A stretch of 64,000 nucleotides of DNA from a virus. Its lineage: Duplodnaviria > Heunggongvirae > Uroviricota > Caudoviricetes. Made by a program: the position numbers and the translations under genes. Below the pieces are notes generated by a model, which was given only the letters and a program-made list of their open reading frames with translations, was not told where the DNA came from and did not search any database. Shown piece after piece: positions 1 through 64,000 of the stretch (within the stretch, counting starts at the first letter, position 1; every line of letters begins with the position of its first letter). The stretch lies in the IMG/VR virus record IMGVR_UViG_3300024269_000002; one strand, 5' to 3'.

Positions 1-2
1 TT

Positions 3-677
3 CGTGACACTTGTTGGAAATATCAAAATAATCCATCTGCTGAATGTAAAACTCAGAATGTTTATTGCCCACGATTATTCCGTATGAACTATCTTTATGA
101 TGAATCACTCATGTCGATGAAGCAGCGACAACATGTTGCTCTTAGAATTGACGAGGATGGAACAGATGGCGAAGCATTTGGCAGATTGAAGGCAATTGAA
201 ACAAACATCGAGAAATTTGTTGGTGGTGGAAACAATCTTTATCTACACTCAACAACTTGTGGTAACGGAAAAACAGCATGGGCTCTTAGATTGTTACAGA
301 GTTACATTGGGAAGATCTGGTTCAAATCTGATCTCAAATGTAAAGTGCTGTTTATCAATGTGCCCAGATTTATTCTTGCGTTGAAAGATAGTATTAGTGA
401 GACTAGTGACTATATTCAGCATATCAAGAAGAATATTTTTACAGCTGATCTTGTTGTGTTTGATGAGGTTGGTACAAAGGCTCTTACAACGTGGGAGCAC
501 GAACAGATTCTAAATCTGATCAATACACGAATTGACATGAACAAGTCAAATATTTACACATCAAACCTCACTGGGTTAGAACTTAGAGACAAAGTTGGAG
601 ACAGACTGTATAGTAGAATTATGAATCTATCTGTAGACATTGAACTATTCGGTAGTGATAAGAGAGGAGTAGTGTAA
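3..677 (+). CDS. DnaC/IstB-like AAA+ helicase loader (5'-truncated; frame open upstream of ATG 84)
   Basis: Walker A CGNGKT, Walker B LVVFDE, IYTSN and DRLYSRI motifs; upstream in-frame Cys-rich segment; sits before helicase. Confidence 0.85.
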   Translation, partial: RDTCWKYQNNPSAECKTQNVYCPRLFRMNYLYDESLMSMKQRQHVALRIDEDGTDGEAFGRLKAIETNIEKFVGGGNNLYLHSTTCGNGKTAWALRLLQSYIGKIWFKSDLKCKVLFINVPRFILALKDSISETSDYIQHIKKNIFTADLVVFDEVGTKALTTWEHEQILNLINTRIDMNKSNIYTSNLTGLELRDKVGDRLYSRIMNLSVDIELFGSDKRGVV

Positions 678-681
678 AATA

Positions 682-1959
682 ATGGTACAGTTACAACTTC
701 TCAATTATCTTTTACAGACTGGTGATGCATCACTACTCAAAGTAAACAATGTAGATGATACATTCTTTTCTGATTATACTCAAGAATATGCTTTTATTCG
801 AGACCATATGAGCGTGTATGGTCAGGTACCGGATCGACTAACATTTGCAAGTAAGTTTGCGGATTTCGACTGGATTGAAGTTCGTGAAAATCCGAACTAT
901 CTGATTGATGAACTTTATCGAGATAGGAACAAACGAACTCTTGCTCGTGTATTCAACGGTGTCAGAGACAGAATCAACGCAGGTGATATTGAAGGAGCTA
1001 TGGCTCTGTTTACAACATCATCTCAAGATGTACTATCTTCAACACACATTGACTGTGTTGACATCATCAGAGATACAAGTCGTTATGATGCATATCTGGA
1101 AAGAACTCAAGACTTTTCAAAGTACTATGTTAAAACTGGATTCTCTGAGTTAGATGAGCTTGTAGGCGGCTGGGACCGTCTTGAAGAGTATGCAACAATT
1201 GTTGCTCGTCCTGGTGTTGGTAAGTCATGGGTCTTGTTAAGATGTGCAATGGCTGCTGCAGAACAAGGGTTGAGAGCAGGACTTTATTCTGGTGAGATGA
1301 GTGAAGTCAAAGTTGGCTACAGATTTGATACACTGGCTGGACACATTTCAAATAGTGGAATCATTCATGGCAATGCAGAGCTGATGAACAGCTACAAAGC
1401 ATTTCTTGATTCTATGGAAAATAGATTTTCTGGATGTATCAAAGTAATCACTCCTAAGATGATCAAGCATTCTGCTACTGTTATGGATCTTGAGGCATTT
1501 ATCGAGAAAGAGAATCTTGATATTCTGTTTATTGATCAGCACTCTTTGATGGAAGATCAACGTAAGGCTAAGGACCCTGTAACAAGAGCAGCAAACATCT
1601 CAAAGGATTTGAAAAATCTGCAAGTATTGAAAAGAATTCCAATCATTACAGTTTCTCAGCAGAATAGAAACATGGTTGACGAAAATTCAGTAATCGATGT
1701 TTCTCATATTGCTCAAGCTGACAGAATTGGTCAGGACAGTACAATTGTTATCTTTCTTGAGCAGAAAAATCATGTGCTGACTATGCATCTTGCAAAGTCT
1801 CGTGATAATGGTGCGGGTGTGAAGTTGAAATATGCGATTGATCTTGATAAAGGTGTTTTTCAGTTCATTCCAAATGAAGACGATGCCCTTGACGGATCTT
1901 CTTGCGACGAATTGCGACAGGAATTTGAACCAGCGTATGAGGGAGGAGCTCCTTTCTAA
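682..1959 (+). CDS. dnaB: DnaB-like replicative helicase
   Basis: ARPGVGKS Walker A, SGEM, ILFID, SQQNR and IGQDS SF4 motifs. Confidence 0.92.
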   Translation: MVQLQLLNYLLQTGDASLLKVNNVDDTFFSDYTQEYAFIRDHMSVYGQVPDRLTFASKFADFDWIEVRENPNYLIDELYRDRNKRTLARVFNGVRDRINAGDIEGAMALFTTSSQDVLSSTHIDCVDIIRDTSRYDAYLERTQDFSKYYVKTGFSELDELVGGWDRLEEYATIVARPGVGKSWVLLRCAMAAAEQGLRAGLYSGEMSEVKVGYRFDTLAGHISNSGIIHGNAELMNSYKAFLDSMENRFSGCIKVITPKMIKHSATVMDLEAFIEKENLDILFIDQHSLMEDQRKAKDPVTRAANISKDLKNLQVLKRIPIITVSQQNRNMVDENSVIDVSHIAQADRIGQDSTIVIFLEQKNHVLTMHLAKSRDNGAGVKLKYAIDLDKGVFQFIPNEDDALDGSSCDELRQEFEPAYEGGAPF

Positions 1960-2909
1960 TGCACATCAAGATTCGGAATAAGATGATAACTGAACCGATT
2001 GAGTATATTCTTTATCAAGTTCAGAAAGAATTAAGCAACGGTAAGTTAAGAGAGATTACAAAACCGAAGGGTGACAATATTTTGATCAGTTGTCCTTGTC
2101 ACAAAGGTGGTCAGGAAAGGCATGCAAGTTGTAATGTTCTTATCAACCCTGAGGGTGAGCTTGAGGCAGGATTTGCTCACTGTTGGTCTTGTGGTTACAA
2201 TGCATCTTTTCCGCAGTTAGTTGCAGATCTATTTGATCAACCGTTACAGTTTGGGGAAGAGTGGCTTGTTGAGCGATATGGAGATATTCTTGTTCAACAA
2301 GAAGAAATACTGCCAGAAATAATTGTTGATCAACCGAAAGTGGTTACAAAGCAGTTTCTAGATGAAAGTTGTTTAACATCTTTTGATTACTATCATCCGT
2401 ATATGTGGCAGCGAAAATTAACTCAAGAAGTTGTTGATAGATTTCGTGTTGGATATGATCCTCAACGAGATGCAATAACATTTCCGGTATATGACGAAAA
2501 GCATCGACTGGTTATGGTCACAGCAAGAAGCACAAGAACCAAGCGATTCTGGATACCTGAAAATGTAGACAAACCTGTTTATCTGTTGTATGATCTACTT
2601 GAGCGTGGTTCAGATACTGCATTTGTTTGTGAGAGTCAGATAAATACTTTGTATCTTAGAACATTCAACTATCCGTCAATCGGACTATTTGGAACAGGCA
2701 GTGAGAAACAGTATGAAACTTTACGAAAATGCGGAATAAGAAATTACGTCTTATTCTTTGACGGCGATGAGGCGGGATGGAAAGGCGCTATGAGATTCCG
2801 TAAAAATATGCCGAAAGATGTGTTCATAACTGAAGTCAGACTTCCGGCAGGAAAAGATGTGAATGATCTGACAAAGGAAGAGATAGATTACTACTATAGT
2901 TTAAGTTGA
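1959..2909 (+). CDS. dnaG: DNA primase (Zn finger + TOPRIM)
   Basis: CPCH...CWSC zinc finger, ITFPV, FFDGDEAG TOPRIM, GKDVND. Confidence 0.9.
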   Translation: MHIKIRNKMITEPIEYILYQVQKELSNGKLREITKPKGDNILISCPCHKGGQERHASCNVLINPEGELEAGFAHCWSCGYNASFPQLVADLFDQPLQFGEEWLVERYGDILVQQEEILPEIIVDQPKVVTKQFLDESCLTSFDYYHPYMWQRKLTQEVVDRFRVGYDPQRDAITFPVYDEKHRLVMVTARSTRTKRFWIPENVDKPVYLLYDLLERGSDTAFVCESQINTLYLRTFNYPSIGLFGTGSEKQYETLRKCGIRNYVLFFDGDEAGWKGAMRFRKNMPKDVFITEVRLPAGKDVNDLTKEEIDYYYSLS

Positions 2910-2934
2910 TTTCTTTGATCAGTCACAATATAAT
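2904..2934 (+). promoter_or_regulatory. Phage promoter P1 (AG-TTGATT-N17-TATAAT)
   Basis: TTGATT 2906-2911, TATAAT 2929-2934; -35 overlaps primase stop codon. Confidence 0.85.
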
Positions 2935-2969
2935 ATGTATGTATTCAATCAAACAAGGAGATGAATGAT

Positions 2970-3914
2970 ATGGCAAAAGTTAATTTTAACAATGTAGATG
3001 AGATTGAAGCTCAGACTCAGGGTAACGGTGGTCCCGGTTCTGATGTTGGCTTTTTCACTCTGCGAAATGACAACGATGAGGCTGTCGTAAGATTTATGTG
3101 CGACAGTACTGATGACTTCGAGATTCTGACTGTTCATGATGTTCAGATTGGTTCCAAGTATCGTAAGGTCAACTGCATTCGTGACCCTCGTGAGCCTCTC
3201 GACAACTGTCCTCTGTGCAAGAGCGGCGCAAGAATCAACAATAGATTCTTCATCAAGCTGCTTCAGTACGATAAAGTGACTGATCCTGCAACTGGCATGG
3301 TTCGTGTTGTGCCTAAGGCAATGATGTGGGAGCGTTCAACTGCTTATGCGAAGACTCTGAAGTCTTACCTGGACAACTACGGTCCTCTGTCAGACATTAT
3401 CTGCAAGATTATTCGTCATGGCAAGGCAGGCGATATGCAGACTACTTACGAGATTGTCCCTAATCTGAGTAAGGCTGTTTACAAGGATGAGATCTATGTG
3501 AAGGACACCTCCCTGTTTGGTGACTTCGAAGCTTTTGGCACTGTTGTCATGGACCGCACTGCTGATGAGATGAACTACTTCTTGGCAAGCGGAGAGTTCC
3601 CTGCTCGTCAGCGTCAGGAGGGCTCCGCACAGCCTGCTGAAGCGGCTCCGGTAGCTCCTGCAGCACCTGCAATGGCTCCTCAGTATGCACCTCAGCCTGC
3701 AGCTTATGCTGCTCCTCAGCAGTATGCACCTCCTGTTGCACCTGCTCCGGCTGCTCCGATGCCTCAGACTTATGCAGCCCCTCCTGTAGAGGCTCAGCCT
3801 CAGTATGCTCCTGCCCCTACTTATGCTCCTCCTGCAGCTCCCGCTCCAGCTCAGCGGATGCCTTGGGATGCTTCTGCTGCACCGGCTGGTTTTGAAAGAC
3901 CTCGTCGTTATTGA
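2970..3914 (+). CDS. gp32-like single-stranded DNA-binding protein with Pro/Ala/Gln/Tyr-rich tail
   Basis: FF.L...VVRF, H...C...CPLC Zn site, IIRHGK.GDMQTTY; between primase and polymerase; AAGGAG favours start 2970. Confidence 0.75.
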   Translation: MAKVNFNNVDEIEAQTQGNGGPGSDVGFFTLRNDNDEAVVRFMCDSTDDFEILTVHDVQIGSKYRKVNCIRDPREPLDNCPLCKSGARINNRFFIKLLQYDKVTDPATGMVRVVPKAMMWERSTAYAKTLKSYLDNYGPLSDIICKIIRHGKAGDMQTTYEIVPNLSKAVYKDEIYVKDTSLFGDFEAFGTVVMDRTADEMNYFLASGEFPARQRQEGSAQPAEAAPVAPAAPAMAPQYAPQPAAYAAPQQYAPPVAPAPAAPMPQTYAAPPVEAQPQYAPAPTYAPPAAPAPAQRMPWDASAAPAGFERPRRY

Positions 3915-3937
3915 TCAAAGTAGTGAGGTAAGAGAAT

Positions 3938-6430
3938 ATGTTTGATTCTCTCTGGGGCGAGGACTTTGTCGTCGCTCCTCCTCCAAAACAGCAAAAGAAA
4001 GTCATTGATAAAGTAACTAAACCAAAGAAGGTAACAACGACAACTGAGAAAGTCGCAAAATCTTCTTCGGGAAAAGTAACTACTGCTGAAAAGTTATCAA
4101 TGATTGAGGCGGAAGTTTACAGAATTCTTGGTGTGTACAAAGACCAAACAGTTGTGTTAAGAACAGAAGCAGAATTGGCTGAGTACATAGACAGGGCAAT
4201 CATCAATTCTGTAATTGCGGTTGATACCGAAACAAACAACAGTCTTGTTCCCCTTACATGTAAAATCATGGGACTTTGTTTGTATACACCTGGAATGAAG
4301 AACGCATACATTCCGGTTAATCATGAGAACATCTATACAGGTGAACTTCTACCTGATCAATTAACTGAGCAACAGATTCACGATCAGCTTGCTAGATTAG
4401 AAGATGTTCAAATCATCATGCACAACGGTAAGTTCGACTTTGAGGTTATCAAGTGCACTTGTGGTAATGAACTGGAGATCTTCTGGGATACAATGATTGC
4501 TTCTCGAATTCTTGATGAGAATGAACGAGCAAATCTGAAACAGCAGTATATCAGTAAGATTGATCCATCTATTGAGAAGTATTCTATTGAGAAGCTGTTT
4601 GAAGGAATTGAGTACGCCAAAGTATCTCCTGAACTATTTGCACTGTATGCTGCAACTGATGCGTTCATGACTTACAAGTTGTACGAATGGCAGAAACAGC
4701 AGTTCGCACAGCCTGGCTACGAGCGGATGTACAATCTGTTCAAGAACATTGAAATGCCGATTGTTCGTGTTTGTGCAGATATGGAACTTGCTGGCATTGA
4801 GATTGACACTGAATACGGTAAGCGTTTAAGTGCAAAATATCATAAAAAGCTTGATGCTATTGACAAACAGATTGAAGAAACATTGCATCAATATGATCAG
4901 GTAATTGCCGAATGGAGAAAAACTCCAGAAGCAAATCATAGAGAAAAGAAAGTAAACAAGAAGGGTGAGGAGACTTGGACGAAATCCAAGAACGAACAGC
5001 TATCCGATCCGATGAGCGTAACAAGTCCTACTCAGTTAGCAATTTTCTTCTATGATGTGCTGAAACATCCTGTAGTAGACAAGAAGAGTCCTCGAGGAAC
5101 TGGTGAAGACATCTTGTTGAAGATGGATTATCCCATTGTTAAACTAATCTTGGAAAAGCGTGGCTTAGAGAAGATTATTGGTACATATGTTGATAAACTT
5201 CCTCAATGTGTGATCCCGGAGACTGGAAGACTTCATGCTCATTTCAATCAGATTGGTGCGGACACTGGCAGATTCAGTTCAAGTGATCCCAATTTGCAGA
5301 ATATTCCGTCGCACTTGAAAGACATTCGTATGCTGTTTAGAGCAGCTGAAGGTAAAGTTCTTGTTGGTAGTGACTTTTCTCAGCAGGAGCCTCGTTTGCT
5401 GTGCAGTATGGCAAACGATGAAGCAATGATCGGTGCATATAGAAACAAACAGGATCTTTATGCAACAATTGCTACAAAAGTGTATAACAACGGTTACTGG
5501 GATAACATGGAGCATTATGAGGACGGCTCCCCAAATCCTGAAGGTAAGAAGCGTCGCTCCAACTGTAAGAGTATCTTGTTAGGTCTAATGTATGGTCGAG
5601 GAGCTGCATCAATTGCTGATCAGATTAATCAGCCTATTCAAGAAGCTCAAAAGATCATTGATACATTCTTCAAAGGATATCCTGCAGTTAAGCAGTGGAT
5701 TGATAAAACTCAATCTGATGCAAAGATTAACGGATATGTTGAAGACCATTGGGGCAGACGACGTAGACTTCCGGATATTCTTAGACCTCCTGTAGAGGTT
5801 CGATACACAGATAAGAATCGTGTTGTCGTTCCTTCTGACTTCAATCCTTTACTTGGATCAACTGGTAAATATACTTCAAGTACACGATCTGATATTGATA
5901 TCTACCGCGAAAAAGCTCTTGCAGCTAAGGGTAGAAAAGAGATTGAAAAGTTGAAGACAGAAGCTCTTGCAAAGGGTATTGAGATTCATGAGAACGGTGG
6001 TTTCATTGCTCAGGCTGAGCGTCAGTGTGTCAATGCTCGTATTCAGGGCGGTGCAGCAACAATCACGAAGATCGCAATGAATAAGGTTCATTCTGATCCG
6101 GAATTAAGACGAATGGGCTTCAAGATGTTGATCTGTGTACATGATGAATTGATTGGTGAATGTCCCGAAGAATTTGCAGAAGCTTGTGGCGAGCGACTGT
6201 CTCAGGTAATGATTGATTCCGTTGCAGAAGATGTAGCTTGTCCTATGAAGTGTGACGCAACAATAACTCGTTACTGGTACGAGGATGAAGTTGCTGCCAA
6301 ACTGCAAGAAAAGTTTGCTGATAAGGTGAAGAAGGGTGAAGATCCTGAAGCAGTTAAACAGCAATTCTTGGCCGACAACGAGGAATTAACATACGAACAG
6401 CTTGAAGGACTTCTATCAATGAAGTTATGA
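3938..6430 (+). CDS. polA: Family A DNA polymerase with 3'-5' exonuclease
   Basis: Exo motifs AVDTET, HNGKFD, YAATDA; TGRFSSSDPNLQNIP, DFSQQEPR, KSILLGLMYG, VHDE. Confidence 0.95.
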   Translation: MFDSLWGEDFVVAPPPKQQKKVIDKVTKPKKVTTTTEKVAKSSSGKVTTAEKLSMIEAEVYRILGVYKDQTVVLRTEAELAEYIDRAIINSVIAVDTETNNSLVPLTCKIMGLCLYTPGMKNAYIPVNHENIYTGELLPDQLTEQQIHDQLARLEDVQIIMHNGKFDFEVIKCTCGNELEIFWDTMIASRILDENERANLKQQYISKIDPSIEKYSIEKLFEGIEYAKVSPELFALYAATDAFMTYKLYEWQKQQFAQPGYERMYNLFKNIEMPIVRVCADMELAGIEIDTEYGKRLSAKYHKKLDAIDKQIEETLHQYDQVIAEWRKTPEANHREKKVNKKGEETWTKSKNEQLSDPMSVTSPTQLAIFFYDVLKHPVVDKKSPRGTGEDILLKMDYPIVKLILEKRGLEKIIGTYVDKLPQCVIPETGRLHAHFNQIGADTGRFSSSDPNLQNIPSHLKDIRMLFRAAEGKVLVGSDFSQQEPRLLCSMANDEAMIGAYRNKQDLYATIATKVYNNGYWDNMEHYEDGSPNPEGKKRRSNCKSILLGLMYGRGAASIADQINQPIQEAQKIIDTFFKGYPAVKQWIDKTQSDAKINGYVEDHWGRRRRLPDILRPPVEVRYTDKNRVVVPSDFNPLLGSTGKYTSSTRSDIDIYREKALAAKGRKEIEKLKTEALAKGIEIHENGGFIAQAERQCVNARIQGGAATITKIAMNKVHSDPELRRMGFKMLICVHDELIGECPEEFAEACGERLSQVMIDSVAEDVACPMKCDATITRYWYEDEVAAKLQEKFADKVKKGEDPEAVKQQFLADNEELTYEQLEGLLSMKL

Positions 6431-6453
6431 TACCTGTTGTATAAATATATAAA

Positions 6454-6517
6454 TAAGGGCGGTGTTCGATCCTACAATCCCTCGCCCTTAACAAAAATAC
6501 AAATTCAAACTAAGGAG
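6454..6517 (+). ncRNA. Candidate variant preQ1-I-like riboswitch (translational)
   Basis: Stem TAAGGGCG/CGCCCTTA, loop with GTTCG...ATCCC, A-rich tail ending AAACTAAGGAG; loop TCCT can pair with SD AGGA; directly upstream of a YhhQ-family gene. Confidence 0.6.
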
Positions 6518-6524
6518 AACTTAA

Positions 6525-7274
6525 ATGTTTACAAAGATTAAGAACTGGATAAGATCTGAATTGTCTGACTATTCAGTACTACTTCGGAGCGTCCCATCAA
6601 CTGTAGTTTGTCTGTTCGTTGTGAGTGTGGTTATGATGAACTTACTTGCAAATAAGACATTGATTCAGCTTGACTGGATTGCGTTAGATGGTGGACTTCT
6701 TGTGTCTTGGTTAGCTTTTATGAGCATGGACATCATTACAAAGCACTTTGGTCCAAAAGCATCTACAAAGGTTTCGATTTTCGCAAGTGCAATAAATCTA
6801 CTTGTGTGTTTCATTTACTGGGTTGCAAGTATCATTCCTTCTACAGCTGATGATTACACAGCTTTCAATTCCATTATTGGTGGAACTTGGTTTATTCTGC
6901 TTGGTAGTACAATTGCATTTATTCTTTCTGCATTCATTAACAATACAATTAACTGGAGTATTGGAACTCTGTTCAAGAAGAATCCTACTGGAAAGGTAGC
7001 GTATTTTACAAGAACATATGTTTCTACTGCTCTTGGGCAATTCTGTGATAATCTGATTTTTGCAGTGATTGTATTTATGGGATTTGCTCCAATCTACTGG
7101 AACGGCTTCCACTGGACATTTATTCAGTGTGTCATGTGTTCTCTAACCGGTGCAGTTGTTGAGCTTTTATTCCAAGTTGTTTTCAGTCCAATTGCATGGA
7201 ATATTTCTCAGAACTGGAAAAAGATGAATGTTGGAAAAGATTACTTAGATAAGCATCCTGAGGTTGTTGAATGA
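6525..7274 (+). CDS. yhhQ: YhhQ/VUT-family queuosine-precursor (preQ0/preQ1) transporter
   Basis: About 6 TM helices; NLLANK, DIITKHFG, R.YVSTALGQFCDNLIF motifs typical of COG1738. Confidence 0.82.
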   Translation: MFTKIKNWIRSELSDYSVLLRSVPSTVVCLFVVSVVMMNLLANKTLIQLDWIALDGGLLVSWLAFMSMDIITKHFGPKASTKVSIFASAINLLVCFIYWVASIIPSTADDYTAFNSIIGGTWFILLGSTIAFILSAFINNTINWSIGTLFKKNPTGKVAYFTRTYVSTALGQFCDNLIFAVIVFMGFAPIYWNGFHWTFIQCVMCSLTGAVVELLFQVVFSPIAWNISQNWKKMNVGKDYLDKHPEVVE

Positions 7275-7534
7275 TTGATTACTTGATGAGTCTCAATAAT
7301 CCAGTTTCGATGATTGGATTGGTTGCAAGCATCATTGTTCTTGTGTCAATGTGTTTCAATCCGTCAACAAAGAGAGGAAACATCATGATGAGATCAGTTA
7401 ACCTGATCGGTAGTATTGTTTCTGTTATCTATGGTGTTCTTCTCGGACCACTAGGTGCAGGAATGATCTTACTCAATGGTGTGCTTGTATTTGTAAATGC
7501 GTACTATCTAATTGTAACACTTAAGCACAAATGA
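7271..7534 (+). CDS. Small 3-TM membrane protein (YgjV-like)
   Basis: IGLVASIIVLVS...R.VNLIGS...IYG...LN...VN.YYL pattern; ATGA-coupled to yhhQ. Confidence 0.6.
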   Translation: MIDYLMSLNNPVSMIGLVASIIVLVSMCFNPSTKRGNIMMRSVNLIGSIVSVIYGVLLGPLGAGMILLNGVLVFVNAYYLIVTLKHK

Positions 7535-7540
7535 TGTAAC

Positions 7541-7595
7541 AGGCGCAACTATTTGAGGTATAATTTATCTCAGTAAGATAGTTGCGCCTTTGTTT
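7541..7595 (+). terminator. Long-loop hairpin / terminator
   Basis: AGGCGCAACTAT...ATAGTTGCGCCT 12-bp inverted repeat followed by TTGTTT. Confidence 0.6.
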
Positions 7596-7687
7596 AACTA
7601 CAATTCTTCCTAAATCTTGGAAGAAACAACAACTTACAAAGAATATCTGTTTGCTGATTCAAGATAAGATCAACTTGTAAAAATTCT

Positions 7688-7718
7688 AGTTGATTATTCA
7701 ATACAGTAAACTTATAAT
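7688..7718 (+). promoter_or_regulatory. Phage promoter P2
   Basis: TTGATT 7690-7695, N17, TATAAT 7713-7718. Confidence 0.85.
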
Positions 7719-7761
7719 ATGAATGTAAACAAACTATAAAGAGGAGGAAACTGTACGCAAG

Positions 7762-8970
7762 ATGAGCTGTCAAGTTTATTACTACAGTGGTGCATATGAT
7801 CCACAGCTGAAGAGAGATCTGAATATTGATCAGCTGTTTTCAGTGTATCACGAAAAGAAACTGATTACTGAGACAATCAAGTACAAGCGGGAGCATCCTG
7901 AGTATACAGCACGGATCATGTGTGATAGTGGTGCTTTTACTCATTTCCAGCAAATGAAGAAAAAGGGTCTAACTCTTACTGATGAAGATATCATCGAGTA
8001 TACAAACACATATCTGGAGTTCCTGAACGAGTGGGGCGACGGTTTGGATTGTTTCGTTGGTGTCGACTCTGTTCCTGATCCTGAAAATGTTGATCCTACA
8101 TATGGTGACAAAACCTGGGAAAACTATCTGTATATGTGGGAAAGACTGAAGCCTGAAATTAGACACAAGTTAATTCCTGTATTCCACTATGGTGAGGAGT
8201 GGAAGCATCTTGTAAGATTCTTGGAGTATGTTCATCCTGATGGTAGCAAGTTGGACTACATTGGTCTGGCTATCTCCTTGGAAGGAACCCGTAAAGTAAG
8301 AATCAACTGGGGTCAGGATGCAATGAAGATTATTGCTAACAGCAGTAATCCGAATGTTAAGACTCACGCTTTCGGAGTCGGCGTTAAGTCTGTTCTGGAG
8401 CACATTGATGTGTATTCCACAGACGCAACTTCATACTTGAAGAGAGCTGCATACGGAATGATCAGCATTGACGATAAAACTATCTATGTCAGTGATATTC
8501 AGAAAGAACTGCTTCGTGGAAATCACTATTCGGAGAAGTCAGCGGCTTACCAGAAGTCAGTTGAAGATATCATTCATGAGAGAGGGTTCACTCTGAATCC
8601 GTATGAGCTGAATTACACCTTTATGGATGCAGATACAGTCAAATTTACACTTGATGGTGAAGAGTATCATGTTCATAAGGACAACGATACGAATGTCTTG
8701 TTGATTCATGGTGACGAAATTGATACACTTAAACTGAGTGTTGCGGAAGAGGCTCCTGAAGGTGCTGATAAGTTTTTTGGAACTTGGGAAGCAAAGCGCA
8801 AGAGTCTTGTGTTTGATGGTCTTGGAACTGTTCAGTTTGATCCTGGTAATGCACTTGCAACAAACTGTTATGCAAGAGCAGTGTTCAATATTCAGGATAC
8901 TGAAAACTGGATGCAGGCAATTAGAACAATGCCTCCTGCAACAATCAAGACCAAAGTTGAACTGTGGTAA
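7762..8970 (+). CDS. TGT-fold DpdA-like base-exchange transglycosylase
   Basis: CDSGAFT, VGVD, LIPVFHYGE, YIGLA, HAFG and STDATSY motifs of phage TGT-like proteins; next to yhhQ. Confidence 0.72.
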   Translation: MSCQVYYYSGAYDPQLKRDLNIDQLFSVYHEKKLITETIKYKREHPEYTARIMCDSGAFTHFQQMKKKGLTLTDEDIIEYTNTYLEFLNEWGDGLDCFVGVDSVPDPENVDPTYGDKTWENYLYMWERLKPEIRHKLIPVFHYGEEWKHLVRFLEYVHPDGSKLDYIGLAISLEGTRKVRINWGQDAMKIIANSSNPNVKTHAFGVGVKSVLEHIDVYSTDATSYLKRAAYGMISIDDKTIYVSDIQKELLRGNHYSEKSAAYQKSVEDIIHERGFTLNPYELNYTFMDADTVKFTLDGEEYHVHKDNDTNVLLIHGDEIDTLKLSVAEEAPEGADKFFGTWEAKRKSLVFDGLGTVQFDPGNALATNCYARAVFNIQDTENWMQAIRTMPPATIKTKVELW

Positions 8971-8980
8971 GAGGTGGAAT

Positions 8981-9688
8981 ATGAAAGTATTGATAACTGG
9001 AACTAGCTGTGGCGTCGGTCGAGCAGCAGCTATTAAGTTCCTTGATGAAGGCTATGTGGTTTGTGGACTTGATTGGAAAGAGTCCACAATCGTGCATTCA
9101 AATTACAAGCATTATCAGTGCGATGTTGGTAACATTGATGAACTCCCTGTAATTCGTGGCATCAGTTACATTGTTAACAATGCTGGAATTGTTACTCCCA
9201 AAGCAGATGCTATTCGAGTAAATCAGATCGGATATATCAATGTAATTGAGACTTATGGATATGATCCTGAACTCAAGAGCATCGTTAACATTGGTTCTAC
9301 AGCGTCCATCAAAGGATATGATAATCTTGAGTATTGTTCTTCTCAGGGAGCTCGAGACGCAATTACAAAGTGGGCTGCAAATAATTTCGGTAAAGATGAT
9401 CGACATGTTATTGTTAATGGTTTGAACCTTGACGGCATTGTTGCTGCGGATCCTGAAAAGGGTATTCAAGGCACATCTCTTGAGCCTGAACTTTATGCTC
9501 GTCCTGAGTTGATGGATGAAATTGCTAACTTGAGCATTCTTAAGAAGTTGGCAACAGTAGAAGAAATCGCAGAATGGATTTTCTTCCTTCTTGTTAAGAA
9601 TACTGTTATGACAGGTCAGATTCTCAACATTGATGGTGAGTTGATGGGAGCATTCAAGTTTATTCCATATCCTGGCTGGAATAGCTAA
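8981..9688 (+). CDS. Short-chain dehydrogenase/reductase with atypical YxxxQ
   Basis: TGTSCGVG, NNAG, NIGS, YCSSQ, MTGQILNIDG; start 8981 after GAGGTGG. Confidence 0.88.
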   Translation: MKVLITGTSCGVGRAAAIKFLDEGYVVCGLDWKESTIVHSNYKHYQCDVGNIDELPVIRGISYIVNNAGIVTPKADAIRVNQIGYINVIETYGYDPELKSIVNIGSTASIKGYDNLEYCSSQGARDAITKWAANNFGKDDRHVIVNGLNLDGIVAADPEKGIQGTSLEPELYARPELMDEIANLSILKKLATVEEIAEWIFFLLVKNTVMTGQILNIDGELMGAFKFIPYPGWNS

Positions 9689-9702
9689 TCAGGAGGAGCA
9701 AT

Positions 9703-10587
9703 ATGGCAAAAATTGTTGGTCTCATACCTTGCTTGATGTTGGAAAACAATCGAGCAGCAAACAATGAGGCAATTGAACACAACTACAAGCATCTCAATCT
9801 GGATGCAGTCGTAATCTACGATCAGGCATTTGCAGAGTCAGACTATGATCCTCGATATCAGTATGTTGGACATCAACCTGATCGAGTTGGTTTCACGAAT
9901 GCACGTAACGGTCTTCTTGAGTGGTTCTACAACTCTGATTATGATTATGCTCTATGGTTGGATGCAAACGAAAAGGTGTCTACTCCTACAATCAATGACA
10001 CTGTAACTGTTATTGAAGCAATCAAAGCTGATCAACTCAACAAGATTGATGTTATTTTTGCAACTCTGGGTTTATGGGTTTCTCAGGACCGTATTGTTGC
10101 GAAGCAACGTGAAGATTATATGACTCATGTTCAGCTGATTCCTGCTCTCAATAACAAGAGCTACAACTGGATGCATGGACTGATTATGAAGAACTTCAAG
10201 AAGTACTACAATCAGCCTGTGTTCATTGACTCTCGTTGCGATGTTAAGCTTGGAACACCTGAGGATGTTTATTTTGCTCGTCTTGTTAGACGCTATTTCA
10301 ATGCATATGTTGCTCCAACTGTTGTTATAACGAAACCCAGTTCAAACACCTCGACTCATGCAGGTGACGGAAAAGGTAAGTATGTTTATCCGCCTGTTAA
10401 GTTTGAGGAGGTTGATCAGTACATTCTTGAATCTGTTGAGCAGAATGATATCAAACAGTGTAACATTCAGTGGTTCAAAGATCCTGTTAGTATCCCTAGA
10501 CAAGATTACATGAAGGATAAAGTAACTCCTTACAAATCTCGAAAGAAAGAATCACCCTCTCCTGTGACTAAGGTTGGTCTTTTCTAA
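9703..10587 (+). CDS. GT-A fold (GT2-like) glycosyltransferase
   Basis: GF.NARN.LL, DYALWLDAN (DxD variant), EDVYF. Confidence 0.6.
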   Translation: MAKIVGLIPCLMLENNRAANNEAIEHNYKHLNLDAVVIYDQAFAESDYDPRYQYVGHQPDRVGFTNARNGLLEWFYNSDYDYALWLDANEKVSTPTINDTVTVIEAIKADQLNKIDVIFATLGLWVSQDRIVAKQREDYMTHVQLIPALNNKSYNWMHGLIMKNFKKYYNQPVFIDSRCDVKLGTPEDVYFARLVRRYFNAYVAPTVVITKPSSNTSTHAGDGKGKYVYPPVKFEEVDQYILESVEQNDIKQCNIQWFKDPVSIPRQDYMKDKVTPYKSRKKESPSPVTKVGLF

Positions 10588-10617
10588 GTTGAATGAGACC
10601 AACTATCAATATATAAT
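10587..10617 (+). promoter_or_regulatory. Phage promoter P3
   Basis: TTGAAT 10589-10594, N17, TATAAT 10612-10617. Confidence 0.85.
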
Positions 10618-10652
10618 GTTTATGTACAAATTCTGAAAGGAAGAATTATAGA

Positions 10653-11780
10653 ATGATTTGTCGAATTGAAGAACTCCAGAATTCCTGTAGTAAGATTCTT
10701 GCTGCAGTGGATTCAAACGCACTGTCCGTACTTACTGAAACTCTGCAGCTGAAGACTGAAGGCAAGGATCTGTTTATCAGTGTCACGAACCGTGAGTATT
10801 TTGCTCAGGTCCGAATTCCTATGAACGAGGAAATTGAGTTCCATGCAACCGTCAATGCAAATCTGTTCCTGAAGTTGGTATCTCAAATCACAACTGATAC
10901 CATTGAGATGAACATTGTTGACTCTGCACTTGTTCTCAAGGGCAATGGTACCTACAAACTGCCTCTGATTTTTGATGGTGATGCTCTGTTGGAGTTGCCT
11001 GAAATCAGCATTGATAACGCTACTGTGAATTTTGAGATTGACAGTGCTGTTCTGTTGAGTATGCTCCAGTTTAACAGTAAGCAGCTGTCTCAGGGTATTA
11101 TCTCCAAGCCGATTCAGAAGCTCTATTACATGGATGAGGCAGGTGCTGTGACATTCACTACCGGTGCGTGTGTTAACAGTTTTACTCTGCAGCAGCCTGT
11201 TAAAATCTTACTGAATGATCGTCTTGTTAAACTGTTCAAGCTGTTCAAAGGTGAGAAGGTTCAGTTCACTCTTGGTTATGATGCATTGAGCAACGATATC
11301 ATCCAGACCAAGGTTAGATTTGCAACCAGTGACATCATTATTACTGCAATCTTGTCTTGCGATGATACAATGTTGAGATCTTTCCCTGTCAACGCAGTTC
11401 GTAGCCGTGCAAATGCTGCTTATCCTTACTCTGTTAACATCAATCGCGAAGCTCTGATTCAGACCATCAGCCGTTTGCTTCTGTTTAGCTCTGCTAACAG
11501 TGCGAAGGATGTTATCAAGCCCTACAGTGTCTTCGAGTTCAAGAAGGACAGTGTTGTAGTTTATGACGCTAAGAAAGAGAACAAGGAAGAGGTGTACTAC
11601 ACCAATACTACTTGTGATATGGAAAATAACTATAGTGCTCTGTTGGATCTGAATGATCTGAAGCAGACTCTTGAGACTTGTACTGAACAGTATGTCACTA
11701 TTCATTTCGGTGATGGTCAGGCTGTTGTTCTTTCCAGAGGCAATGTCAAGAATGTTATTCCTGAGTGTATTCTGAACTAA
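10653..11780 (+). CDS. dnaN: DNA sliding clamp (beta-clamp-like)
   Basis: 375 aa with beta-clamp-like pattern (L.ISVTNRE; NREALIQTISR; VTIHFG); clamp loader genes nearby. Confidence 0.75.
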   Translation: MICRIEELQNSCSKILAAVDSNALSVLTETLQLKTEGKDLFISVTNREYFAQVRIPMNEEIEFHATVNANLFLKLVSQITTDTIEMNIVDSALVLKGNGTYKLPLIFDGDALLELPEISIDNATVNFEIDSAVLLSMLQFNSKQLSQGIISKPIQKLYYMDEAGAVTFTTGACVNSFTLQQPVKILLNDRLVKLFKLFKGEKVQFTLGYDALSNDIIQTKVRFATSDIIITAILSCDDTMLRSFPVNAVRSRANAAYPYSVNINREALIQTISRLLLFSSANSAKDVIKPYSVFEFKKDSVVVYDAKKENKEEVYYTNTTCDMENNYSALLDLNDLKQTLETCTEQYVTIHFGDGQAVVLSRGNVKNVIPECILN

Positions 11781-12251
11781 TTGGCAATTTCTCGAGGTAA
11801 ACAATTCGAGGGAAAATTTCGAGATGACTTCAAGAAGCTGACAGGTAGTTTTGTTTATAGACTACCTGATCAGACTTCAGGAAATCTCGGATCTCGAAAC
11901 TTGTGTGACTTTATCTGTTATGTTTACCCGAATCTTTATATTCTGGAAGTGAAGAGCGTGGGTGGTAATACATTCCCAATCACAAACTTCACACAGTATC
12001 AGACAATGCTCCAGTACAGGGGAGCTCCTGGTGTGAAGATGGGTGTTGTTATCTGGTATACAGAAAAAGACACTGTTATATATGTTCCACTAAAAACAAT
12101 TGAAAAGATGAAACAGGACGGAAAGAAATCTGTTAATATTCGGACTATTGATGATGATGGCTATGAGTATGTGTCAATTCCATCTGTTAAGAAACGAGTG
12201 TTCTTAGATTCTGATTATTCTGTTTTGTTAGATTTACCGGAAGGATGGTGA
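11781..12251 (+). CDS. RecU-like Holliday junction resolvase
   Basis: SRGKQFE, CDF, LEVKS, Q motif (PD-(D/E)xK). Confidence 0.75.
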   Translation: MAISRGKQFEGKFRDDFKKLTGSFVYRLPDQTSGNLGSRNLCDFICYVYPNLYILEVKSVGGNTFPITNFTQYQTMLQYRGAPGVKMGVVIWYTEKDTVIYVPLKTIEKMKQDGKKSVNIRTIDDDGYEYVSIPSVKKRVFLDSDYSVLLDLPEGW

Positions 12252-12252
12252 A

Positions 12253-12735
12253 ATGAAACAAAATGTTTCTATTGCTCTTGACCAAGTTGATATGACTTAC
12301 GGAGAGCTGATTGATGTTGCAAACTCTTTGAACGAAGAGTTTACTGGTGACCTCAACAGAATGATGGAAAGTGCTTACAACGATGTCGAGAAGCTATCAA
12401 ATGATGCAATTCGTGATTTGATTTTACGGTTGTCTCTTAGATCTTATTCTTTCAGCGAGATCAAGGAGAAATCAATCTTCAAAGCTGCGCTTGCTGAAAC
12501 TCTTCGTAAAGAAGCATATGCACGAAACTACAATGAGACTAGCGGCACAGGTGGTGTGAAGGAAAACACTGCAATTATCAATACTTCAGCTGAAATTCTT
12601 GCTGATGAGATCTATTCCTTGGCAGCATCTATGTTCAAGACTAAACTCGACGAAATTCATCGAGTTGTTGACTCTCTCAAGACTGTTCTGATGTCTAGAC
12701 TGTCTGAAGCAAAGTTAACTAATGTTGATGGTTAA
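12253..12735 (+). CDS. Helical hypothetical protein (possible UvsY-like recombination mediator)
   Basis: All-helical 160 aa directly before RecA; function inferred from position only. Confidence 0.4.
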   Translation: MKQNVSIALDQVDMTYGELIDVANSLNEEFTGDLNRMMESAYNDVEKLSNDAIRDLILRLSLRSYSFSEIKEKSIFKAALAETLRKEAYARNYNETSGTGGVKENTAIINTSAEILADEIYSLAASMFKTKLDEIHRVVDSLKTVLMSRLSEAKLTNVDG

Positions 12736-12751
12736 ATGACAGGAGAATGAA

Positions 12752-13915
12752 ATGAGTTCAGTTTTAGAAATCGCAAAGAAGTTGAATCGAGCTTACAAGA
12801 ATGAAAAGCTCGCGTTAACAGCAGATGTTATGCCCTCTTATGAGCGACTTGCTTGTAATGACCTGGGTGCAGATTTTCCGCTGTATGGTGGATTACCTTA
12901 TGGTAGAATTGTAACTGTGTCTGGTAAGGAACACAGTGGCAAGACTACAGGAGCTTGTACATATCTTGCAGCTTATCAGCGAGCAAATCCTGATAAGACT
13001 TGTGTATTTGTTGACGTGGAGCACGCTCTTGATAAGGAATTCCAAGCAGCAATGACGGGTCTGGATCTTACAAAGCTGTTGTATGTTAATCCGGAAGGAA
13101 TGTCAGGTGAACAGATCATGGACGCTATTCTAGAGTTCCAGGACTCAGATGATATCGGTATGATTGTTCTTGACTCTATTGCGGCTCTTGTGTCTTCAAG
13201 AGACTACGACACAGATATTGAAAAAGATAACGGTATGTCAGGTGGTATTGCAAAGCCTCTTGCAAAGTTTATTCGTAAGATGCTAGATCCCCTTGCTGCT
13301 AAGAAGAATATTTTGCTGTTGATCAATCAGGTTCGTACTGTAGGAACAACGTTCACTGGTGCTCCTATCTATGATGAGCCGGGTGGTCATGCTCCCAAGT
13401 ACTATGCATCTGTTAAACTAAGATTCGGTACAAGGACTTTCACGCAGGGTGATAAAGTTGACGCTCGTGATGGTGAGAATGCCGACGGTTTCCGTTTAAC
13501 ATTTGCAACTACTAAGAATAAGACTGCGTCCACTCAACGTGGTGGTGGTTTCATGACTTTCCGTTATGACACTGGTCTTGACTGGTCTTATGACTTGCTG
13601 GAAGTTGCAATCAAGTACGACTTCATTAGTCGTCCCAGTTCAATGAGTTACATTGTTATGAATCTGGAAACCGGTGAAGCATATACAGATTCTGATGGCA
13701 ATGTTTTGAAGTTTGTTGGTAAGCAGAAACTTCGTGACTACTTGAATGAGCATGTGGAGTTCCAGAAGGAATATCTGGCTATGCTAAACAGACACATTTC
13801 TGCAACTGCAAACAAGTATGGCAGCTTGCTTGATGCTAGAGAACTTGCAGCAATTACTGCTGAGGAAGCATCTTGTGAGAAGGAAGGCGATAGTAAGCCT
13901 CCAGTAGAGGAGTAA
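12752..13915 (+). CDS. recA: RecA/UvsX recombinase
   Basis: GGLPYGRI, GKEHSGKTT, FVDVEHALD, IVLDSIAAL, INQVR, PGG.APKYYAS. Confidence 0.93.
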   Translation: MSSVLEIAKKLNRAYKNEKLALTADVMPSYERLACNDLGADFPLYGGLPYGRIVTVSGKEHSGKTTGACTYLAAYQRANPDKTCVFVDVEHALDKEFQAAMTGLDLTKLLYVNPEGMSGEQIMDAILEFQDSDDIGMIVLDSIAALVSSRDYDTDIEKDNGMSGGIAKPLAKFIRKMLDPLAAKKNILLLINQVRTVGTTFTGAPIYDEPGGHAPKYYASVKLRFGTRTFTQGDKVDARDGENADGFRLTFATTKNKTASTQRGGGFMTFRYDTGLDWSYDLLEVAIKYDFISRPSSMSYIVMNLETGEAYTDSDGNVLKFVGKQKLRDYLNEHVEFQKEYLAMLNRHISATANKYGSLLDARELAAITAEEASCEKEGDSKPPVEE

Positions 13916-13918
13916 TCT

Positions 13919-14284
13919 ATGCCTCAGCGTAGACATAGAGACGATAAAGTTCAGCCAACAAGACATTACAGTAAACAGCAAGAAAATAAAGTAGCTTCTA
14001 AGTTAGGAGGAACAAGAACTCTCAACTCAGGAGCTACCCCTTACCAGAAGGGTGATGTATTAACTGAGAAATTCTTACTTGAATGTAAAACAAAGACTTC
14101 CGCATCAGCTTCTATATCTGTTCAGAAAGAATGGTTAGATAAGAACGAAAAAGAAGCACTGTTTATGGGAAAGCCCTACAACGCTCTTGCATTCAATTTT
14201 GGGCCTGGTGAAAAGAATTACTACATCATTGATGAGTACTTGTTTGAACTCTTGTTGGCTGCATTAGAAACAGGAGAGCAATAA
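13919..14284 (+). CDS. PD-(D/E)xK nuclease / resolvase
   Basis: QE..VA, NSGA...KGDV, LECK. Confidence 0.7.
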   Translation: MPQRRHRDDKVQPTRHYSKQQENKVASKLGGTRTLNSGATPYQKGDVLTEKFLLECKTKTSASASISVQKEWLDKNEKEALFMGKPYNALAFNFGPGEKNYYIIDEYLFELLLAALETGEQ

Positions 14285-14907
14285 TGCTACTAGAATACAA
14301 GCACTTACTTGAAGACATCGATGATGGACACCCAGAATACGATAAGTATCTAGATCAACATATCAGTAATGTTAGAAAAGGGTACGAATGGTTCAAGAAG
14401 AATCTTCCGCATCTTCTTGACGAACATAACTTCATTGAGGATACGGCTTACTATGGTGAGCTAGAAGATATAATTGATCAGCATGATCAATCTAAGTATA
14501 GAAGAATTCCAGAAACAACAAATTACTATGAACTCCGTTGCGAGTATGATGCTTATGCAGATTACTTCTATGGTGAGAAGAATGATGAAACAAAAGAGGC
14601 ATTTGAGCGTGCTTGGTTGGCTCACATTCATTCAAATCCCCATCACTGGCAGCACTGGGTTCTTGTTAATGACGATGATGGAACTAAGGCGCTAGATATG
14701 CCCTATGTCTTCATCATTGAAATGATTTGTGATTGGTGGAGTTTTTCTTGGAAAGAAAATAATCTTGCTGAAATTTTCAGTTGGTATGAGGATCATACAG
14801 ATAAGATTATTTTCAGCGACAAGACAAAGGATCGCGTAGAAAACATTCTTTCTCAGATGAGAGAATTGATTGTAGGAGCTGAAAATGAACAAGGTAAGGA
14901 CAATTGA
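14284..14907 (+). CDS. DUF5662-like HD-fold protein
   Basis: HDQSKY, AW.AH...NPHHWQHW, EMICDW. Confidence 0.65.
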   Translation: MLLEYKHLLEDIDDGHPEYDKYLDQHISNVRKGYEWFKKNLPHLLDEHNFIEDTAYYGELEDIIDQHDQSKYRRIPETTNYYELRCEYDAYADYFYGEKNDETKEAFERAWLAHIHSNPHHWQHWVLVNDDDGTKALDMPYVFIIEMICDWWSFSWKENNLAEIFSWYEDHTDKIIFSDKTKDRVENILSQMRELIVGAENEQGKDN

Positions 14908-15376
14908 ACAGCAACTTGCTGATGTTGACAGTCAACTTGCAGAACTGTATAAGAAGAAGGATGATCTTAACAAGGAATTGAAAATCATTCAGGAACATAA
15001 GTTACAGCAAGAAGTCGAAAGATGGAAGCTCAAAGAAGGCACATGTTACTGGATGTTTAATAAGGATAACGATTCCGTTTACAGTACTTTGTATGGATAT
15101 CAGATTGTGAAGATTCGTGAGGATCAATTCTTCACAATGATTCAAACAAAGTATTCAATTGAGTCTGGAGATCCTAACTTCGATGTACATGAAGTAACTT
15201 GTTCATTGCATGCACTCAGAACTCATAGAGAAGAGAACAATGTGTATGTTGTAGACCCTACGCATTATAGAGAATTACAGATACGACTCTTGTCACTTGA
15301 CATTGATTCTCTTCTGATGTTGAAAGAAGTTGAGGGAGAGCTTGTTAAGCCTCGTGCTTTATATCAAGTTGAATGA
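14885..15376 (+). CDS. Hypothetical protein with N-terminal coiled coil
   Basis: ORF with AGGAG RBS in operon. Confidence 0.6.
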   Translation: MNKVRTIEQQLADVDSQLAELYKKKDDLNKELKIIQEHKLQQEVERWKLKEGTCYWMFNKDNDSVYSTLYGYQIVKIREDQFFTMIQTKYSIESGDPNFDVHEVTCSLHALRTHREENNVYVVDPTHYRELQIRLLSLDIDSLLMLKEVEGELVKPRALYQVE

Positions 15377-15397
15377 TCCTTCCATCTACAATATAAT
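15367..15397 (+). promoter_or_regulatory. Phage promoter P4
   Basis: TTGAAT 15369-15374, N17, TATAAT 15392-15397. Confidence 0.85.
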
Positions 15398-15434
15398 AAT
15401 GATGTAGAAATAATAACTGGAGGATGATGTACAT

Positions 15435-15785
15435 ATGAAAAAGCGGCAGATCTTGAAGCTCGAAGATAAGGAGCTTGATAAACTTATCAAAATTCAAGGA
15501 ACTCAGTATGACCGAAAACGAAAATTATCTGATAAACAGGTCGAGAAGGCAAGAATTCTGTACGCCAAGTATGATGCATCACTTTGGGACTTGGCTGTTA
15601 TGTTCGGTGTCAATGTTAGAACGATAAGATACAATCTTCAAAGTTCTTATCGAGCACATAGACTTGAATATGCTAAGGCTCATCCTCAGACAACCAGAAA
15701 ACAGTATGATCACACCGCTGCACTGAGCGATCGAGTTGCATACAAGAGAAAGCTCGTAGCTCGTGGAAAGGTTTGTTGCGTGTAA
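15435..15785 (+). CDS. Basic helix-turn-helix DNA-binding protein
   Basis: RKLSDKQV...SLWDLAVMFGVNVRTIRY; own promoter and terminator. Confidence 0.75.
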   Translation: MKKRQILKLEDKELDKLIKIQGTQYDRKRKLSDKQVEKARILYAKYDASLWDLAVMFGVNVRTIRYNLQSSYRAHRLEYAKAHPQTTRKQYDHTAALSDRVAYKRKLVARGKVCCV

Positions 15786-15793
15786 CTATTTCA

Positions 15794-15831
15794 GAGCAGG
15801 GAGTTTGATCAATTCCCTGCTCATTATTTTT
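15794..15831 (+). terminator. Rho-independent terminator
   Basis: GAGCAGGGA...TCCCTGCTC then ATTATTTTT. Confidence 0.75.
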
Positions 15832-15848
15832 CATAAAGGAGATGACTC

Positions 15849-16490
15849 ATGGTGGAATTAACTGAACAGCAAATTCAAGCTAACAAGAATCGTTTCTTGG
15901 AGCTTGTTAATGGAATTACAAGAGAGGGTGTCGACACACAGCGTCTGATCTCACAGTTGAACGGATCTGATTTCTTTGACGCTCCTGCAAGTGCAATTTA
16001 TCACTACTCCTGTCGTGGTGGTTTGTGTGCACACTGTTTGAATGTCTACGATTGGATTTGTAGACTTGCAAAGGATGCAGTTGAGATGACTCAGTGTGAG
16101 CCTTATTCTGAGGATACTCTTCGTATTGTATCTTTGTTCCATGACTTCGACAAGATGAATAAGTATGAAAAATCTTTTCGTAATGTTAAGGTGTATTCAC
16201 CTACTGGTTCAAAATACGATGAGATGGGCAAGTTCGATTGGCAGAGTGTTCCTGGATATAAGCGGAAGGAAGATGCAGATGTCTTTACCATCGGTACTCA
16301 TGGTGAGAATTCAGTTTACATGACTGAAACATTTATCCCTTTGAGCACTGAAGAGCATTGTGCAATTCTGAATCATCACAGCGTGTACGACAATCCGAAG
16401 TTGAACACCACCGGAATTTACAGCAAGTATCATCTTGCATGTCTGCTGCATCTGGCTGATATGGCTGCTACTTATATTTCTGAATCATGA
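15849..16490 (+). CDS. HD-domain hydrolase (YhaM/Cbf-like HD)
   Basis: APAS..YH....GGL..H, LFHD.DK, HG, NHH, LHLAD. Confidence 0.8.
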   Translation: MVELTEQQIQANKNRFLELVNGITREGVDTQRLISQLNGSDFFDAPASAIYHYSCRGGLCAHCLNVYDWICRLAKDAVEMTQCEPYSEDTLRIVSLFHDFDKMNKYEKSFRNVKVYSPTGSKYDEMGKFDWQSVPGYKRKEDADVFTIGTHGENSVYMTETFIPLSTEEHCAILNHHSVYDNPKLNTTGIYSKYHLACLLHLADMAATYISES

Positions 16491-16867
16491 TGAATCCAAT
16501 CATTAAACAGCAGTTAGAAAACTGCAGAGTTGCAAACGTTCCGATTTTGTCAGAGGACATGACTGTTATTCAGATTCCGAAAGGATCTGAGAATGAAGTG
16601 TCTCCGTATCAAGTTAACAAGTGTTATCTCATGGCTCTGGAGGATTACATTATCAATCCTCCTCCTGACTTCACTTTAGCTGATAATTGGAATAAGGGTA
16701 GTGTTCCGAAATATAAGTACTACAAAGCTGAGATTGCTCAGGTTATGGGTAAGATGGTTCGAATTTGTGGATGTGGCTATGACATTGTCACTGACACTGA
16801 TACGCTTGATATTTGGGAGGGATGGGTACCTCAAAAAGGAATCAAGCTCATTAGAGAATTGAAATGA
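16487..16867 (+). CDS. Hypothetical protein
   Basis: Translationally coupled ORF. Confidence 0.6.
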   Translation: MMNPIIKQQLENCRVANVPILSEDMTVIQIPKGSENEVSPYQVNKCYLMALEDYIINPPPDFTLADNWNKGSVPKYKYYKAEIAQVMGKMVRICGCGYDIVTDTDTLDIWEGWVPQKGIKLIRELK

Positions 16868-16878
16868 GGTGTGTATAG

Positions 16879-17898
16879 ATGGCTGAAGCATTAAGTGTTG
16901 TCTACCGTCCTCAAAAGTTTGAGGATGTTTGTAGCCAAAGTTCAATTGTTAAGATTCTTCAGCGTCAGATAGATACTGGAGAGTTCAAAAACTCATATCT
17001 ATTTGCAGGAGCTAGCGGTTGTGGTAAAACAACTTGTGCTCGTATCTTTGCAAATGAGATCAATGAGGGTGTAGGATCTCCTATTGAAATTGACGCTGCA
17101 TCCAACAACGGTGTTGATAATGTGAAGAACATAATTCGTTCTGCACAAGAACGCAGTATCGATAGCAAGTATAAGATCTATATCATTGACGAGTGTCATA
17201 GTTTGACCTCACAAGCTTGGCAAGCATTTTTGAAGTGCATCGAGGAGCCGCCTACATACACAATCTTCATCTTCTGTACAACTGATCCTCAAAAGATTCC
17301 CGAGACTATCAAAAACAGAGTTCAGAGGTATACATTCAACAGAATTCCTGTTAATGTTATTCGAGACCGTCTTGCATATATCTGTAGACAAGAAGGGTTT
17401 ACAAACTTTGAAGAGTCCATCGACTATATTGCTAAAATCAGTGATGGTGGAATGAGAGCAGCTATTAGTTATCTTGACAAGTGCGCTGGTTATAGCACTG
17501 ATCTTAGTATCAACAATGTTCTTGCAAGTTTGGGTAACTATTCTTATGACACATTCTTTGGGTTGATCAATAACATGATTGACGGAGCTGAAGCTCCTGT
17601 ACTGAAAATGATTTCTGATTTCTATGATGAGGGAAATGACCTGAAATTGTTTGTTGATCAGTTCTTGAATTTCTGCATGGATGTCACAAAGTATGCTCTC
17701 TTTGGTACTTGTGATGTTACTCGAATTCCTTCAAGTATGGAAGATAGACTCAAGAACTCAACAAATTTTGCAAATGCAGCTGGTTATTACAGTTATGTCA
17801 TTGATAAACTGTTGGTCTTGAAGAATATGTTGAAGAATGATAACAGTCCACGATCTACAATTGAGATTATGTTGCTGCAGATAACAAGATGTGCTTAA
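16879..17898 (+). CDS. dnaX: Clamp loader gamma/tau subunit
   Basis: YRPQKFEDV, GASGCGKTT, EIDAASNNGVD, IIDECH, LKCIEEPP, GGMR. Confidence 0.93.
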   Translation: MAEALSVVYRPQKFEDVCSQSSIVKILQRQIDTGEFKNSYLFAGASGCGKTTCARIFANEINEGVGSPIEIDAASNNGVDNVKNIIRSAQERSIDSKYKIYIIDECHSLTSQAWQAFLKCIEEPPTYTIFIFCTTDPQKIPETIKNRVQRYTFNRIPVNVIRDRLAYICRQEGFTNFEESIDYIAKISDGGMRAAISYLDKCAGYSTDLSINNVLASLGNYSYDTFFGLINNMIDGAEAPVLKMISDFYDEGNDLKLFVDQFLNFCMDVTKYALFGTCDVTRIPSSMEDRLKNSTNFANAAGYYSYVIDKLLVLKNMLKNDNSPRSTIEIMLLQITRCA

Positions 17899-17910
17899 GG
17901 AGGAAGGCTT

Positions 17911-18702
17911 ATGGTAGTAGGTCAAGAGAAAATATGTAACTTGATTACAAATGCCACTTTGGATGACTTCCCCCGGTCACTAATGCTTGTTGGTCCAAAA
18001 GGAGGCGGCAAGCATCTTATCTGTAAGTATATTGCCGATAAATTCGGTTTGATAACTGTTGATTTAACTGATCAGTTGGATCTTGAAACCATTGAAGAGC
18101 TGTATAATCGAGTTGAACCTTATCTATACATCATTCGTGTTAATGAAATTTCTGTTAAAGAAGAAAACACAATCTTGAAGTTTTTGGAGGAACCTCTAAA
18201 GAATTCATTTATTGTACTGATTGCAGAAACTGATATGGGAATACTGCAAACAATTCTGAATAGATGTCAAATCTGGCATCTGCAGAACTATACTAGAGAG
18301 TATCTAGCTACTTTCATTGAAGGCGGGAATGATTACATTCTAGAAATTGCACAAACTCCAGGACAGGTAATTGACTTGTGCAAGACTGATTTCTCTTCAA
18401 TGATTGATCTTGCTGATAAGATTATTGACAAGATTGCAGTAGCAAGTATTACAAATACTTTGACACTAAGTAACAAAGTTGGATTCAAGAATGATCCTGA
18501 TAAACCAGATGTTAAATTATTTGTTAATGTGCTGTTGTCAAGAATAGCATCTCGCTGTAAAGGAAGCAGCGATGTTAGATTTGTTAACAGTTATCATCTA
18601 ACAAATCATCTACAAAGAAATCTTCAAATAAAGAATTTGGATTATCGAGCTCTATTTGAAAAGTATCTTATTGAGCTTCGTGTTATCATGAAAGGAGCAT
18701 AA
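17911..18702 (+). CDS. holB: Clamp loader delta-prime-like subunit
   Basis: GPKGGGK, NTILKFLEEP, TILNRC. Confidence 0.8.
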   Translation: MVVGQEKICNLITNATLDDFPRSLMLVGPKGGGKHLICKYIADKFGLITVDLTDQLDLETIEELYNRVEPYLYIIRVNEISVKEENTILKFLEEPLKNSFIVLIAETDMGILQTILNRCQIWHLQNYTREYLATFIEGGNDYILEIAQTPGQVIDLCKTDFSSMIDLADKIIDKIAVASITNTLTLSNKVGFKNDPDKPDVKLFVNVLLSRIASRCKGSSDVRFVNSYHLTNHLQRNLQIKNLDYRALFEKYLIELRVIMKGA

Positions 18703-18704
18703 CT

Positions 18705-19625
18705 GTGACAATTCAAGAATTGAAAGCTCAGATTGAAGCAGGAAATGTTACTCATGATCTTATTATTTTCAAAGACACTGAAGGTAACTTTATTTCCAAT
18801 CAGTACATCCGTGCAATTCAACGATTGAGAAATCAGGAGATTCAGTATCTAGAATCCCCTATGGAGCTCATTCAGGATTCATGGTCAATTTTTGGATCTG
18901 ATGATCTGGCTGTTGATAACACACTTCGTGTTATCAAAACTGATTCATTCATCTGGACCAGCCTCAGGATTATGGACTTGAAGGATGTTATTATTGTTGT
19001 ATCAAAGTTTTCCGATAAAACTATTGAGAAACAGTTTGAGACATGTGTCGTCAATGTTCCGAAAATCGAGGATTGGATGCTGAAGGATTATGTGTATTCA
19101 ACAACTGAAGGTGTAGCTCAGAAAGATCTTGATTGGCTCATGAATCTTTGTGGAAAGAATCGTGATCGTCTTCAGATGGAACTTGATAAGTTAACTTTGT
19201 TCGGTGTTGACGAAAGAAAGTATCTTTTCAACGATCTTATCAGAGATGGAGCTGTTGATGATTTGAGTTCTTACAGCATCTTTAATTTCACGAATGCAAT
19301 CACATCGAAAGACATGAAGATGCTCATGACAATCTACAAAGAGCTTGATCGTGTGGATGTTAATGAGTTTGGTTTGTTGACTATTCTTGTCAAGAACTTC
19401 AAGAATATTCTGATGGTTCAACTTACTTCAAATCCCACTCCGGAGTCAACAGGAATTGATGGAAAACAGTTGTATGCTGTTAAACGGATACCTCGTGTTT
19501 ATTCTCCTGATCAACTTGTTAAGATATACCAGATGCTTCTTGACATTGATCGTCAAGTCAAGACTGGTGAACTACCAACGGATATCTTGATTGATTATAT
19601 CATCATCAAGATTCTTAGCGCATAG
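18705..19625 (+). CDS. holA: Clamp loader delta-like subunit
   Basis: LQMELDKL, IFNFTNAI, DRQVKTG. Confidence 0.75.
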   Translation: MTIQELKAQIEAGNVTHDLIIFKDTEGNFISNQYIRAIQRLRNQEIQYLESPMELIQDSWSIFGSDDLAVDNTLRVIKTDSFIWTSLRIMDLKDVIIVVSKFSDKTIEKQFETCVVNVPKIEDWMLKDYVYSTTEGVAQKDLDWLMNLCGKNRDRLQMELDKLTLFGVDERKYLFNDLIRDGAVDDLSSYSIFNFTNAITSKDMKMLMTIYKELDRVDVNEFGLLTILVKNFKNILMVQLTSNPTPESTGIDGKQLYAVKRIPRVYSPDQLVKIYQMLLDIDRQVKTGELPTDILIDYIIIKILSA

Positions 19626-19632
19626 GAGGCAT

Positions 19633-20679
19633 ATGAAAGTACTTTTCTTTACAGACCCACACTGGTCTCAGTATTCTTCTATACTTAGAAGCCGAGGGGA
19701 ACAATACAGTACTAGATTGGAAAATTTGATCACATCCATCAACTGGATGGAACAAGTTGCTTGGAGTACAGGATGTCAAGCAATTATTTGTGGCGGTGAT
19801 TTCTTTGATTCCGCTGTTCTCAACAGTGAAGAATTGAGCGCATTGAAGAATGTTCAGTGGGCGCCGATATCTCATCTGTTCTTAACTGGAAATCATGAGA
19901 CAAATGTAAGTTCACTAGAATTCAGCACAGCCGATCTTTTTAACCTTTGTCCAAACTCCACTGTTATCAGTAAACCTGAACATTATGATATTGAAGGTGC
20001 AGATATTGAGTTCTGTTTTCTTCCGTATATCCTTGAAAGAGATCGTCAGCCTCTTGATACATATTTTCCACCAAAACACGGCAAACGGATTATTTTCAGT
20101 CATAACGATCTAAAGAATGTTCAGTATGGTGCATTCTTATCAACTGAAGGATTTACGGTTGAAGAAATTGAGGCAAACTGCGACTTATGTATGAATGGAC
20201 ATATTCATCATTGTGCGTATGTTAGTCCGAAAATTATCAACGGTGGTAACCTAACTGGTCAGAATTTCACCGAAGATGCGTACAAGTATGAACACTGTAT
20301 TCAAGTCATTGACACCGATACTCTTCATGTGGATTTCTATATAAATCCTTACGCGTTCAACTTCTACAAGCTTGATTGTAGAAAGTATAGCACTCTTGAT
20401 GATATCATTCCTGTTATTTCAGATTTGAAAGAACAGTCTGTGATTACAGTTACAGTCAAGTCAAGTTTAGCAAGTGACGTAAAAAATTATCTGTCGCATG
20501 TTGTTAAATCTCATGTTGCTGAATATCGAGTTATTACAGAGCATGAATCGACAACAGTTGAATTGAGCACTCCTGTAATTGAAGCAGTGGATCATTTGAA
20601 GCAGTTTGAAAACTATGTTCTTGCCAATATCGGAACAAGCGATGTTGTCAAAGAAGAGCTTCTGAATGTAATGAGGTGA
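19633..20679 (+). CDS. sbcD: SbcD/Mre11-like nuclease
   Basis: TDPH, GGDFFD, GNHE, SH, GHIH; start after AGGAGG; adjacent to SbcC. Confidence 0.85.
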   Translation: MKVLFFTDPHWSQYSSILRSRGEQYSTRLENLITSINWMEQVAWSTGCQAIICGGDFFDSAVLNSEELSALKNVQWAPISHLFLTGNHETNVSSLEFSTADLFNLCPNSTVISKPEHYDIEGADIEFCFLPYILERDRQPLDTYFPPKHGKRIIFSHNDLKNVQYGAFLSTEGFTVEEIEANCDLCMNGHIHHCAYVSPKIINGGNLTGQNFTEDAYKYEHCIQVIDTDTLHVDFYINPYAFNFYKLDCRKYSTLDDIIPVISDLKEQSVITVTVKSSLASDVKNYLSHVVKSHVAEYRVITEHESTTVELSTPVIEAVDHLKQFENYVLANIGTSDVVKEELLNVMR

Positions 20680-20683
20680 ACGA

Positions 20684-22546
20684 ATGCATATTGAATTTCA
20701 GAAAGTTACTTTACATAATTTTATCAGCTTCGGTCACTCTGAATTAACATTTGGTGACGATGGATTTATCAAAGTGTCAGGCATCAATGAAAATGTTGAT
20801 GATCTGGCAACAAGTAATGGTAGTGGAAAGTCAAGCCTCTGGGAAGCCATTGTATGGGCTCTAACTGGTGATACTATTCGAGGAACAAAACAAGTAAGCA
20901 ACATCTACGGTGACGATGGTACGTATGTTGATCTTGAGTTCAACATAGATTCTGTTAACTACATTGTAACTAGATCAAAGGATCATAAAGTTTACAAGAC
21001 AGGCTTGAAAATTATCGTTGATGGTAAAGATTGTAGTGGTAAAGGTATTCGTGATTCTGAAAAACTTCTTGCACAGTATCTGCCTGATATAACAGCTTCG
21101 CTGCTCGGATCTGTTATCATTCTTGGTCAAGGACTTCCACAAAAGTTCACAAACAATAGTCCTTCTGGACGAAAAGAAGTTCTTGAGAGATTATCTAAGT
21201 CAGACTTCATGATTGAAGATCTTAAAACAAGAGTTGCCAGAAGAAAAGATGAGTTATCTAAGTTGATTAGATCTCATAAAGATGCTATCATTGCAGCTGA
21301 AAGTAAGGTTGGAATTCTTCAAGGTCAGATTGAAAAGAGCAAGGCTGCTCTGAGTGCACTTGATAAAGATAAACTTGAAACAACTGTTGCATACTATTCC
21401 ACAGAAGTGGAACGGTTGCAGATGGTTTTAGATGCAGACAGAACATATCTTGAAAAGATTGACGCTGACCTAGCTGATCAGAACGAGCATCTAGTTAAGT
21501 TGAATAGATATCATGCAGATAATGTTTCTGCTGTTAATCAAGAATTTGATTCTTCTATTGAATCACTGACATCTAAGTTATATGAGTTGAGAAGTTTGAT
21601 TTCTTCTTATAAAGCAGAGATAACAAAGATGGAAAGTATTCGAGATGTTTGTCCAACTTGCGGTCAAAAACTTCCTGATGTTGTGAAGCCTGATACTACA
21701 GGATTAAAACAACAGTTAGAACAAGCTGAGGTTGATTACAGAAAAGTTGAGTCTGAGTTGAATCAACTTAAGACAAGTAGAAAGGAAAAACTTGATTCTG
21801 TAGAGAGTGACTACAGACGTAGTTCAGATGTTCTTCTCCGACAAAATAATGAGTTGACCACAGCAAAGTCTAACCGACAAGCTCAGATAAGATCTATAGA
21901 GCAGGACCGTTTATGTGCTGTATCGAAGCTTGATGATGCCAGAGCACAGCTACAGCAGCTTGAATATACAATCAACTCTCTTTCGTTGAATATTCACGAA
22001 AATGAGGGTCAGATTGAGGAGCTAAATCGTGAACTATTGTATAACAATACACAGAAGGATTTACAACAATCTCATCTTGATGTTGTTAACAAGTTCGATA
22101 CAGCTTTGAAAAGAGATTTCCGAGGGTATCTCCTGTCTACTGTTATCGAGTATATTGCAAGTAGAGCAAGAGAATATTCCAAAGTCATCTTCGAAACTGA
22201 TAAGATTGATTTCAAACTTGACGGTAACAACATTGAGATTGCTTACATGAACAAGTCCTATGAAAACTTGTCAGGCGGTGAAAAACAGAAGATTGATCTT
22301 ATCATTCAATTCTCCATCAGGGATATGCTCTGCAACCACTTAGGGTTTACAAGTAATATTCTTGTACTTGATGAGGTGTTTGATGCTCTAGATATGATCG
22401 GTTGTCAGAAGGTGCTAGATGTTATATCTTCTTTGAGTGATATAAAGAACATCTTCATTGTTACGCATAGAAAAGATCTTTCTATTCCTTGTGATAGAGA
22501 GCTGATTGTTGTTAAGTCTTCAGCCGGAATAAGTGAGCTAAGATGA
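20684..22546 (+). CDS. sbcC: SbcC/Rad50-like ATPase
   Basis: NGSGKSS, CPTCGQ zinc hook, LSGGEKQ, LDEVFD. Confidence 0.92.
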   Translation: MHIEFQKVTLHNFISFGHSELTFGDDGFIKVSGINENVDDLATSNGSGKSSLWEAIVWALTGDTIRGTKQVSNIYGDDGTYVDLEFNIDSVNYIVTRSKDHKVYKTGLKIIVDGKDCSGKGIRDSEKLLAQYLPDITASLLGSVIILGQGLPQKFTNNSPSGRKEVLERLSKSDFMIEDLKTRVARRKDELSKLIRSHKDAIIAAESKVGILQGQIEKSKAALSALDKDKLETTVAYYSTEVERLQMVLDADRTYLEKIDADLADQNEHLVKLNRYHADNVSAVNQEFDSSIESLTSKLYELRSLISSYKAEITKMESIRDVCPTCGQKLPDVVKPDTTGLKQQLEQAEVDYRKVESELNQLKTSRKEKLDSVESDYRRSSDVLLRQNNELTTAKSNRQAQIRSIEQDRLCAVSKLDDARAQLQQLEYTINSLSLNIHENEGQIEELNRELLYNNTQKDLQQSHLDVVNKFDTALKRDFRGYLLSTVIEYIASRAREYSKVIFETDKIDFKLDGNNIEIAYMNKSYENLSGGEKQKIDLIIQFSIRDMLCNHLGFTSNILVLDEVFDALDMIGCQKVLDVISSLSDIKNIFIVTHRKDLSIPCDRELIVVKSSAGISELR

Positions 22547-22547
22547 A

Positions 22548-23372
22548 ATGACGTATACAAAACCTCTTGATGTTACATATACTCAGATGGCTATCTGGAT
22601 AGATGAGCATGTTTACACGAAAGATATAGATGAAGCTCTACTTTATGAGTATCTCTATCATCTTTCCAACATGCTCGCAGGGCAGTATTCATATTTTTCG
22701 ACTGCATTGGAATATGATCATTTTGCCCTTTATAGTGCATCAAGATTGTTTCAACGGTTGTATAATCCGAAACAGTTTGAACTGGACGAGAACAAGCAAC
22801 CAAGAATGAAACAGATAAAAAGTATCTTGAATTATATCAAGAAAGTTATCTATCCGTATAAAGTTGACTTTGAGATGGAATTCAAGATTGAAGATAAAAA
22901 CATGGATGTCATACAAGTTGGTTCTTTTGACCTCGGATCACACATGATCGAATCAGCCAGCTTGTTTGACAGACTTGAATTTTCTATCTCTATTGATTCT
23001 ATAGCATCAATAGTTCAGAGTCACTTGCGAAAAATTCCAAGACGTAAGAATAGTTCAGAGTGGACCAACATATATCTGAGCTGCATGTTGACACTTCTTG
23101 ATTCTATAACTTTGACAAGAACAATGCAGTCTAAATATGACTCACTCAAGCTTAAAAAAGAAGAGTATCTTGATAGTGTCTATGAAGAGCTTCGATATCA
23201 AGAACCAATATTGTATCATCTCCCTGACACTATGTCAAATTACATTAGAATTCTTGTAAATGAGTTACGACATGTACTAGCTTCGGAGCTAAGTTGGAAA
23301 AGTGACTGTTACATTCCTGCTGATGCTTCAATGAAGAGTCTTATCTGTACATCTCTAGAACTGGAGGGCTAG
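22548..23372 (+). CDS. Hypothetical helical protein
   Basis: 274-aa ORF in operon; no recognised motif. Confidence 0.6.
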   Translation: MTYTKPLDVTYTQMAIWIDEHVYTKDIDEALLYEYLYHLSNMLAGQYSYFSTALEYDHFALYSASRLFQRLYNPKQFELDENKQPRMKQIKSILNYIKKVIYPYKVDFEMEFKIEDKNMDVIQVGSFDLGSHMIESASLFDRLEFSISIDSIASIVQSHLRKIPRRKNSSEWTNIYLSCMLTLLDSITLTRTMQSKYDSLKLKKEEYLDSVYEELRYQEPILYHLPDTMSNYIRILVNELRHVLASELSWKSDCYIPADASMKSLICTSLELEG

Positions 23373-23374
23373 TA

Positions 23375-23761
23375 ATGACGATAAAAGAAGAATTACAAAA
23401 ATTACATGAGCCAGACATCTGGAGCCTATTATTATTTGTTCTGTTCAAGATAAAGGATGTTCCTGAGTATTCAGGAATTAGTGAACTGGCTTATATTCTT
23501 GACAGGAAGAATCTTTTGAAACTATGTGAATACTTTGGAGGAACAACAATAACAATCCCAACAATTGAAGAGCTTGAAATATTAGTTTATGGATTGTTGT
23601 TGTATCAGTACATCAACATTGAAGGAATTCCGGAAGAAGATGCACTTGTAATGATTTCTCGAGAAGGATTAAGTCACAAAGCTGTAAAAAGTTCCTACTT
23701 GAAGATAAAGGAAACTTTGCAGAATTATGATTTAAGTGTGAGGTCTCGTAATGATCTCTAA
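23375..23761 (+). CDS. Mor/C-like transcription activator candidate
   Basis: LLKLCEYFGGTTITIP resembles the Mor-family FGG..IYIP signature. Confidence 0.5.
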   Translation: MTIKEELQKLHEPDIWSLLLFVLFKIKDVPEYSGISELAYILDRKNLLKLCEYFGGTTITIPTIEELEILVYGLLLYQYINIEGIPEEDALVMISREGLSHKAVKSSYLKIKETLQNYDLSVRSRNDL

Positions 23762-23954
23762 CTTTTGTAGGATGGCTCTGAAAGAGCTTTCTCAACATAA
23801 AAACACAGATAGAGAGGATCTACTGTTACAACATATCAATGCTCGCCTAACAAAGTCATTTGATACATATCAGAAAGAAATTGATACAAGTATCGAGTAT
23901 CTTAAGCGAAGAAATGAATTGAGTGTTGTTCGTAAGATGAACAGATTGAAATGA
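23751..23954 (+). CDS. Hypothetical protein
   Basis: Overlapping coupled ORF with GAGG RBS. Confidence 0.5.
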   Translation: MISNFCRMALKELSQHKNTDREDLLLQHINARLTKSFDTYQKEIDTSIEYLKRRNELSVVRKMNRLK

Positions 23955-24277
23955 ATAAACTTATCGAAGACCTTTCTACAATAACAACAATTTCTCAAGG
24001 AACACTATCAAGTTTGAATGATAAAGCAATTTCTTGCATCTGTCATTCAGTATTTGAGAGTGTTCAAGAAAAAGAATCTTTAACAAAGATGGATATAGGT
24101 ATCGGCATCCTGTATATTAAATGTGAGGGATCCGATATTAAATATAAATTTATCCCCTCAAAAAAGCTGGAGGAATCGGTGGCTTCTACTATTATTTCAA
24201 AGAAAAGTCCTCTTGTTTGTCAAGTTGAAACTTCATTGAAAGAACGAGTTGAAACCACTTATAAGAATCTACTATGA
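23951..24277 (+). CDS. Hypothetical protein
   Basis: ATGA-coupled ORF. Confidence 0.6.
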   Translation: MNKLIEDLSTITTISQGTLSSLNDKAISCICHSVFESVQEKESLTKMDIGIGILYIKCEGSDIKYKFIPSKKLEESVASTIISKKSPLVCQVETSLKERVETTYKNLL

Positions 24278-24807
24278 CAGATGAAAAGAATACAACAACA
24301 GCATTAGTTGATACTTCTTCTATTGATCAAGAAACAAATAGTCTGGCTATGCAGATTCTTGAAGAGAAGGATCCAGATAAAGCAAAGCAATTGATTGCAA
24401 TGTTTAACTGGAACTTATCAAAGAAGAATACATCAAGAATTCTCAAGTTGAATGGCTTGTACGATGACGTTACAGAGCAGATGGTAACACGATTTAGAAC
24501 TCGTTCTGATCAATTTACAAATTCTGACTTGTTAGATTACATGAAAGCTGTTCAAGGAGCAATTGACACTTCAACAAAGAATCTTGTACAAATGGAAGAA
24601 CCTCCCACAATTGTTCAGCAACATAACACGCAGATCAATGTTAATGTGGTAGACTCCTTTGATCGAGATGCGAAAGCTAGAATATTAGCCGCCGTACAAG
24701 CAACTTTACAACAAGCTCAGAAAGCACCACCTGTTCAGGATACTCCTGTTGAAGTAGTCGCAGAAGCTGCAATTGACGAATTACAGTCAGTTGTGGAAGA
24801 AACATAA
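24274..24807 (+). CDS. Hypothetical protein
   Basis: ATGA-coupled ORF. Confidence 0.6.
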   Translation: MTDEKNTTTALVDTSSIDQETNSLAMQILEEKDPDKAKQLIAMFNWNLSKKNTSRILKLNGLYDDVTEQMVTRFRTRSDQFTNSDLLDYMKAVQGAIDTSTKNLVQMEEPPTIVQQHNTQINVNVVDSFDRDAKARILAAVQATLQQAQKAPPVQDTPVEVVAEAAIDELQSVVEET

Positions 24808-24822
24808 GGAGAACATAAACAG

Positions 24823-26121
24823 ATGGTTGTAGTTTACGATAGCGACTTGCAAAGAAAGCAAGGAGAAACAGACGCAGAATACACACAAAGAATTTGTGCG
24901 ACAAAGCATATCAACAAGATGTCTTGGGAAGCAGTTGCACAGTTCTTGAACAAGGAACTTGGATTGACTAGAGGTGAATCCTGGTATAGAAAGAACTATC
25001 AATCTGGAGCATTTGCTAAGGTTGCAGTTCAGGAAATCAGCACATCCACGGAAACAGCAACTACTGACGAGTGCGATGGTAACTGTAGAGATTGTGATAA
25101 GTTAACTGAATGTTTAACTGTAATCAAAGCCGATCTTGAAGAGCAAGAAGCAAGAGTTGATGATAAAACAAACAAGTTGAAGTTACTTAGATCGAATCTT
25201 GCAGACGAACGAGCACACAATGTCAGGATGATCAGAAGACTTGCAAGAGAAGAAAATATCAAAGATATTGCTCACGATTTTGCAGTTCAGATGTCAAAAA
25301 ATGCTCGTATGCCACTCATGGTTAGATACCCCTGGGCCAACGCTGATGATTGTGTTAAAGAGGGCGTCTTACTGTTAAGTGACTGGCATTATGGTATGGA
25401 GTGTGACAATCCTTGGAACAAATTTAACCCTGACATCTGTAGAGAACGAGTTGATAAACTTCTTAATAGAACTGTTCAGATTGTTAAGGAGCAGAAGTTG
25501 TCCACTGTCACTGTTTTGAATCTTTCCGATCTCATTGCAGGTAGAATTCATTCGCAGATTCGTTTCGAGAGTAGATTTGATGTTGTTACGCAAGTAATGG
25601 AAGTTGCTGAAATTCTTGCAGATTTTCTAAATAAACTTTCTGCGGCTTGTAATGTAAACTACTACGACTGCTTAGACAATCATAGTCGTTTGGAGCCTAA
25701 CAAGAAAGAGTCTATGGACCTAGAATCTTTTGTTAGAATTATTCCTTGGTACATGAAGCAACGTCTGGCTGGTAAGCCATGTATAAAAATTTGTGACAAT
25801 GAGTTTGGAGCCGATATTATTACATGTAACGTGCTCGGTCACAATATCATCGGTGTGCACGGTGACAATGATAAGCCTACAAATGCACTTGATCGATTGA
25901 GCCTCATGACTCACAGACATTATGATATGTTGTGTACTGCACACTTACATCATTTTAGTGCTGATGAGCAACATCAATCAGTTGTTGTTTCTAACAGCTC
26001 CTTGATGGGTGTTGATAGATTTGCAGAAAAGTTGAGACTTACAAGCGATCCGTCACAGACACTTATCATTGCAACTAGAGAAAATGTATGTGAGTGCATT
26101 TATCGAATTGTACTTAAGTAA
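24823..26121 (+). CDS. Calcineurin-like metallophosphoesterase with N-terminal HTH/coiled coil
   Basis: SDWHYG, SDLIAG.IH, DNH, VHGD, AHLHH. Confidence 0.8.
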   Translation: MVVVYDSDLQRKQGETDAEYTQRICATKHINKMSWEAVAQFLNKELGLTRGESWYRKNYQSGAFAKVAVQEISTSTETATTDECDGNCRDCDKLTECLTVIKADLEEQEARVDDKTNKLKLLRSNLADERAHNVRMIRRLAREENIKDIAHDFAVQMSKNARMPLMVRYPWANADDCVKEGVLLLSDWHYGMECDNPWNKFNPDICRERVDKLLNRTVQIVKEQKLSTVTVLNLSDLIAGRIHSQIRFESRFDVVTQVMEVAEILADFLNKLSAACNVNYYDCLDNHSRLEPNKKESMDLESFVRIIPWYMKQRLAGKPCIKICDNEFGADIITCNVLGHNIIGVHGDNDKPTNALDRLSLMTHRHYDMLCTAHLHHFSADEQHQSVVVSNSSLMGVDRFAEKLRLTSDPSQTLIIATRENVCECIYRIVLK

Positions 26122-26197
26122 CTTATCTTGCATTAGCAAGTAAGAAATAAACTTTTTTAAGTCCACTGTCCGTCGAGTCAGTGGTAAGGAGAAACAG

Positions 26198-26656
26198 ATG
26201 AAATTTTATAGTGAAGTAACAAAACAGCTGTATGACAGTCAGGAACAGCTTGTGGAAGCAGAGCGTGCATTCAGTAGTCAGAATGTGAACAAGCGCATGG
26301 CAAAATCTGATAAGCTTCTGAAAAATGAGGAAATGAAGATTCCTTCTAAGAAGCAGCTTGCGGCAGAAGTTGAGGCTGCAGAGACAAAGGTTAGTGAAGC
26401 AAAGGCTAACATGGAATTAGCTAAGCAGAAAGCTCAAGAGGTCTCCAAGAGATACTTGGAGGAGATTGATGCTATCATGGAGCCCGCTAAGCAGCAACTA
26501 AAGGACGCTCAGAAGGCACGTTATGACGCAATTCAGCGTTTCAATGAAACTTATGGCGCATATACTACAACTTATACTGGAGCAAGAGCTGCGGATGAGT
26601 TTGCACATGCGGTTGCAGATATGGCTACTTTCTTCCCTGGTTTGTTCAGATTCTAA
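26198..26656 (+). CDS. Coiled-coil hypothetical protein
   Basis: TAAGGAG RBS; heptad-rich. Confidence 0.65.
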   Translation: MKFYSEVTKQLYDSQEQLVEAERAFSSQNVNKRMAKSDKLLKNEEMKIPSKKQLAAEVEAAETKVSEAKANMELAKQKAQEVSKRYLEEIDAIMEPAKQQLKDAQKARYDAIQRFNETYGAYTTTYTGARAADEFAHAVADMATFFPGLFRF

Positions 26657-26701
26657 TATGTTCAATCAATAGATAACTAAAGGATGTGTGAAATATGAAT
26701 G

Positions 26702-26765
26702 ATAAGACTCGAGAACAACATGATTTATTTCTGTTTGTAAACTCGAGTCTTATTTGTTTGTTTTG
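26702..26765 (+). terminator. Long-loop hairpin / terminator
   Basis: ATAAGACTCGAG...CTCGAGTCTTAT 12-bp inverted repeat followed by TTGTTTGTTTT. Confidence 0.55.
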
Positions 26766-26774
26766 AGGAGAATT

Positions 26775-27332
26775 ATGGTTGCACTAGATCACATGAAAAC
26801 AATTCTAACTCACAAGAAGTGGGTGTTTTACTTTGCTCGTAAACTTGGCATAGGTTGGCAAGGTTTTTGGCACGATATGTCAAAGTTTAGTCCTACAGAA
26901 TTTCTAGAAAGTATCAAGTACTATACTGGAACTAGTAGCCCCATTGATGCTTGTAAGAAAGCTAATGGATACAGCATGGCTTGGTTACATCATAAAGGCA
27001 GAAATGCACATCATTATGAATATTGGCAGGATAACTTTGATAAGGGTGGCGAGCCGCTGAAGATGCCTGACAAGTATGTTCGTGAAATGATTTGTGACTA
27101 CCTTGCAGCCGGACGAGCTTATATGGGCAAGGATTTTCATTTCGCATCAGAATGGCAATGGTGGCTGAATAAAAACAAGAATAATATTGCAATGCATCCA
27201 GAAAACTGGAAGGTTGTTAATGAAGTTCTTGAGTCTCTGAATAACACCTTTGGAACAAAGCGCATTGAGGAATTAACATATCATAACTGGCTTCATTTCA
27301 AGCACATTGTAGATAAAGCTCTGTCAAACTAA
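26775..27332 (+). CDS. DUF5662-family HD-fold protein
   Basis: HDMSKFSPTEF, AWLHHKGRNAHHYEYW, EMICD. Confidence 0.8.
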   Translation: MVALDHMKTILTHKKWVFYFARKLGIGWQGFWHDMSKFSPTEFLESIKYYTGTSSPIDACKKANGYSMAWLHHKGRNAHHYEYWQDNFDKGGEPLKMPDKYVREMICDYLAAGRAYMGKDFHFASEWQWWLNKNKNNIAMHPENWKVVNEVLESLNNTFGTKRIEELTYHNWLHFKHIVDKALSN

Positions 27333-27380
27333 GGCCAGAATTGTATATCATATTGTAACTAATTGAGGAGATAAACTTTT

Positions 27381-27713
27381 ATGTCAGTAAAAGCAGTTAA
27401 GAAGTACTATGATCAGATTTGTGATCAGTATCATGAAATGCTCCAAGATATTCATGATCTTGAAGTTGAAGCATCTCAAGGAATGGTTGAGCCGGAACGA
27501 ATTGAAAGACTGAAGGAACAGATTGCTCCAATCAAGCAAAATTATGAACGTTGGTCTTACATGATGTTCCTGTTGAATCAGCCTGAGCGAAAGTCAAAAC
27601 AACCTAGATATAAAGATCAGAACAGGAAGTTTTTACAAAGCTTGAACAAGGGTAATAGTCTTGAGGCTGTTATTGAAGAAAATGCTACAGCTCTAAAACA
27701 TGTTGGAGAGTAA
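27381..27713 (+). CDS. Hypothetical protein
   Basis: GAGGAG RBS. Confidence 0.6.
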   Translation: MSVKAVKKYYDQICDQYHEMLQDIHDLEVEASQGMVEPERIERLKEQIAPIKQNYERWSYMMFLLNQPERKSKQPRYKDQNRKFLQSLNKGNSLEAVIEENATALKHVGE

Positions 27714-27715
27714 TC

Positions 27716-27979
27716 ATGGAAGAACTTTTGAAGAAAATCGGTATCACTGCAAAAGGTGAATATACCAAAGATGGTGCATATGTAATTGATATCAGAGATT
27801 ACAATGAGTACGGAAAATACTTCAGTTTACTTGAAAAGAGTGAACTTGAAGAGGTACAAGATACAAGTCAGATTACATTGCACACAACTAATGTTACATA
27901 TGCCTCAGAAGATTATCAGTTCTGTTTACAAGCAGATCTGGATGAGGATTTGTATAAACTTGTAGTAACTCAGTTTTGA
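27716..27979 (+). CDS. Hypothetical acidic protein
   Basis: GGAG RBS. Confidence 0.6.
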   Translation: MEELLKKIGITAKGEYTKDGAYVIDIRDYNEYGKYFSLLEKSELEEVQDTSQITLHTTNVTYASEDYQFCLQADLDEDLYKLVVTQF

Positions 27980-27994
27980 TGTAGGAGAAGAATA

Positions 27995-28651
27995 ATGGAT
28001 AAACATGTAAAGAATATTATCACCGACGAAGCAGCTCTTAGCGAGTGGAGTGTTGAAATTGACACACGTAAGGAGGGTAAGCTCCTTCAGGAAATCATCC
28101 TTGCTTTGAAGGCAACTATGAAAGCTAATGATCTGATTTCCCTTACAGCTCCTCAGATTGGTTATAATCGTCGTGTTATGTGTATGAGATTCGGCAAGAA
28201 TGATTATAGAACATTTATCAATCCTCTTGTTGAAAATAACACGAATTTTCAGTTTGCAAGAGAAACTTGTTCTAGTATTCCAGGTAAAACTTTTGTTATG
28301 CCCAGATTTAACAACGTGAAGCTGTTCTTTACCACCCCTCTCGGTAAAGTAGAGTCTACCAAGTTGTCTGGAATGTCTGCATGGAAGTTTCAGCACTGTT
28401 TAGATCATTTGAATGGTATGTTGTCTTCAGACATTGGTCTTGAAATTGATGATATGTTTGATAATGCAACTGATGAGGAAAGAGCTGAAGTTCTTAAAAT
28501 GTATGCAGAATCTCTGGATGTTCGCCAGAAAGATCTAGAGGCAGAAATTGCTGAGGATAAGAATCTTTCTGATATCAACAATGCTGCTAAGTTTATTGCT
28601 AGTGTCAAGTCAGGTGAAACTATTCTCGATAACTCAGAGTTGAAATCATGA
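27995..28651 (+). CDS. Peptide deformylase homologue with degenerate active site
   Basis: LTAPQIG, FINP, ETCSSIPG, FQHCLDHLNG (HEXXH changed to HCXXH). Confidence 0.8.
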   Translation: MDKHVKNIITDEAALSEWSVEIDTRKEGKLLQEIILALKATMKANDLISLTAPQIGYNRRVMCMRFGKNDYRTFINPLVENNTNFQFARETCSSIPGKTFVMPRFNNVKLFFTTPLGKVESTKLSGMSAWKFQHCLDHLNGMLSSDIGLEIDDMFDNATDEERAEVLKMYAESLDVRQKDLEAEIAEDKNLSDINNAAKFIASVKSGETILDNSELKS

Positions 28652-28669
28652 TTTTCACGAGGTCTAGTT

Positions 28670-29056
28670 ATGGCAACAACTATTAGAGTAAAAAGAAAAA
28701 AATCAACAGGAAATAACGGTGTTGTATTAAAGGCAGGAGAACCATATTACAATCTGTTTGATAGGCAACTGTATGTAGGTGATGGATCAACAGATTTTCC
28801 GGAACGCTCTGTCACACATATTCATGAATATCATCGCTTTGACGACGACACTGTGGCTTTTAGTATCGGACCTAACGGCGAAGATGATAGAATTCATAAT
28901 TTCTATGTGAAAAAGATAAACAATGTTGATGTTGCAAAGGGAATCATTTTGCATGATATGTACTACGGCGATGAAGCAAAGCGAGCTCAATTAAGCGAGA
29001 AATTCCCGGACGGTAAGATTCCTGCGGGAACAGTCTTCTTCCAAGAAGCAGAATAA
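28670..29056 (+). CDS. Small protein with tail-fibre N-terminal-like (L..GE...LYVGDG) motif
   Basis: IRVKR...LKAGEPYY....LYVGDG. Confidence 0.55.
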   Translation: MATTIRVKRKKSTGNNGVVLKAGEPYYNLFDRQLYVGDGSTDFPERSVTHIHEYHRFDDDTVAFSIGPNGEDDRIHNFYVKKINNVDVAKGIILHDMYYGDEAKRAQLSEKFPDGKIPAGTVFFQEAE

Positions 29057-29074
29057 CTATGATTGGACGTAAAC

Positions 29075-29683
29075 ATGAATAACATTAGATTAAAAGGTAT
29101 CATTACAAATATTGAGCCTTCTCACGTTATTCAGGGAATTGAATTTAACAAAGCAAACCTTATTGTAAAACGAGATGATGGAAAAGAGGATTCACTGAAT
29201 ATCAGATTCAAGAAATTCTCCAATCCGTATGAAGATAATCAGGAAATTACATTATGCGGTAATGTTAGATCTTATTCCTCAAAACTTGAGGACGGAAAAA
29301 ATCGTGTTGAACTGTATGTATTTACATATTTTGATCAGCCCGAACTCAATGAGAATGATCAAGAAGAAACAAACAGATTAGACGTTGATGGTCGTATCTG
29401 TAAGATCGATACAATCAAACATACCAGAAGTGGCAAGAAAAATATTCATTTGATCTTGGCTAACAACTTGATTGTTAGTGAAGGAACAAAGAAGCTCAAT
29501 TCTTACATTCCTTGTATTGCTTGGGGACCTGTAGCTGAAAGACTAGAGAGTCTTCCCGTTAACACACAGTTAAAGATTCGTGGCGAACTGCATTCAAGAG
29601 AGTACAAGAAGAATTTACCTGATGGCTCTTTTGAGTTCAGAGTTGCACACGAATGTGTAATCAATGATTTTGAGATTCTATGA
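29075..29683 (+). CDS. ssb: Tandem OB-fold single-stranded DNA-binding protein
   Basis: NNIRLKG...GNVRSY; second OB SYIPCIAWG...GELHSREY.K. Confidence 0.78.
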   Translation: MNNIRLKGIITNIEPSHVIQGIEFNKANLIVKRDDGKEDSLNIRFKKFSNPYEDNQEITLCGNVRSYSSKLEDGKNRVELYVFTYFDQPELNENDQEETNRLDVDGRICKIDTIKHTRSGKKNIHLILANNLIVSEGTKKLNSYIPCIAWGPVAERLESLPVNTQLKIRGELHSREYKKNLPDGSFEFRVAHECVINDFEIL

Positions 29684-30054
29684 CATTTGAATACTTACAA
29701 AGAATAATTGTTGATGCACAACTTGATGTTGAAAATATTGGAGAATGTGTCATTCTCGGGAGAAATGATCTTGGTGAAGAGTTCTATCTGATTATTCGTA
29801 CCGATATGGGCTGGACAGAGCAGATAAACTTTGGTCCAGTTACTCCTGAGGTAGACATTCTTCCATTCAACATTAACTTAACATATGCTAGATTTGAATT
29901 CAATCAAACAAAGCTTATGAGAGCGATTGATAAGTTTCTGAATGATCCTAAGAAGATGATCACACAAGCAGATGTGGTTGAGTTAGAATCAATTCAGGAG
30001 CCAATTCAGTTTTCTTTGAATAAGATTTTTCCCGATACGGGAGGACAAGAGTGA
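29680..30054 (+). CDS. Hypothetical protein
   Basis: ATGA-coupled ORF. Confidence 0.6.
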   Translation: MTFEYLQRIIVDAQLDVENIGECVILGRNDLGEEFYLIIRTDMGWTEQINFGPVTPEVDILPFNINLTYARFEFNQTKLMRAIDKFLNDPKKMITQADVVELESIQEPIQFSLNKIFPDTGGQE

Positions 30055-30260
30055 AAACAAAGCAATGGATTCGTGATTATGCCGGAAGAGTACTAGGTAG
30101 TGTAGAAACCGAAAGTTCAGGAAACAAAATAATTCGTGACCAATACGGTAGAGTACTTGGTAAATATGATAAGAGAGCGGATGTTACACGAGACCTCTAC
30201 GGCCGAGTTGTTGCTAAGGGTGATCAGAGTGCAATGTTGATAACAAGGCCTAGGCGATAG
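30051..30260 (+). CDS. Small beta-hairpin repeat protein
   Basis: Three RDxxGRV repeats; GGAGG RBS. Confidence 0.65.
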   Translation: MKTKQWIRDYAGRVLGSVETESSGNKIIRDQYGRVLGKYDKRADVTRDLYGRVVAKGDQSAMLITRPRR

Positions 30261-30289
30261 TTGATTATATCATGGTCGGTTATTACAAT
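30259..30289 (+). promoter_or_regulatory. Phage promoter P5
   Basis: TTGATT 30261-30266, N17, TACAAT 30284-30289. Confidence 0.75.
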
Positions 30290-30319
30290 ATTGATGATAT
30301 AATTACAAGGAGATAAATA

Positions 30320-30526
30320 ATGATTGTTTTATATTCTAATCATTGTCCCAGATGCAATATTCTGTTGACAAAGTTAACATCCAGTAACATTGAGTTTACT
30401 GTTGAAGACAACATTGATGTACTAACAGAAAAAGGATTTGACTTTATGCCTGTTCTGGAAGTCGATGGTAAGTGTCTCAATTTCATTGAAGCAAATGCTT
30501 ACATCAATTCATTGCGGAAGGAATGA
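30320..30526 (+). CDS. nrdH: NrdH-like glutaredoxin
   Basis: CPRC, MPVLEVDG. Confidence 0.85.
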   Translation: MIVLYSNHCPRCNILLTKLTSSNIEFTVEDNIDVLTEKGFDFMPVLEVDGKCLNFIEANAYINSLRKE

Positions 30527-30529
30527 TAT

Positions 30530-32521
30530 ATGTACAACATCGGATTGAAGCTTAACAAGGACTTTGTAAACTGCTTAGAGTCCCTAGTAACAAAGTACGG
30601 TGAGGATTTTGAATTCCTCAACGGTTTTCATAACTCACAGTTAAACTTTTCTGATTTCATTGATTCTTTTGTTCAGAAAAATTTGGCAGAAGTCACAATT
30701 GACAACAATGCAAGCTCCTCAAACAAAGATATTGTATCTCTGCGCTTGGAGAAGGGCAAGCCCTCTGACAAGCTGATTGCGTTCAGCAAGATTTTCCAAG
30801 AGATGAAAAAGCGTTGGGGTCTCAAGACTGCTCAAGAATGGTTGGAGACTGAATGGGTTGGTGGATTCTATCTACATGATGCTCCTTCAACAACTTACAC
30901 TCCATACTGCTATGCATATGATCTTGGCAGACTTGCTCGGGAAGGATTGTTCTTCCTCAATAACTATAACAATAAACCTGCTGCTCACTTAACAACATTC
31001 ACTGATGATGTTATCGAATACATCTCATTCATGTGCAACAGATCAAGTGGTGCAGTCGGTATTCCAAATATTCTGGTATGGACAATGTACTTCTGGAAGA
31101 AAGATGTTGACGCTGGATATTACATCAAGAATCCTGAGTACTATCTTCGTCAAACATATCAGAAGTTAATCTATAGATTGAATCAGCCCTTTATGCGTAC
31201 CGATCAGAGCGCATTTGTTAATGTTTCAATCTTTGATAAGTATTACTATGAAGCTCTGTTCGGTGGATTAGTTTTCCCTGATGGTAGTTTCGCGATTGAC
31301 TACATCGATACTTTTATTGAGCATGAAAAAATCTTCATGGAAGTTGTCTCTCAAATTCGTGAAGAAAACATGTTTACATTCCCTGTCTTAACATATTCAC
31401 TGTTGAAACGTAAGGACTTGACTCCTGAAGATATCGACCGTATGCTGAGAACAAAGGAATTTGATCTGTTTGCTGATAACGAGTTCGCTCGTTGGTGTTC
31501 TGATCATAACTGCAAGTGGAACGACAGTAATTTCTTCATGAGTGATGATGTTACTACTCTCAGTAACTGTTGTAGATTGCTCTCTGATACTTCTAAGTTG
31601 AAGGGCTTCATTAACAGTATTGGTGGTACTGCTCTATCTATCGGTAGTATCAAGGTTAACACCATCAACTTGATGCACATTGTGTATGAGCTTGAAGATG
31701 AGCTGGATGAAAAAGAATACTTGAAGATTCTTAGAAAGCGTACCAATCTTTGCTGCAAGACTTTGGATCGTGTTCGTCATATCATTTCTCGAAACATTGA
31801 GAAGGGTCTGTTACCCAACTATTGTGATGGCGGTATTGAGCTCGATAAACAGTATTGTACTATCGGTATTCTCGGTTTGTACGAAGTTATGGTCAAGTTC
31901 GGTTACATTGAAGAGGATGACTTCGGCAACAAGTTCTATACAGATGCAGGTATTGCATTTGCCGATAAGATCTTCAATGTTCTGAATTCCGTTAAAGATA
32001 AGTTCACTGAGGATTACTCATTCAACATTGAATCTGTTCCTGCAGAAAGAGCTGCTGTTATTCTTTGTGGTAAGGATAGCACTCTCTACAATGTAAATGA
32101 TTTTGAGATCTATTCAAATCAATGGATTCCTCTTACTGCTCAGTGTACCATCAATGAGAAAGTTCGTACTGCAGCTATTCTGGACAACAAGTGTTCTGGC
32201 GGAGCTATTGCACACATTAACATTGAGAGCAACTTTGCAACAACTGATGAAGCTTGGAACATGTTAAATTACATCGCTACACAGGATGTCATCTACTTCT
32301 GCTTCAATACAAGAATCAATGTCTGTGAAGATAGACATGCATTTGTTGGAACTGATATTTGTCCTACCTGTGGTAAGCCTGTTTATGACACTTATCAGCG
32401 TGTAGTTGGATTCTTGACTCCTTCCAAAGCATACTCTAAGGAACGAGTTAAAGAATTCAACGCCCGTCAGTGGTATGACACAGCTGTAATTAGAGGTCAA
32501 GCATCTTTGATTAGTGATTGA
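30530..32521 (+). CDS. nrdD: Class III anaerobic ribonucleotide reductase
   Basis: TFPV, SNCCRL, PAE, SGG, CPTCG, RVVGFL glycyl-radical motif; no ATP cone. Confidence 0.93.
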   Translation: MYNIGLKLNKDFVNCLESLVTKYGEDFEFLNGFHNSQLNFSDFIDSFVQKNLAEVTIDNNASSSNKDIVSLRLEKGKPSDKLIAFSKIFQEMKKRWGLKTAQEWLETEWVGGFYLHDAPSTTYTPYCYAYDLGRLAREGLFFLNNYNNKPAAHLTTFTDDVIEYISFMCNRSSGAVGIPNILVWTMYFWKKDVDAGYYIKNPEYYLRQTYQKLIYRLNQPFMRTDQSAFVNVSIFDKYYYEALFGGLVFPDGSFAIDYIDTFIEHEKIFMEVVSQIREENMFTFPVLTYSLLKRKDLTPEDIDRMLRTKEFDLFADNEFARWCSDHNCKWNDSNFFMSDDVTTLSNCCRLLSDTSKLKGFINSIGGTALSIGSIKVNTINLMHIVYELEDELDEKEYLKILRKRTNLCCKTLDRVRHIISRNIEKGLLPNYCDGGIELDKQYCTIGILGLYEVMVKFGYIEEDDFGNKFYTDAGIAFADKIFNVLNSVKDKFTEDYSFNIESVPAERAAVILCGKDSTLYNVNDFEIYSNQWIPLTAQCTINEKVRTAAILDNKCSGGAIAHINIESNFATTDEAWNMLNYIATQDVIYFCFNTRINVCEDRHAFVGTDICPTCGKPVYDTYQRVVGFLTPSKAYSKERVKEFNARQWYDTAVIRGQASLISD

Positions 32522-32522
32522 T

Positions 32523-32999
32523 ATGATTGTTAAGACGATTAGAGATGAAGATTTCACCAACTACAAAGAAGCATGTATGCTCATTGGATTTCCAAGATGC
32601 TCATTCAAGTGTGAGAAGGAGTGCGGGAAGAAGATGTGCCAGAATAGTTCAATGGCTCTGAGCAAAGACATTGAAATTGATACAGAAACTATCGTTAAGA
32701 GATATCTGAGCAATCCGATTACAACTTCAGTTGTTTTCGGAGGCTTAGAGCCGATTGACTCATGGGTTGATATGGTTGCTCTGATTGGTGAGTTCAGGAA
32801 ATATACATCTGATACCATTGTTATCTACACAGGGTATAACAAGGATGAGATACTTCCACAAGTAAACTGGCTGAAAGATAACAGTACAAACATTATTATC
32901 AAGTTTGGAAGATTTATTCCGGATCAACAGAAACATTATGATGATGTACTTGGAATATCTCTTGCAAGCAATAATCAATATGCTGAGAGGATCTGTTGA
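32523..32999 (+). CDS. nrdG: NrdG radical-SAM activase
   Basis: CSFKC......CQN, FGGLEP, IYTGY, KFGRF, SNNQ. Confidence 0.85.
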   Translation: MIVKTIRDEDFTNYKEACMLIGFPRCSFKCEKECGKKMCQNSSMALSKDIEIDTETIVKRYLSNPITTSVVFGGLEPIDSWVDMVALIGEFRKYTSDTIVIYTGYNKDEILPQVNWLKDNSTNIIIKFGRFIPDQQKHYDDVLGISLASNNQYAERIC

Positions 33000-33184
33000 T
33001 GAAGATTACAGTTAGCTCTGATGCAGAGTTAGTTAAAACCATTCGTGAAAAGTTGAAGGCAAACGATGGTTATTGTCCTTGTAGATTAACTAAGACTCCT
33101 GAAACGAAGTGTATGTGTAAAGAATTCTTAGAACAGGATACGCCTGGTGAATGCCATTGTGGCTTATACGTGAAGGTTGAGTAA
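32999..33184 (+). CDS. Ferredoxin-thioredoxin reductase catalytic-chain-like protein
   Basis: GYCPCR, CMC, CHCGLY. Confidence 0.85.
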   Translation: MKITVSSDAELVKTIREKLKANDGYCPCRLTKTPETKCMCKEFLEQDTPGECHCGLYVKVE

Positions 33185-33189
33185 ATAGT

Positions 33190-33219
33190 AAGAGCGGTGA
33201 GTACTCACCGCTCTTTTTT
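33190..33219 (+). terminator. Terminator formed by a perfect 26-bp palindrome
   Basis: AAGAGCGGTGAGTACTCACCGCTCTT then T-run. Confidence 0.85.
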
Positions 33220-33221
33220 AT

Positions 33222-33252
33222 AGTTGATTGTTCAAGAAAATTCTTTTATAAT
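33222..33252 (+). promoter_or_regulatory. Phage promoter P6
   Basis: TTGATT 33224-33229, N17, TATAAT 33247-33252. Confidence 0.85.
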
Positions 33253-33284
33253 TAGTACATATAACAAATAATACGGAGGATTCT

Positions 33285-35267
33285 ATGACTAACGCACAAG
33301 ATGTTATAACAATGAAGCGGTTAGTTACTTTGATGAATAAGTATCGAGATGCATATTACAATGACAATGAAAGTCTTGTTAGCGATCTCGAATACGACAA
33401 TATGATGGACAACTTGAAAGCGCTAGAGGAGAGCACAGGCATTGTTCTTGCAAACTCTCCTACAAGAACTGTTGGCTATGAAGTTAAGTCCTCATTGACA
33501 AAGGTAACTCACGATCATCCTATGTTATCTCTTGATAAAACAAAAGACATCTCAGCGATTGTTAAGTTCTTACAAAACAAAGAAACTATTGTTATGGCTA
33601 AGATGGATGGATTAACATGCAGTATCAAGTATGTTGATGGAAAGCTTGTCAGTGCAGAGACACGTGGAGATGGTATTGAGGGCGAAGACATCACACATAA
33701 CATGAGAGCAGTTAATGGCGTTCCAGAAACGATTAACTTACAGGAAACTGTGGTTATTGACGGCGAACTGATTATTGATGATATAACGTTTGAAAAAGTT
33801 CGCGAAAAATTTGTTGATAACAAAGGTCGGAAATACAAAAACTCAAGAAATCTTGCTGCTGGATCTGTAAGACTACTGGACAGTGCAGAATGTTCGAAGA
33901 GAGGAGTTCAATTTGTTGCTTGGAAACCTATTCAGGGACTTAACAACAAGACTCTAAGCGAAGGATTGTTAAAACTTGAGCAGCTTGGATTCACAATTGT
34001 TCCTCATGTTTGTTTAACGGAGATCACAAAAGAAAGTTGTCAACAGGCTGTAGATTTCGTTAAACAACTGGTAGATGTTTGCTCCTATCCGATTGATGGT
34101 TGTGTATTCGGATTTGATGATATATCATTTGCGGAATCTCAAGGAATGACTTCACACCATCTCAAAAGTCAGATTGCATTCAAGTTCTACGATGAACTGT
34201 ATGATACTGTGGTTCGTGACATTGATTGGACTATGGGCAAGACTGGTGTACTTACTCCTACAGCAATCTTTGATACTGTTGAAATTGATGGTACAGACGT
34301 AAGTAGGGCTAGTCTACATAATCTAACTATCATGTCTCAGCTGAATGTTCGTAAAAATTGTACTGCCAGAGTTTTCAAAGCAAACATGATCATTCCTCAG
34401 ATTGATTCAACTGATGACGATGGTGTTGAAGATTTCAAAATTCCCGATCGTTGTCCTATCTGTGGTGGCCCCACTGTCAGAGTCAAAGATAATGATTCTG
34501 AAATGTTGAAATGTGACAACAGTAATTGTAGTGGTAAGCTGCTCGGAAAGTTGTGCACGTTTGTTTCGAAGCAAGGAATGGATATTGATGGTCTTGGTGA
34601 ACAGACTCTTGCTCAATTCATTGAGTTGGGATACCTCAGAGAATTTGCTGATATCTACATGTTAAAGAATATGAGAGATCGGTTGATGACGCTTCCCGGC
34701 TTCGGCAAGTCTTCAGTTGAAAAGATGATCAACTCTATTGAGAAATCTCGAAATGTCACGCTTGAAAGGCTGCTTGCTTCAGTAAGTATTGATGGAGTTG
34801 GTTTAGACACTGCCAAGAAAATCTCAAAGTGTGTTGGTGGTGACTTATCATTGTTTATGAGTTCTATCAACAATAGATTTGACTTCAGTTCTTTGAATGG
34901 TTTTGGTGAAAGATCAAATGAACTCATCTACAAGTGGTTTGATAACAACATGGAGCAATTCCTCAATGTTTGTTTGAATATCACAATCAAGCAAGAAGCT
35001 AAGCCGGTTGTAACTGATACCTCCAGTCCTATTAACGGAAGAACTTTCTGTATTACCGGAACATTCGAGTATCCTCGTAAAGATATTCAGAGAGAGATTG
35101 AATCTTGTGGTGGTATCTTTGTAAATAGTGTTACAAAGAAAACAGATGTTCTGTTTGTTGGTGACAATGCAGGTAGTAAGTTAAAGAAGGCTGAAGAGCT
35201 CGGCATTCTTGTTATTCCTGAAGAAGAATTCAGATGGTGGTTACGGGAAGGAACTTTTGATGCGTAA
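33285..35267 (+). CDS. ligA: NAD-dependent DNA ligase
   Basis: YY....VSDLEYD, HPMLSL, KMDG, TRGDG, RNLAAG, CPICG, BRCT domain. Confidence 0.95.
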   Translation: MTNAQDVITMKRLVTLMNKYRDAYYNDNESLVSDLEYDNMMDNLKALEESTGIVLANSPTRTVGYEVKSSLTKVTHDHPMLSLDKTKDISAIVKFLQNKETIVMAKMDGLTCSIKYVDGKLVSAETRGDGIEGEDITHNMRAVNGVPETINLQETVVIDGELIIDDITFEKVREKFVDNKGRKYKNSRNLAAGSVRLLDSAECSKRGVQFVAWKPIQGLNNKTLSEGLLKLEQLGFTIVPHVCLTEITKESCQQAVDFVKQLVDVCSYPIDGCVFGFDDISFAESQGMTSHHLKSQIAFKFYDELYDTVVRDIDWTMGKTGVLTPTAIFDTVEIDGTDVSRASLHNLTIMSQLNVRKNCTARVFKANMIIPQIDSTDDDGVEDFKIPDRCPICGGPTVRVKDNDSEMLKCDNSNCSGKLLGKLCTFVSKQGMDIDGLGEQTLAQFIELGYLREFADIYMLKNMRDRLMTLPGFGKSSVEKMINSIEKSRNVTLERLLASVSIDGVGLDTAKKISKCVGGDLSLFMSSINNRFDFSSLNGFGERSNELIYKWFDNNMEQFLNVCLNITIKQEAKPVVTDTSSPINGRTFCITGTFEYPRKDIQREIESCGGIFVNSVTKKTDVLFVGDNAGSKLKKAEELGILVIPEEEFRWWLREGTFDA

Positions 35268-36882
35268 GTCGAATTGGAATGTAAAAGTAAACGGACAGGG
35301 TACTCCTGTTAATCAGATAATGAATCAGTTGTGGATGAGCAGAGGAATTGAAAATCCTGCGACATTCATGCATCCAAGAGGGTATATTCATCCTTCAACG
35401 GCTTTCAAGAATATCATTCCTGCAGCTGAATTGTTTCAGGAACATATCAAGAATCATAGTAAGTTCTTGATCTATGCGGATGTAGATGTTGATGGGTGTT
35501 CTGCCGCTGCAATCTTGTGTCACTATCTGTGTAACTTTGATGTTGAATTTGATGTTTACATCAATAAAAAGAAAGAACATGGAGTGAAGGATGACTTCTT
35601 CGAGCGTCCGTATTCAGGTGAAAGTATTGTTATTGTTGTTGATTCTATCAATGATACAATGCGAGAATATGATATTATTATGAATGCAGGAATTGACTTG
35701 ATTGTTCTTGATCATCATATTCCGTCAGAAGAAATTCTTGCGAACCAAGAAAAGATTCATCTTGTAAGTTCTGCAAATGAATATCCAAATCCGCATCTTA
35801 GTGGTAGTGGTGTGACTTGGAAGTTTGTTAACTACATAGATGAGTTGATGGGGACTAATCATGCTGCATCGTTGATGGATCTAGCGGCGGCTGGTATCAT
35901 TGCTGATGTTTGTAGTGTTGGTCCTGAATCAATGGAAAACCGTGAAATCTGTGATCAAGGAATGGCATACGTCAACAATGTTGGTATGAGAGCTGTGCTC
36001 GGAACTGATGAGATGAATTCGGAATCCATTTCCTTCTCTGTAGCTCCTCTTGTAAACGCTGCAAACAGAATGAACGAAAATAGATTGGCACTGGATCTGT
36101 TTCTTGTTGACAACACCTCTGATGCAAAGAAGATTGTCAAGGATTTAACTAAACTCAAGGAAAAGCAGAAGGTTCTTGTTGCAGAACTATTCGAGGGATT
36201 TGAAGAACAAGCACAGTCTCAACTTGATAGAAAGTGCATGTACTTCATTGTCGATGAAACATGTGGAACGCTTGGTGGATTATTAGCAACAAAAGCTTCT
36301 GATAAATGGAATAGACCTGTTATTGTTGTTAGAGAAACTGACAGCGGATACGCAGGCTCTATGAGAGCAACAGGTGTTGATAATTTCAGTAAGATTGTGA
36401 ATGACTCCGGCCTGGGTGAGTGTGCAGGACACGAAAACTCAGCAGGGATTGTTATTCCGTTTGAGAACTTTGAAGCTTTTCAAAACCATATTGAAAATGC
36501 TCTGGTGGATGTATCTGTGACAATGGATCAAGTTATTGATCTTTATATTGAGAGGATGCAGATTACACCATTCCTGATCGGAAAAATCCGTGAATTCAAT
36601 CGTATTGCAGGAGCAGGATTCCCTTCACTGAAAGTCCTGATTGAAAATGTTGGTAAGTATACTGTTAAGCCTATGTCTCAGGGTAAACACTTGTGCATTG
36701 AAGTCCCTGATATGAAATTCTTGTACTGGAATTTTAACAAGTGGGACGACGTTGCTGAGGAAGGAATCCTTTCTGCTGTAGGTTCTCTGGATGAATCATT
36801 CTTTGCGGGACGACGTACAACTCAGATGATTATGCAGGACTACATTTTTGAAGCACTTCCTACAAAAGCATCTCTGTGGTAA
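35260..36882 (+). CDS. recJ: RecJ-like DHH exonuclease
   Basis: DVDVDG, LDHH, LSGSGV, APLVNAANR, GSMR, AGHENSAG. Confidence 0.9.
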   Translation: MRKSNWNVKVNGQGTPVNQIMNQLWMSRGIENPATFMHPRGYIHPSTAFKNIIPAAELFQEHIKNHSKFLIYADVDVDGCSAAAILCHYLCNFDVEFDVYINKKKEHGVKDDFFERPYSGESIVIVVDSINDTMREYDIIMNAGIDLIVLDHHIPSEEILANQEKIHLVSSANEYPNPHLSGSGVTWKFVNYIDELMGTNHAASLMDLAAAGIIADVCSVGPESMENREICDQGMAYVNNVGMRAVLGTDEMNSESISFSVAPLVNAANRMNENRLALDLFLVDNTSDAKKIVKDLTKLKEKQKVLVAELFEGFEEQAQSQLDRKCMYFIVDETCGTLGGLLATKASDKWNRPVIVVRETDSGYAGSMRATGVDNFSKIVNDSGLGECAGHENSAGIVIPFENFEAFQNHIENALVDVSVTMDQVIDLYIERMQITPFLIGKIREFNRIAGAGFPSLKVLIENVGKYTVKPMSQGKHLCIEVPDMKFLYWNFNKWDDVAEEGILSAVGSLDESFFAGRRTTQMIMQDYIFEALPTKASLW

Positions 36883-36912
36883 GTTGATTATCTTAACTGT
36901 TTCTATTATAAT
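36882..36912 (+). promoter_or_regulatory. Phage promoter P7 with AACTGTT box
   Basis: TTGATT 36884-36889, TATAAT 36907-36912, AACTGTT 36895-36901. Confidence 0.85.
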
Positions 36913-36942
36913 TAAGTAAATAGATAACGATGGAGGCATAAT

Positions 36943-37494
36943 ATGAGAACATATCTTGGATTTAAGCGTGTAGTTACAGATCAGAAGACAGGACTGCAAA
37001 CTTCAGAAACGAAATTTGTTCCAGTAAATATTCCAGAGCTCAGTGCTGAAGATAACTGGAAACTGATTGGCTCCTCTGATATGATTGAAGTTCTTCCGAT
37101 GTTGGAGGATATTAAGATTTCCAGCGAACCACTTGTTGGAGAACAGTTGAGCATTGCAGGTGTGGATGTCACTCCTCCCGAAAAGCATGAGCTGCCTACT
37201 GGATCTGTTTTTGAGTCTCCTGTGTCAGGAACTGCGAAGCTTATTCGAGCAAACAATGATGTTTTCATTGCATACAGACGTGGTAAAAAGGGACTGAATG
37301 AAACTTCTCCGAACAGCGTCTGCATCAGTGAAACTACAAAAGCTCAGTTCTTTGCGGACTGTCGAAGAGCTTTCGGACGCTCCTGTGACCAGTACAGATT
37401 CTCTAGCGGTTGCAAGGAGTTTGATTATTGGAACAAGTTCATGGACGAAGAATACGCTCGACAGCTGAAAGAGTTTAATAGAGTCCATGCATAA
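36943..37494 (+). CDS. Hypothetical protein
   Basis: GGAGG RBS; own promoter. Confidence 0.65.
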   Translation: MRTYLGFKRVVTDQKTGLQTSETKFVPVNIPELSAEDNWKLIGSSDMIEVLPMLEDIKISSEPLVGEQLSIAGVDVTPPEKHELPTGSVFESPVSGTAKLIRANNDVFIAYRRGKKGLNETSPNSVCISETTKAQFFADCRRAFGRSCDQYRFSSGCKEFDYWNKFMDEEYARQLKEFNRVHA

Positions 37495-37618
37495 TACCGA
37501 AATTCTTCCTTAACTTAGGAAGGAAATACATACCTTTCCATAGTAAACTACATTCAGATATATAAGTTATATAGTAAAAAACAACACTGTTATAACTTAA
37601 AGCACAAGGATTTACATA

Positions 37619-38455
37619 GTGAGTATCAAATATTTTGTTTCAGGAGATATCCACTCCTACTTTGAAAACTGGATGCTATATCTTGAGCATGCAGGATTTG
37701 AACTAGATAATCCTGAACACAAGATCATCATCTGTGGTGACTTGTTTGACAGAGGTGACGAAACTCTAGATTGTTTTGAATTTGTTAAGCGGTTACACGC
37801 AGAAAATCGACTTGTGTATGTTCGAGGAAATCATGAAGATCTTCTGTTTGATTGTGTGACTGACATCAAGCGTAGGTTTGATATTGGTACACACCACATT
37901 CGGAATGGAACTGTAAAAACAGTTGCACAATTAGCCGATACAAATGAGTACGACATATTATGTAACTGTTATGATAAAGATGTGTTTGAAAGCAGAACTC
38001 AAGAAGTTCTCAACTTCATTGAACAGAATGCGGTTGATTATTTTGAACTTGGTGACTATGTTTTTGTTCACGGATGGGTACCATGTGACTCAAAAGATAC
38101 AAACAAGTATCATGCAAGAAAGAACGTTACTCTTGCAGATAAAAGTACTTGGTCTGATAAGTGGGACAATGCTCGCTGGTTGAACGGTATGGACTGTTGG
38201 AATCAAGGGGCTATTCCTGAAGGTAAAACAGTTGTTTGTGGACACTGGCATACAAGTTGGGGTCATCACAAGTTCCACGGACATAGAGATGAATTTCCAT
38301 CTCTCGGATACAAGGACGCTAGAAAATCATTCAAACCTTTCGTTGAACCCGGAATCATTGCTCTTGACGGTTGTACTGCATATACAGGTTTGGTTAATGT
38401 TGTAGTATTTACAGTCCGTGGTGATGGGTCCGTTGAAGTTTCAAATCTGGAGTGA
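37619..38455 (+). CDS. Metallophosphoesterase (Ser/Thr phosphatase-like)
   Basis: GDIH, GDLFDRG, RGNHE, FVHG, VCGHW, LDG. Confidence 0.88.
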   Translation: MSIKYFVSGDIHSYFENWMLYLEHAGFELDNPEHKIIICGDLFDRGDETLDCFEFVKRLHAENRLVYVRGNHEDLLFDCVTDIKRRFDIGTHHIRNGTVKTVAQLADTNEYDILCNCYDKDVFESRTQEVLNFIEQNAVDYFELGDYVFVHGWVPCDSKDTNKYHARKNVTLADKSTWSDKWDNARWLNGMDCWNQGAIPEGKTVVCGHWHTSWGHHKFHGHRDEFPSLGYKDARKSFKPFVEPGIIALDGCTAYTGLVNVVVFTVRGDGSVEVSNLE

Positions 38456-38458
38456 TTT

Positions 38459-39046
38459 ATGAAGATATCAAAACCTCTGTATTACATCCTCAACTGTACT
38501 TGGGGAATTCTGATGACAAGTATTGGTGCTGTTATTGCACTTGTACTTATGATTGCAGGATACAAACCAAAACGACACGCTGGATCAATTTATTTCAATG
38601 TTGGTAAATCGTGGGGTGGTGCAGAACTGGGATTGTTTTTCTTGACTGATGAACACGACACAGAATCGGTTAAGGATCATGAGTTCGGGCATTCTTTACA
38701 GAATTGCTTGTGGGGCCCACTGATGCCGTTTGTAGTTTGCTTGCCTTCTGCTGCAAGATACTGGTTACGAGAATTCCGCACAAGACAGAAAAAAGAAAAT
38801 TTCACATTATCGTTGATGGCAATTTCATGCTGTCTAGTACTTTCATTATCGTTCATTGCAATCTGTTTCCAGCTTGAATGGTTGCTGTGGATTATGATGC
38901 TAGTGTTCTTCTATACAGCCTTTGTTACATACTGGATGTTGAACACAGAAATTCCGAAATATGATAAAGAAACTGTTCCTTATGATGCTGTTTGGTTTGA
39001 AGGGCAAGCCACTGAATGGGGAACTAGAATTGCTAAGGAGTGGTAA
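38459..39046 (+). CDS. Membrane protein with HExGH zincin motif
   Basis: HEFGHSLQ, several TM segments, WFEGQA. Confidence 0.65.
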   Translation: MKISKPLYYILNCTWGILMTSIGAVIALVLMIAGYKPKRHAGSIYFNVGKSWGGAELGLFFLTDEHDTESVKDHEFGHSLQNCLWGPLMPFVVCLPSAARYWLREFRTRQKKENFTLSLMAISCCLVLSLSFIAICFQLEWLLWIMMLVFFYTAFVTYWMLNTEIPKYDKETVPYDAVWFEGQATEWGTRIAKEW

Positions 39047-39048
39047 CT

Positions 39049-39306
39049 ATGAAAAAGATTTATGTTGTACTTGCTGCAGTTGTTCTGCTGATTGCATTAA
39101 CTGTGTCTCTTGCTGCTTGCAGTAATAAACAGATGTTTGACTTCAACCAGAAGTTTGAATATGCTTATGTTTGCTGGCCTGATGGGACTGCAGAGAAACT
39201 GAAAATCCATTCTTGGAAGGATTATGATGGTGAGCAGATTCAGATTACTACGGATGAAGGTACTTACCTGTTTCACTCAGCCAACTGTGTTCTTGCACAC
39301 GAATAA
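39049..39306 (+). CDS. Small lipoprotein
   Basis: MKK-hydrophobic-LAAC lipobox. Confidence 0.7.
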   Translation: MKKIYVVLAAVVLLIALTVSLAACSNKQMFDFNQKFEYAYVCWPDGTAEKLKIHSWKDYDGEQIQITTDEGTYLFHSANCVLAHE

Positions 39307-39317
39307 GGAGGAATAAC

Positions 39318-39680
39318 ATGTTTGATGTTCAACGAGCAGCTGATGTTTTAGTCAAAAATGGTTTTTCAGAAGCGGAGGCTCTTGAAGTTGCTATTGAGAT
39401 TATGAATAAACAGGTATGTCTCGGTAGTCATTTGTACTGTGTAACTCAGTGGGATAAACAGTCTCCTTGGGAAGTTATTGATGCAGTTGTAACAAGAACA
39501 CATGTGACTCGTGTTCTTAAGAAAATCTTCTCTGTTGAAGGTCAGTACGCAAGACAATCTGAGTTCAGATGGTGCTCCCCTTATCATGCAAACTTCACGG
39601 AAAATTCTATTGGAAAGAATGTTTTCTTCACTGAGGCAGAAGCGAAGGTTGTTTGCGACAAGAAAAACAACGAACGGTGA
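39318..39680 (+). CDS. Hypothetical protein
   Basis: AGGAGG RBS; IGKNVFFTEAEA phage motif. Confidence 0.6.
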   Translation: MFDVQRAADVLVKNGFSEAEALEVAIEIMNKQVCLGSHLYCVTQWDKQSPWEVIDAVVTRTHVTRVLKKIFSVEGQYARQSEFRWCSPYHANFTENSIGKNVFFTEAEAKVVCDKKNNER

Positions 39681-39682
39681 CA

Positions 39683-39713
39683 AGTTGATTATTTTACTGT
39701 TATCTATTATAAT
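39683..39713 (+). promoter_or_regulatory. Phage promoter P8 with TACTGTT box
   Basis: TTGATT 39685-39690, TATAAT 39708-39713. Confidence 0.85.
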
Positions 39714-39744
39714 ATAACTATAAAGAATAACAGGAGGGTCAACT

Positions 39745-40320
39745 ATGTATCAATATCTCAATGTTCATCCGAAGGGCCTTATTGTTGGTGACTGTGTTAA
39801 AAGAGCAATTACTACAGCGGCTCAGATGGATTACATGGAAGTTCAGCGAGAGCTGAATCGTTACAAGAAAGTAACTGGAGCACAAAGTTTCAACTCTGAC
39901 TACAACCCTCACAAATATGTAGAAAATGTTCTTCATGCTCGTAAGTTGAGCTTTCCCGCAGAGCGTGGTAAGAAGCGTATGACTGCCGGTGAATTTAGTA
40001 GAACTCACCCGAGTGGGAGATACATACTCAATATGGCAGGTCACTGGAGCTGTTGTGTTGATGGTATTATCTATGATACCTGGGACTGCTCTGAAAAGTG
40101 TGTTTACACTGCTTATCAGATTGTGCCTGTAACAACTGTTGCTACTCCTGATTACAACTATTACACAGTTGAAGGAAATGGTGATTGTTTGTTTACAGTT
40201 CAAATTGTAGACGTTACAAAGGATATAACCAAGACCGTTAGCGTGAGCAAAAATCAGTTAACAGGATACTGTAAATGTTTGATGGATCTTGGATATAAAA
40301 GATTCATAAAGGATTCTTGA
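39745..40320 (+). CDS. Hypothetical protein, possible papain-like Cys-His-Asp fold
   Basis: GDCVKRAI...GHW..C.DG.IYDTWD. Confidence 0.5.
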   Translation: MYQYLNVHPKGLIVGDCVKRAITTAAQMDYMEVQRELNRYKKVTGAQSFNSDYNPHKYVENVLHARKLSFPAERGKKRMTAGEFSRTHPSGRYILNMAGHWSCCVDGIIYDTWDCSEKCVYTAYQIVPVTTVATPDYNYYTVEGNGDCLFTVQIVDVTKDITKTVSVSKNQLTGYCKCLMDLGYKRFIKDS

Positions 40321-40748
40321 TGGATAATTTACATATCAAAGATATTGTCGAGCACTCTCCAGGAGAAACTGTCTGGATCCCCGAACGGTTCGATGCCAGA
40401 GTGTTCTGTGGCAAATGTCATGGTTCGGGAAGACTAACCATTAAAGTAGATGGATTTGACTACTATAGAAGTTGTCCCATCTGTGATGGTAGGAACTGGG
40501 GATTACATTCAAAACAGTACTATGTGTACAATGAATACACGCCTAAGGAAAAAATCATTTCAAAAGTCAATGTTACATTCTCTGAAAATCAAACAGACGT
40601 ACGATACAGCGTTCAGTATGATACTGTTGTAACTTACACTCCAGAGCAAGTGTTCAGATCTAAAGAGTCTTGCAGGAAATTTTGTGAGATTGTTAATCAG
40701 AAGAACAGGAAAGAGGCAGAACAACATGTTTGGAACGTTTCCGATTAG
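40317..40748 (+). CDS. DnaJ-type zinc-finger protein
   Basis: CGKCHGSG...CPICDG. Confidence 0.6.
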   Translation: MMDNLHIKDIVEHSPGETVWIPERFDARVFCGKCHGSGRLTIKVDGFDYYRSCPICDGRNWGLHSKQYYVYNEYTPKEKIISKVNVTFSENQTDVRYSVQYDTVVTYTPEQVFRSKESCRKFCEIVNQKNRKEAEQHVWNVSD

Positions 40749-40929
40749 AATGAAATATACATCAATTCCCGGAAGGCAAGAAGCTACAGTTGCAGTTGAT
40801 GTTTATGAATTTAGAATCATTGAGGATCAGAACGCAGTTGCACTTTGTTGGTTTGTTTATGACAAAAAGTGGGATGTTGTAAGTATTGACCAACTTGTTC
40901 CTGTTAAACAGAAATCTCTAAACGAGTAA
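40726..40929 (+). CDS. Hypothetical protein
   Basis: GAGG RBS before ATG 40726. Confidence 0.5.
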   Translation: MFGTFPIRMKYTSIPGRQEATVAVDVYEFRIIEDQNAVALCWFVYDKKWDVVSIDQLVPVKQKSLNE

Positions 40930-40946
40930 TGAAAGAGGGTATACAT

Positions 40947-41885
40947 ATGAAACCAGTTTTTAGAAAGACAAGTATGTGGATGCGCATTCTGGCATGGATC
41001 TGCGTACTGTTACTTGTAGTTGTGTTTCTTGTACCAGTGTATACAAGTTGTGAAAACATTACAAGCGACATTGTTGAGCCCCCTACAACTGAACCAACTA
41101 TTCCTGAAACGATTCCAACAGAAACTACTGAACCAAAAATTGAATATAGTTTGGTTGATCTTCCAGTACCTCCGGAATACCCTAGTAGAGAGAATCTTGT
41201 TACTATCTATGATGTAGAAGCAGCAATTCAACTTTGTGAAAATTTCTTAGAACAGTGTTCTAATATCAAGTTACAACCAGAAATAGAACATCCTCAAACT
41301 GGAGACCTTATCTATATCATTGAAACAGCAGAGGAATATAGATTTACATATGAAAGTATTCTTGCAGAACATTGGTATAACAGAGAACAAACTCTCCCTG
41401 TTATGACTGAAATCTGGCACTACCTTTCTGAAACTGCAGGTTTCAATCATGCAGTGACTGCAGGTATTATTGGTAACATGAGTGCAGAATCTGGTGGTTG
41501 TGGTTATGGAGATATTGAAGTACATAACTGGGATAACGCAACTGGTAGATCTTACTATGGAATCTGCCAATGGAGCATCAAGTACAATCCTGAAATTGCA
41601 AATACAGATCTTAAGTTTCAGTTAGACTACCTCGTTGATACTTATGATCATGCGTTTACTCACTGGGGATACAACTACTCAAATCGTTATGGATCAAAGT
41701 TCCGTACGGAGCAATTTGTAAACATGAGCGATCCGTATGAGGCTGCAATCGCATTTGCAGTTTGTTATGAACGTTGTGCAAGTAGACACGTCGAGCTTAG
41801 AGGTCCGCTTGCAGATAAGGCGTATGAATATTTTACAGTTTTAGGCTCTTGGCCTTGGCCTGGACCTAATCCTGCTGATACATAA
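40947..41885 (+). CDS. Membrane-anchored lysozyme (phage-tail-lysozyme-like domain)
   Basis: N-terminal TM, PT/E linker, AGIIGNMSAESG, YGICQW, QLDYL, F...YER. Confidence 0.78.
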   Translation: MKPVFRKTSMWMRILAWICVLLLVVVFLVPVYTSCENITSDIVEPPTTEPTIPETIPTETTEPKIEYSLVDLPVPPEYPSRENLVTIYDVEAAIQLCENFLEQCSNIKLQPEIEHPQTGDLIYIIETAEEYRFTYESILAEHWYNREQTLPVMTEIWHYLSETAGFNHAVTAGIIGNMSAESGGCGYGDIEVHNWDNATGRSYYGICQWSIKYNPEIANTDLKFQLDYLVDTYDHAFTHWGYNYSNRYGSKFRTEQFVNMSDPYEAAIAFAVCYERCASRHVELRGPLADKAYEYFTVLGSWPWPGPNPADT

Positions 41886-41895
41886 GGAGGAATGA

Positions 41896-43374
41896 ATGGC
41901 ATATACCGCGTTTATCACTCGATTGAAGAATTTACATAAGCATCCGAATGCCGACAGACTACAGATTGGTGAATGTTTCGGCAACGCCGTTGTAGTCTCT
42001 ATGGAGTATACCGATAATCAACTCGGTATCTATTTCCCTTGTGATGGTAAGTTAAGTGTTGAATTTGCTGAGGCAAATAACTTGCTGCGTAAGAAGGACG
42101 AAAATGGTAACAACATCGGTGGTTACATGGATCCTGAAAAGCGTAATGTTACCGCTCTGAAGCTTCGTGGTGAAAAGTCTGATGGACTGTTTTTACCTCT
42201 TGAAGCACTGAAAGACTTTGGCGACATCACAACACTCACTGAGGGAATGAAGATTGATGTTTGGAATGGACATCTAATCTGTGAAAAGTACATTCCAAGA
42301 AAGCAGAACAGAACTGGAAGTGTTACTGCAGGCAACAGAACTCGTAAGAAGCATGTTCCTACTGCACCGTTGTTCACTGAACATGCAGACACTGAACAGC
42401 TGGCTTACAACCTTGGAGCATTTAAGAATGGAGACTTGATTGAAATTTCTCTAAAGATGCACGGTACTTCTCAGAGAACTGCATATCTTCCTGTGTTCCA
42501 GGGTTACGCATCTCCGTTTCCTTGGGCACGTAGCGTGCTAAAGCACATTGACCCCGACCGTAAGATGAATTGGTTCACCAAGAAACTTTACGATGCAGCT
42601 ATGAAAACAGCAAACCCTGTCTATGATTGGGGTTATGTGAGTGGTACTCGTCGTGTTGTGTTGGATAATTTTGATGGTGGCTTCTATGGTTCCAATGAAT
42701 TCCGTGAACAGCATAGCAAGTTCTTCGAAGGTAAGCTTCTGAAGGGTGAGGAAGTTTACTACGAAGTAGTTGGATTTACTCACACTGGCGCTCCCATCAT
42801 GTCTGCTGCATCTAACAAGAAGCTGAATGATAAAGAATTTGTTAAGCAGTACGGAGACACTACTGTGTTCTCTTATGGTTGTGCACCTGATGGTAAGAAG
42901 ACTATGTATGGTTACGATGAAGAAGGTGCGTTCGCTCTTACTGAAGCATGTCCTCAGTCTGAAATGTATGTTTACAGAATGACTATGACCAATGAGGACG
43001 GCGATGTTGTTGAATACACTCCTGACTACATGCGTTACCGTTGCGAGCAGATGGGTGTTAAGACTGTTCAGGTGTTTGAGAAGTTCTATATTCCTGAAGA
43101 TCAACTGTTACAGAGTTCTGAGGATGGTTCTCCTGTATGGGTACCTGTTACTAACCCTGGTGAGTATGTTCTTGAAAGAGCGGAACGCTACTTTGATGGC
43201 CCTGATCCTGTTGGTAAGACTCATGTTCGTGAGGGTGTTGTTGTTCGCATCATCAATCGTCCTAAGTTCTGTGCATACAAGCACAAGAATTGGTTCTTCA
43301 AAGCTCTTGAAGGTCTTGTAAAAGTCGAAGCTGATGCACCGGATATGGAAGAAGCTCAAGATGCCACTGAGTAA
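41896..43374 (+). CDS. ATP-dependent RNA ligase (Rnl2-like, N-terminal tRNA-binding OB fold)
   Basis: HPNADRL, KLRGEKSDG, motif I KMHGT, REGVVVR, YKHK. Confidence 0.78.
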   Translation: MAYTAFITRLKNLHKHPNADRLQIGECFGNAVVVSMEYTDNQLGIYFPCDGKLSVEFAEANNLLRKKDENGNNIGGYMDPEKRNVTALKLRGEKSDGLFLPLEALKDFGDITTLTEGMKIDVWNGHLICEKYIPRKQNRTGSVTAGNRTRKKHVPTAPLFTEHADTEQLAYNLGAFKNGDLIEISLKMHGTSQRTAYLPVFQGYASPFPWARSVLKHIDPDRKMNWFTKKLYDAAMKTANPVYDWGYVSGTRRVVLDNFDGGFYGSNEFREQHSKFFEGKLLKGEEVYYEVVGFTHTGAPIMSAASNKKLNDKEFVKQYGDTTVFSYGCAPDGKKTMYGYDEEGAFALTEACPQSEMYVYRMTMTNEDGDVVEYTPDYMRYRCEQMGVKTVQVFEKFYIPEDQLLQSSEDGSPVWVPVTNPGEYVLERAERYFDGPDPVGKTHVREGVVVRIINRPKFCAYKHKNWFFKALEGLVKVEADAPDMEEAQDATE

Positions 43375-43597
43375 ACCTGTAACATACATGCCTCGGCGTG
43401 ACTCTCATCCGAACTGGGTAATGCATAATCCAATTCTTCGTGAAGGTGAGCTTGCATATGATTATGACACTAATCAATTTCGGATAGGTGATGGAAAGAG
43501 ACACTGGAGAGATCTACCACCGTTTGAAATGCCAACAAAGTGGTACGGATATTCTCCTGAAGGACAACCAATATTCAGATTCAAAGCTCATGATTAA
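43361..43597 (+). CDS. Stand-alone hyaluronidase/Mtd N-terminal-like domain
   Basis: W...NPILREGE.....TNQFRIGDG...W.DLP. Confidence 0.65.
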   Translation: MPLSKPVTYMPRRDSHPNWVMHNPILREGELAYDYDTNQFRIGDGKRHWRDLPPFEMPTKWYGYSPEGQPIFRFKAHD

Positions 43598-43600
43598 GAT

Positions 43601-43638
43601 AAACTGCGTGTACTTTGTTGTGCACGCAGTTTTTGTTT
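43601..43638 (+). terminator. Rho-independent terminator
   Basis: AAACTGCGTGTAC...GTGCACGCAGTTT then TTGTTT. Confidence 0.8.
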
Positions 43639-43669
43639 AGTTGATTATTCTACAGTTTTATAATATAAT
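43639..43669 (+). promoter_or_regulatory. Phage promoter P9 with TACAGTT box
   Basis: TTGATT 43641-43646, TATAAT 43664-43669. Confidence 0.85.
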
Positions 43670-43697
43670 AGTACTATAACGAATGGAGGTAAGCATT

Positions 43698-43952
43698 ATG
43701 CTGGAACGAGTTAAGGAGATTGTTTTTAGAGTTCGAGAGACCGCCGCAAAAGCTGATTTGCTCTATGTTGTTTGCGTCTGGAAGGGCCCGTTCAACGAAA
43801 TCAATCATCGAGTGGGATACTTTGAATCTTCTACTGAAGCAACTTTCTTTGGTCAGAAGCTGAAAGATTGTTATACCAACAAGTTTCAGCTGCCCTTCAT
43901 CATCTATTCCAATGTTGATCATCTTGACAATGTTGGTAACTTGTTTGACTGA
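43698..43952 (+). CDS. Hypothetical protein
   Basis: GGAGGT RBS before ATG 43698. Confidence 0.6.
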   Translation: MLERVKEIVFRVRETAAKADLLYVVCVWKGPFNEINHRVGYFESSTEATFFGQKLKDCYTNKFQLPFIIYSNVDHLDNVGNLFD

Positions 43953-43964
43953 GGAGGTTTCACT

Positions 43965-44615
43965 ATGAAGAAGTATTCTGTACAAGAAGTTTTTGATCTC
44001 CTTGGTAAGGAAGCTCTGTGTGTTCAAGAAGTGCGCCACGGTAACAGGGCAAGTATTGAGGTTGAAGGGTATCAGGTCCATCAGAAGTCTCTCAGATATG
44101 CAACATTCTATCAGAAAGGACTGAAATGTGCATGTTGCGGGAAGGAAGGTTCATACTTCTTGCTTGAGCCGGATCGTACAGGAGCGGCTGCAGCTACTCG
44201 ACGACATTTCAATCTGTATGCTGAGGACGGCACTCTGATGACTAAGGATCATATCCGTCCTAAGAAATGGGGTGGTCAGGATGTGGTCGATAATCTCCAG
44301 ACCATGTGTGAACCTTGTAACAGAAACAAGGGCTGTCAGTTCAACGAAGAAGTTGATTGCATTGTTGGTACAAAAATAACTAACGGTGAAGAGATTGTGT
44401 GCTTCAATATTGAGGATGCAGTTTATCAAGCGTGTATTCTTACTGGGGCTATGTCGAAGAACAAGAAGCCTGGTAAGCTGACCAAGCAAGTAATTCACAT
44501 TGCCCTTCGTATGAGGGATGTAGTCGATACTGATCAAACATACGCAGGTTGTTACTGGAAGACCTGCAAACGAAAGATGGAAGGAGTTTCCTATGAGGGA
44601 CCTAACTCTAGATGA
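43965..44615 (+). CDS. HNH endonuclease
   Basis: CACCG...TKDHIRP...GG.D..DNLQTMC..CN..K. Confidence 0.85.
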   Translation: MKKYSVQEVFDLLGKEALCVQEVRHGNRASIEVEGYQVHQKSLRYATFYQKGLKCACCGKEGSYFLLEPDRTGAAAATRRHFNLYAEDGTLMTKDHIRPKKWGGQDVVDNLQTMCEPCNRNKGCQFNEEVDCIVGTKITNGEEIVCFNIEDAVYQACILTGAMSKNKKPGKLTKQVIHIALRMRDVVDTDQTYAGCYWKTCKRKMEGVSYEGPNSR

Positions 44616-45444
44616 CGTAATCTTTTCGAGACTTAAGAGTGATTACGACTACTGCGTAGCACAAGGTTATGAAGTAGTTGGTGTATTTCTTTTTGGTTCT
44701 CAGAACTACAATATGCATACTCCTGAATCTGATGTTGATGTTAAGGCAATGGTTATTCCAAACATCAATGATTTAGTATGGGGTAATACAGAAATAGCAA
44801 AGAAAGTGGTTCGTGACAACGGAGAACTTGTAATCTATGATATCGCGTCCATACATAAGAGCATCAAGAAACAGTCTATCAACTTTGTTGAGATTTTGTT
44901 TACTGAGTACAAGATACTGAATCCTCAGTATGCACATCTATATGCTCCGATGTTTACTCATCGCGAGAGTATTGCAGATTTGAACACTTTCAAAGCTGTT
45001 CATTGCACTTTGAGTATGGCAAGAAATAAGCACAAGATGCTGTTTGCCGAATTGCCTTCCAATGCTTCCAGAGTACAGAAGGCTGGTTACGACTACAAAG
45101 CATTTGCAGAAATTTTACGGATGGAAGATTTTCTTGCTACAAGAATTTCTGGATTGCCGTATGGCATCAGTTTGATTTCCAACAATGTGAACTATCTCAG
45201 AAAGATCAAGATGCACGAACTTGATTTCCCGTTAGAGCAAGTTCGTGCATGTGCTGATAAAGCACTTGAACATATGTCAAAAAGAGTAGACACATTTGAT
45301 GAAGTCTACGGAGAGAACATCAATGAGCCGATGGTTCAATTAGTTGATGAAGTAACAAAAAACATTATTCTTCGATACATAAAGACAGAGGTAGATAGAT
45401 ATGACGGAGCTGATAGTACTGATTGGCCTGCCTGGTGCAGGTAA
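44593..45444 (+). CDS. Pol-beta-superfamily nucleotidyltransferase
   Basis: FGSQNY....ESDVDVK, N..EILFT. Confidence 0.8.
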   Translation: MRDLTLDDVIFSRLKSDYDYCVAQGYEVVGVFLFGSQNYNMHTPESDVDVKAMVIPNINDLVWGNTEIAKKVVRDNGELVIYDIASIHKSIKKQSINFVEILFTEYKILNPQYAHLYAPMFTHRESIADLNTFKAVHCTLSMARNKHKMLFAELPSNASRVQKAGYDYKAFAEILRMEDFLATRISGLPYGISLISNNVNYLRKIKMHELDFPLEQVRACADKALEHMSKRVDTFDEVYGENINEPMVQLVDEVTKNIILRYIKTEVDRYDGADSTDWPAWCR

Positions 45445-46279
45445 GTCAACTCTTGGTAAGAAGTACATAGAAAATCAAGTATGTAAAGGCAACCTGTTCT
45501 GGACTTGTTGCTCTTCAGACAAGACACGCAGAATGCTTTGGGGTGATGAACGCATTCAAGGCAAGCCTGATACTGTTTTCCGCAACTTACATGCAGATGT
45601 TGAAAGACATCTTCAGAAGGGAACTAATGTTGTCTATGATGCAACAAATGTTTCTCGCAAGAATCGTAAACAGATCATTCAACTCGGCAAGAAGTATGAC
45701 TGTGTTATTAGAGCAGTTGTTGCTTGGGCTCCTGTAGAAGTTTGTATCGAACGTGATGCAGCTCGTGAAAGAACAGTTGGTTCTGGAGTCATCATGAAGA
45801 TGTTGAAGCGCTTTGAGGTTCCTTACTTTGATGAGGGATTCAATACAATCGATGTGTACAATACTGTTGAGGATTTCGATGAAGTTGCTTACAACAATAA
45901 GCTTCTGGAAGATATGAAAATCTCTCACGATAATCCTCATCATACATATGACGTATATGAGCACTGTGTTGCTGCAGAGAGTGTTGCCAAAAGGCTCTAC
46001 TCTTCTGTAATCGCAGAAGCAGCTAAGTATCATGATTGTGGTAAACCGTTGGCTAAGTTCTTCAAAGAAGGAGAAACTACAGCTCACTACTACAATCACG
46101 ATAACATTGGTGGCTACTTAGCTCTGGGTTTGAAGAAGTTCACATTTGTTCTCCTTATTCCGTGGCTGATTTCCAATCATATGCAGCCGTTCTTCAATTC
46201 TAACTATTACAGAACGCTCGAAGACTGCCTCAGAATTCCTCTTGATCAACTTCATGATTGTGATCTGAGTGCTCACTAA
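45401..46279 (+). CDS. Polynucleotide-kinase-like P-loop fused to HD domain
   Basis: LIGLPGAGKST, YDATN...R, NPHH...H, YHDCGK. Confidence 0.82.
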   Translation: MTELIVLIGLPGAGKSTLGKKYIENQVCKGNLFWTCCSSDKTRRMLWGDERIQGKPDTVFRNLHADVERHLQKGTNVVYDATNVSRKNRKQIIQLGKKYDCVIRAVVAWAPVEVCIERDAARERTVGSGVIMKMLKRFEVPYFDEGFNTIDVYNTVEDFDEVAYNNKLLEDMKISHDNPHHTYDVYEHCVAAESVAKRLYSSVIAEAAKYHDCGKPLAKFFKEGETTAHYYNHDNIGGYLALGLKKFTFVLLIPWLISNHMQPFFNSNYYRTLEDCLRIPLDQLHDCDLSAH

Positions 46280-46295
46280 CAAACTGTTATTTTAC

Positions 46296-46326
46296 AGTTG
46301 ATTAATCAACAATCTCATAATATAAT
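46296..46326 (+). promoter_or_regulatory. Phage promoter P10
   Basis: TTGATT 46298-46303, TATAAT 46321-46326; AACTGTT 46282-46288 and TACAGTT 46293-46299. Confidence 0.85.
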
Positions 46327-46361
46327 ATTAGTGTAAATAAAGAGCACAGGAGATGTTGATT

Positions 46362-47018
46362 ATGTTGAAGTTCAAAGCATTCATGGAGTACATTGATGAG
46401 TATCGTCAGGTGAGAGAAAATCAGCTTTTTGCTGCAATGAGAGCACGTGAAGACTGGATGAATACTGCCCGGTCTCAAGTCAAGTCTCAGCGCCTTATCA
46501 ACATTGTTCCTGAAGAGTATCGTAGAGGTTTCGGATGCTACAGCTTGTGGGATGTCTCTGATAGAGCTCAGTTTGTTGAAACTGACCGCTATGTTGCAGT
46601 TCTCGATGTTTACACGATTGACAGCAAAGATTACAAAGTTGTTCTTGCTGTTGATGCAAGGGATGCTCGAGGTTATGACCGTTGGAGACTGAAAGACAAG
46701 GCTGTCGAAGAGCTTGATGAGCACAAGAAGTTCTTGAATGATCGGAAGATCAGCAAGACCGATTATGCTCAAGTAGAAGGCAGATCTACTCACTGGTGCA
46801 TGGGACGAGCAATCAAAGATGCTGAGAATCATCGCAAGTCCATTGAACAGAAAGTTCAGAAGATCGTCGGCGATGTTACTGAAATTCTGGAAGATGTTGA
46901 TGGTTGGTATCTGAATGGAAGCAACGGAAAGCGCTGCCATATGTGGTTTATCTACGCAGGCGGCTATAACATTCAGTGCTTGCACACTCGTTGTTTAGTT
47001 AAGGAAGTTAAACTGTAA
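46362..47018 (+). CDS. Hypothetical phage protein
   Basis: C-terminal AGGYNIQCLH.R motif; GGAG RBS. Confidence 0.65.
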   Translation: MLKFKAFMEYIDEYRQVRENQLFAAMRAREDWMNTARSQVKSQRLINIVPEEYRRGFGCYSLWDVSDRAQFVETDRYVAVLDVYTIDSKDYKVVLAVDARDARGYDRWRLKDKAVEELDEHKKFLNDRKISKTDYAQVEGRSTHWCMGRAIKDAENHRKSIEQKVQKIVGDVTEILEDVDGWYLNGSNGKRCHMWFIYAGGYNIQCLHTRCLVKEVKL

Positions 47019-47031
47019 AGGAGCAACATTC

Positions 47032-47244
47032 ATGTTTGATGCACGCATTCCGTACGCAGGATCCTCTCTTCAGCAACTTGAAGAAAAACTCAGAGTTGTA
47101 AAACGGTTGATCAGTCAAGTTGGGTCCATGACTAAACCATCTAACTTTACATATATCGACTGTTATGATCTTTCCACAGAGTTGGAAACTTTGAAACGCT
47201 GTATTGAAGCAGCAATTGAAAGGAAGCGCCATGAACAAGAATAA
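47032..47244 (+). CDS. Hypothetical protein
   Basis: AAGGAG RBS. Confidence 0.55.
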   Translation: MFDARIPYAGSSLQQLEEKLRVVKRLISQVGSMTKPSNFTYIDCYDLSTELETLKRCIEAAIERKRHEQE

Positions 47245-47371
47245 TGTTGTCAAATGTACTGCAATGATTGTTGCAGGAATTATTGCAGTAGTTGCTATGT
47301 TAACCGATCCTGCAAACGGCATTCTTGCAATCGGTCTGTTTGCAGTCATTGCGTTTGTGCTCTGCATGTAG
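47231..47371 (+). CDS. 46-aa two-TM membrane peptide (not in ORF track)
   Basis: MNKNNVVKCTAMIVAGIIAVVAMLTDPANGILAIGLFAVIAFVLCM; AAGGA RBS; fills the gap between genes. Confidence 0.55.
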   Translation: MNKNNVVKCTAMIVAGIIAVVAMLTDPANGILAIGLFAVIAFVLCM

Positions 47372-47383
47372 GAGGTATGCCGA

Positions 47384-47920
47384 ATGCGCAAAGTTGACGG
47401 TGTAAATCGAATATTTGTATATCTTCCTGATTGGGGAAATGACTACAAGTGGTGGGTCTGGAATGTAGATCGGATGCGCTTGTCTAACTACAATCACGGT
47501 GGATTTGATATAGACGAAAATGCTCAGTACTGGGCCACAGCCGAGAAACATCCTGAAATCTTATCTTGGCATGATCTGTACAATCAAACTGGGTATAATC
47601 CACTAGAGTCACATATTGGTGCGTTCAATACCTGGATTTCTCCGGATGGTGAGTTCTGGGAGGGTGAAGCACACATGGTGGCAGCAAAGAAGATTGCTGA
47701 AATCTACTATGGATACTATACTGATGATTATTCCGGAGAGTGTGAGGCTTATCTCCTTGCTCACGGTTGGTTGAAAGCTACTAAGAGTGCAATGTGGCCT
47801 TATTACCTGAAAGATAATGAAGACCGAGCTTGGATTACAACTTCTAAAGCATTTCTTAGTTTGATTGAGTACTGTGAACTTCATAATCTTAAGATTCCAA
47901 TGAATATCAAGTATCTGTAA
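47384..47920 (+). CDS. Hypothetical protein (W.SPDG.F...H family)
   Basis: AGGAGGT RBS; motif shared with 52356..52712. Confidence 0.6.
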   Translation: MRKVDGVNRIFVYLPDWGNDYKWWVWNVDRMRLSNYNHGGFDIDENAQYWATAEKHPEILSWHDLYNQTGYNPLESHIGAFNTWISPDGEFWEGEAHMVAAKKIAEIYYGYYTDDYSGECEAYLLAHGWLKATKSAMWPYYLKDNEDRAWITTSKAFLSLIEYCELHNLKIPMNIKYL

Positions 47921-47942
47921 AATAACTGTTTCTATCTTAACA

Positions 47943-47973
47943 AGTTGAATATCTACTGAATTTACATTACAAT
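47943..47973 (+). promoter_or_regulatory. Phage promoter P11
   Basis: TTGAAT 47945-47950, TACAAT 47968-47973; AACTGTT at 47924. Confidence 0.8.
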
Positions 47974-48004
47974 ATGTATGTAAATAGTTGAGGAGGCGCA
48001 AGTT

Positions 48005-48217
48005 ATGAACGATCATACTGTATTCAAGTTCACGATGTTTTTCGATGGTGATTTCCGACCCGAGGATCGTCAGGAGCGTTATGTCGTAGCCAAGACTGAG
48101 GATGAAGCTATTGAGAAATTCAACAAGTATCTTCAGCATCAAGCTGCTAACGGCTTTGCAAAGCCCACTGCTTACAGCTATTATCCCACTGTTGAAATTG
48201 ATTATGTAATTGTTTGA
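48005..48217 (+). CDS. Hypothetical protein
   Basis: GAGGAGG RBS. Confidence 0.65.
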   Translation: MNDHTVFKFTMFFDGDFRPEDRQERYVVAKTEDEAIEKFNKYLQHQAANGFAKPTAYSYYPTVEIDYVIV

Positions 48218-48232
48218 TTGGAGGCCATTAAC

Positions 48233-48499
48233 ATGAAGAAGTACATTATTAAGAAGCACTGTGAAGCGACAGAACGCTGCACAGTTGCATTAGGCCGTGT
48301 TCAGGATTACTATTACGGAGATAGCGAAAGGTTTCTGAGTCGCGATTTCCTTCCCTCTGAAGAGACCACTCGTATCTGTGGATATGATTCAGAAGTTGCT
48401 GCTCAGGAGCGTATGAAGGCAATTCAGAAGTCCGCAGAGCTGGAACAGTCCTCCGGATACTGGGTGATTACCACCGAAATTATTTCCGTGGAGGTTTAA
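48233..48499 (+). CDS. Hypothetical protein
   Basis: GGAGG RBS before ATG 48233. Confidence 0.6.
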   Translation: MKKYIIKKHCEATERCTVALGRVQDYYYGDSERFLSRDFLPSEETTRICGYDSEVAAQERMKAIQKSAELEQSSGYWVITTEIISVEV

Positions 48500-48502
48500 T
48501 CG

Positions 48503-48739
48503 ATGGACCAAACCAGAGAAGCTCCGAAAGTATCTATTCGGAAAGTTCCTATGATGCCGTTCAAAGTGAGCGTGCTTTGTGATTGCGGTGGTGAATATAT
48601 TTTCGATGATGCTCCCGTTGCACTGCATCCTCGAGTTTACAAGCATAAGTGTAACAACTGTGGTTATGAACTCCTTCTTCAGGAGCATTTCCCACAAACT
48701 GTTTATGAAGAGGTACAGTTTGATGCCGAAGGTAATTGA
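48503..48739 (+). CDS. Small zinc-ribbon protein
   Basis: CDCGG...CNNCG. Confidence 0.6.
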   Translation: MDQTREAPKVSIRKVPMMPFKVSVLCDCGGEYIFDDAPVALHPRVYKHKCNNCGYELLLQEHFPQTVYEEVQFDAEGN

Positions 48740-49199
48740 CTCATTTCAGTTAGAGTATGATTTCCTGAGTAACTTCTATCCTTGTTTTGTTACTTACAAA
48801 GGAATTACATATCAGAGCTCTGAAGCAGCATTTCATGCTCAAAAGACACATGATGTGTATAAACAGGTCGAGTTCACACTGATGAATCCCTCACAATCCA
48901 AGAAAGCTGGCAGATCACTTGCTCTCCGACCAGACTGGGATGATGTTAAGTATCAGATCATGTACGAAATTGTGTTACAGAAATTCGTACAGAATGAATG
49001 GATACAGCAGAAGCTTCTCGCAACAGAAGATGCTGAGCTCATTGAAGGTAACTGGTGGGGTGACACTTACTGGGGCGTCTGTAAGGGAGTAGGAGAAAAT
49101 AATCTGGGAAAAATTCTCATGAATGTTCGAGACTACCTTAGAACTGTACAGAGTGCTCAGTTAACTTTGGCAGTTAGGAAGGAGGACAGAGATGGCTAA
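48723..49199 (+). CDS. NADAR (YbiA-like) family protein
   Basis: FLSNFY, SEAAFHAQK, LRPDWD, KF.QN, L.EGN.WGD.YWG, G.NNLGKILM.VR. Confidence 0.9.
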   Translation: MPKVIDSFQLEYDFLSNFYPCFVTYKGITYQSSEAAFHAQKTHDVYKQVEFTLMNPSQSKKAGRSLALRPDWDDVKYQIMYEIVLQKFVQNEWIQQKLLATEDAELIEGNWWGDTYWGVCKGVGENNLGKILMNVRDYLRTVQSAQLTLAVRKEDRDG

Positions 49200-49596
49200 C
49201 TACAGTACTGTGGCCTTCCGAAACACGCTACAAGATATGATTGAAAACCCTGTAATGGAACTTCGAAGCGATGTTACAGACATCTCTGCGTGTGTCAACA
49301 CTATTGATCAACAGTTACGCAACACATCCGAAAAGTTGGAAACAGAGTTAACGGAACTAAGAAACGAAAACAACAAGCTTCGTAACCAAGGATATGCAAC
49401 TCTTGATCAGTTAGATACACTTATTCATCATCAGTTAACAACTTTGGATTCAATGATTGTTTGTTTTAGAACTTGCAGTCAGCTATCAACAAACATCAAC
49501 AACCAGTTAACTAAGAAAATCAAACGGTTAACAAGATTAACAGCATTGCTTGGTTTACTTAGCATTGCTGCAATACTTTTTGCAATATTGAGGTAA
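49192..49596 (+). CDS. Coiled-coil protein with C-terminal TM anchor
   Basis: Heptads plus hydrophobic C-terminus; AAGGAGG RBS. Confidence 0.6.
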   Translation: MANYSTVAFRNTLQDMIENPVMELRSDVTDISACVNTIDQQLRNTSEKLETELTELRNENNKLRNQGYATLDQLDTLIHHQLTTLDSMIVCFRTCSQLSTNINNQLTKKIKRLTRLTALLGLLSIAAILFAILR

Positions 49597-49602
49597 AATC
49601 AT

Positions 49603-49941
49603 ATGTCCATTGAATCTTTGAATGCTGTCCAGAGCTGTCAAACTGAAGAGAATGTTTGCGTATGGACAGCTGGTACTATTGCCAATCTAACTCCTGTTCA
49701 AGAATGTAATTGTCAAGTTGATAACTTGCCGTCTGCAGAGGATTATCAGCAACAGGATATGAACTATGTGACGGGATACTGGGAACTTCAGTCAAGAAAG
49801 TGGAGTGAACCGAAATACCGTTGTCCTGTTTGTAATGAAGGTGGCATGCGTAGAGATGAAACAGTTGTTCTCACTTCTAATCCTCCTTCTTATCGGTATG
49901 AGTGTGATAAGTGTCATCATGTTACATATCATCACATCTGA
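49603..49941 (+). CDS. Zinc-ribbon protein
   Basis: CPVC...LTSNPP.Y.Y.CDKC. Confidence 0.6.
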   Translation: MSIESLNAVQSCQTEENVCVWTAGTIANLTPVQECNCQVDNLPSAEDYQQQDMNYVTGYWELQSRKWSEPKYRCPVCNEGGMRRDETVVLTSNPPSYRYECDKCHHVTYHHI

Positions 49942-49950
49942 GGAGTAGTT

Positions 49951-50232
49951 ATGTCTAATCATTACTGTAAAAATCTATTACCGAACGGTGTATGTAGAAA
50001 AACAGGGAAACTCTGCGAAGATGCATTGCCAAGTAATGCTCTCGAACCTGAACTTCCGAACTGGTTATCCCCTGAAAACATTCCACCAGCTTGCAGAGGA
50101 TGTTCAAACCATCCAAGTAATGGAGGAACAGGAATCTGTTTCTGTACTCTTGGTAGTATGGAATTTACTGCAGGGACGAGTACAGGTTCCGATATTCAGT
50201 ACACAACAAGTATCAATGTTGCCGAGGATTAA
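49951..50232 (+). CDS. Cys-rich hypothetical protein
   Basis: CRGCSNHP.NGG.GIC.CTL. Confidence 0.55.
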   Translation: MSNHYCKNLLPNGVCRKTGKLCEDALPSNALEPELPNWLSPENIPPACRGCSNHPSNGGTGICFCTLGSMEFTAGTSTGSDIQYTTSINVAED

Positions 50233-50244
50233 CTTCCTCGGCAA
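50219..50244 (+). terminator. Hairpin over stop codon
   Basis: TTGCCGAGGA/TCCTCGGCAA; weak U-tail. Confidence 0.45.
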
Positions 50245-50247
50245 TTA

Positions 50248-50278
50248 AGTTGATCATTTCAACTGTTACAACTATAAT
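50248..50278 (+). promoter_or_regulatory. Phage promoter P12 with AACTGTT box
   Basis: TTGATC 50250-50255, TATAAT 50273-50278. Confidence 0.85.
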
Positions 50279-50306
50279 AAAGTTATACTACAACAAGGAT
50301 GGTACT

Positions 50307-50642
50307 ATGATGTTTGGTTTACTGATTCGTGAGTATGAATACGGTTCAAGTAAAGTTACAGAAAAGTTGTATCACAAGATCTACGCATCTCAAGATGATG
50401 CATTTTCCGGCGCAAGATCGCTCATGAGTGGTAAAGCGAAAACTTTGAACCATTCCTCTACTCAGAGAGACAACATAACTAAGTTCATGTGTGTTGATTA
50501 CGGATACACTGTTGGAAACACAGATGACTTTGATGCAGCTGTAATCTTTGTTGACGGTAAATATGGTATTCATTCAGAAAATGATGCAACCATCAAGCTT
50601 GTTACTTCTGCAAAAGTTGTAAAATTTATGGAGAGCCAATGA
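50307..50642 (+). CDS. Hypothetical protein
   Basis: AAGGA RBS; start must follow P12. Confidence 0.55.
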   Translation: MMFGLLIREYEYGSSKVTEKLYHKIYASQDDAFSGARSLMSGKAKTLNHSSTQRDNITKFMCVDYGYTVGNTDDFDAAVIFVDGKYGIHSENDATIKLVTSAKVVKFMESQ

Positions 50643-50643
50643 T

Positions 50644-50886
50644 ATGTCGAAAGCACAAACAACACATTACATCGGTATGAATGATCAAGGATTGTATTGG
50701 GCAGGATACAACACTTGGACTGATCAGATCCGAAAGGCTAAACAGTACAACAGCTTGAAACTTGCGCAGGAGTACATTCGTGAAGCTGTAATTAGATCTA
50801 ATCAGTGGAGTCATCCTCCAATCAATTCCTACACTATACTAACTGTTGAAATAAACATTCTTGACACACAAGAATTCAGCGTCTAA
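50644..50886 (+). CDS. Hypothetical protein
   Basis: GGAG RBS. Confidence 0.55.
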   Translation: MSKAQTTHYIGMNDQGLYWAGYNTWTDQIRKAKQYNSLKLAQEYIREAVIRSNQWSHPPINSYTILTVEINILDTQEFSV

Positions 50887-50896
50887 GGAGCATAAT

Positions 50897-51346
50897 GTGA
50901 CAAATATCAAATCTTGTTATAGAACCGCAAGAAAGCAACATGTGTGCAATCTTTGTAACGGTTACATAAATCCAGGTGATAGATACCACTACGAATTCAA
51001 CAAAGATGGGTCGGATGTTTGGAGTTTCGTAGCTCATCTTGAATGTCAATTTGTAGCTCAGGAACTGTGGGAGTTCATTGATCCGTGGGATGGAATGTTT
51101 GATGATGACTTTCAAGATGGTGTTCGCAGATTCTGTAAGAATATGATCTGCCCTAAGTGCAAGAATTACAACACGGAAGATGAAGACTGCATGAACGATG
51201 AGTCTTACTGTATCCATCATTGCGTAACTCTGCTGAAAGATTATGATTTTACAACAGTGAAGGTTGATAACCCGAAACCATTTGGACGATACTGGGGTCT
51301 TGTTAAGAAAGAACATCCCCTCACTAAACTTCCTGGAGAACTTTGA
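50897..51346 (+). CDS. Cys/His-rich zinc-binding protein
   Basis: ARK.H.C..C...I.PG..Y...H..C; TAAGGAG before GTG. Confidence 0.6.
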   Translation: MTNIKSCYRTARKQHVCNLCNGYINPGDRYHYEFNKDGSDVWSFVAHLECQFVAQELWEFIDPWDGMFDDDFQDGVRRFCKNMICPKCKNYNTEDEDCMNDESYCIHHCVTLLKDYDFTTVKVDNPKPFGRYWGLVKKEHPLTKLPGEL

Positions 51347-51347
51347 T

Positions 51348-51614
51348 ATGAGTTGTTGTAGCACACATTGTGAGCGATACTGGATATGTGCCAGAGCGTA
51401 TGAATCCGGTTCTGCAGTTAACTGGCATGAGTATGGATTAGGCGGTTACATGGTTCCTTCTTTGAGCTACTGCGGTCCTGACGGTAGTTACGGACTGTTC
51501 CAACCAGCTGATCCTTCTATCCTAGAAAACAAGATAGCTGCATATCAAGTTGCTCTTGAAAGACTAAGAAATTTATTATCACAGGAGGAGAAAAATGAAG
51601 ACATCCAAGCCTAA
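51348..51614 (+). CDS. Cys-rich hypothetical protein
   Basis: CC...C....C.R; GGAG RBS. Confidence 0.5.
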   Translation: MSCCSTHCERYWICARAYESGSAVNWHEYGLGGYMVPSLSYCGPDGSYGLFQPADPSILENKIAAYQVALERLRNLLSQEEKNEDIQA

Positions 51615-51780
51615 AGAATTGTACTGCTATGCTCGTGCTGCGGAATTGCAAGAACAATGTCACGAATCTTGGTCAAGATGTTACAAGAAGGCAGAAGAAG
51701 AGTACGATAGTCTCCGAAATCTGACAACTCCTGCTGATTATGATGATGACGTAAGTGATTTGGAGGGATACATTGAGTAA
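51595..51780 (+). CDS. Hypothetical protein
   Basis: AGGAGGAG RBS. Confidence 0.55.
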   Translation: MKTSKPKELYCYARAAELQEQCHESWSRCYKKAEEEYDSLRNLTTPADYDDDVSDLEGYIE

Positions 51781-52369
51781 CTTTTACATTGGAGATCCGC
51801 ATCTATTTCATTCTAATATTCTTCGTTATGATAACAGACCATTCAAGAACTCTGACATCATGAATGGAGTGATTATCCAGAATTGGAATGATGTTGTTAC
51901 TCCTGAAGACACTGTTTACATGGTGGGAGACGTTTCTTGGTCGTTTGATCCACAAGTAAACAGATCAATCTTGAAATCTCTGAATGGTCACAAAATCTTG
52001 ATTAGGGGAAATCACGATGCTCCTATGAGAGATGTTCGTGATTGTTTTGACAAGGTTGTTGACTATCTGGAAATCACTGATAATGGAGTGAAGGTTATTC
52101 TATTCCATTATCCTATCCTGTTCTGGAATGGTCAGTTCCATGACAGTGTTCATATATATGCTCATGTACATAATTCTCATCAGTGGAATATGATGGAGGC
52201 GTACATGAAAGAAGCTCGTGCTTTACAAGCACTTCCTATGAGAGCATATAATGTTGGCTGTATGATGCCGTGGATGAACTACACACCTAGAACTCTAAAA
52301 CAAATCATTGATGGATATTCCGTTGCTCCTAACATTGATCTAAGAGGTGATAACAGTGGGAAAAGTTAA
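51773..52369 (+). CDS. Metallophosphoesterase
   Basis: GDPHLFH.NI, WN..V...D.VY.VGD, GNHD, HYP, AHVH. Confidence 0.88.
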   Translation: MSNFYIGDPHLFHSNILRYDNRPFKNSDIMNGVIIQNWNDVVTPEDTVYMVGDVSWSFDPQVNRSILKSLNGHKILIRGNHDAPMRDVRDCFDKVVDYLEITDNGVKVILFHYPILFWNGQFHDSVHIYAHVHNSHQWNMMEAYMKEARALQALPMRAYNVGCMMPWMNYTPRTLKQIIDGYSVAPNIDLRGDNSGKS

Positions 52370-52712
52370 GGAACAACTACTTGATAACCTCGAGTGCGGA
52401 TGGTTGGCTCCTGATGGTTCTTTCTGGCCCTGTGAAACTTGCGAACATGTTTCTGTTGCAAGAATGCTATGCGACAAGTTTGAATACAACATCTGGGAGT
52501 ATCGAGGACAAGCGGACGACACACTTCTGCATCGTGGTTGGATTCATATTACGCTCTCAGAGTGGGACAAGGAGTGGCGAGTTGACTGGAAGTGGACTCA
52601 TAAAATTACTTATCCGCAAGTTCAGTTCCTCAAGCCCTACTTCGAAGACATCCACCCTGTTAACGATCTTGTTAAACATAGATGGGAGAGAGAAGTTGAA
52701 GAATTATACTGA
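52356..52712 (+). CDS. Hypothetical protein (W..PDG.F...H family)
   Basis: GWLAPDGSF...H..VA...LL.RGW. Confidence 0.6.
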   Translation: MGKVKEQLLDNLECGWLAPDGSFWPCETCEHVSVARMLCDKFEYNIWEYRGQADDTLLHRGWIHITLSEWDKEWRVDWKWTHKITYPQVQFLKPYFEDIHPVNDLVKHRWEREVEELY

Positions 52713-53121
52713 ACAAGAAATTGAAAACGCCTTGCAGATTCTTGACTACTACAAAGGATGTGCTGGAGGAGACGCCAAGCCATCAATTGAAAAATCAATC
52801 GAAATTGCAAGACACTGTATCAGAATGAGAAACACTCCTAGATGGATTGACGCTAAAGAGTCACTGCCTGAAAAACAAGGATACGGAAATTTTGTAAAGT
52901 GCAATGTAATTGTAGTTCATTGTCAAACAAGCTGGAGTTTCACCGAGCCTCCTGAAACATTTGAAAAAGAAATTGTTTATTCAGCGCTGTTTGACATCGA
53001 GCAAAAAATCTGGCATATTCAAGAAGAACATCTATTCCTGAATGCTCTAATTGATCCTGAGGATCTTCCCGCTGACTCTGACTACGTCAGCTTCTGGATG
53101 TATGCTCCTTCAATCGAATAA
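52696..53121 (+). CDS. Hypothetical protein (DUF551-like WI...LP...W motif)
   Basis: RWIDAKESLPE...VSFWM; TTG start after GGGAG. Confidence 0.55.
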   Translation: MKNYTEQEIENALQILDYYKGCAGGDAKPSIEKSIEIARHCIRMRNTPRWIDAKESLPEKQGYGNFVKCNVIVVHCQTSWSFTEPPETFEKEIVYSALFDIEQKIWHIQEEHLFLNALIDPEDLPADSDYVSFWMYAPSIE

Positions 53122-53126
53122 ATTCA

Positions 53127-53155
53127 ATGAGCAGCTGTAACAAGCTGCTCATTTT
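53127..53155 (+). terminator. Rho-independent terminator
   Basis: ATGAGCAGCT...AGCTGCTCAT followed by TTT. Confidence 0.75.
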
Positions 53156-53186
53156 AGTTGATCAACAAACTGTTATCAATTATAAT
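53156..53186 (+). promoter_or_regulatory. Phage promoter P13 with AACTGTT box
   Basis: TTGATC 53158-53163, TATAAT 53181-53186. Confidence 0.85.
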
Positions 53187-53219
53187 ATAGTTATAGAATA
53201 AAACTGGAGCGTGATCTTT

Positions 53220-53585
53220 ATGATGAAGCAAGAGTTTGAACAACTGATAGGTAAAGTAGTTGAATGGAATGTTTTCAAAATGTACGAATCAATGTACATG
53301 GCAACTGATCTGTCCAAGCAAGAATTTGTCAATCTATTGAATATTAAAGCCATTCCCGAGGATCCGGCGGTTGTTGCAGCTCGTGAAGAAAACGAGCGAA
53401 GAAAACTTGAGTACAAAGCTCAGTTAAGGGCGTTGCAGACTATTCGCGATAATCATTTAGACAACTACAGAAGAAACATGAAAACCGGATTAACAGTTTT
53501 TGCACAATCTGAAAGATATCAAGCACAAGAGTGTGACAGAGCAATCAGAGAGTTAAGATGGTTCATTAAAACTTGTACGACATAG
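53220..53585 (+). CDS. Hypothetical protein
   Basis: GGAG RBS. Confidence 0.6.
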   Translation: MMKQEFEQLIGKVVEWNVFKMYESMYMATDLSKQEFVNLLNIKAIPEDPAVVAAREENERRKLEYKAQLRALQTIRDNHLDNYRRNMKTGLTVFAQSERYQAQECDRAIRELRWFIKTCTT

Positions 53586-53594
53586 GAGATTTAC

Positions 53595-54596
53595 ATGGCT
53601 GAAATTACTTATGGTGGCTGGTCCCTCTTTGACAAGGTAACGATTGTTGAGAAGTGGGGCAACTGGGGCGGTAAGATGGCGATGCCTCAGGGATATGTTT
53701 GTGACAGCAACAACAAGAAGATGTTGGAAGCTGCAAAGGGTTGGGCTCGATGGTGGGAATACCCTGTAGATGAAAATGGGAAAAAGAACTGGGAAAACCG
53801 AATCGAGCATGAAGGAATTTGTCATGAATTTGATAATTCCGGCTTCGTTCTCGAACTTCTTGATTGCGCTCAAGACAGCAGTCAAGGTGGTAAACTGAGC
53901 TTCTGGAATTGTAGAATCACCAAGGGTGAGCAATCTTGGAAGATCGGTATTGCTGCTGATCTGCTTCTTGATGTTCTGAAGAACACAACTTTTATCAACG
54001 GGGTGTGTACGGAACCGCTGTTCTTTGCTAGAAAGAGTGGCAAGGTTGGTTTGCTGTGTAAGGGTATGGATGCTTATAAGCAAGCTACAAAGGATGTACA
54101 GAGAAAAGCAGATGTTCGTCAGGGCAAGACAAAGAAGTATGTTGAAGGGCAGACGTATGAAACTTTGACTCTGAACAATGTTTATCTTGGCTGCTTCTAT
54201 CAGTGGTTTACTTGGGAGGATGAGTATAACTACTGGAATCATAGATATGACAAGAAAATTGTCAAGAAGCTTGATAAGCCTCAGAAAGTTTACTGGCTTC
54301 CCTCCTATGAAGCGGAACGCACAAAGAGGACTGACTATCAAATCAAAGCTTGGGACTTCGCTGACAACTGTCCAGCTCGTAAGCCAGGACTGTCAACCGT
54401 TGAAGTAGATGGTTCTCTTGATGAGTTGTTAACTGCTAGAAGGGACGAGCTGGTATACAACCTTCCTAAGCAGAAGACTCCTTACCACTTCTATCTTGAT
54501 AGAACATGGTTCTTAAGTACCAGCAAAGATGAGTGGATCTGGCCTGATGGAATGAAGGAGGCTCTCATTGCTAACGGTTGGACAATTGAGGAGTAA
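53595..54596 (+). CDS. Hypothetical Trp-rich protein
   Basis: 333-aa ORF, AGGAG RBS. Confidence 0.65.
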   Translation: MAEITYGGWSLFDKVTIVEKWGNWGGKMAMPQGYVCDSNNKKMLEAAKGWARWWEYPVDENGKKNWENRIEHEGICHEFDNSGFVLELLDCAQDSSQGGKLSFWNCRITKGEQSWKIGIAADLLLDVLKNTTFINGVCTEPLFFARKSGKVGLLCKGMDAYKQATKDVQRKADVRQGKTKKYVEGQTYETLTLNNVYLGCFYQWFTWEDEYNYWNHRYDKKIVKKLDKPQKVYWLPSYEAERTKRTDYQIKAWDFADNCPARKPGLSTVEVDGSLDELLTARRDELVYNLPKQKTPYHFYLDRTWFLSTSKDEWIWPDGMKEALIANGWTIEE

Positions 54597-54599
54597 TCA

Positions 54600-54630
54600 A
54601 GTTGATTAAATAACAGTTTTTTATTATAAT
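54600..54630 (+). promoter_or_regulatory. Phage promoter P14 with AACAGTT box
   Basis: TTGATT 54602-54607, TATAAT 54625-54630. Confidence 0.85.
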
Positions 54631-54665
54631 AATGTTGTAAATAATAAACGATGGAGGACATTGTT

Positions 54666-55403
54666 ATGGAAACTAAGTTGATTGCTCTTCGCGCTGATCG
54701 GGATATGGTTAAGGCTGTTGTTCGTGAAGAACACGTTAAGCTTCTGAATGAACTGACTCAGTTCGTGCAGACTGAGATTGTTGAGCCTACTGGCGCACAT
54801 CTTTCTCGTCTGACTTTCCGGAATGGCTTCCACGATGATATCGAAGTCACATTTGAGCTTGGTTTCCTGAACGCCGAAGGTAAGGAAGATTTCGGCTCTG
54901 ATTGCTGGTTTGAGTATAACCGCAAGGGCCTGAACATCAATCATGGCACAATCGGCTCCTGGACGAAGGACAATGTCTTCCAGATTCGTAGAATCAAGAT
55001 GCTGAGTTATGTCAGTGACATTCTGCCTCAGCTGGAAGTGAAGTTCAAAGAGATTCTGGACAAGCACCAGCTCTATATTAACAAACAGAGTGAGCTCTGG
55101 TCCATTGAATCTGAAATTTCTCAGCTCGAGAATGCAATCAAGAGAGCTGAAACCGATAAGAAGATGAATACCATTCAGATTGGTAGCCTCATGTGCTATC
55201 CTGAAAAGTTCCACCCTTCCAATCGGCTGTTCTCTACCAATTCCTACTGCAAGAAAGATGATCTGTGGAAGGTGGATAAGATGGGCGAAAAGACTATCAC
55301 TCTGATTTCTCTGAAGAGTGGTGTCTCTCGTCGTGTTCCCAGATCTGATATTCATCAGCACATCCAGAATGCAGGCTTGGAAATTATCAACGAGGAAATT
55401 TGA
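54666..55403 (+). CDS. Hypothetical protein
   Basis: GGAGG RBS before ATG 54666. Confidence 0.65.
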   Translation: METKLIALRADRDMVKAVVREEHVKLLNELTQFVQTEIVEPTGAHLSRLTFRNGFHDDIEVTFELGFLNAEGKEDFGSDCWFEYNRKGLNINHGTIGSWTKDNVFQIRRIKMLSYVSDILPQLEVKFKEILDKHQLYINKQSELWSIESEISQLENAIKRAETDKKMNTIQIGSLMCYPEKFHPSNRLFSTNSYCKKDDLWKVDKMGEKTITLISLKSGVSRRVPRSDIHQHIQNAGLEIINEEI

Positions 55404-56791
55404 TGAAACATGATGTAATCATTGTTGGAGCAGGTCCTGCAGGTATCTTCACAGCATATGAGCTGCTCCAACACAATCCTAAGCTGAATATCCTCATGTT
55501 TGAAAAAGGACATGAGATGCAGTATCGAAAATGCCCAAAGCACAAAACAGGTAAATGCGTAAAGTGTGAACCATGTAACATAACAACAGGATTTAGTGGT
55601 GCGGGAGCTTTCAGTGATGGTAAGCTTTCTTTGAGTCCTGAAGTAGGAGGAGATTTTCCTCAGCTTGTAGGCACCAGTACTGTGGAAGGCTTGATTGCTT
55701 ATACCGACGATATCTACCTCAACTTTGGTGCTGACACAAAAATTGAGGGAATTGAACATCGAGATGAAATCTGGGATATCCGTAAGAGAGCAATCAATGC
55801 AGGACTGAAGCTTGTTGACTGCCCCATTCGGCATCTTGGAACAGAAGCTGCCCAAGTTGTCTACGGACGGCTTGAGAATTATCTGATGAAACATGGTGTT
55901 GGCATTTTGTTTAACAAAACTGTCATTGACATCATTGTTGAAGATGATACTTGTGTTGGTGTTATGGTTAAGAATGAGGATGTTACCGAGTACTTCTATG
56001 CAGACAAGATTGTTGTTGCTGCAGGCAGACGCGGTGCTGAATGGCTTTTCAATGTTTGTAACAAGTATCATATTGAGCGCCAGCCCGGTACTGTAGACAT
56101 CGGTGTTCGTGTTGAGTGTCGTAATGAAATCATGGATGAAATCAACAAGGCTATCTATGAAGGAAAATTCATCGGATACCCTCAACCTTTCAAGAACAAG
56201 GTTCGCACTTTCTGCCAGAATCCAGGCGGAGTTGTGTCCGAAGAAAGATACGATGAAGGCTTGAGCACTGTAAATGGTCATTCGTACAAGAATACAAAAA
56301 CTGACAATACCAATTTCTCTATTCTGTGCTCTCACAACTTCAGTGTACCATTTGATGATCCGATTGCGTATGCTAAGATGGTTGGAAAACTCACCAACAT
56401 GTTAGCTGATAATCATATCCTTGTTCAGCGATTCGGAGACATCATTGATGGTAAGCGAACATGGCAAGATGAGCTCGATCGTGGCAACTTGAAACCTACG
56501 CTACCTGATGCTGTTGCGGGCGACATAACTGCATCTATTCCGTATAGAACGATGACCAATATCATTAACTTTATCTATGCTCTGGATAAAGTAATTCCTG
56601 GTATTGCTTCGTCAGAAACTCTTCTATACGCTCCTGAGCTGAAGTTCTATTCTAACAAAGTAACTATGGATAAACAGCTCAATACCAGTTTGAAGAATCT
56701 TCACTGTTTGGGTGATTCTTCAGGTTGGACACGAGGTCTTATGATGGCATCTGTTATGGGTGTTTACATGGCTCGTCAATTAGTTGAATAA
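55403..56791 (+). CDS. FAD-dependent oxidoreductase (host-like)
   Basis: IVGAGPAG, C..C..C, GAGAFSDGKL, VRTFC.NP.G, GDSSG.TRG. Confidence 0.88.
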   Translation: MKHDVIIVGAGPAGIFTAYELLQHNPKLNILMFEKGHEMQYRKCPKHKTGKCVKCEPCNITTGFSGAGAFSDGKLSLSPEVGGDFPQLVGTSTVEGLIAYTDDIYLNFGADTKIEGIEHRDEIWDIRKRAINAGLKLVDCPIRHLGTEAAQVVYGRLENYLMKHGVGILFNKTVIDIIVEDDTCVGVMVKNEDVTEYFYADKIVVAAGRRGAEWLFNVCNKYHIERQPGTVDIGVRVECRNEIMDEINKAIYEGKFIGYPQPFKNKVRTFCQNPGGVVSEERYDEGLSTVNGHSYKNTKTDNTNFSILCSHNFSVPFDDPIAYAKMVGKLTNMLADNHILVQRFGDIIDGKRTWQDELDRGNLKPTLPDAVAGDITASIPYRTMTNIINFIYALDKVIPGIASSETLLYAPELKFYSNKVTMDKQLNTSLKNLHCLGDSSGWTRGLMMASVMGVYMARQLVE

Positions 56792-56812
56792 TCTTCGGAT
56801 ATTCTATATAAT
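56782..56812 (+). promoter_or_regulatory. Phage promoter P15
   Basis: TTGAAT 56784-56789, TATAAT 56807-56812. Confidence 0.85.
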
Positions 56813-56868
56813 AAAAACAAAGTTACTCAAGTAATACAGAGTAACAAAAACTAAGGAGGAAACTACAT

Positions 56869-57126
56869 ATGTCCTATTCTGTTACCAAGAAGCCTGCTGA
56901 TGTTCTCGATACCTTCTCTTCCGGTGTTCGACAGAAGTACCCTGGTGAGCCTGTTGAAGCAATGCTGAAGAGATTCAAGAAGTCTGTTCAGAACGAAGGC
57001 ATCATGCAGGAGCTGCGCAAGCGTGAGTATTATGTTGCTCCCAGTTTGAAGGCAAGACTGAAGCATCAGGCTGCTGTTCGTGCAATTCGTCGTAAGATGA
57101 AGAAGGCACAGGCAAAGATGTATTGA
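56869..57126 (+). CDS. rpsU: Ribosomal protein bS21 with N-terminal extension
   Basis: GEPVEAMLKRFKK.V...GI.QELRKREYY..PS..AR.K..AA. Confidence 0.88.
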   Translation: MSYSVTKKPADVLDTFSSGVRQKYPGEPVEAMLKRFKKSVQNEGIMQELRKREYYVAPSLKARLKHQAAVRAIRRKMKKAQAKMY

Positions 57127-57323
57127 TGCTGAAACCAATCTTCAGTACGGTACATGATGCCGTAACGGACAAGTCAATGCTTGTTCGTGTAGATCTGATT
57201 CAAAAGATCTGGGAAAGTGAACTGAATGGAAAATCTGTGAGAGTTATTCAGTTTACTAACGGTGACATCGAGTATGTTCACAACTCACTCGAAGCTCTAT
57301 CATACGAGTTTAAGACTCTGTAA
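57123..57323 (+). CDS. Small protein (possibly FlbD-like)
   Basis: LV..DLI..I.E......IQF.NG....V..S pattern. Confidence 0.45.
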   Translation: MMLKPIFSTVHDAVTDKSMLVRVDLIQKIWESELNGKSVRVIQFTNGDIEYVHNSLEALSYEFKTL

Positions 57324-57361
57324 GAGCTTACAAAATTCATAACAAAAGAGGTGATGTTTCC

Positions 57362-57757
57362 TTGGAGCGGACTGATCTTAATTATGTTACGCGATGCTTT
57401 CGATGGCTCGCGAATGAGCTTGTAGTTCCATATATGGACAATGCTCTTCCTGCTCCACTGAAAAATAAAGTTGATACATTCTATGAATCCATTCGTAGCA
57501 CAGTTGACTGGGACTCGTTGACTCGAGAAGACTGCTTGTGGTTAGGATTCATGAATAGCCAGCGTGATATGCTATCAGCTCAAGGAGTAATTCAAGAGCT
57601 GTGGCTTATCCCACAATGGCTCATTCCGATTATTCCTGAGGGCATGTACGTGGAGGATGTACATGGTAATAGATTTCAATATCATGCAAAGGTGTGTGAC
57701 AAAACTACACAATTTGGAGTTCTTGGCTACGGACTTGTTCTCGATGTTACGGAATAA
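57362..57757 (+). CDS. Hypothetical protein
   Basis: GAGGTG RBS; LWLIP.W...IPEG. Confidence 0.6.
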   Translation: MERTDLNYVTRCFRWLANELVVPYMDNALPAPLKNKVDTFYESIRSTVDWDSLTREDCLWLGFMNSQRDMLSAQGVIQELWLIPQWLIPIIPEGMYVEDVHGNRFQYHAKVCDKTTQFGVLGYGLVLDVTE

Positions 57758-57764
57758 ATTTACT

Positions 57765-57798
57765 AAGGGCTTGATCTAACAGTCAAGCCCTTTTGTTT
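57765..57798 (+). terminator. Rho-independent terminator
   Basis: AAGGGCTTGA...TCAAGCCCTT followed by TTGTTT. Confidence 0.8.
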
Positions 57799-57823
57799 AC
57801 AATAAACAGATTGGAGAAACTTG

Positions 57824-58234
57824 ATGGCAAAGAAGCCACGCAAGAAGAGCTCGTCAGAGGTTATCTGCGAGTTTCTTAATTTCATGAGAACAATACAAAC
57901 AGAGTATGAAGCGGAATATGCAGCTGTTGGGGAATGCGACAATGAAACTTCAGATCTGTTACATCAGATTGAGCTAGGCTCTTACGCTGATAGAAGAAGG
58001 TTCTCAACACAGCTTGCTCATTGTCGCCAGAGACGGCGTGAACATAAAGATTACACCGATGTACATTACAAGTTATATGAGTACTTCAAGAAGGACAAAG
58101 ATGCTATAGCCTTCTATAGGAGAATGGAACAACTACTAGGCGATGTGAGAAAAGCAGAAAAGAACATTGAGAGTACAAGATCATACTACCCTCGAGTTCG
58201 AAAAGATCTAACTATCAGAACCAAGGAGAGCTGA
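57824..58234 (+). CDS. Hypothetical helical phage protein
   Basis: DLLHQIEL...RR..KD...Y.PR. Confidence 0.65.
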   Translation: MAKKPRKKSSSEVICEFLNFMRTIQTEYEAEYAAVGECDNETSDLLHQIELGSYADRRRFSTQLAHCRQRRREHKDYTDVHYKLYEYFKKDKDAIAFYRRMEQLLGDVRKAEKNIESTRSYYPRVRKDLTIRTKES

Positions 58235-58235
58235 A

Positions 58236-58649
58236 ATGGCAAAGATCGTCTACAAAGTAGCTCCTCGATGCGGAGGCAAGACTGTTTGGCTGTGCGAGCG
58301 AGCAAAAGAAGAACTGAAAGCAGGTAAGTCACTGTTTTATTTCACCAACAGTGAAAGAATGAGACATTTCCACAGCTTCAAAGAAAAATATGAATACTTC
58401 TGTAACGGAGTATGTGTAATTGATGCTGTTATGTCTGTTGAAGATATTCCTGTGGAAGCACTTAACAATGCTGTAGTGCTCGTGGATAACTTCATGGAAT
58501 ACATGGATGGTTCACAGTTTGTACATAAACTGAAAGAAAATGATCAGGTTACAATCTATATCACACTGAATGATGATTGTGTTCCTGCTCAAGATAAAAT
58601 TGAAGAGCTTCCCGACGCACAAGATTGGGAACAGCTCACATTATTCTAA
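58236..58649 (+). CDS. Small P-loop protein with C-terminal QLTLF
   Basis: APRCGGKT, VVLVD, terminal WEQLTLF. Confidence 0.6.
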   Translation: MAKIVYKVAPRCGGKTVWLCERAKEELKAGKSLFYFTNSERMRHFHSFKEKYEYFCNGVCVIDAVMSVEDIPVEALNNAVVLVDNFMEYMDGSQFVHKLKENDQVTIYITLNDDCVPAQDKIEELPDAQDWEQLTLF

Positions 58650-58690
58650 ACAGAAAGGTGGGGATATTCCCTGATGGACGTTAAGCACTA

Positions 58691-59356
58691 ATGAAAGTCG
58701 AATTACTTAGCTACACTACAAACCCTGTAGGAGCAATCGAAGCAGCTGCAAGTACATGTTATGACAGCGAGCCTACTCAAGGAAAAATCATGAACCACTG
58801 CTATAAGAGTGGACATCATAGCGTACTTGAGTTTGCTGATTTTACATTCCGTATCACTGGTGTGAGTAGAGCACTGACACATCAGTTAGTAAGACACCGT
58901 CTGGCAAGCTATGCTCAAAGAAGTCAGCGTTACTGCGATGAGGCTGGATTTGAATTCGTCATTCCTCCTACAATTGAAAAGAATCCCGAAGCACTCGAAG
59001 CATTTGTTGATCTGATGAACAAGATCGAGGATGTGTACAAGATGTTGAGACAGATGGGTGTTGCTCCTGAGGATGCAAGATTCACACTGCCGAATGCATG
59101 TTGTACCGAAATCTGTGTGAAGATGAATTTGAGAACATTCATCAATTTCTGCAATGAGCGTCTATGTTCTTGTGCACAGTGGGAGATTCGTAAACTGGCA
59201 AGATTGATGGTCGAAGCTGTATTGGCTGTCGCGCCCGAGCTCAAGCATCTGCTTGTTCCCAAGTGTGAACGAAATGCCCCTTACTGTTTCTGCAATGAAA
59301 CAAAGAAGCGTTCTTGTGGTAAACATCCGCTCTTATCAGAAGTTATTCAACAGTAA
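58691..59356 (+). CDS. thyX: Flavin-dependent thymidylate synthase
   Basis: GHHSVLE, SRALTHQLVRHR..SY.Q.SQRY, EDARF.LP, AQWEIR. Confidence 0.95.
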   Translation: MKVELLSYTTNPVGAIEAAASTCYDSEPTQGKIMNHCYKSGHHSVLEFADFTFRITGVSRALTHQLVRHRLASYAQRSQRYCDEAGFEFVIPPTIEKNPEALEAFVDLMNKIEDVYKMLRQMGVAPEDARFTLPNACCTEICVKMNLRTFINFCNERLCSCAQWEIRKLARLMVEAVLAVAPELKHLLVPKCERNAPYCFCNETKKRSCGKHPLLSEVIQQ

Positions 59357-59369
59357 GATAATACAAAAC

Positions 59370-59406
59370 AAAGAGCTGCGGGAGGAGCATTCTCGCAGCT
59401 CTTTTT
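59370..59406 (+). terminator. Rho-independent terminator
   Basis: AAAGAGCTGCGGGA...TCTCGCAGCTCTTT followed by TT. Confidence 0.85.
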
Positions 59407-59437
59407 AGTTGATAGTACAACCATTCAACTATATAAT
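59407..59437 (+). promoter_or_regulatory. Phage promoter P16
   Basis: TTGATA 59409-59414, TATAAT 59432-59437. Confidence 0.8.
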
Positions 59438-59503
59438 ATGTATATACCTCAATGATAAACAAGCTGATACATACATAACGAAATAAACAAACAGTTTGTT
59501 TAT

Positions 59504-59534
59504 AGTTGATAAACTTCGCGTTTCATATTATAAT
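59504..59534 (+). promoter_or_regulatory. Phage promoter P17
   Basis: TTGATA 59506-59511, TATAAT 59529-59534. Confidence 0.85.
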
Positions 59535-59574
59535 GTAAGTGTAAAAAATAAATAAATAGAGCGAGGTAATACAT

Positions 59575-59868
59575 ATGACAAACTTATCTGAGCGCACTGG
59601 AGCTTTTTCCGCAGCCCTTGTTTCTCGTCAGGATGAACTCAATGCTTGCACTACTGCACAGCAAGTTCGCGATCTGGTTGCGAACATCATCAAGACCGAT
59701 TCCTCTCTTAAGAAGTCTGCTGTCGAATATGGCAACAAGATTCTGGTTAAGCTCAGTAAGGTTCGCGATCTGAGCACTGCATGGCAGATCGTGTACAATG
59801 TTATCCTCGCTGGTGACAACTGCGGCTGCTTCTGGTCTTCTGCAGCAGCTCAGAGAAAGAGAGCATGA
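59575..59868 (+). CDS. Hypothetical protein
   Basis: GAGGT RBS. Confidence 0.65.
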   Translation: MTNLSERTGAFSAALVSRQDELNACTTAQQVRDLVANIIKTDSSLKKSAVEYGNKILVKLSKVRDLSTAWQIVYNVILAGDNCGCFWSSAAAQRKRA

Positions 59869-60251
59869 TGTACGCTGGTTACTTACTTGACTGGGGTGAG
59901 GAAGTTACACAATACTTTCAAACCTCAGACTGGACACATTTTCATGACATAGAAGGTACTCCGATTGATTCTGAAGTACTTCAGCGCTGGGCGTTGTGGC
60001 TTAACAGCCCGTGGTCCTATGCACATGAGAAGTATCATATTGAGTTCAATCTGAACTTGAGGGACGATTACAGCGTGGCAGATAATTTCAAAGAGTATCC
60101 CTGGAGATGCTATCTTGAAGTTGTTGGCTATGATGGAGCTTGTGGCTCAATATATGGCTACGGAAAAACTCCTGAAGAAGCTATGCTACACTGTAAAGCA
60201 CATAACATGTACATTCAATCCGTGTACAATCCCGAAAATCATTCAGTTTAG
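59865..60251 (+). CDS. Hypothetical protein
   Basis: Coupled ORF; G.G.TPEEA motif. Confidence 0.55.
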   Translation: MMYAGYLLDWGEEVTQYFQTSDWTHFHDIEGTPIDSEVLQRWALWLNSPWSYAHEKYHIEFNLNLRDDYSVADNFKEYPWRCYLEVVGYDGACGSIYGYGKTPEEAMLHCKAHNMYIQSVYNPENHSV

Positions 60252-60268
60252 AAAAGAGGTGAAAAGAT

Positions 60269-61096
60269 ATGGCTTTCAAAGATCCTCTTGGCGATAGAAT
60301 GAAAGGTAACTACGAGAACCGCGCCAAGATGTATTTAACTCGTAGAACTCCCGTTATCATCCGTATTGATGGTAAAGCATTCCACACATTCACGCGTGGA
60401 TTCTGCAGACCTTATGACAGAGTATTCCACAACTCAATGAATGCAACTCTTGAATATCTTTGCAAGAATATTCAGGGTTGTAAATTTGGCTGTACTCAAT
60501 CTGATGAAATCACACTTGTTCTCACTGATTATGATAAACTAACTACCGACGGTTGGTTTAATTACAGTGTACAGAAGATGTGCTCCATCGCAGCAAGTAT
60601 GGCAACATTGATCTTCAATAGGACATTCTTGAATGAGTGTTCTAACTGGTGTGATACCAGTGAGTTCTTCCGTATGGACGAAACAGAACGAGACGGTGTC
60701 TCTACAAAAGAATTCAATGAGCTGTTTCAAGCATATAGTAGAGCTGCAGAAAGAGGCGCAATGTTTGATGCAAGATGCTTCAACATTCCTGAGGATGAAG
60801 TTGCAAACTGTATCATCTGGAGACAGAATGATGCAACCCGTAATGCAATTCAGATGTTGGGACAGACATATTTCAGTCACAAGGAACTGGATTCAAAGTC
60901 TCAGAGCGATATTCAGGATATGTTGATGGAGGTGCACCAGATCAACTTCAACGATATGCCTGTTGAATTCAAGAGAGGCATCTGCTGCTATCGTGATGAA
61001 GATGGCAAGTGGATCTTGGACAAGGATTGTCCTATCATAAGTCAAGATCGTGACTATGTTGAAAGACATGTGTTCACGAAAGAATACAAAGATTAA
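60269..61096 (+). CDS. thg1: Thg1-like tRNA-His guanylyltransferase / 3'-5' polymerase
   Basis: IRIDGKAFH.FT, QSDEI, FDAR, WRQ.DA.RN, FKRG. Confidence 0.92.
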   Translation: MAFKDPLGDRMKGNYENRAKMYLTRRTPVIIRIDGKAFHTFTRGFCRPYDRVFHNSMNATLEYLCKNIQGCKFGCTQSDEITLVLTDYDKLTTDGWFNYSVQKMCSIAASMATLIFNRTFLNECSNWCDTSEFFRMDETERDGVSTKEFNELFQAYSRAAERGAMFDARCFNIPEDEVANCIIWRQNDATRNAIQMLGQTYFSHKELDSKSQSDIQDMLMEVHQINFNDMPVEFKRGICCYRDEDGKWILDKDCPIISQDRDYVERHVFTKEYKD

Positions 61097-61111
61097 CAAA
61101 GGAGAATGGAA

Positions 61112-61741
61112 ATGGATTTTACAAGTTGCTTCAATGGTATGTTCGGTAAGCTGGGCGCTGGTATGTGCCGTCTGACTATGAACGGTCGTATCGCCGTCAA
61201 GACCTCTGGTGGCTACAAGAGCTACAATGTTAAGACTGGCAAGCTGACCAACTGCTCCAACTTCGTCTTCAACATCGGTGATGACTTCTTCTTTATCATT
61301 CCGACCAACAAGGTCGATGTTGGTGACATCATTCTGGTAAAGGGCACTCCTCGTTGTGTCATCGAAGTCGATAAGAAGACGCTGAAGGTCATGAACTACG
61401 AGGATATGACTATCGATACGCTGGTTCCCGAGCGTCACGTGTTTATGGGTAATACTTACTTCTACGGTAAGGTTGTGAGCCTGATGGGCACTAATGCAAG
61501 CAAGGGCAAGAACGGCATGAAGCAGATGATGCAGTTCATGATGATGAACCAGATGATGGGTGGCAACACCTCTGGTGGTATGAACATGAATGGTAACAAT
61601 ATGCTGCCCATGATGCTGATGATGAACGGCGGCTCTGGCAGCCTGTTCGATGGTATGCTGGATGGCATCTTCGATTTCGGAACTGATGATACAACTGAAG
61701 CTCCCGATGTCGAGGCTGATGAAGAGGAGGATGAGGAATAA
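61112..61741 (+). CDS. Hypothetical protein with Met/Gly/Asn-rich region and acidic tail
   Basis: MKQMMQFMMMNQMMGG...MLPMMLMM; ends EEEDEE. Confidence 0.7.
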   Translation: MDFTSCFNGMFGKLGAGMCRLTMNGRIAVKTSGGYKSYNVKTGKLTNCSNFVFNIGDDFFFIIPTNKVDVGDIILVKGTPRCVIEVDKKTLKVMNYEDMTIDTLVPERHVFMGNTYFYGKVVSLMGTNASKGKNGMKQMMQFMMMNQMMGGNTSGGMNMNGNNMLPMMLMMNGGSGSLFDGMLDGIFDFGTDDTTEAPDVEADEEEDEE

Positions 61742-62619
61742 TGGGTGGCGGTACTTGGACTAGAAGCTCTTTCACGAGCTACAGTGCAACCAAGGGTATG
61801 ACCGTTGATTCTCTTACCGGAGTCATTGACGGCACTTACACCAGTCAGGATATGTACACTCAGCGTAACATTCACAGAGACTTGAAGCCTTACAAGATCA
61901 TGCGTGAATGCGTTGACTCTGCAGAGCATCCCGAAACCATTCCTGTTATTCTTGCTCTGGATGTGACTGGCAGTATGGGCAAGACTGCAGTTGAAGTGGC
62001 AAAGCAACTGAATGTCATCATGACCGATCTGTATGATCGAGTTAAGGACATTGAGTTCTGTGTCATGGGAATCGGCGACTTGGCTTGTGATGATTCTCCT
62101 ATTCAGATGTCTCAGTTTGAATCCGATATTCGTATCGCTGAGCACATGGATAAGGTATACTTTGAATACGGCGGCGGTGGTAACAACTTTGAATCTTATA
62201 CTGCTGCCTGGTACATGGGTGCACGTCATACGAAGCTGGACTGCTGGAATAGAGGTAAGAAGGGCATCATTATCACGCTTGGTGACGAGCGGTTGAATCC
62301 TTACCTGCCCTCCAGAAAGCTGATTGCTGAAACTGGTGACAGTCTCCAGGGAGATATTGAGACTCGTGATCTGTATCCTGAAGTTTGCGAGAAGTTTGAT
62401 GTTTACCACATCGATGTGGATCATCGTAGTTATCGTGACGACGGCATCACTCCTTCCTGGAAGAAGTACATGGATGAGGATCATTACAAGAGCGTATCCC
62501 TGAATGCTGTCAAGGATACAATTGTGGATATGATTCTGCACGCTATTGGAACTGTTGCTCCTGCAGTTGTTGAGGAGCCTGTTATTCAGCAGAATGAAAA
62601 CGGTGAGATTGTGTGGTGA
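61741..62619 (+). CDS. vWA-domain protein
   Basis: MIDAS-like LDVTGSMG, GGGG...ESY, ITLGDE. Confidence 0.85.
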   Translation: MGGGTWTRSSFTSYSATKGMTVDSLTGVIDGTYTSQDMYTQRNIHRDLKPYKIMRECVDSAEHPETIPVILALDVTGSMGKTAVEVAKQLNVIMTDLYDRVKDIEFCVMGIGDLACDDSPIQMSQFESDIRIAEHMDKVYFEYGGGGNNFESYTAAWYMGARHTKLDCWNRGKKGIIITLGDERLNPYLPSRKLIAETGDSLQGDIETRDLYPEVCEKFDVYHIDVDHRSYRDDGITPSWKKYMDEDHYKSVSLNAVKDTIVDMILHAIGTVAPAVVEEPVIQQNENGEIVW

Positions 62620-62626
62620 CATTTAA

Positions 62627-63805
62627 GTGACTGATATCAAAGTTGTTGTAGGTGCAAACTTTGGCGATGAGGGTAAGGGCTTGATGACGGATTATTTCTG
62701 CCATCAAGCTACTTCCAAGAATAAGAGCTGTATCGTTGTTATGAGTAACGGTGGCGCACAGCGAGGTCATACTGTTAATCTTCTAGACGGTAAGCGTCAT
62801 GTATTCAAGCACTTCGGAGCAGGAACGATGGTTGGTGCAGACACATATTGCCCTACAGAGTTCATCTTGAATCCTATGGAGTTTGTTCGCGAATATGAGG
62901 ACCTGCTACAACTGGGATATCGTCCTCACGTCTATGTCGAGTCGCTGTGTAGATGGACTACACCTTTCGACATGATCATAAATCAGATTGTTGAGGCAGT
63001 TCGAGAAGACAAAAAACATGGTAGTTGTGGTATGGGTATCTGGGAAACGGTTTACAGATATCAAACCAAACCAGTGTTCTGGACCATCTTCGAATTCAAT
63101 CAGTTGCCTCATCATAACAAAGTTGACTACCTCGAAAATATCAGAGATGTATATCTTCCTGCAAGACTGAAGGAACATGGTGTAACTGACATTCCTTCTG
63201 AATGGAAAGAAATCCTGGAATCTCCTATTCTGATTGATAACTATATCAATGATATCAAGCTGTTTGTTTCAGCTGTTACAAGAGTGACAAGACCTATCTT
63301 GAAGAACTATGATTCAGTTGTATTTGAGAACGGTCAAGGTTTGCTGTTGGATGGAAATTGTACATTCTATGGAGACAATACAACTCCGAGTAATACAGGA
63401 ATCATCAATGCATGTCGTAGAATCAATGCACAGTTTGATCAAGCAAACGTTGAATTCTGTTATGTCACCAGAACTTACATGACTCGTCACGGAGCTGGTA
63501 GATTTGTAACAGAATGTGACAAGAGCTTGATCAATGCTTCTATGGTTGATGAAACAAACGGTTGGAATGAATTTCAGGACAGTCTCCGATATGGTCAGCT
63601 CGATATCGGCAATCTGAAATGCCGAATTGAAAACAATGTGCTCAATGCACAAGATCTGAAATTCCAGTACAAGACAAGTGTTGCAGTTACACACACGAAT
63701 GAACATCAGCTGGACTATTCTCAGCTTCGTACAAAGATCATTGGAGATGTGTACACCTCTGATTCTAGAATCAGAGATTCTGTTAAGCTCTTCACAGAGT
63801 TTTAA
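62627..63805 (+). CDS. Divergent adenylosuccinate synthetase (PurA-like)
   Basis: GANFGDEGKG, GGAQRGHTV, GSCGMG, FENGQGLLLD, TPS.TG, YMTRHGAG. Confidence 0.85.
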   Translation: MTDIKVVVGANFGDEGKGLMTDYFCHQATSKNKSCIVVMSNGGAQRGHTVNLLDGKRHVFKHFGAGTMVGADTYCPTEFILNPMEFVREYEDLLQLGYRPHVYVESLCRWTTPFDMIINQIVEAVREDKKHGSCGMGIWETVYRYQTKPVFWTIFEFNQLPHHNKVDYLENIRDVYLPARLKEHGVTDIPSEWKEILESPILIDNYINDIKLFVSAVTRVTRPILKNYDSVVFENGQGLLLDGNCTFYGDNTTPSNTGIINACRRINAQFDQANVEFCYVTRTYMTRHGAGRFVTECDKSLINASMVDETNGWNEFQDSLRYGQLDIGNLKCRIENNVLNAQDLKFQYKTSVAVTHTNEHQLDYSQLRTKIIGDVYTSDSRIRDSVKLFTEF

Positions 63806-63815
63806 GGAGTAATGC

Positions 63816-64000
63816 ATGATTCAACTGTACGGATTTCAAGTATATGTACAAACGGATTCAGGAAACTGGATTGCCGATGTATTCCGAGTATTTTCTTCCT
63901 CTGTTCATATGGCACAGTTTGCTCTTGAGGAGAGTCTCGAGAAAAGATATATGGATTACTTCATCGAGGAATCCTGGTTGATCTATCCTGAAGAAGGTTT
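63816..64000 (+). CDS. Hypothetical protein (3'-truncated)
   Basis: AAGGAG RBS; MIQLYGFQVYVQ... open to window end. Confidence 0.5.
   Translation, partial: MIQLYGFQVYVQTDSGNWIADVFRVFSSSVHMAQFALEESLEKRYMDYFIEESWLIYPEEG

Follow-up and report, generated by a model that had tools for sequence, protein, structure and literature searches.

What would a gut phage do with a queuosine-precursor transporter, a DNA guanine transglycosylase, an SDR and a glycosyltransferase (GT), in a genome in which we found no genes for making the precursor? These genes lie in the window, the whole stretch of 64,000 nucleotides that was analysed, which belongs to a 204-kb gut phage genome; the phage record is linear and about 92% complete according to CheckV. 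Five ORFs, all on the + strand, fill the interval between polA and the clamp gene (Table 1), and all of those that an initial annotation had listed there are present: yhhQ, a small membrane protein, a TGT-like protein (DpdA), an SDR and a GT-A protein. The five genes are under purifying selection (dN/dS 0.03–0.25 against two relatives), and an independent bovine-gut contig covers the whole stretch unbroken, with 141 differences and 1 gap. Contigs from RNA runs of relatives span cassette genes as well, which is not proof of transcription; for habitat, runs with a small share were left out.

Table 1. Positions of the cassette, its leader and its flanking genes in the window
Feature	Position	Strand	Basis or remark
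polA	3938-6430		upstream flank of cassette
preQ1-I-like riboswitch candidate	6455-6517	+	P1, loop, A-rich tail, loop-Shine-Dalgarno pairing
YhhQ/QPTR (Vut_1), queuosine-precursor transporter	6525-7274	+	PF02592 E 4.6e-24
87-aa membrane protein, SemiSWEET/YgjV-like, optional part	7271-7534	+	relatives' weak profile matches
DpdA1-type DNA guanine transglycosylase	7762-8970	+	phrog_887 E 1.8e-33; Dp-1 DpdA homology
Atypical SDR	8981-9688	+	adh_short_C2 E 1.3e-10
GT-A (GT2-like) glycosyltransferase	9703-10587	+	AlphaFold + Foldseek vs PDB; D87-A-N89, D188
Clamp gene	10653-11780		downstream flank of cassette

The window had been noted to lack folE, queD, queE, queC and queF, and none of them was found in the rest of the genome either. 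The five genes were absent from Pfam scans of 227 ORFs (window, genome and relatives), tblastn with the que proteins of Dp-1 and Flasso found none, and six-frame searches of the genome for the QueC and QueF families were equally negative. None of 10 phage records had QueC, and 8 of the 10 are at least 90% complete. The gene set of the de novo phage pathway to dPreQ0, dPreQ1 or dG+ was not found in this roughly 92% complete genome. Tetranucleotide bias revealed the usual avoidance of palindromes and no target motif. We asked whether an adenylosuccinate-synthetase-like gene in the window might be PurZ and decided against it on inspection by eye; it retains the Asp of GDEGKG, which we take to separate adenylosuccinate synthetase from PurZ.

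The transporter is a clear member of the YhhQ family (COG1738; PF02592 at 86 bits, cut-off 27.2), is 62–66% identical to bacterial YhhQs that are linked to an SDR, and is nested among them. The 87-aa product of the next gene is a membrane protein, as annotated initially; the three segments ascribed to it are only plausible, with two above threshold in a crude hydropathy scan. Its relatives match MtN3_slv (E 6.5e-6) and Imp-YgjV (E 3.7e-5) weakly, a SemiSWEET-like protein with three transmembrane segments is plausible, and the gene is found in many cassettes, not all.

The transglycosylase is homologous to characterised phage DpdAs: Dp-1 DpdA is both its best match in cultured phages and its nearest characterised relative (30% identity, E 1e-25), and 9g DpdA matches with E 2e-7. 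Four residues, D55, D102, H142 and D221, are invariant in 45 of 45 DpdAs and align to Dp-1, Flasso and 9g; we presume that they play the roles known from TGT, namely the Asp of DSG, the base-binding Asp, the His of PxFH and the nucleophile Asp of DxTS. An invariant E174 aligns with Asp in the DpdAs of the QueF phages Dp-1 and Flasso and with Gly in 9g. The predicted structure (pLDDT 92) has a core of alternating beta/alpha elements and an all-beta insertion of about 90 aa (about residues 281–365). Comparison of the protein with PDB sequences gave nothing significant, and the insertion found no usable match in the Atlas. The DpdA homology, the catalytic residues and the missing que genes lend good support to the earlier proposal that a precursor is imported and inserted into DNA; as far as genes can tell, base salvage with DpdA insertion is well supported.

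The leader of yhhQ suggests how such import may be controlled. A P1 helix (6455-6464/6480-6489) encloses a 15-nt loop and is followed by an A-rich tail, and loop bases can pair with the yhhQ Shine-Dalgarno sequence (6513-6517). This element lies at the very start of the interval of the initial annotation, where it had been overlooked. An H-type pattern composed after the leaders had been inspected matches once in 204 kb on both strands, at the yhhQ leader, and is present in 16 of 19 phage yhhQ leaders versus 1 of 286 other genes. MAFFT left the leaders out of structural register, so that no covariance model was made and pairs were counted by script anchoring. P1 positions 2–6 are paired in 86 of 90 cells (43 ± 5 when rows are shuffled) and the loop pairs with the Shine-Dalgarno sequence in 73 (61.9 ± 3.5 shuffled), both in rows selected by the pattern and hence biased towards pairing. 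The candidate has the covarying P1, the loop–3' pseudoknot, the A-rich tail and the Q-gene context of preQ1-I. Rfam reported nothing at its cut-off in the window and relatives; RF00522 gave no match in the window, and scored below threshold only at two bacterial sister leaders (21.8 and 20.5 bits versus 39). yhhQ genes are known to occur under preQ1 riboswitches (PMC5372724), and our full-text literature search listed no phage preQ1 riboswitch.

The SDR starts at ATG 8981, preceded by GAGG. It displays the classical TGxxxGxG and NNAG motifs and an acidic residue after beta2 (Asp31, NAD-type), together with S106, but the catalytic YxxxK reads Y118-C-S-S-Q122; R125 is invariant. The DpdA-linked phage clade carries Gln at the Lys site, as do 120 of 120 top homologues, a change that could mean reduced or different activity. 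A pattern scan of 185,579 genomes returned only distant generic SDRs (21–28% over long matches), and neither SDR nor GT had a match in 50,697 records of cultured phages. A profile search, however, uncovered a bacterial sister family in 23 of 300 genomes, which keeps the Lys in 21 of 23 members (2 could not be parsed) and adjoins yhhQ in 21 of 23 loci, with one fusion. These gut bacteria have tgt (22/23) and queA (22/23) and lack queF and queC (0/23 each), as control genomes also mostly do (queF 5/40, queC 3/40). Each has a single TGT-family match, preQ1-type TGT residues were present in 4 of 4 genomes tested, and the loci have no phage context. TIGR01212, used to profile QueL, occurs alike in SDR-positive and control genomes and does not separate them. 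One SDR locus (L133) adjoins a gene pair that looks nucleoside-hydrolase-like and ECF-S-like by eye. The gene context of the sister SDRs is pointing to an undescribed enzyme of queuosine salvage; our full-text literature search found no paper on such a role, and a mention in supplements is possible. The initial annotation had placed the redox step after insertion. The descent of the phage SDR from a bacterial salvage family linked to yhhQ makes the free base, after import, a likelier substrate than DNA into which the base has been inserted.

For the GT, Foldseek of the predicted structure (pLDDT 91) bears out the GT-A fold named earlier: all matches are GT-A enzymes (best E 3.5e-8), and its Atlas neighbour has PF00535 on 30% of members. 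TM-scores of about 0.5 do not name the acceptor, and cell-wall GTs rank equally high; the top match, AvpGT (PDB 9jn3 with Ara-A), has 14% identity and TM 0.47, no better than TarS/TarP. The DxD site is a D87-A-N89 variant and D188 is invariant. Comparison with PDB sequences gave nothing significant; 60 of 70 family members match phrog_2456 (glycosyltransferase) and 4 of 70 weakly match phrog_842 (beta-glucosyl-HMC-alpha-glucosyltransferase).

DpdA, SDR and yhhQ co-occur across unrelated uncultured phages. The SDR gene lies downstream of DpdA in 37 of 43 DpdA-seeded loci; the other six are five contigs that end too early and one distant DpdA of the de novo type. All 14 GT-seeded loci have a Gln-type SDR and a DpdA-like gene; some of these loci are in small siphovirus-like contexts, and their DpdAs fall into three or more clades. 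The initial annotation had staked its proposal on SDR and GT accompanying the TGT-like gene in relatives, and this neighbourhood survey did not refute it: the SDR is a regular part of the cassette, while the GT is optional (present in 11 of 16 DpdA-seeded lineages, missing in 5). Across 57 clamp-seeded loci, the polA–clamp interval is empty or holds de novo que genes plus DpdA, other GT sets, yhhQ with other T-fold/QueC-like genes and DpdA, or yhhQ with a Lys-type SDR and DpdA; judging by these contents, it is a swappable DNA-modification slot. The GT family appears in 7 of the 57 loci, each with a Gln-type SDR; none of the 10 loci that have DpdA without this SDR contains it. One locus (L199) combines yhhQ and a Lys-type SDR with a DpdA 42% identical to that of Dp-1, in a slot without queF. 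Relatives also carry CofD/YvcK-HAD and NTP-transferase or RmlD genes; the 6 clusters in which we found CofD-HAD with NTP-transferase all have them behind the GT.

Our preferred reading, which we rate at slightly below an even chance, is that the cassette imports a queuosine-family base, remodels it by the SDR as a free base, inserts it by DpdA and glycosylates it, under a riboswitch-like leader. YhhQ would take up queuine, or a precursor related to it, from the gut, and intracellular preQ1 would bind the leader, hide the Shine-Dalgarno sequence and turn translation off. In the weakest step, the NAD-dependent SDR would act on the free base: the ancestral Lys-type enzyme would most likely have oxidised the cyclopentene-diol of queuine and released preQ1, replacing QueL without radical chemistry. 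The Gln/Arg enzyme of the phage may do the same or stop short, leaving on the side chain a group that can serve as acceptor. If it merely made preQ1, the confinement of the GT to Gln-type cassettes would be unexplained. DpdA homology argues strongly that a cationic preQ1-type base would be inserted post-replication. The GT would then add a sugar from a host NDP-sugar to the 7-side chain, which would protect the DNA against restriction enzymes and against glycosylases specific for deazaguanine. Precursor, sugar and linkage of the product are those that we infer.

The sugar-bearing deazaguanine of the initial annotation is retained here, while its analogy to galactosyl/mannosyl-Q becomes a rival. 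DpdA might insert queuine itself (dQ), with the Gln-type SDR oxidising, epimerising or merely carrying the diol uncleaved and the GT O-glycosylating it. The diol is a natural GT-A acceptor, lineages without GT would bear plain dQ, the GT was never found with Lys-type or de novo cassettes, and some YhhQs cluster by queuine salvage (PMC5372724). Yet the nearest characterised DpdA inserts preQ1, and dQ stayed under the detection limit in every phage tabulated in PMC6884629; we regard dQ as unlikely. More doubtful is the order first proposed, in which imported preQ1 or preQ0 is inserted first and then, as part of the DNA, altered by the SDR (for example to give a hydroxymethyl or N-alkyl arm) before glycosylation. 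The Gln-type gene stands behind dpdA, unlike the Lys-type gene behind yhhQ, the new invariant residues G84-Y85, R125, E168-P169 and Y172 mark a changed function, and DNA-bound preQ1 is the proposed target of DpdM (PMC10516641); but the SDR is compact (235 aa) without an added DNA-binding part, and its bacterial sisters adjoin a transporter in genomes with one TGT-family match and outside phage context.

We give equally little credence to the GT being a passenger of an anti-defence slot that glycosylates another base, a protein or the cell surface, while salvage yields a base already known, dPreQ1 or dPreQ0. Its patchy presence, the unrelated GT sets that gather in the slot and the teichoic-acid GTs among the top fold matches would fit, but Gln-type SDR and DpdA are kept in every GT-seeded locus across unrelated phage types, and genome scans showed no hydroxymethylase or TET/JBP gene. 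Service to tRNA, with Q or glyco-Q raised on the phage's own or host GUN tRNAs, appears very improbable. YhhQ and probably the bacterial SDR belong to tRNA Q salvage, and the 17 tRNA calls in the genome include tRNA-Asn(GTT) and tRNA-Tyr(GTA). These lie about 60–80 kb from the cassette, however, and the transglycosylase, which is of the DpdA type with His142 and without a Pfam TGT match, sits among replication genes.

A bolder version of the preferred reading, possible in our view and held with less conviction, would make the product the first case of a glycosylated purine analogue in DNA, namely a queuine/preQ1-derived deazaguanine with a sugar cap, drawn from a diet or microbiome micronutrient. 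A preQ1 riboswitch encoded by the phage would set the dose, and relatives would extend the base further through CofD-like phosphotransfer. The SDR would represent an undescribed, Fe-S-independent queuine-to-preQ1 salvage family of gut bacteria, captured by phages and retooled by the Lys-to-Gln switch. The predicted base would be a ninth deazaguanine in DNA, sugar-bearing, beyond the eight listed in PMC10516641, and its sugar could plausibly protect against host glycosylases directed at deazaguanine DNA (bioRxiv 10.1101/2025.10.29.685425). The cassette may explain how 'DpdA-only' phages obtain their base and would link the DNA chemistry of gut phages to the supply of queuine. The sister SDR is a candidate for a missing enzyme of bacterial queuosine salvage, the leaders may be a family of preQ1 riboswitches carried by phages and missed by Rfam, and the DpdA and GT pair would be a DNA-labelling tool.

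Among known systems, the preQ1-I riboswitch (RF00522) shares with the phage leader a short P1, a loop starting UU/UA and ending C, the A-rich tail, the loop–Shine-Dalgarno pseudoknot and the place upstream of yhhQ; the phage leader differs in its longer, variable loop, its score below the Rfam cut-off and its phage-borne setting. The DpdA1 system of Streptococcus phage Dp-1 likewise has a DpdA1-type gene directly upstream of the clamp gene, a precursor transporter (QueT) and an acidic residue at the same DpdA pocket position. Dp-1, however, synthesises its preQ1 de novo with folE and queD, E, C and F, its product is unsubstituted dPreQ1 (PMC6884629), and it lacks an SDR, a GT and an annotated riboswitch. 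The same source has DpdA-only phages, some with YhhQ, that lack synthesis genes and for which uptake is proposed; two of them, Orion and 7-11, show little or no modification, and the main text mentions no SDR or GT, with no word beginning 'glycosyl' or 'dehydrogenase' (PMC6884629). That no described phage pathway pairs DpdA with SDR and GT, as stated initially, agrees with our full-text literature search; a mention in supplements is possible. DpdM (methyl) and DpdN (formyl) resemble the cassette in that a second enzyme elaborates the 7-side chain of dPreQ1, unlike our proposed product in that none of the eight derivatives listed in PMC10516641 bears a sugar. Glucosyl-hmC of T-even phages likewise has a sugar added to a modified base after replication, but the acceptor is a pyrimidine made at the nucleotide level, and no transglycosylase takes part. 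AvpGT and the galQ/manQ tRNA glycosyltransferases are GT-A enzymes acting on nucleoside-type acceptors, a free nucleoside or tRNA in contrast to the DNA proposed here. QueL is a radical SAM enzyme, and here an SDR would hold that role. In other respects the indirect queuine salvage of QueK/QueL is close to what we propose for the cassette and the sister SDRs, with a transporter and an enzyme that regenerates preQ1 for tgt and queA (PMC11130926).

The window lies in a linear record of 204,199 bp (about 92% complete) whose capsid, portal and tail-tube genes are T4-like; close relatives of the phage are present in faecal and bovine-gut sequencing runs. All five ORFs that the initial annotation had placed between polA and the clamp gene (yhhQ, a small membrane protein, a TGT-type protein, an SDR and a GT) could be confirmed; they are under purifying selection, and an independent single contig covers window positions 5000-12000 unbroken. 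The annotated lack of que synthesis genes alongside them also held, as Pfam scans, tblastn and a six-frame family search agree in finding none in the ~92% complete genome. In relatives, additional ORFs (DUF7487 endonuclease-like and others) are inserted after the small membrane gene, ahead of dpdA.

Features of the polA-clamp cassette and of the rest of the genome (W, window; R, whole virus record G000:C1)
Feature	Position	Remark
preQ1-I-like leader candidate	W 6455-6517	stem-loop, A-rich tail and Shine-Dalgarno; candidate H-type pseudoknot
yhhQ	W 6525-7274	between polA and clamp
87-aa membrane protein gene	W 7271-7534	between polA and clamp
Strong inverted repeat	W 7529-7605	separates small membrane gene from dpdA
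DpdA-like gene	W 7762-8970	between polA and clamp
SDR gene	W 8981-9688	between polA and clamp
GT gene	W 9703-10587	between polA and clamp
DUF5662 paralogues (three)	W 14284-14907, 26754-27332; R 44022-44630	
FAD-dependent oxidoreductase	W 55400-56791	
Thg1	W 60269-61096	
Adenylosuccinate-synthetase-like gene	W 61741-63805	with upstream partners
Hint-domain protein	R 14798-15781	
Tad8 anti-Thoeris	R 18618-18881	
Tpt1/KptA	R 28605-29222	
17 tRNA calls	R 186877-204157	including Asn(GTT), Tyr(GTA)

Sequence comparison places the transglycosylase in the DpdA family. Its closest cultured match is the Dp-1 DpdA (30%, E 1e-25), followed by other DpdA1 proteins, that of phage 9g among them. D55, D102, H142 and D221, invariant in 45/45 aligned homologues, line up with the Dp-1, Flasso and 9g enzymes. 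E174 is also invariant; in the sequence alignment it stands opposite an Asp in the two QueF-encoding phages (Dp-1 and Flasso) and opposite a Gly in the 9g enzyme, a hint that the substrate is a cationic base of the preQ1 type. The predicted structure (pLDDT 92) contains a confidently folded, all-beta insertion (residues ~281-365, window 8602-8856), which is found in ~400-aa DpdAs, is absent from ~310-aa relatives and had no match in the Atlas.

The GT-A assignment made earlier is borne out by the structural model (pLDDT 91), which among the matches listed resembles GT-A enzymes throughout, with AvpGT, TarS and TarP at the top (TM ~0.5). Sixty of 70 family members match a phage GT family and four the T-even glucosyl-hmC GT family. 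A CofD/YvcK-HAD fusion and a MobA-like NTP transferase are encoded directly 3' of the GT in L055 (8912-11371), L056, L034, L035, L045 and L057; such genes were located only behind the GT. In L066, an RmlD-like gene precedes it.

The linkage of SDR and GT to the TGT-like gene, on which the initial annotation had built its proposal, recurs in relatives. The SDR lies downstream of DpdA in 37 of 43 DpdA-seeded loci; five of the remaining contigs end too soon and one carries a distant de novo-type DpdA. When SDRs were clustered at 88% identity (9 contigs without a full SDR excluded), a DpdA-like gene accompanied 24/24 clusters, and the GT was present in 18, absent from 5 and undetermined in 1; within the determinable DpdA-seeded clusters it occurs in 11/16. 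All 14 GT-seeded loci, which span ParB-terminase siphovirus-like contexts and at least three DpdA clades, have a DpdA-like gene and an SDR in which Gln replaces the catalytic Lys (Gln-type). Neither SDR nor GT had a match among 50,697 cultured phage records; QueC was found in 0/10 and QueF in 0/5 phage records.

In a clamp-seeded survey (58 loci, of which 57 new ones were analysed), the stretch from polA to the clamp proved to be a modification slot with swappable contents: it is frequently vacant, and elsewhere carries de novo que genes, a different salvage set or a different set of GTs. The window's GT family occurred in 7/57 loci, each time with a Gln-type SDR, and in none of the 10 having DpdA without one. 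Other fillings, labelled partly by eye (L195/L196, L200, L201, L205, L208, L211, L228, L230, L234, L217), include yhhQ with a small T-fold protein, a QueC-like protein and DpdA; a GT-B with two yhhQ and DpdA; de novo que sets; paired GT-A; kinase/GT-B/methylase-like genes; and a sugar dehydrogenase with an epimerase.

The window SDR retains its NAD-binding motifs, Ser106 and Tyr118. Gln replaces the catalytic Lys in 120/120 top homologues, and an invariant Arg sits three residues past it. Profile search revealed a sister family that keeps the Lys (Lys-type). Of 300 genomes sampled within the class to which a Eubacteriales genome belongs, 23 encode it. The sister SDR adjoins yhhQ in 21/23 loci, and one bacterial locus (L131) has a YhhQ-SDR fusion; of the two other loci, the first is truncated where its contig stops, and in the second the sister SDR adjoins a nucleoside-hydrolase-like and ECF-S-like gene pair. 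These genomes carry tgt (22/23) and queA (22/23) and neither queF nor queC (0/23 each; controls 5/40 and 3/40), and therefore need preQ1 from outside or a converter. Four of four TGTs examined keep the Cys and Val that we take to be preQ1-type residues. Because classical SDRs act on secondary alcohols, which to our knowledge only queuine and Q bear among salvageable precursors, our lead is that the sister SDR likely oxidises a queuine-family diol, releasing preQ1; alternatively, it could act in a QueF-like manner. A profile for QueL (TIGR01212) matched SDR-carrying and control genomes alike. The bacterial yhhQ-SDR operon (L112-L134) is a candidate locus for a new queuosine-salvage enzyme.

In a quick tree that left out the later-found Lys-type phage SDRs, the 17 Gln-type sequences from phages cluster together, separate from the 23 bacterial SDRs (SH-aLRT 99). 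Those Lys-type SDRs (L197-L199), 64-68% identical to the bacterial sisters, lie directly behind yhhQ, with DpdA present and the GT absent; here the slot acquired the bacterial operon independently. A deaminase, guanine deaminase-like by eye, separates SDR and dpdA in L199 (6839-7309). The window YhhQ nests among SDR-linked bacterial YhhQs, which suggests a clostridial host. The yhhQ genes of L001 and L030 share only ~43% identity with that of the window, against 80-95% for neighbouring genes, a sign of repeated swapping of the transporter with host-like alleles. Optional neighbours of yhhQ encode a 162-aa nucleoside 2-deoxyribosyltransferase-like product (L023, L043, L057), possibly a Q nucleoside/nucleotide hydrolase, or a ~200-aa SGNH hydrolase (L003, L017, L063, L071).

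The leader of yhhQ is likely a preQ1-I variant. An H-type pattern, drafted after leaders had been viewed, has a single match across all 204 kb of the genome (0-3 in simulated sequences) and is present in 16/19 phage yhhQ leaders versus 1/286 other genes. It also occurs, along with several stray matches, 5' of yhhQ in L195, L197, L199 and L200, none used in drafting. P1 positions 2-6 are paired in 86/90 cells (18 leaders), with many pair types, against 43 in row-shuffled sets, the observed figure being inflated because rows were selected by the pattern; loop-SD pairing was 73 versus 61.9 +/- 3.5 for loop shuffles. Rfam RF00522 gave no score on the window, and 21.8 and 20.5 bits on two bacterial sister leaders (cut-off 39). 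A preQ1-I-like leader precedes some bacterial yhhQ-SDR operons.

Given the observed gene content, families, conservation, linkage and motif changes, we tentatively favour, at slightly less than an even chance, a pathway in which a queuine-family base would be imported under preQ1 feedback, remodelled as the free base by the SDR, inserted by DpdA and glycosylated on its 7-side chain by the GT. Direct insertion of queuine followed by O-glycosylation is an unlikely course by comparison. An SDR working on DNA is somewhat less probable still, and we rate equally low a known base with an unrelated GT. A tRNA role for the cassette seems very improbable. A sugar-capped deazaguanine in DNA is common to three of these five readings.

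The initial annotation knew of no phage pathway pairing DpdA with SDR and GT; likewise, a literature search stopping short of a 2024 review and of supplements yielded no description of the cassette. DpdA-only phages, some with YhhQ, appear in the excerpted text of Hutinet 2019 (PMC6884629). Excerpts of Cui 2023 (PMC10516641) list eight derivatives, none glycosylated; those of a vibriophage preprint (10.1101/2024.12.24.630238) mention GTs in other contexts, and those of PMC11888242, PMC11130926 and PMC5372724 make no connection from SDRs to yhhQ or to DpdA. The window system differs from the de novo deazaguanine pathway in lacking its que genes, and resembles the Dp-1 DpdA1 system in its mode of working and, by sequence, in its DpdA family.

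Follow-up and report, generated by a model that had tools for sequence, protein, structure and literature searches.

The question raised by this locus is what occupies the 94-nt gap between polA (ending at 6430) and the gene of a Vut_1/YhhQ transporter (starting at 6525) and, if it is the preQ1-I-like riboswitch proposed in a sequence-only reading, which ligand it would sense and to what end. The DNA analysed here (the window, 64,000 nt) is part of a virus record of 204,199 bases (G000, 92% complete by CheckV), and its block at 682–13915 codes for helicase, primase, SSB, PolA, clamp, RecU and RecA. DNA near-identical to the window is present in animal feces and bovine gut runs.

Architecture of the polA–transporter intergenic region

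The element lies within the following arrangement of features (window positions; aptamer numbering as in PMC8752633):

6440..6455, + strand: AT-rich tandem TATAAATA boxes, a candidate promoter just 5′ of P1 (from sequence)
6454..6464, + strand: P1 5′ strand; G6464 corresponds to the pocket-floor G5, and U6463 faces C6481 unpaired
6465..6479, + strand: 15-nt loop with U6465/U6466 (U6, U7), C6467/G6468 (C8, G9), the anti-SD 6470–6474 and U6478/C6479 (U16 and the specificity base C17)
6480..6490, + strand: P1 3′ strand; C6480 corresponds to C18
6491..6509, + strand: 19-nt A-rich linker L3, with AAA (A28–A30) at its 3′ end
6510..6517, + strand: CUAAGGAG, in which CUA (C31, U32, A33) overlaps the Shine-Dalgarno (SD) AGGAG; 3′ strand of pseudoknot P2
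6525..7274, + strand: Vut_1/YhhQ (QPTR) queuosine-precursor transporter, 249 aa, the putative regulated gene (PF02592, E 4.6e-24)
7271..7534, + strand: 87-aa membrane protein of no clear family, its start overlapping the transporter stop (ATGA)
7541..7596, + strand: strong hairpin with a U-rich run, likely a terminator (z −5.6 for the hairpin 7541–7589)
7762..8970, + strand: TGT-fold, DpdA-like transglycosylase (phrog_887, E 1.8e-33; model pLDDT 90; top PDB matches all TGT)
8981..9688, + strand: short-chain dehydrogenase (SDR), related to the SDR after yhhQ in riboswitch-led bacterial operons

The stem arms at 6454–6461/6483–6490 are as the sequence-only reading gave them. The stem runs further, through G6462·U6482 and the U6463×C6481 mismatch to G6464–C6480, so that the aptamer loop has 15 nt (6465–6479) and not the 21 nt first assigned to it. 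P1 is therefore 6454–6464/6480–6490, with 11 steps and a single U–C mismatch, and the deviations pointed out earlier, namely a longer stem, a U–C mismatch near the loop and a long A-rich linker (19 nt), are all present. The transporter ATG (6525–6527) lies 7 nt past the SD (6513–6517).

The fold z was −2.23 for 6450–6520 and only −1.20 for a wider segment of 111 nt. A descriptor combining pocket and stem, composed after the element had been seen, gave one match in the 204-kb genome, which is the element itself, and one in 25 Markov genomes. The element at 6454–6517 is real. Its 5′ flank (6440–6455) is largely invariant across the window and three related loci (L221, L089 and L090), and a sigma-70 scan stayed at chance level (8 versus 5.9 ± 2.6). 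Contigs from the RNA libraries X17 and X18, both from one study, span polA, leader and transporter and are uninformative on transcription, strand and start.

The binding pocket resembles that of type I preQ1-I aptamers

Type I aptamers are defined by the G5–C18 pair, U6, U7, U16, C17, A30, C31, the tail CUA and a C8–A12–U32 ceiling (PMC8752633, PMC11625349). Every one of these pocket bases can be found in the window: the closing pair is G6464–C6480, followed by U6465, U6466, U6478, C6479, A6509 and C6510, and the ceiling corresponds to C6467/A6474/U6511. Put in terms of position, a UU sits on top of the P1 5′ strand (6465–6466), the UC of the type I definition (PMC11625349) lies ahead of the P1 3′ strand (6478–6479), and A28–A30 followed by C31–U32–A33 (6507–6512) close the A-rich L3. 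The AC that marks types II and III before the P1 3′ strand is absent, its place at 6478–6479 being taken by UC. Among 24 related elements, U6 and U7 are each kept in 24, C8 in 22, U16 in 21, C17 in 23, the AAA in 23 and C31 in 21; the G5–C18 pair is present in 27/27 elements by construction, as it served as the anchor pair. The neighbouring genes also belong to queuosine synthesis or transport, with Vut_1 following the element here and queD-led operons or yhhQ following it in bacteria.

The closest solved counterpart is the type I aptamer of Carnobacterium antarcticum (PDB 7REX/8FB3; PMC8752633, PMC11625349; RF00522), with which the phage element shares G5–C18, U6, U7, C8, G9, U16, C17 and A28–A30, a C31–U32–A33 running into an AGGAG SD, a predicted H-type pseudoknot and a queuosine-pathway gene downstream. 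It differs in being phage-borne, in a predicted P2 that is longer and more canonical, and in its size: since the Can numbering (PMC8752633) implies a P1 of about 5 steps, a loop of 12 nt and a linker of about 8 nt, the phage RNA is longer in stem (11 steps with the mismatch), loop (15 nt) and L3 (19 nt), and the compact geometry of the solved member is not matched. The McCown 2014 type I alignment may permit longer loops, and may already include the bacterial form with a 15-nt loop.

Infernal searches with the Rfam PreQ1 models, which had been suggested as a check, recovered at most the tail. Rfam 15 gave no match on the window, either at the gathering score or at E ≤ 10, and RF00522 run alone scored nothing but the tail, with 10.3 bits where its cut-off is 39; nor did RF00522 match on further sets of 15 and 8 related loci. 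Because the element appears to work like type I, yet satisfies neither RF00522 nor the compact geometry, we assign it as a phage-borne, elongated variant of the known preQ1-I riboswitch, with ligand binding predicted.

Compensatory changes in P1 and the register of P2

Across 27 elements, 142 of the 162 cells in P1 steps 2–7 are paired, compared with 77 ± 5 in 2000 shuffles and 46–67 when slid. Since the elements were chosen by a stem-seeking descriptor, so that pairing is partly there by construction, it is the exchanges rather than the paired percentage that carry weight. Two-sided exchanges among GC, CG, AU and UA were seen at P1 steps 3–6, and in a MAFFT alignment of nine translational forms both sides change in 6 of the 16 pairs. 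Thus P1 covaries among the homologous leaders, a comparison that the earlier reading had named among the checks of its proposal. Another MAFFT alignment (A3) was discarded, as the two bacterial forms were mis-registered in it. At P1 step 2, a pyrimidine–C mismatch is found in 5/27 elements, all of them long forms in phage context.

The length of P1 rises with that of L3 (rho 0.78, n = 13 lineages, with P1 hand-trimmed and kinship uncorrected), as would be expected if the linker follows the P1 minor groove. The entries for L139, L256, L257 and L008 were hand-corrected or dropped in the P1, pocket and linker tallies.

The sequence-only reading had paired loop UCCU with AGGA of the SD. In that register the SD would indeed be covered; the homologues favour pairing one base upstream, in the register of the solved aptamer (65/95 cells paired versus 50/95; the remaining registers gave 39/95, 42/95 and 32/76). 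These P2 tallies comprise 19 elements, since the five of the 24 whose loops are of other types were set aside, and in the nine-row alignment the gap is small (73% versus 68%). In the favoured register the A12–U32 step is seen as AU, CG, UA and GC. For the window itself, the SD would be masked in either register, and equally if the two combine around a bulged A6513.

Retention of the element in related phages

Related transporters were examined at 162 loci, and a stem–UUCR–N8–AUC–stem–A-rich–AAACYARG arrangement lies upstream at 47 of them (some carriers are duplicates, and nine loci had <120 nt upstream). Most of these 47 carriers are from gut Bacillota and show a 6-pair form with a terminator-like hairpin behind it; a 7–8-pair form located on the SD was found in five metagenome contigs, and the long phage form in L089 and L090. 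In all 17 viral loci found with a DpdA-like alignment (about ten lineages), the vut gene lies between polA and dpdA, and a loose version of the motif precedes it in 15 of the 17, compared with 7 of the 194 ORF starts of G000, one of the seven being this element; the leaders of two of the 17 sister loci are degenerate. When viral sequences were searched with a sequence-only pattern, the sole long-stem match among 52 was also the sole one before a Vut_1 gene. A stem-anchored viral pattern gave one real match in 27, on the same contig as L221.

PolA and DpdA are 94% identical between the window and phage L221, and the transporter only 43% (L221:6370–7176 versus window 6525–7274); the DNA similarity ends at 6518, right past the SD, and is back from 7299. 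Within the aptamer 61/64 nt are identical, while fourfold polA sites agree at 109/215 (51%). Judged from these sequences, the transporter ORF is one that was exchanged in one lineage, with the switch kept. L090 (PolA 57%, transporter 74%) likewise carries the long form, in which compensatory changes are seen. A quick tree of Vut proteins, in which long branches meet, places L090 closest to the window and gives no donor or direction. Four DNA runs gave U6482C as the lone listed change in 6454–6517, converting the G·U to a G–C pair (run X8).

The same slot is also filled in other ways. A short contig of run X8 departs from the window at 6443, past the polA end, into another stem with the same UUCG start, and represents another allele of the slot. 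L223:6397–6460 and L262:5525–5590 hold type III-like elements (UU, AC, no C31), L008:4945–4985 a switch without C17, and L256 and L257 degenerate forms. A single-protein scan of viral contigs gave no relative, and an annotated phage collection only three weak Vut matches. Of two covariance models, R1, which was based on 12 leaders of Clostridial origin (93% identical), detected neither the element nor the translational forms, and its best window match (446–490, minus strand) has a broken stem and was taken as chance. R2 gave a 70-bit match on the window, by construction since it includes the window, found four other phage leaders weakly (E 0.001–0.05) and none of the short-stem bacterial ones.

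Bacterial counterparts and the likely ligand

In 401 Bacillota genomes a search pattern matched 23 times, in 22 of the genomes, and its reversed control 17 times. A six-pair stem is present in 7 of the 23, five before queD and two before yhhQ-SDR (one of the seven is the centre genome), and none of the 23 is of the long form. In loci L292–L295 (genomes G281, G170, G206 and G254), a preQ1-I-like switch with a 15-nt loop leads queD-queE-(folE)-queC-queF operons and bears no Rfam annotation. QueD, QueE and FolE were confirmed on eight ORFs of three loci, QueC on 3/3 and QueF on 4/4 of the ORFs scanned; for L281, gene identities are by likeness only.

All 16 bacterial genomes with the switch before yhhQ, which are drafts, have TGT and QueA, none has a convincing QueC (best 37 bits), and a full QueF is found in one. 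These carriers would therefore need preQ1 from salvage. Because the switch leads both QueF-ending operons and importers in QueA-bearing salvagers, preQ1 fits as its ligand, and given the pocket shared with the bacterial form it is likely to be the ligand of the phage form as well.

A predicted translational switch for base salvage

Taken together, the above observations make it quite probable that the element belongs to the class I preQ1 riboswitches as an elongated, type I-like form, predicted to bind preQ1 and to repress translation of the YhhQ importer by SD occlusion; the proposal of a preQ1-I-like translational switch before a YhhQ-type transporter is thus supported by the complete set of pocket bases, the overlapped SD and the conserved, covarying homologues. 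In the ligand-free state, just the lower nine P1 steps would be closed and the SD would be largely free. preQ1, predicted to bind as two stacked molecules, would allow G6464–C6480 to close over the U–C mismatch; the 19-nt A-rich linker, whose length scales with that of the stem, would return along the long P1; A6507–6509 and C6510 would complete the two ligand sites; and loop bases 6470–6474 would pair with 6511–6515(6), hiding AGGAG so that importer translation falls.

The 87-aa gene is likely translationally coupled to the transporter and would fall together with it. Most sister phages encode such a protein, either ahead of the transporter or behind it, and it falls in a virus-dominated cluster of no family. 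The hairpin at 7541–7596 likely ends the transporter unit; a simple scan did not call it a terminator, and the stretch 7582–7662 is left uncovered by RNA-run contigs in 4/4 runs, which lends the terminator weak support. Because the hairpin (7541–7589) intervenes, control by the switch would be confined to the transporter and the 87-aa gene, leaving the dpdA-like gene unaffected. The transporter is assigned by PF02592, its TIGR00697 score being 39 bits, under the cut-off of 51.

As for the purpose, no QueC, QueD, FolE or QueF was found in G000 (92% complete), and a gene with the TGT fold of phage DpdA lies nearby, as indicated by the phrog_887 match, the predicted model and the fold matches of ORF 7762–8970. 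The switch thus likely meters salvage for DNA modification: with no 7-deazaguanine of its own, the phage would import the base, the DpdA-like enzyme, its likely consumer, would put it into phage DNA, and the importer would be stopped once the pool is full. Insertion into DNA rather than tRNA is deduced here from gene context only. Precedents exist, as phages with DpdA only, some of them with YhhQ (group 3), may rely on uptake (PMC6884629), and DpdA2 of VH7D inserts preQ1 (10.1101/2023.04.13.536721).

Among the points against the preQ1 riboswitch reading, the geometry departs from that of solved type I aptamers, the U–C mismatch directly beneath the floor pair could weaken the pocket, and the bacterial elements linked to queDECF are short-stemmed, unlike the phage form with its long stem. 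The sequence-only reading had suggested that ligand specificity may differ. Fold and SD occlusion would then be the same, with the long form now recognising a different 7-deazaguanine (preQ0, queuine or an SDR product) or a single ligand, and the lineage-specific Y–C mismatch under the floor, the longer loop and stem, the unexplained SDR after yhhQ in 37/38 loci and the fact that the accessible part of PMC11625349 documents no preference of type I aptamers between preQ1 and preQ0 could be taken that way. All alpha- and beta-site bases are unchanged, however, and the same loop type leads QueF-ending preQ1 biosynthesis operons, and we therefore regard such a shift as unlikely. A structure blind to any ligand, whether the remnant of a riboswitch, a hairpin that stabilises the 5′ end or an operator bound by a protein, might explain why Rfam misses the element and why some sister leaders are degenerate; it is very improbable, given that the unpaired pocket bases are conserved too, against near-saturated fourfold sites, and that the element was kept while the ORF behind it changed.

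A separate question, concerning the purpose and not the switch, is whether preQ1 might be sensed for queuosine modification of host or phage tRNAs instead of DNA. G000 encodes tRNA-Asn(GUU) and tRNA-Tyr(GUA), the best fold matches of 7762–8970 are tRNA transglycosylases, and the bacterial carriers use import for TGT/QueA. On the other hand, the gene of the TGT-fold protein lies among genes for DNA replication (polA, clamp, RecU, RecA), its protein is only 13–17% identical to true TGTs and has no PF01702 match, and phages that combine YhhQ with DpdA only are already on record as a group (PMC6884629), which leaves tRNA modification with a small, if real, chance of being the purpose. A PDB sequence search with the TGT-like protein gave no match.

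With DNA modification by imported preQ1 retained as the favoured reading, a bolder idea may be mentioned, for which we would claim little likelihood: the long-stem mismatch form could have evolved in phages as a preQ1-I subtype whose threshold was retuned or whose ligand changed (to queuine, for example), acting as a fixed control cassette behind which transporters are swapped, and an ancestral YhhQ–SDR pair could be an undescribed queuine-to-preQ1 route feeding phage DNA modification. The putative role of the SDR would be to oxidise the queuine diol, releasing preQ1. An SDR lies directly 3′ of yhhQ in 37/38 riboswitch-led loci with room for it (L019, L021, L034 and others), and these bacterial SDRs are 35–46% identical to the phage SDR at 8981–9688.

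Relation to known riboswitches and phages

Control of yhhQ by SD occlusion is already known from the type III leader of E. coli (PDB 8FZA; PMC10622847), which the phage element also resembles in the UU atop P1, the variable linker and a predicted canonical P2. In type III, as described there, AC precedes the P1 3′ strand, the loop is short and a single ligand is bound, whereas the phage element has UC, C31 and a 15-nt loop. Like the DpdA-only phages (PMC6884629; 10.1101/2023.04.13.536721), the present phage has a transglycosylase without the biosynthesis genes and would draw on a host or imported precursor; riboswitch control is not described in the accessible parts of those two reports.

Riboswitches are described as rare in phages in the accessible text of PMC9004378, which gives glutamine examples in marine phages including Melnitz. 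The present element is likewise a predicted metabolite riboswitch in a phage genome, and unlike those of Melnitz it is of another class and ligand and precedes a pathway-matched transporter across a phage clade. The remark that riboswitches are rarely reported in lytic phages therefore holds as to rarity in phages, while 'lytic' goes beyond what the absence of a tyrosine integrase, the sole integrase type sought in G000, would show. In the open-access literature, we found no description of a preQ1 riboswitch in phage genomes, nor of DpdA, phage and riboswitch together, and the accessible part of PMC11625349 makes no mention of phage. If the proposal is true, the phage would be regulating how much of the base that modifies its DNA is brought in by means of a metabolite-sensing RNA, a connection not found in that literature. 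The element indicates that the small preQ1-I fold can accommodate a stem of twice the length provided that the linker grows too. Gut Bacillota and their phages carry a whole set of preQ1-I switches that escape Rfam, some of them before queDECF operons.

Several other features of the genome may be recorded. Seventeen tRNAs were called at G000:186877–204157, including the queuosine-type anticodons Asn(GUU) and Tyr(GUA). Relative to expectation, the G000 dinucleotides GG/CC (0.78) and CG (0.65) are depleted, and ACGT, GGCC, CCGG and GATC are rarer than expected. Homologues of peptide deformylase, a Thg1-like tRNA-His guanylyltransferase and adenylosuccinate synthetase are encoded at window positions 27995–28651, 60269–61096 and 62627–63805, respectively.
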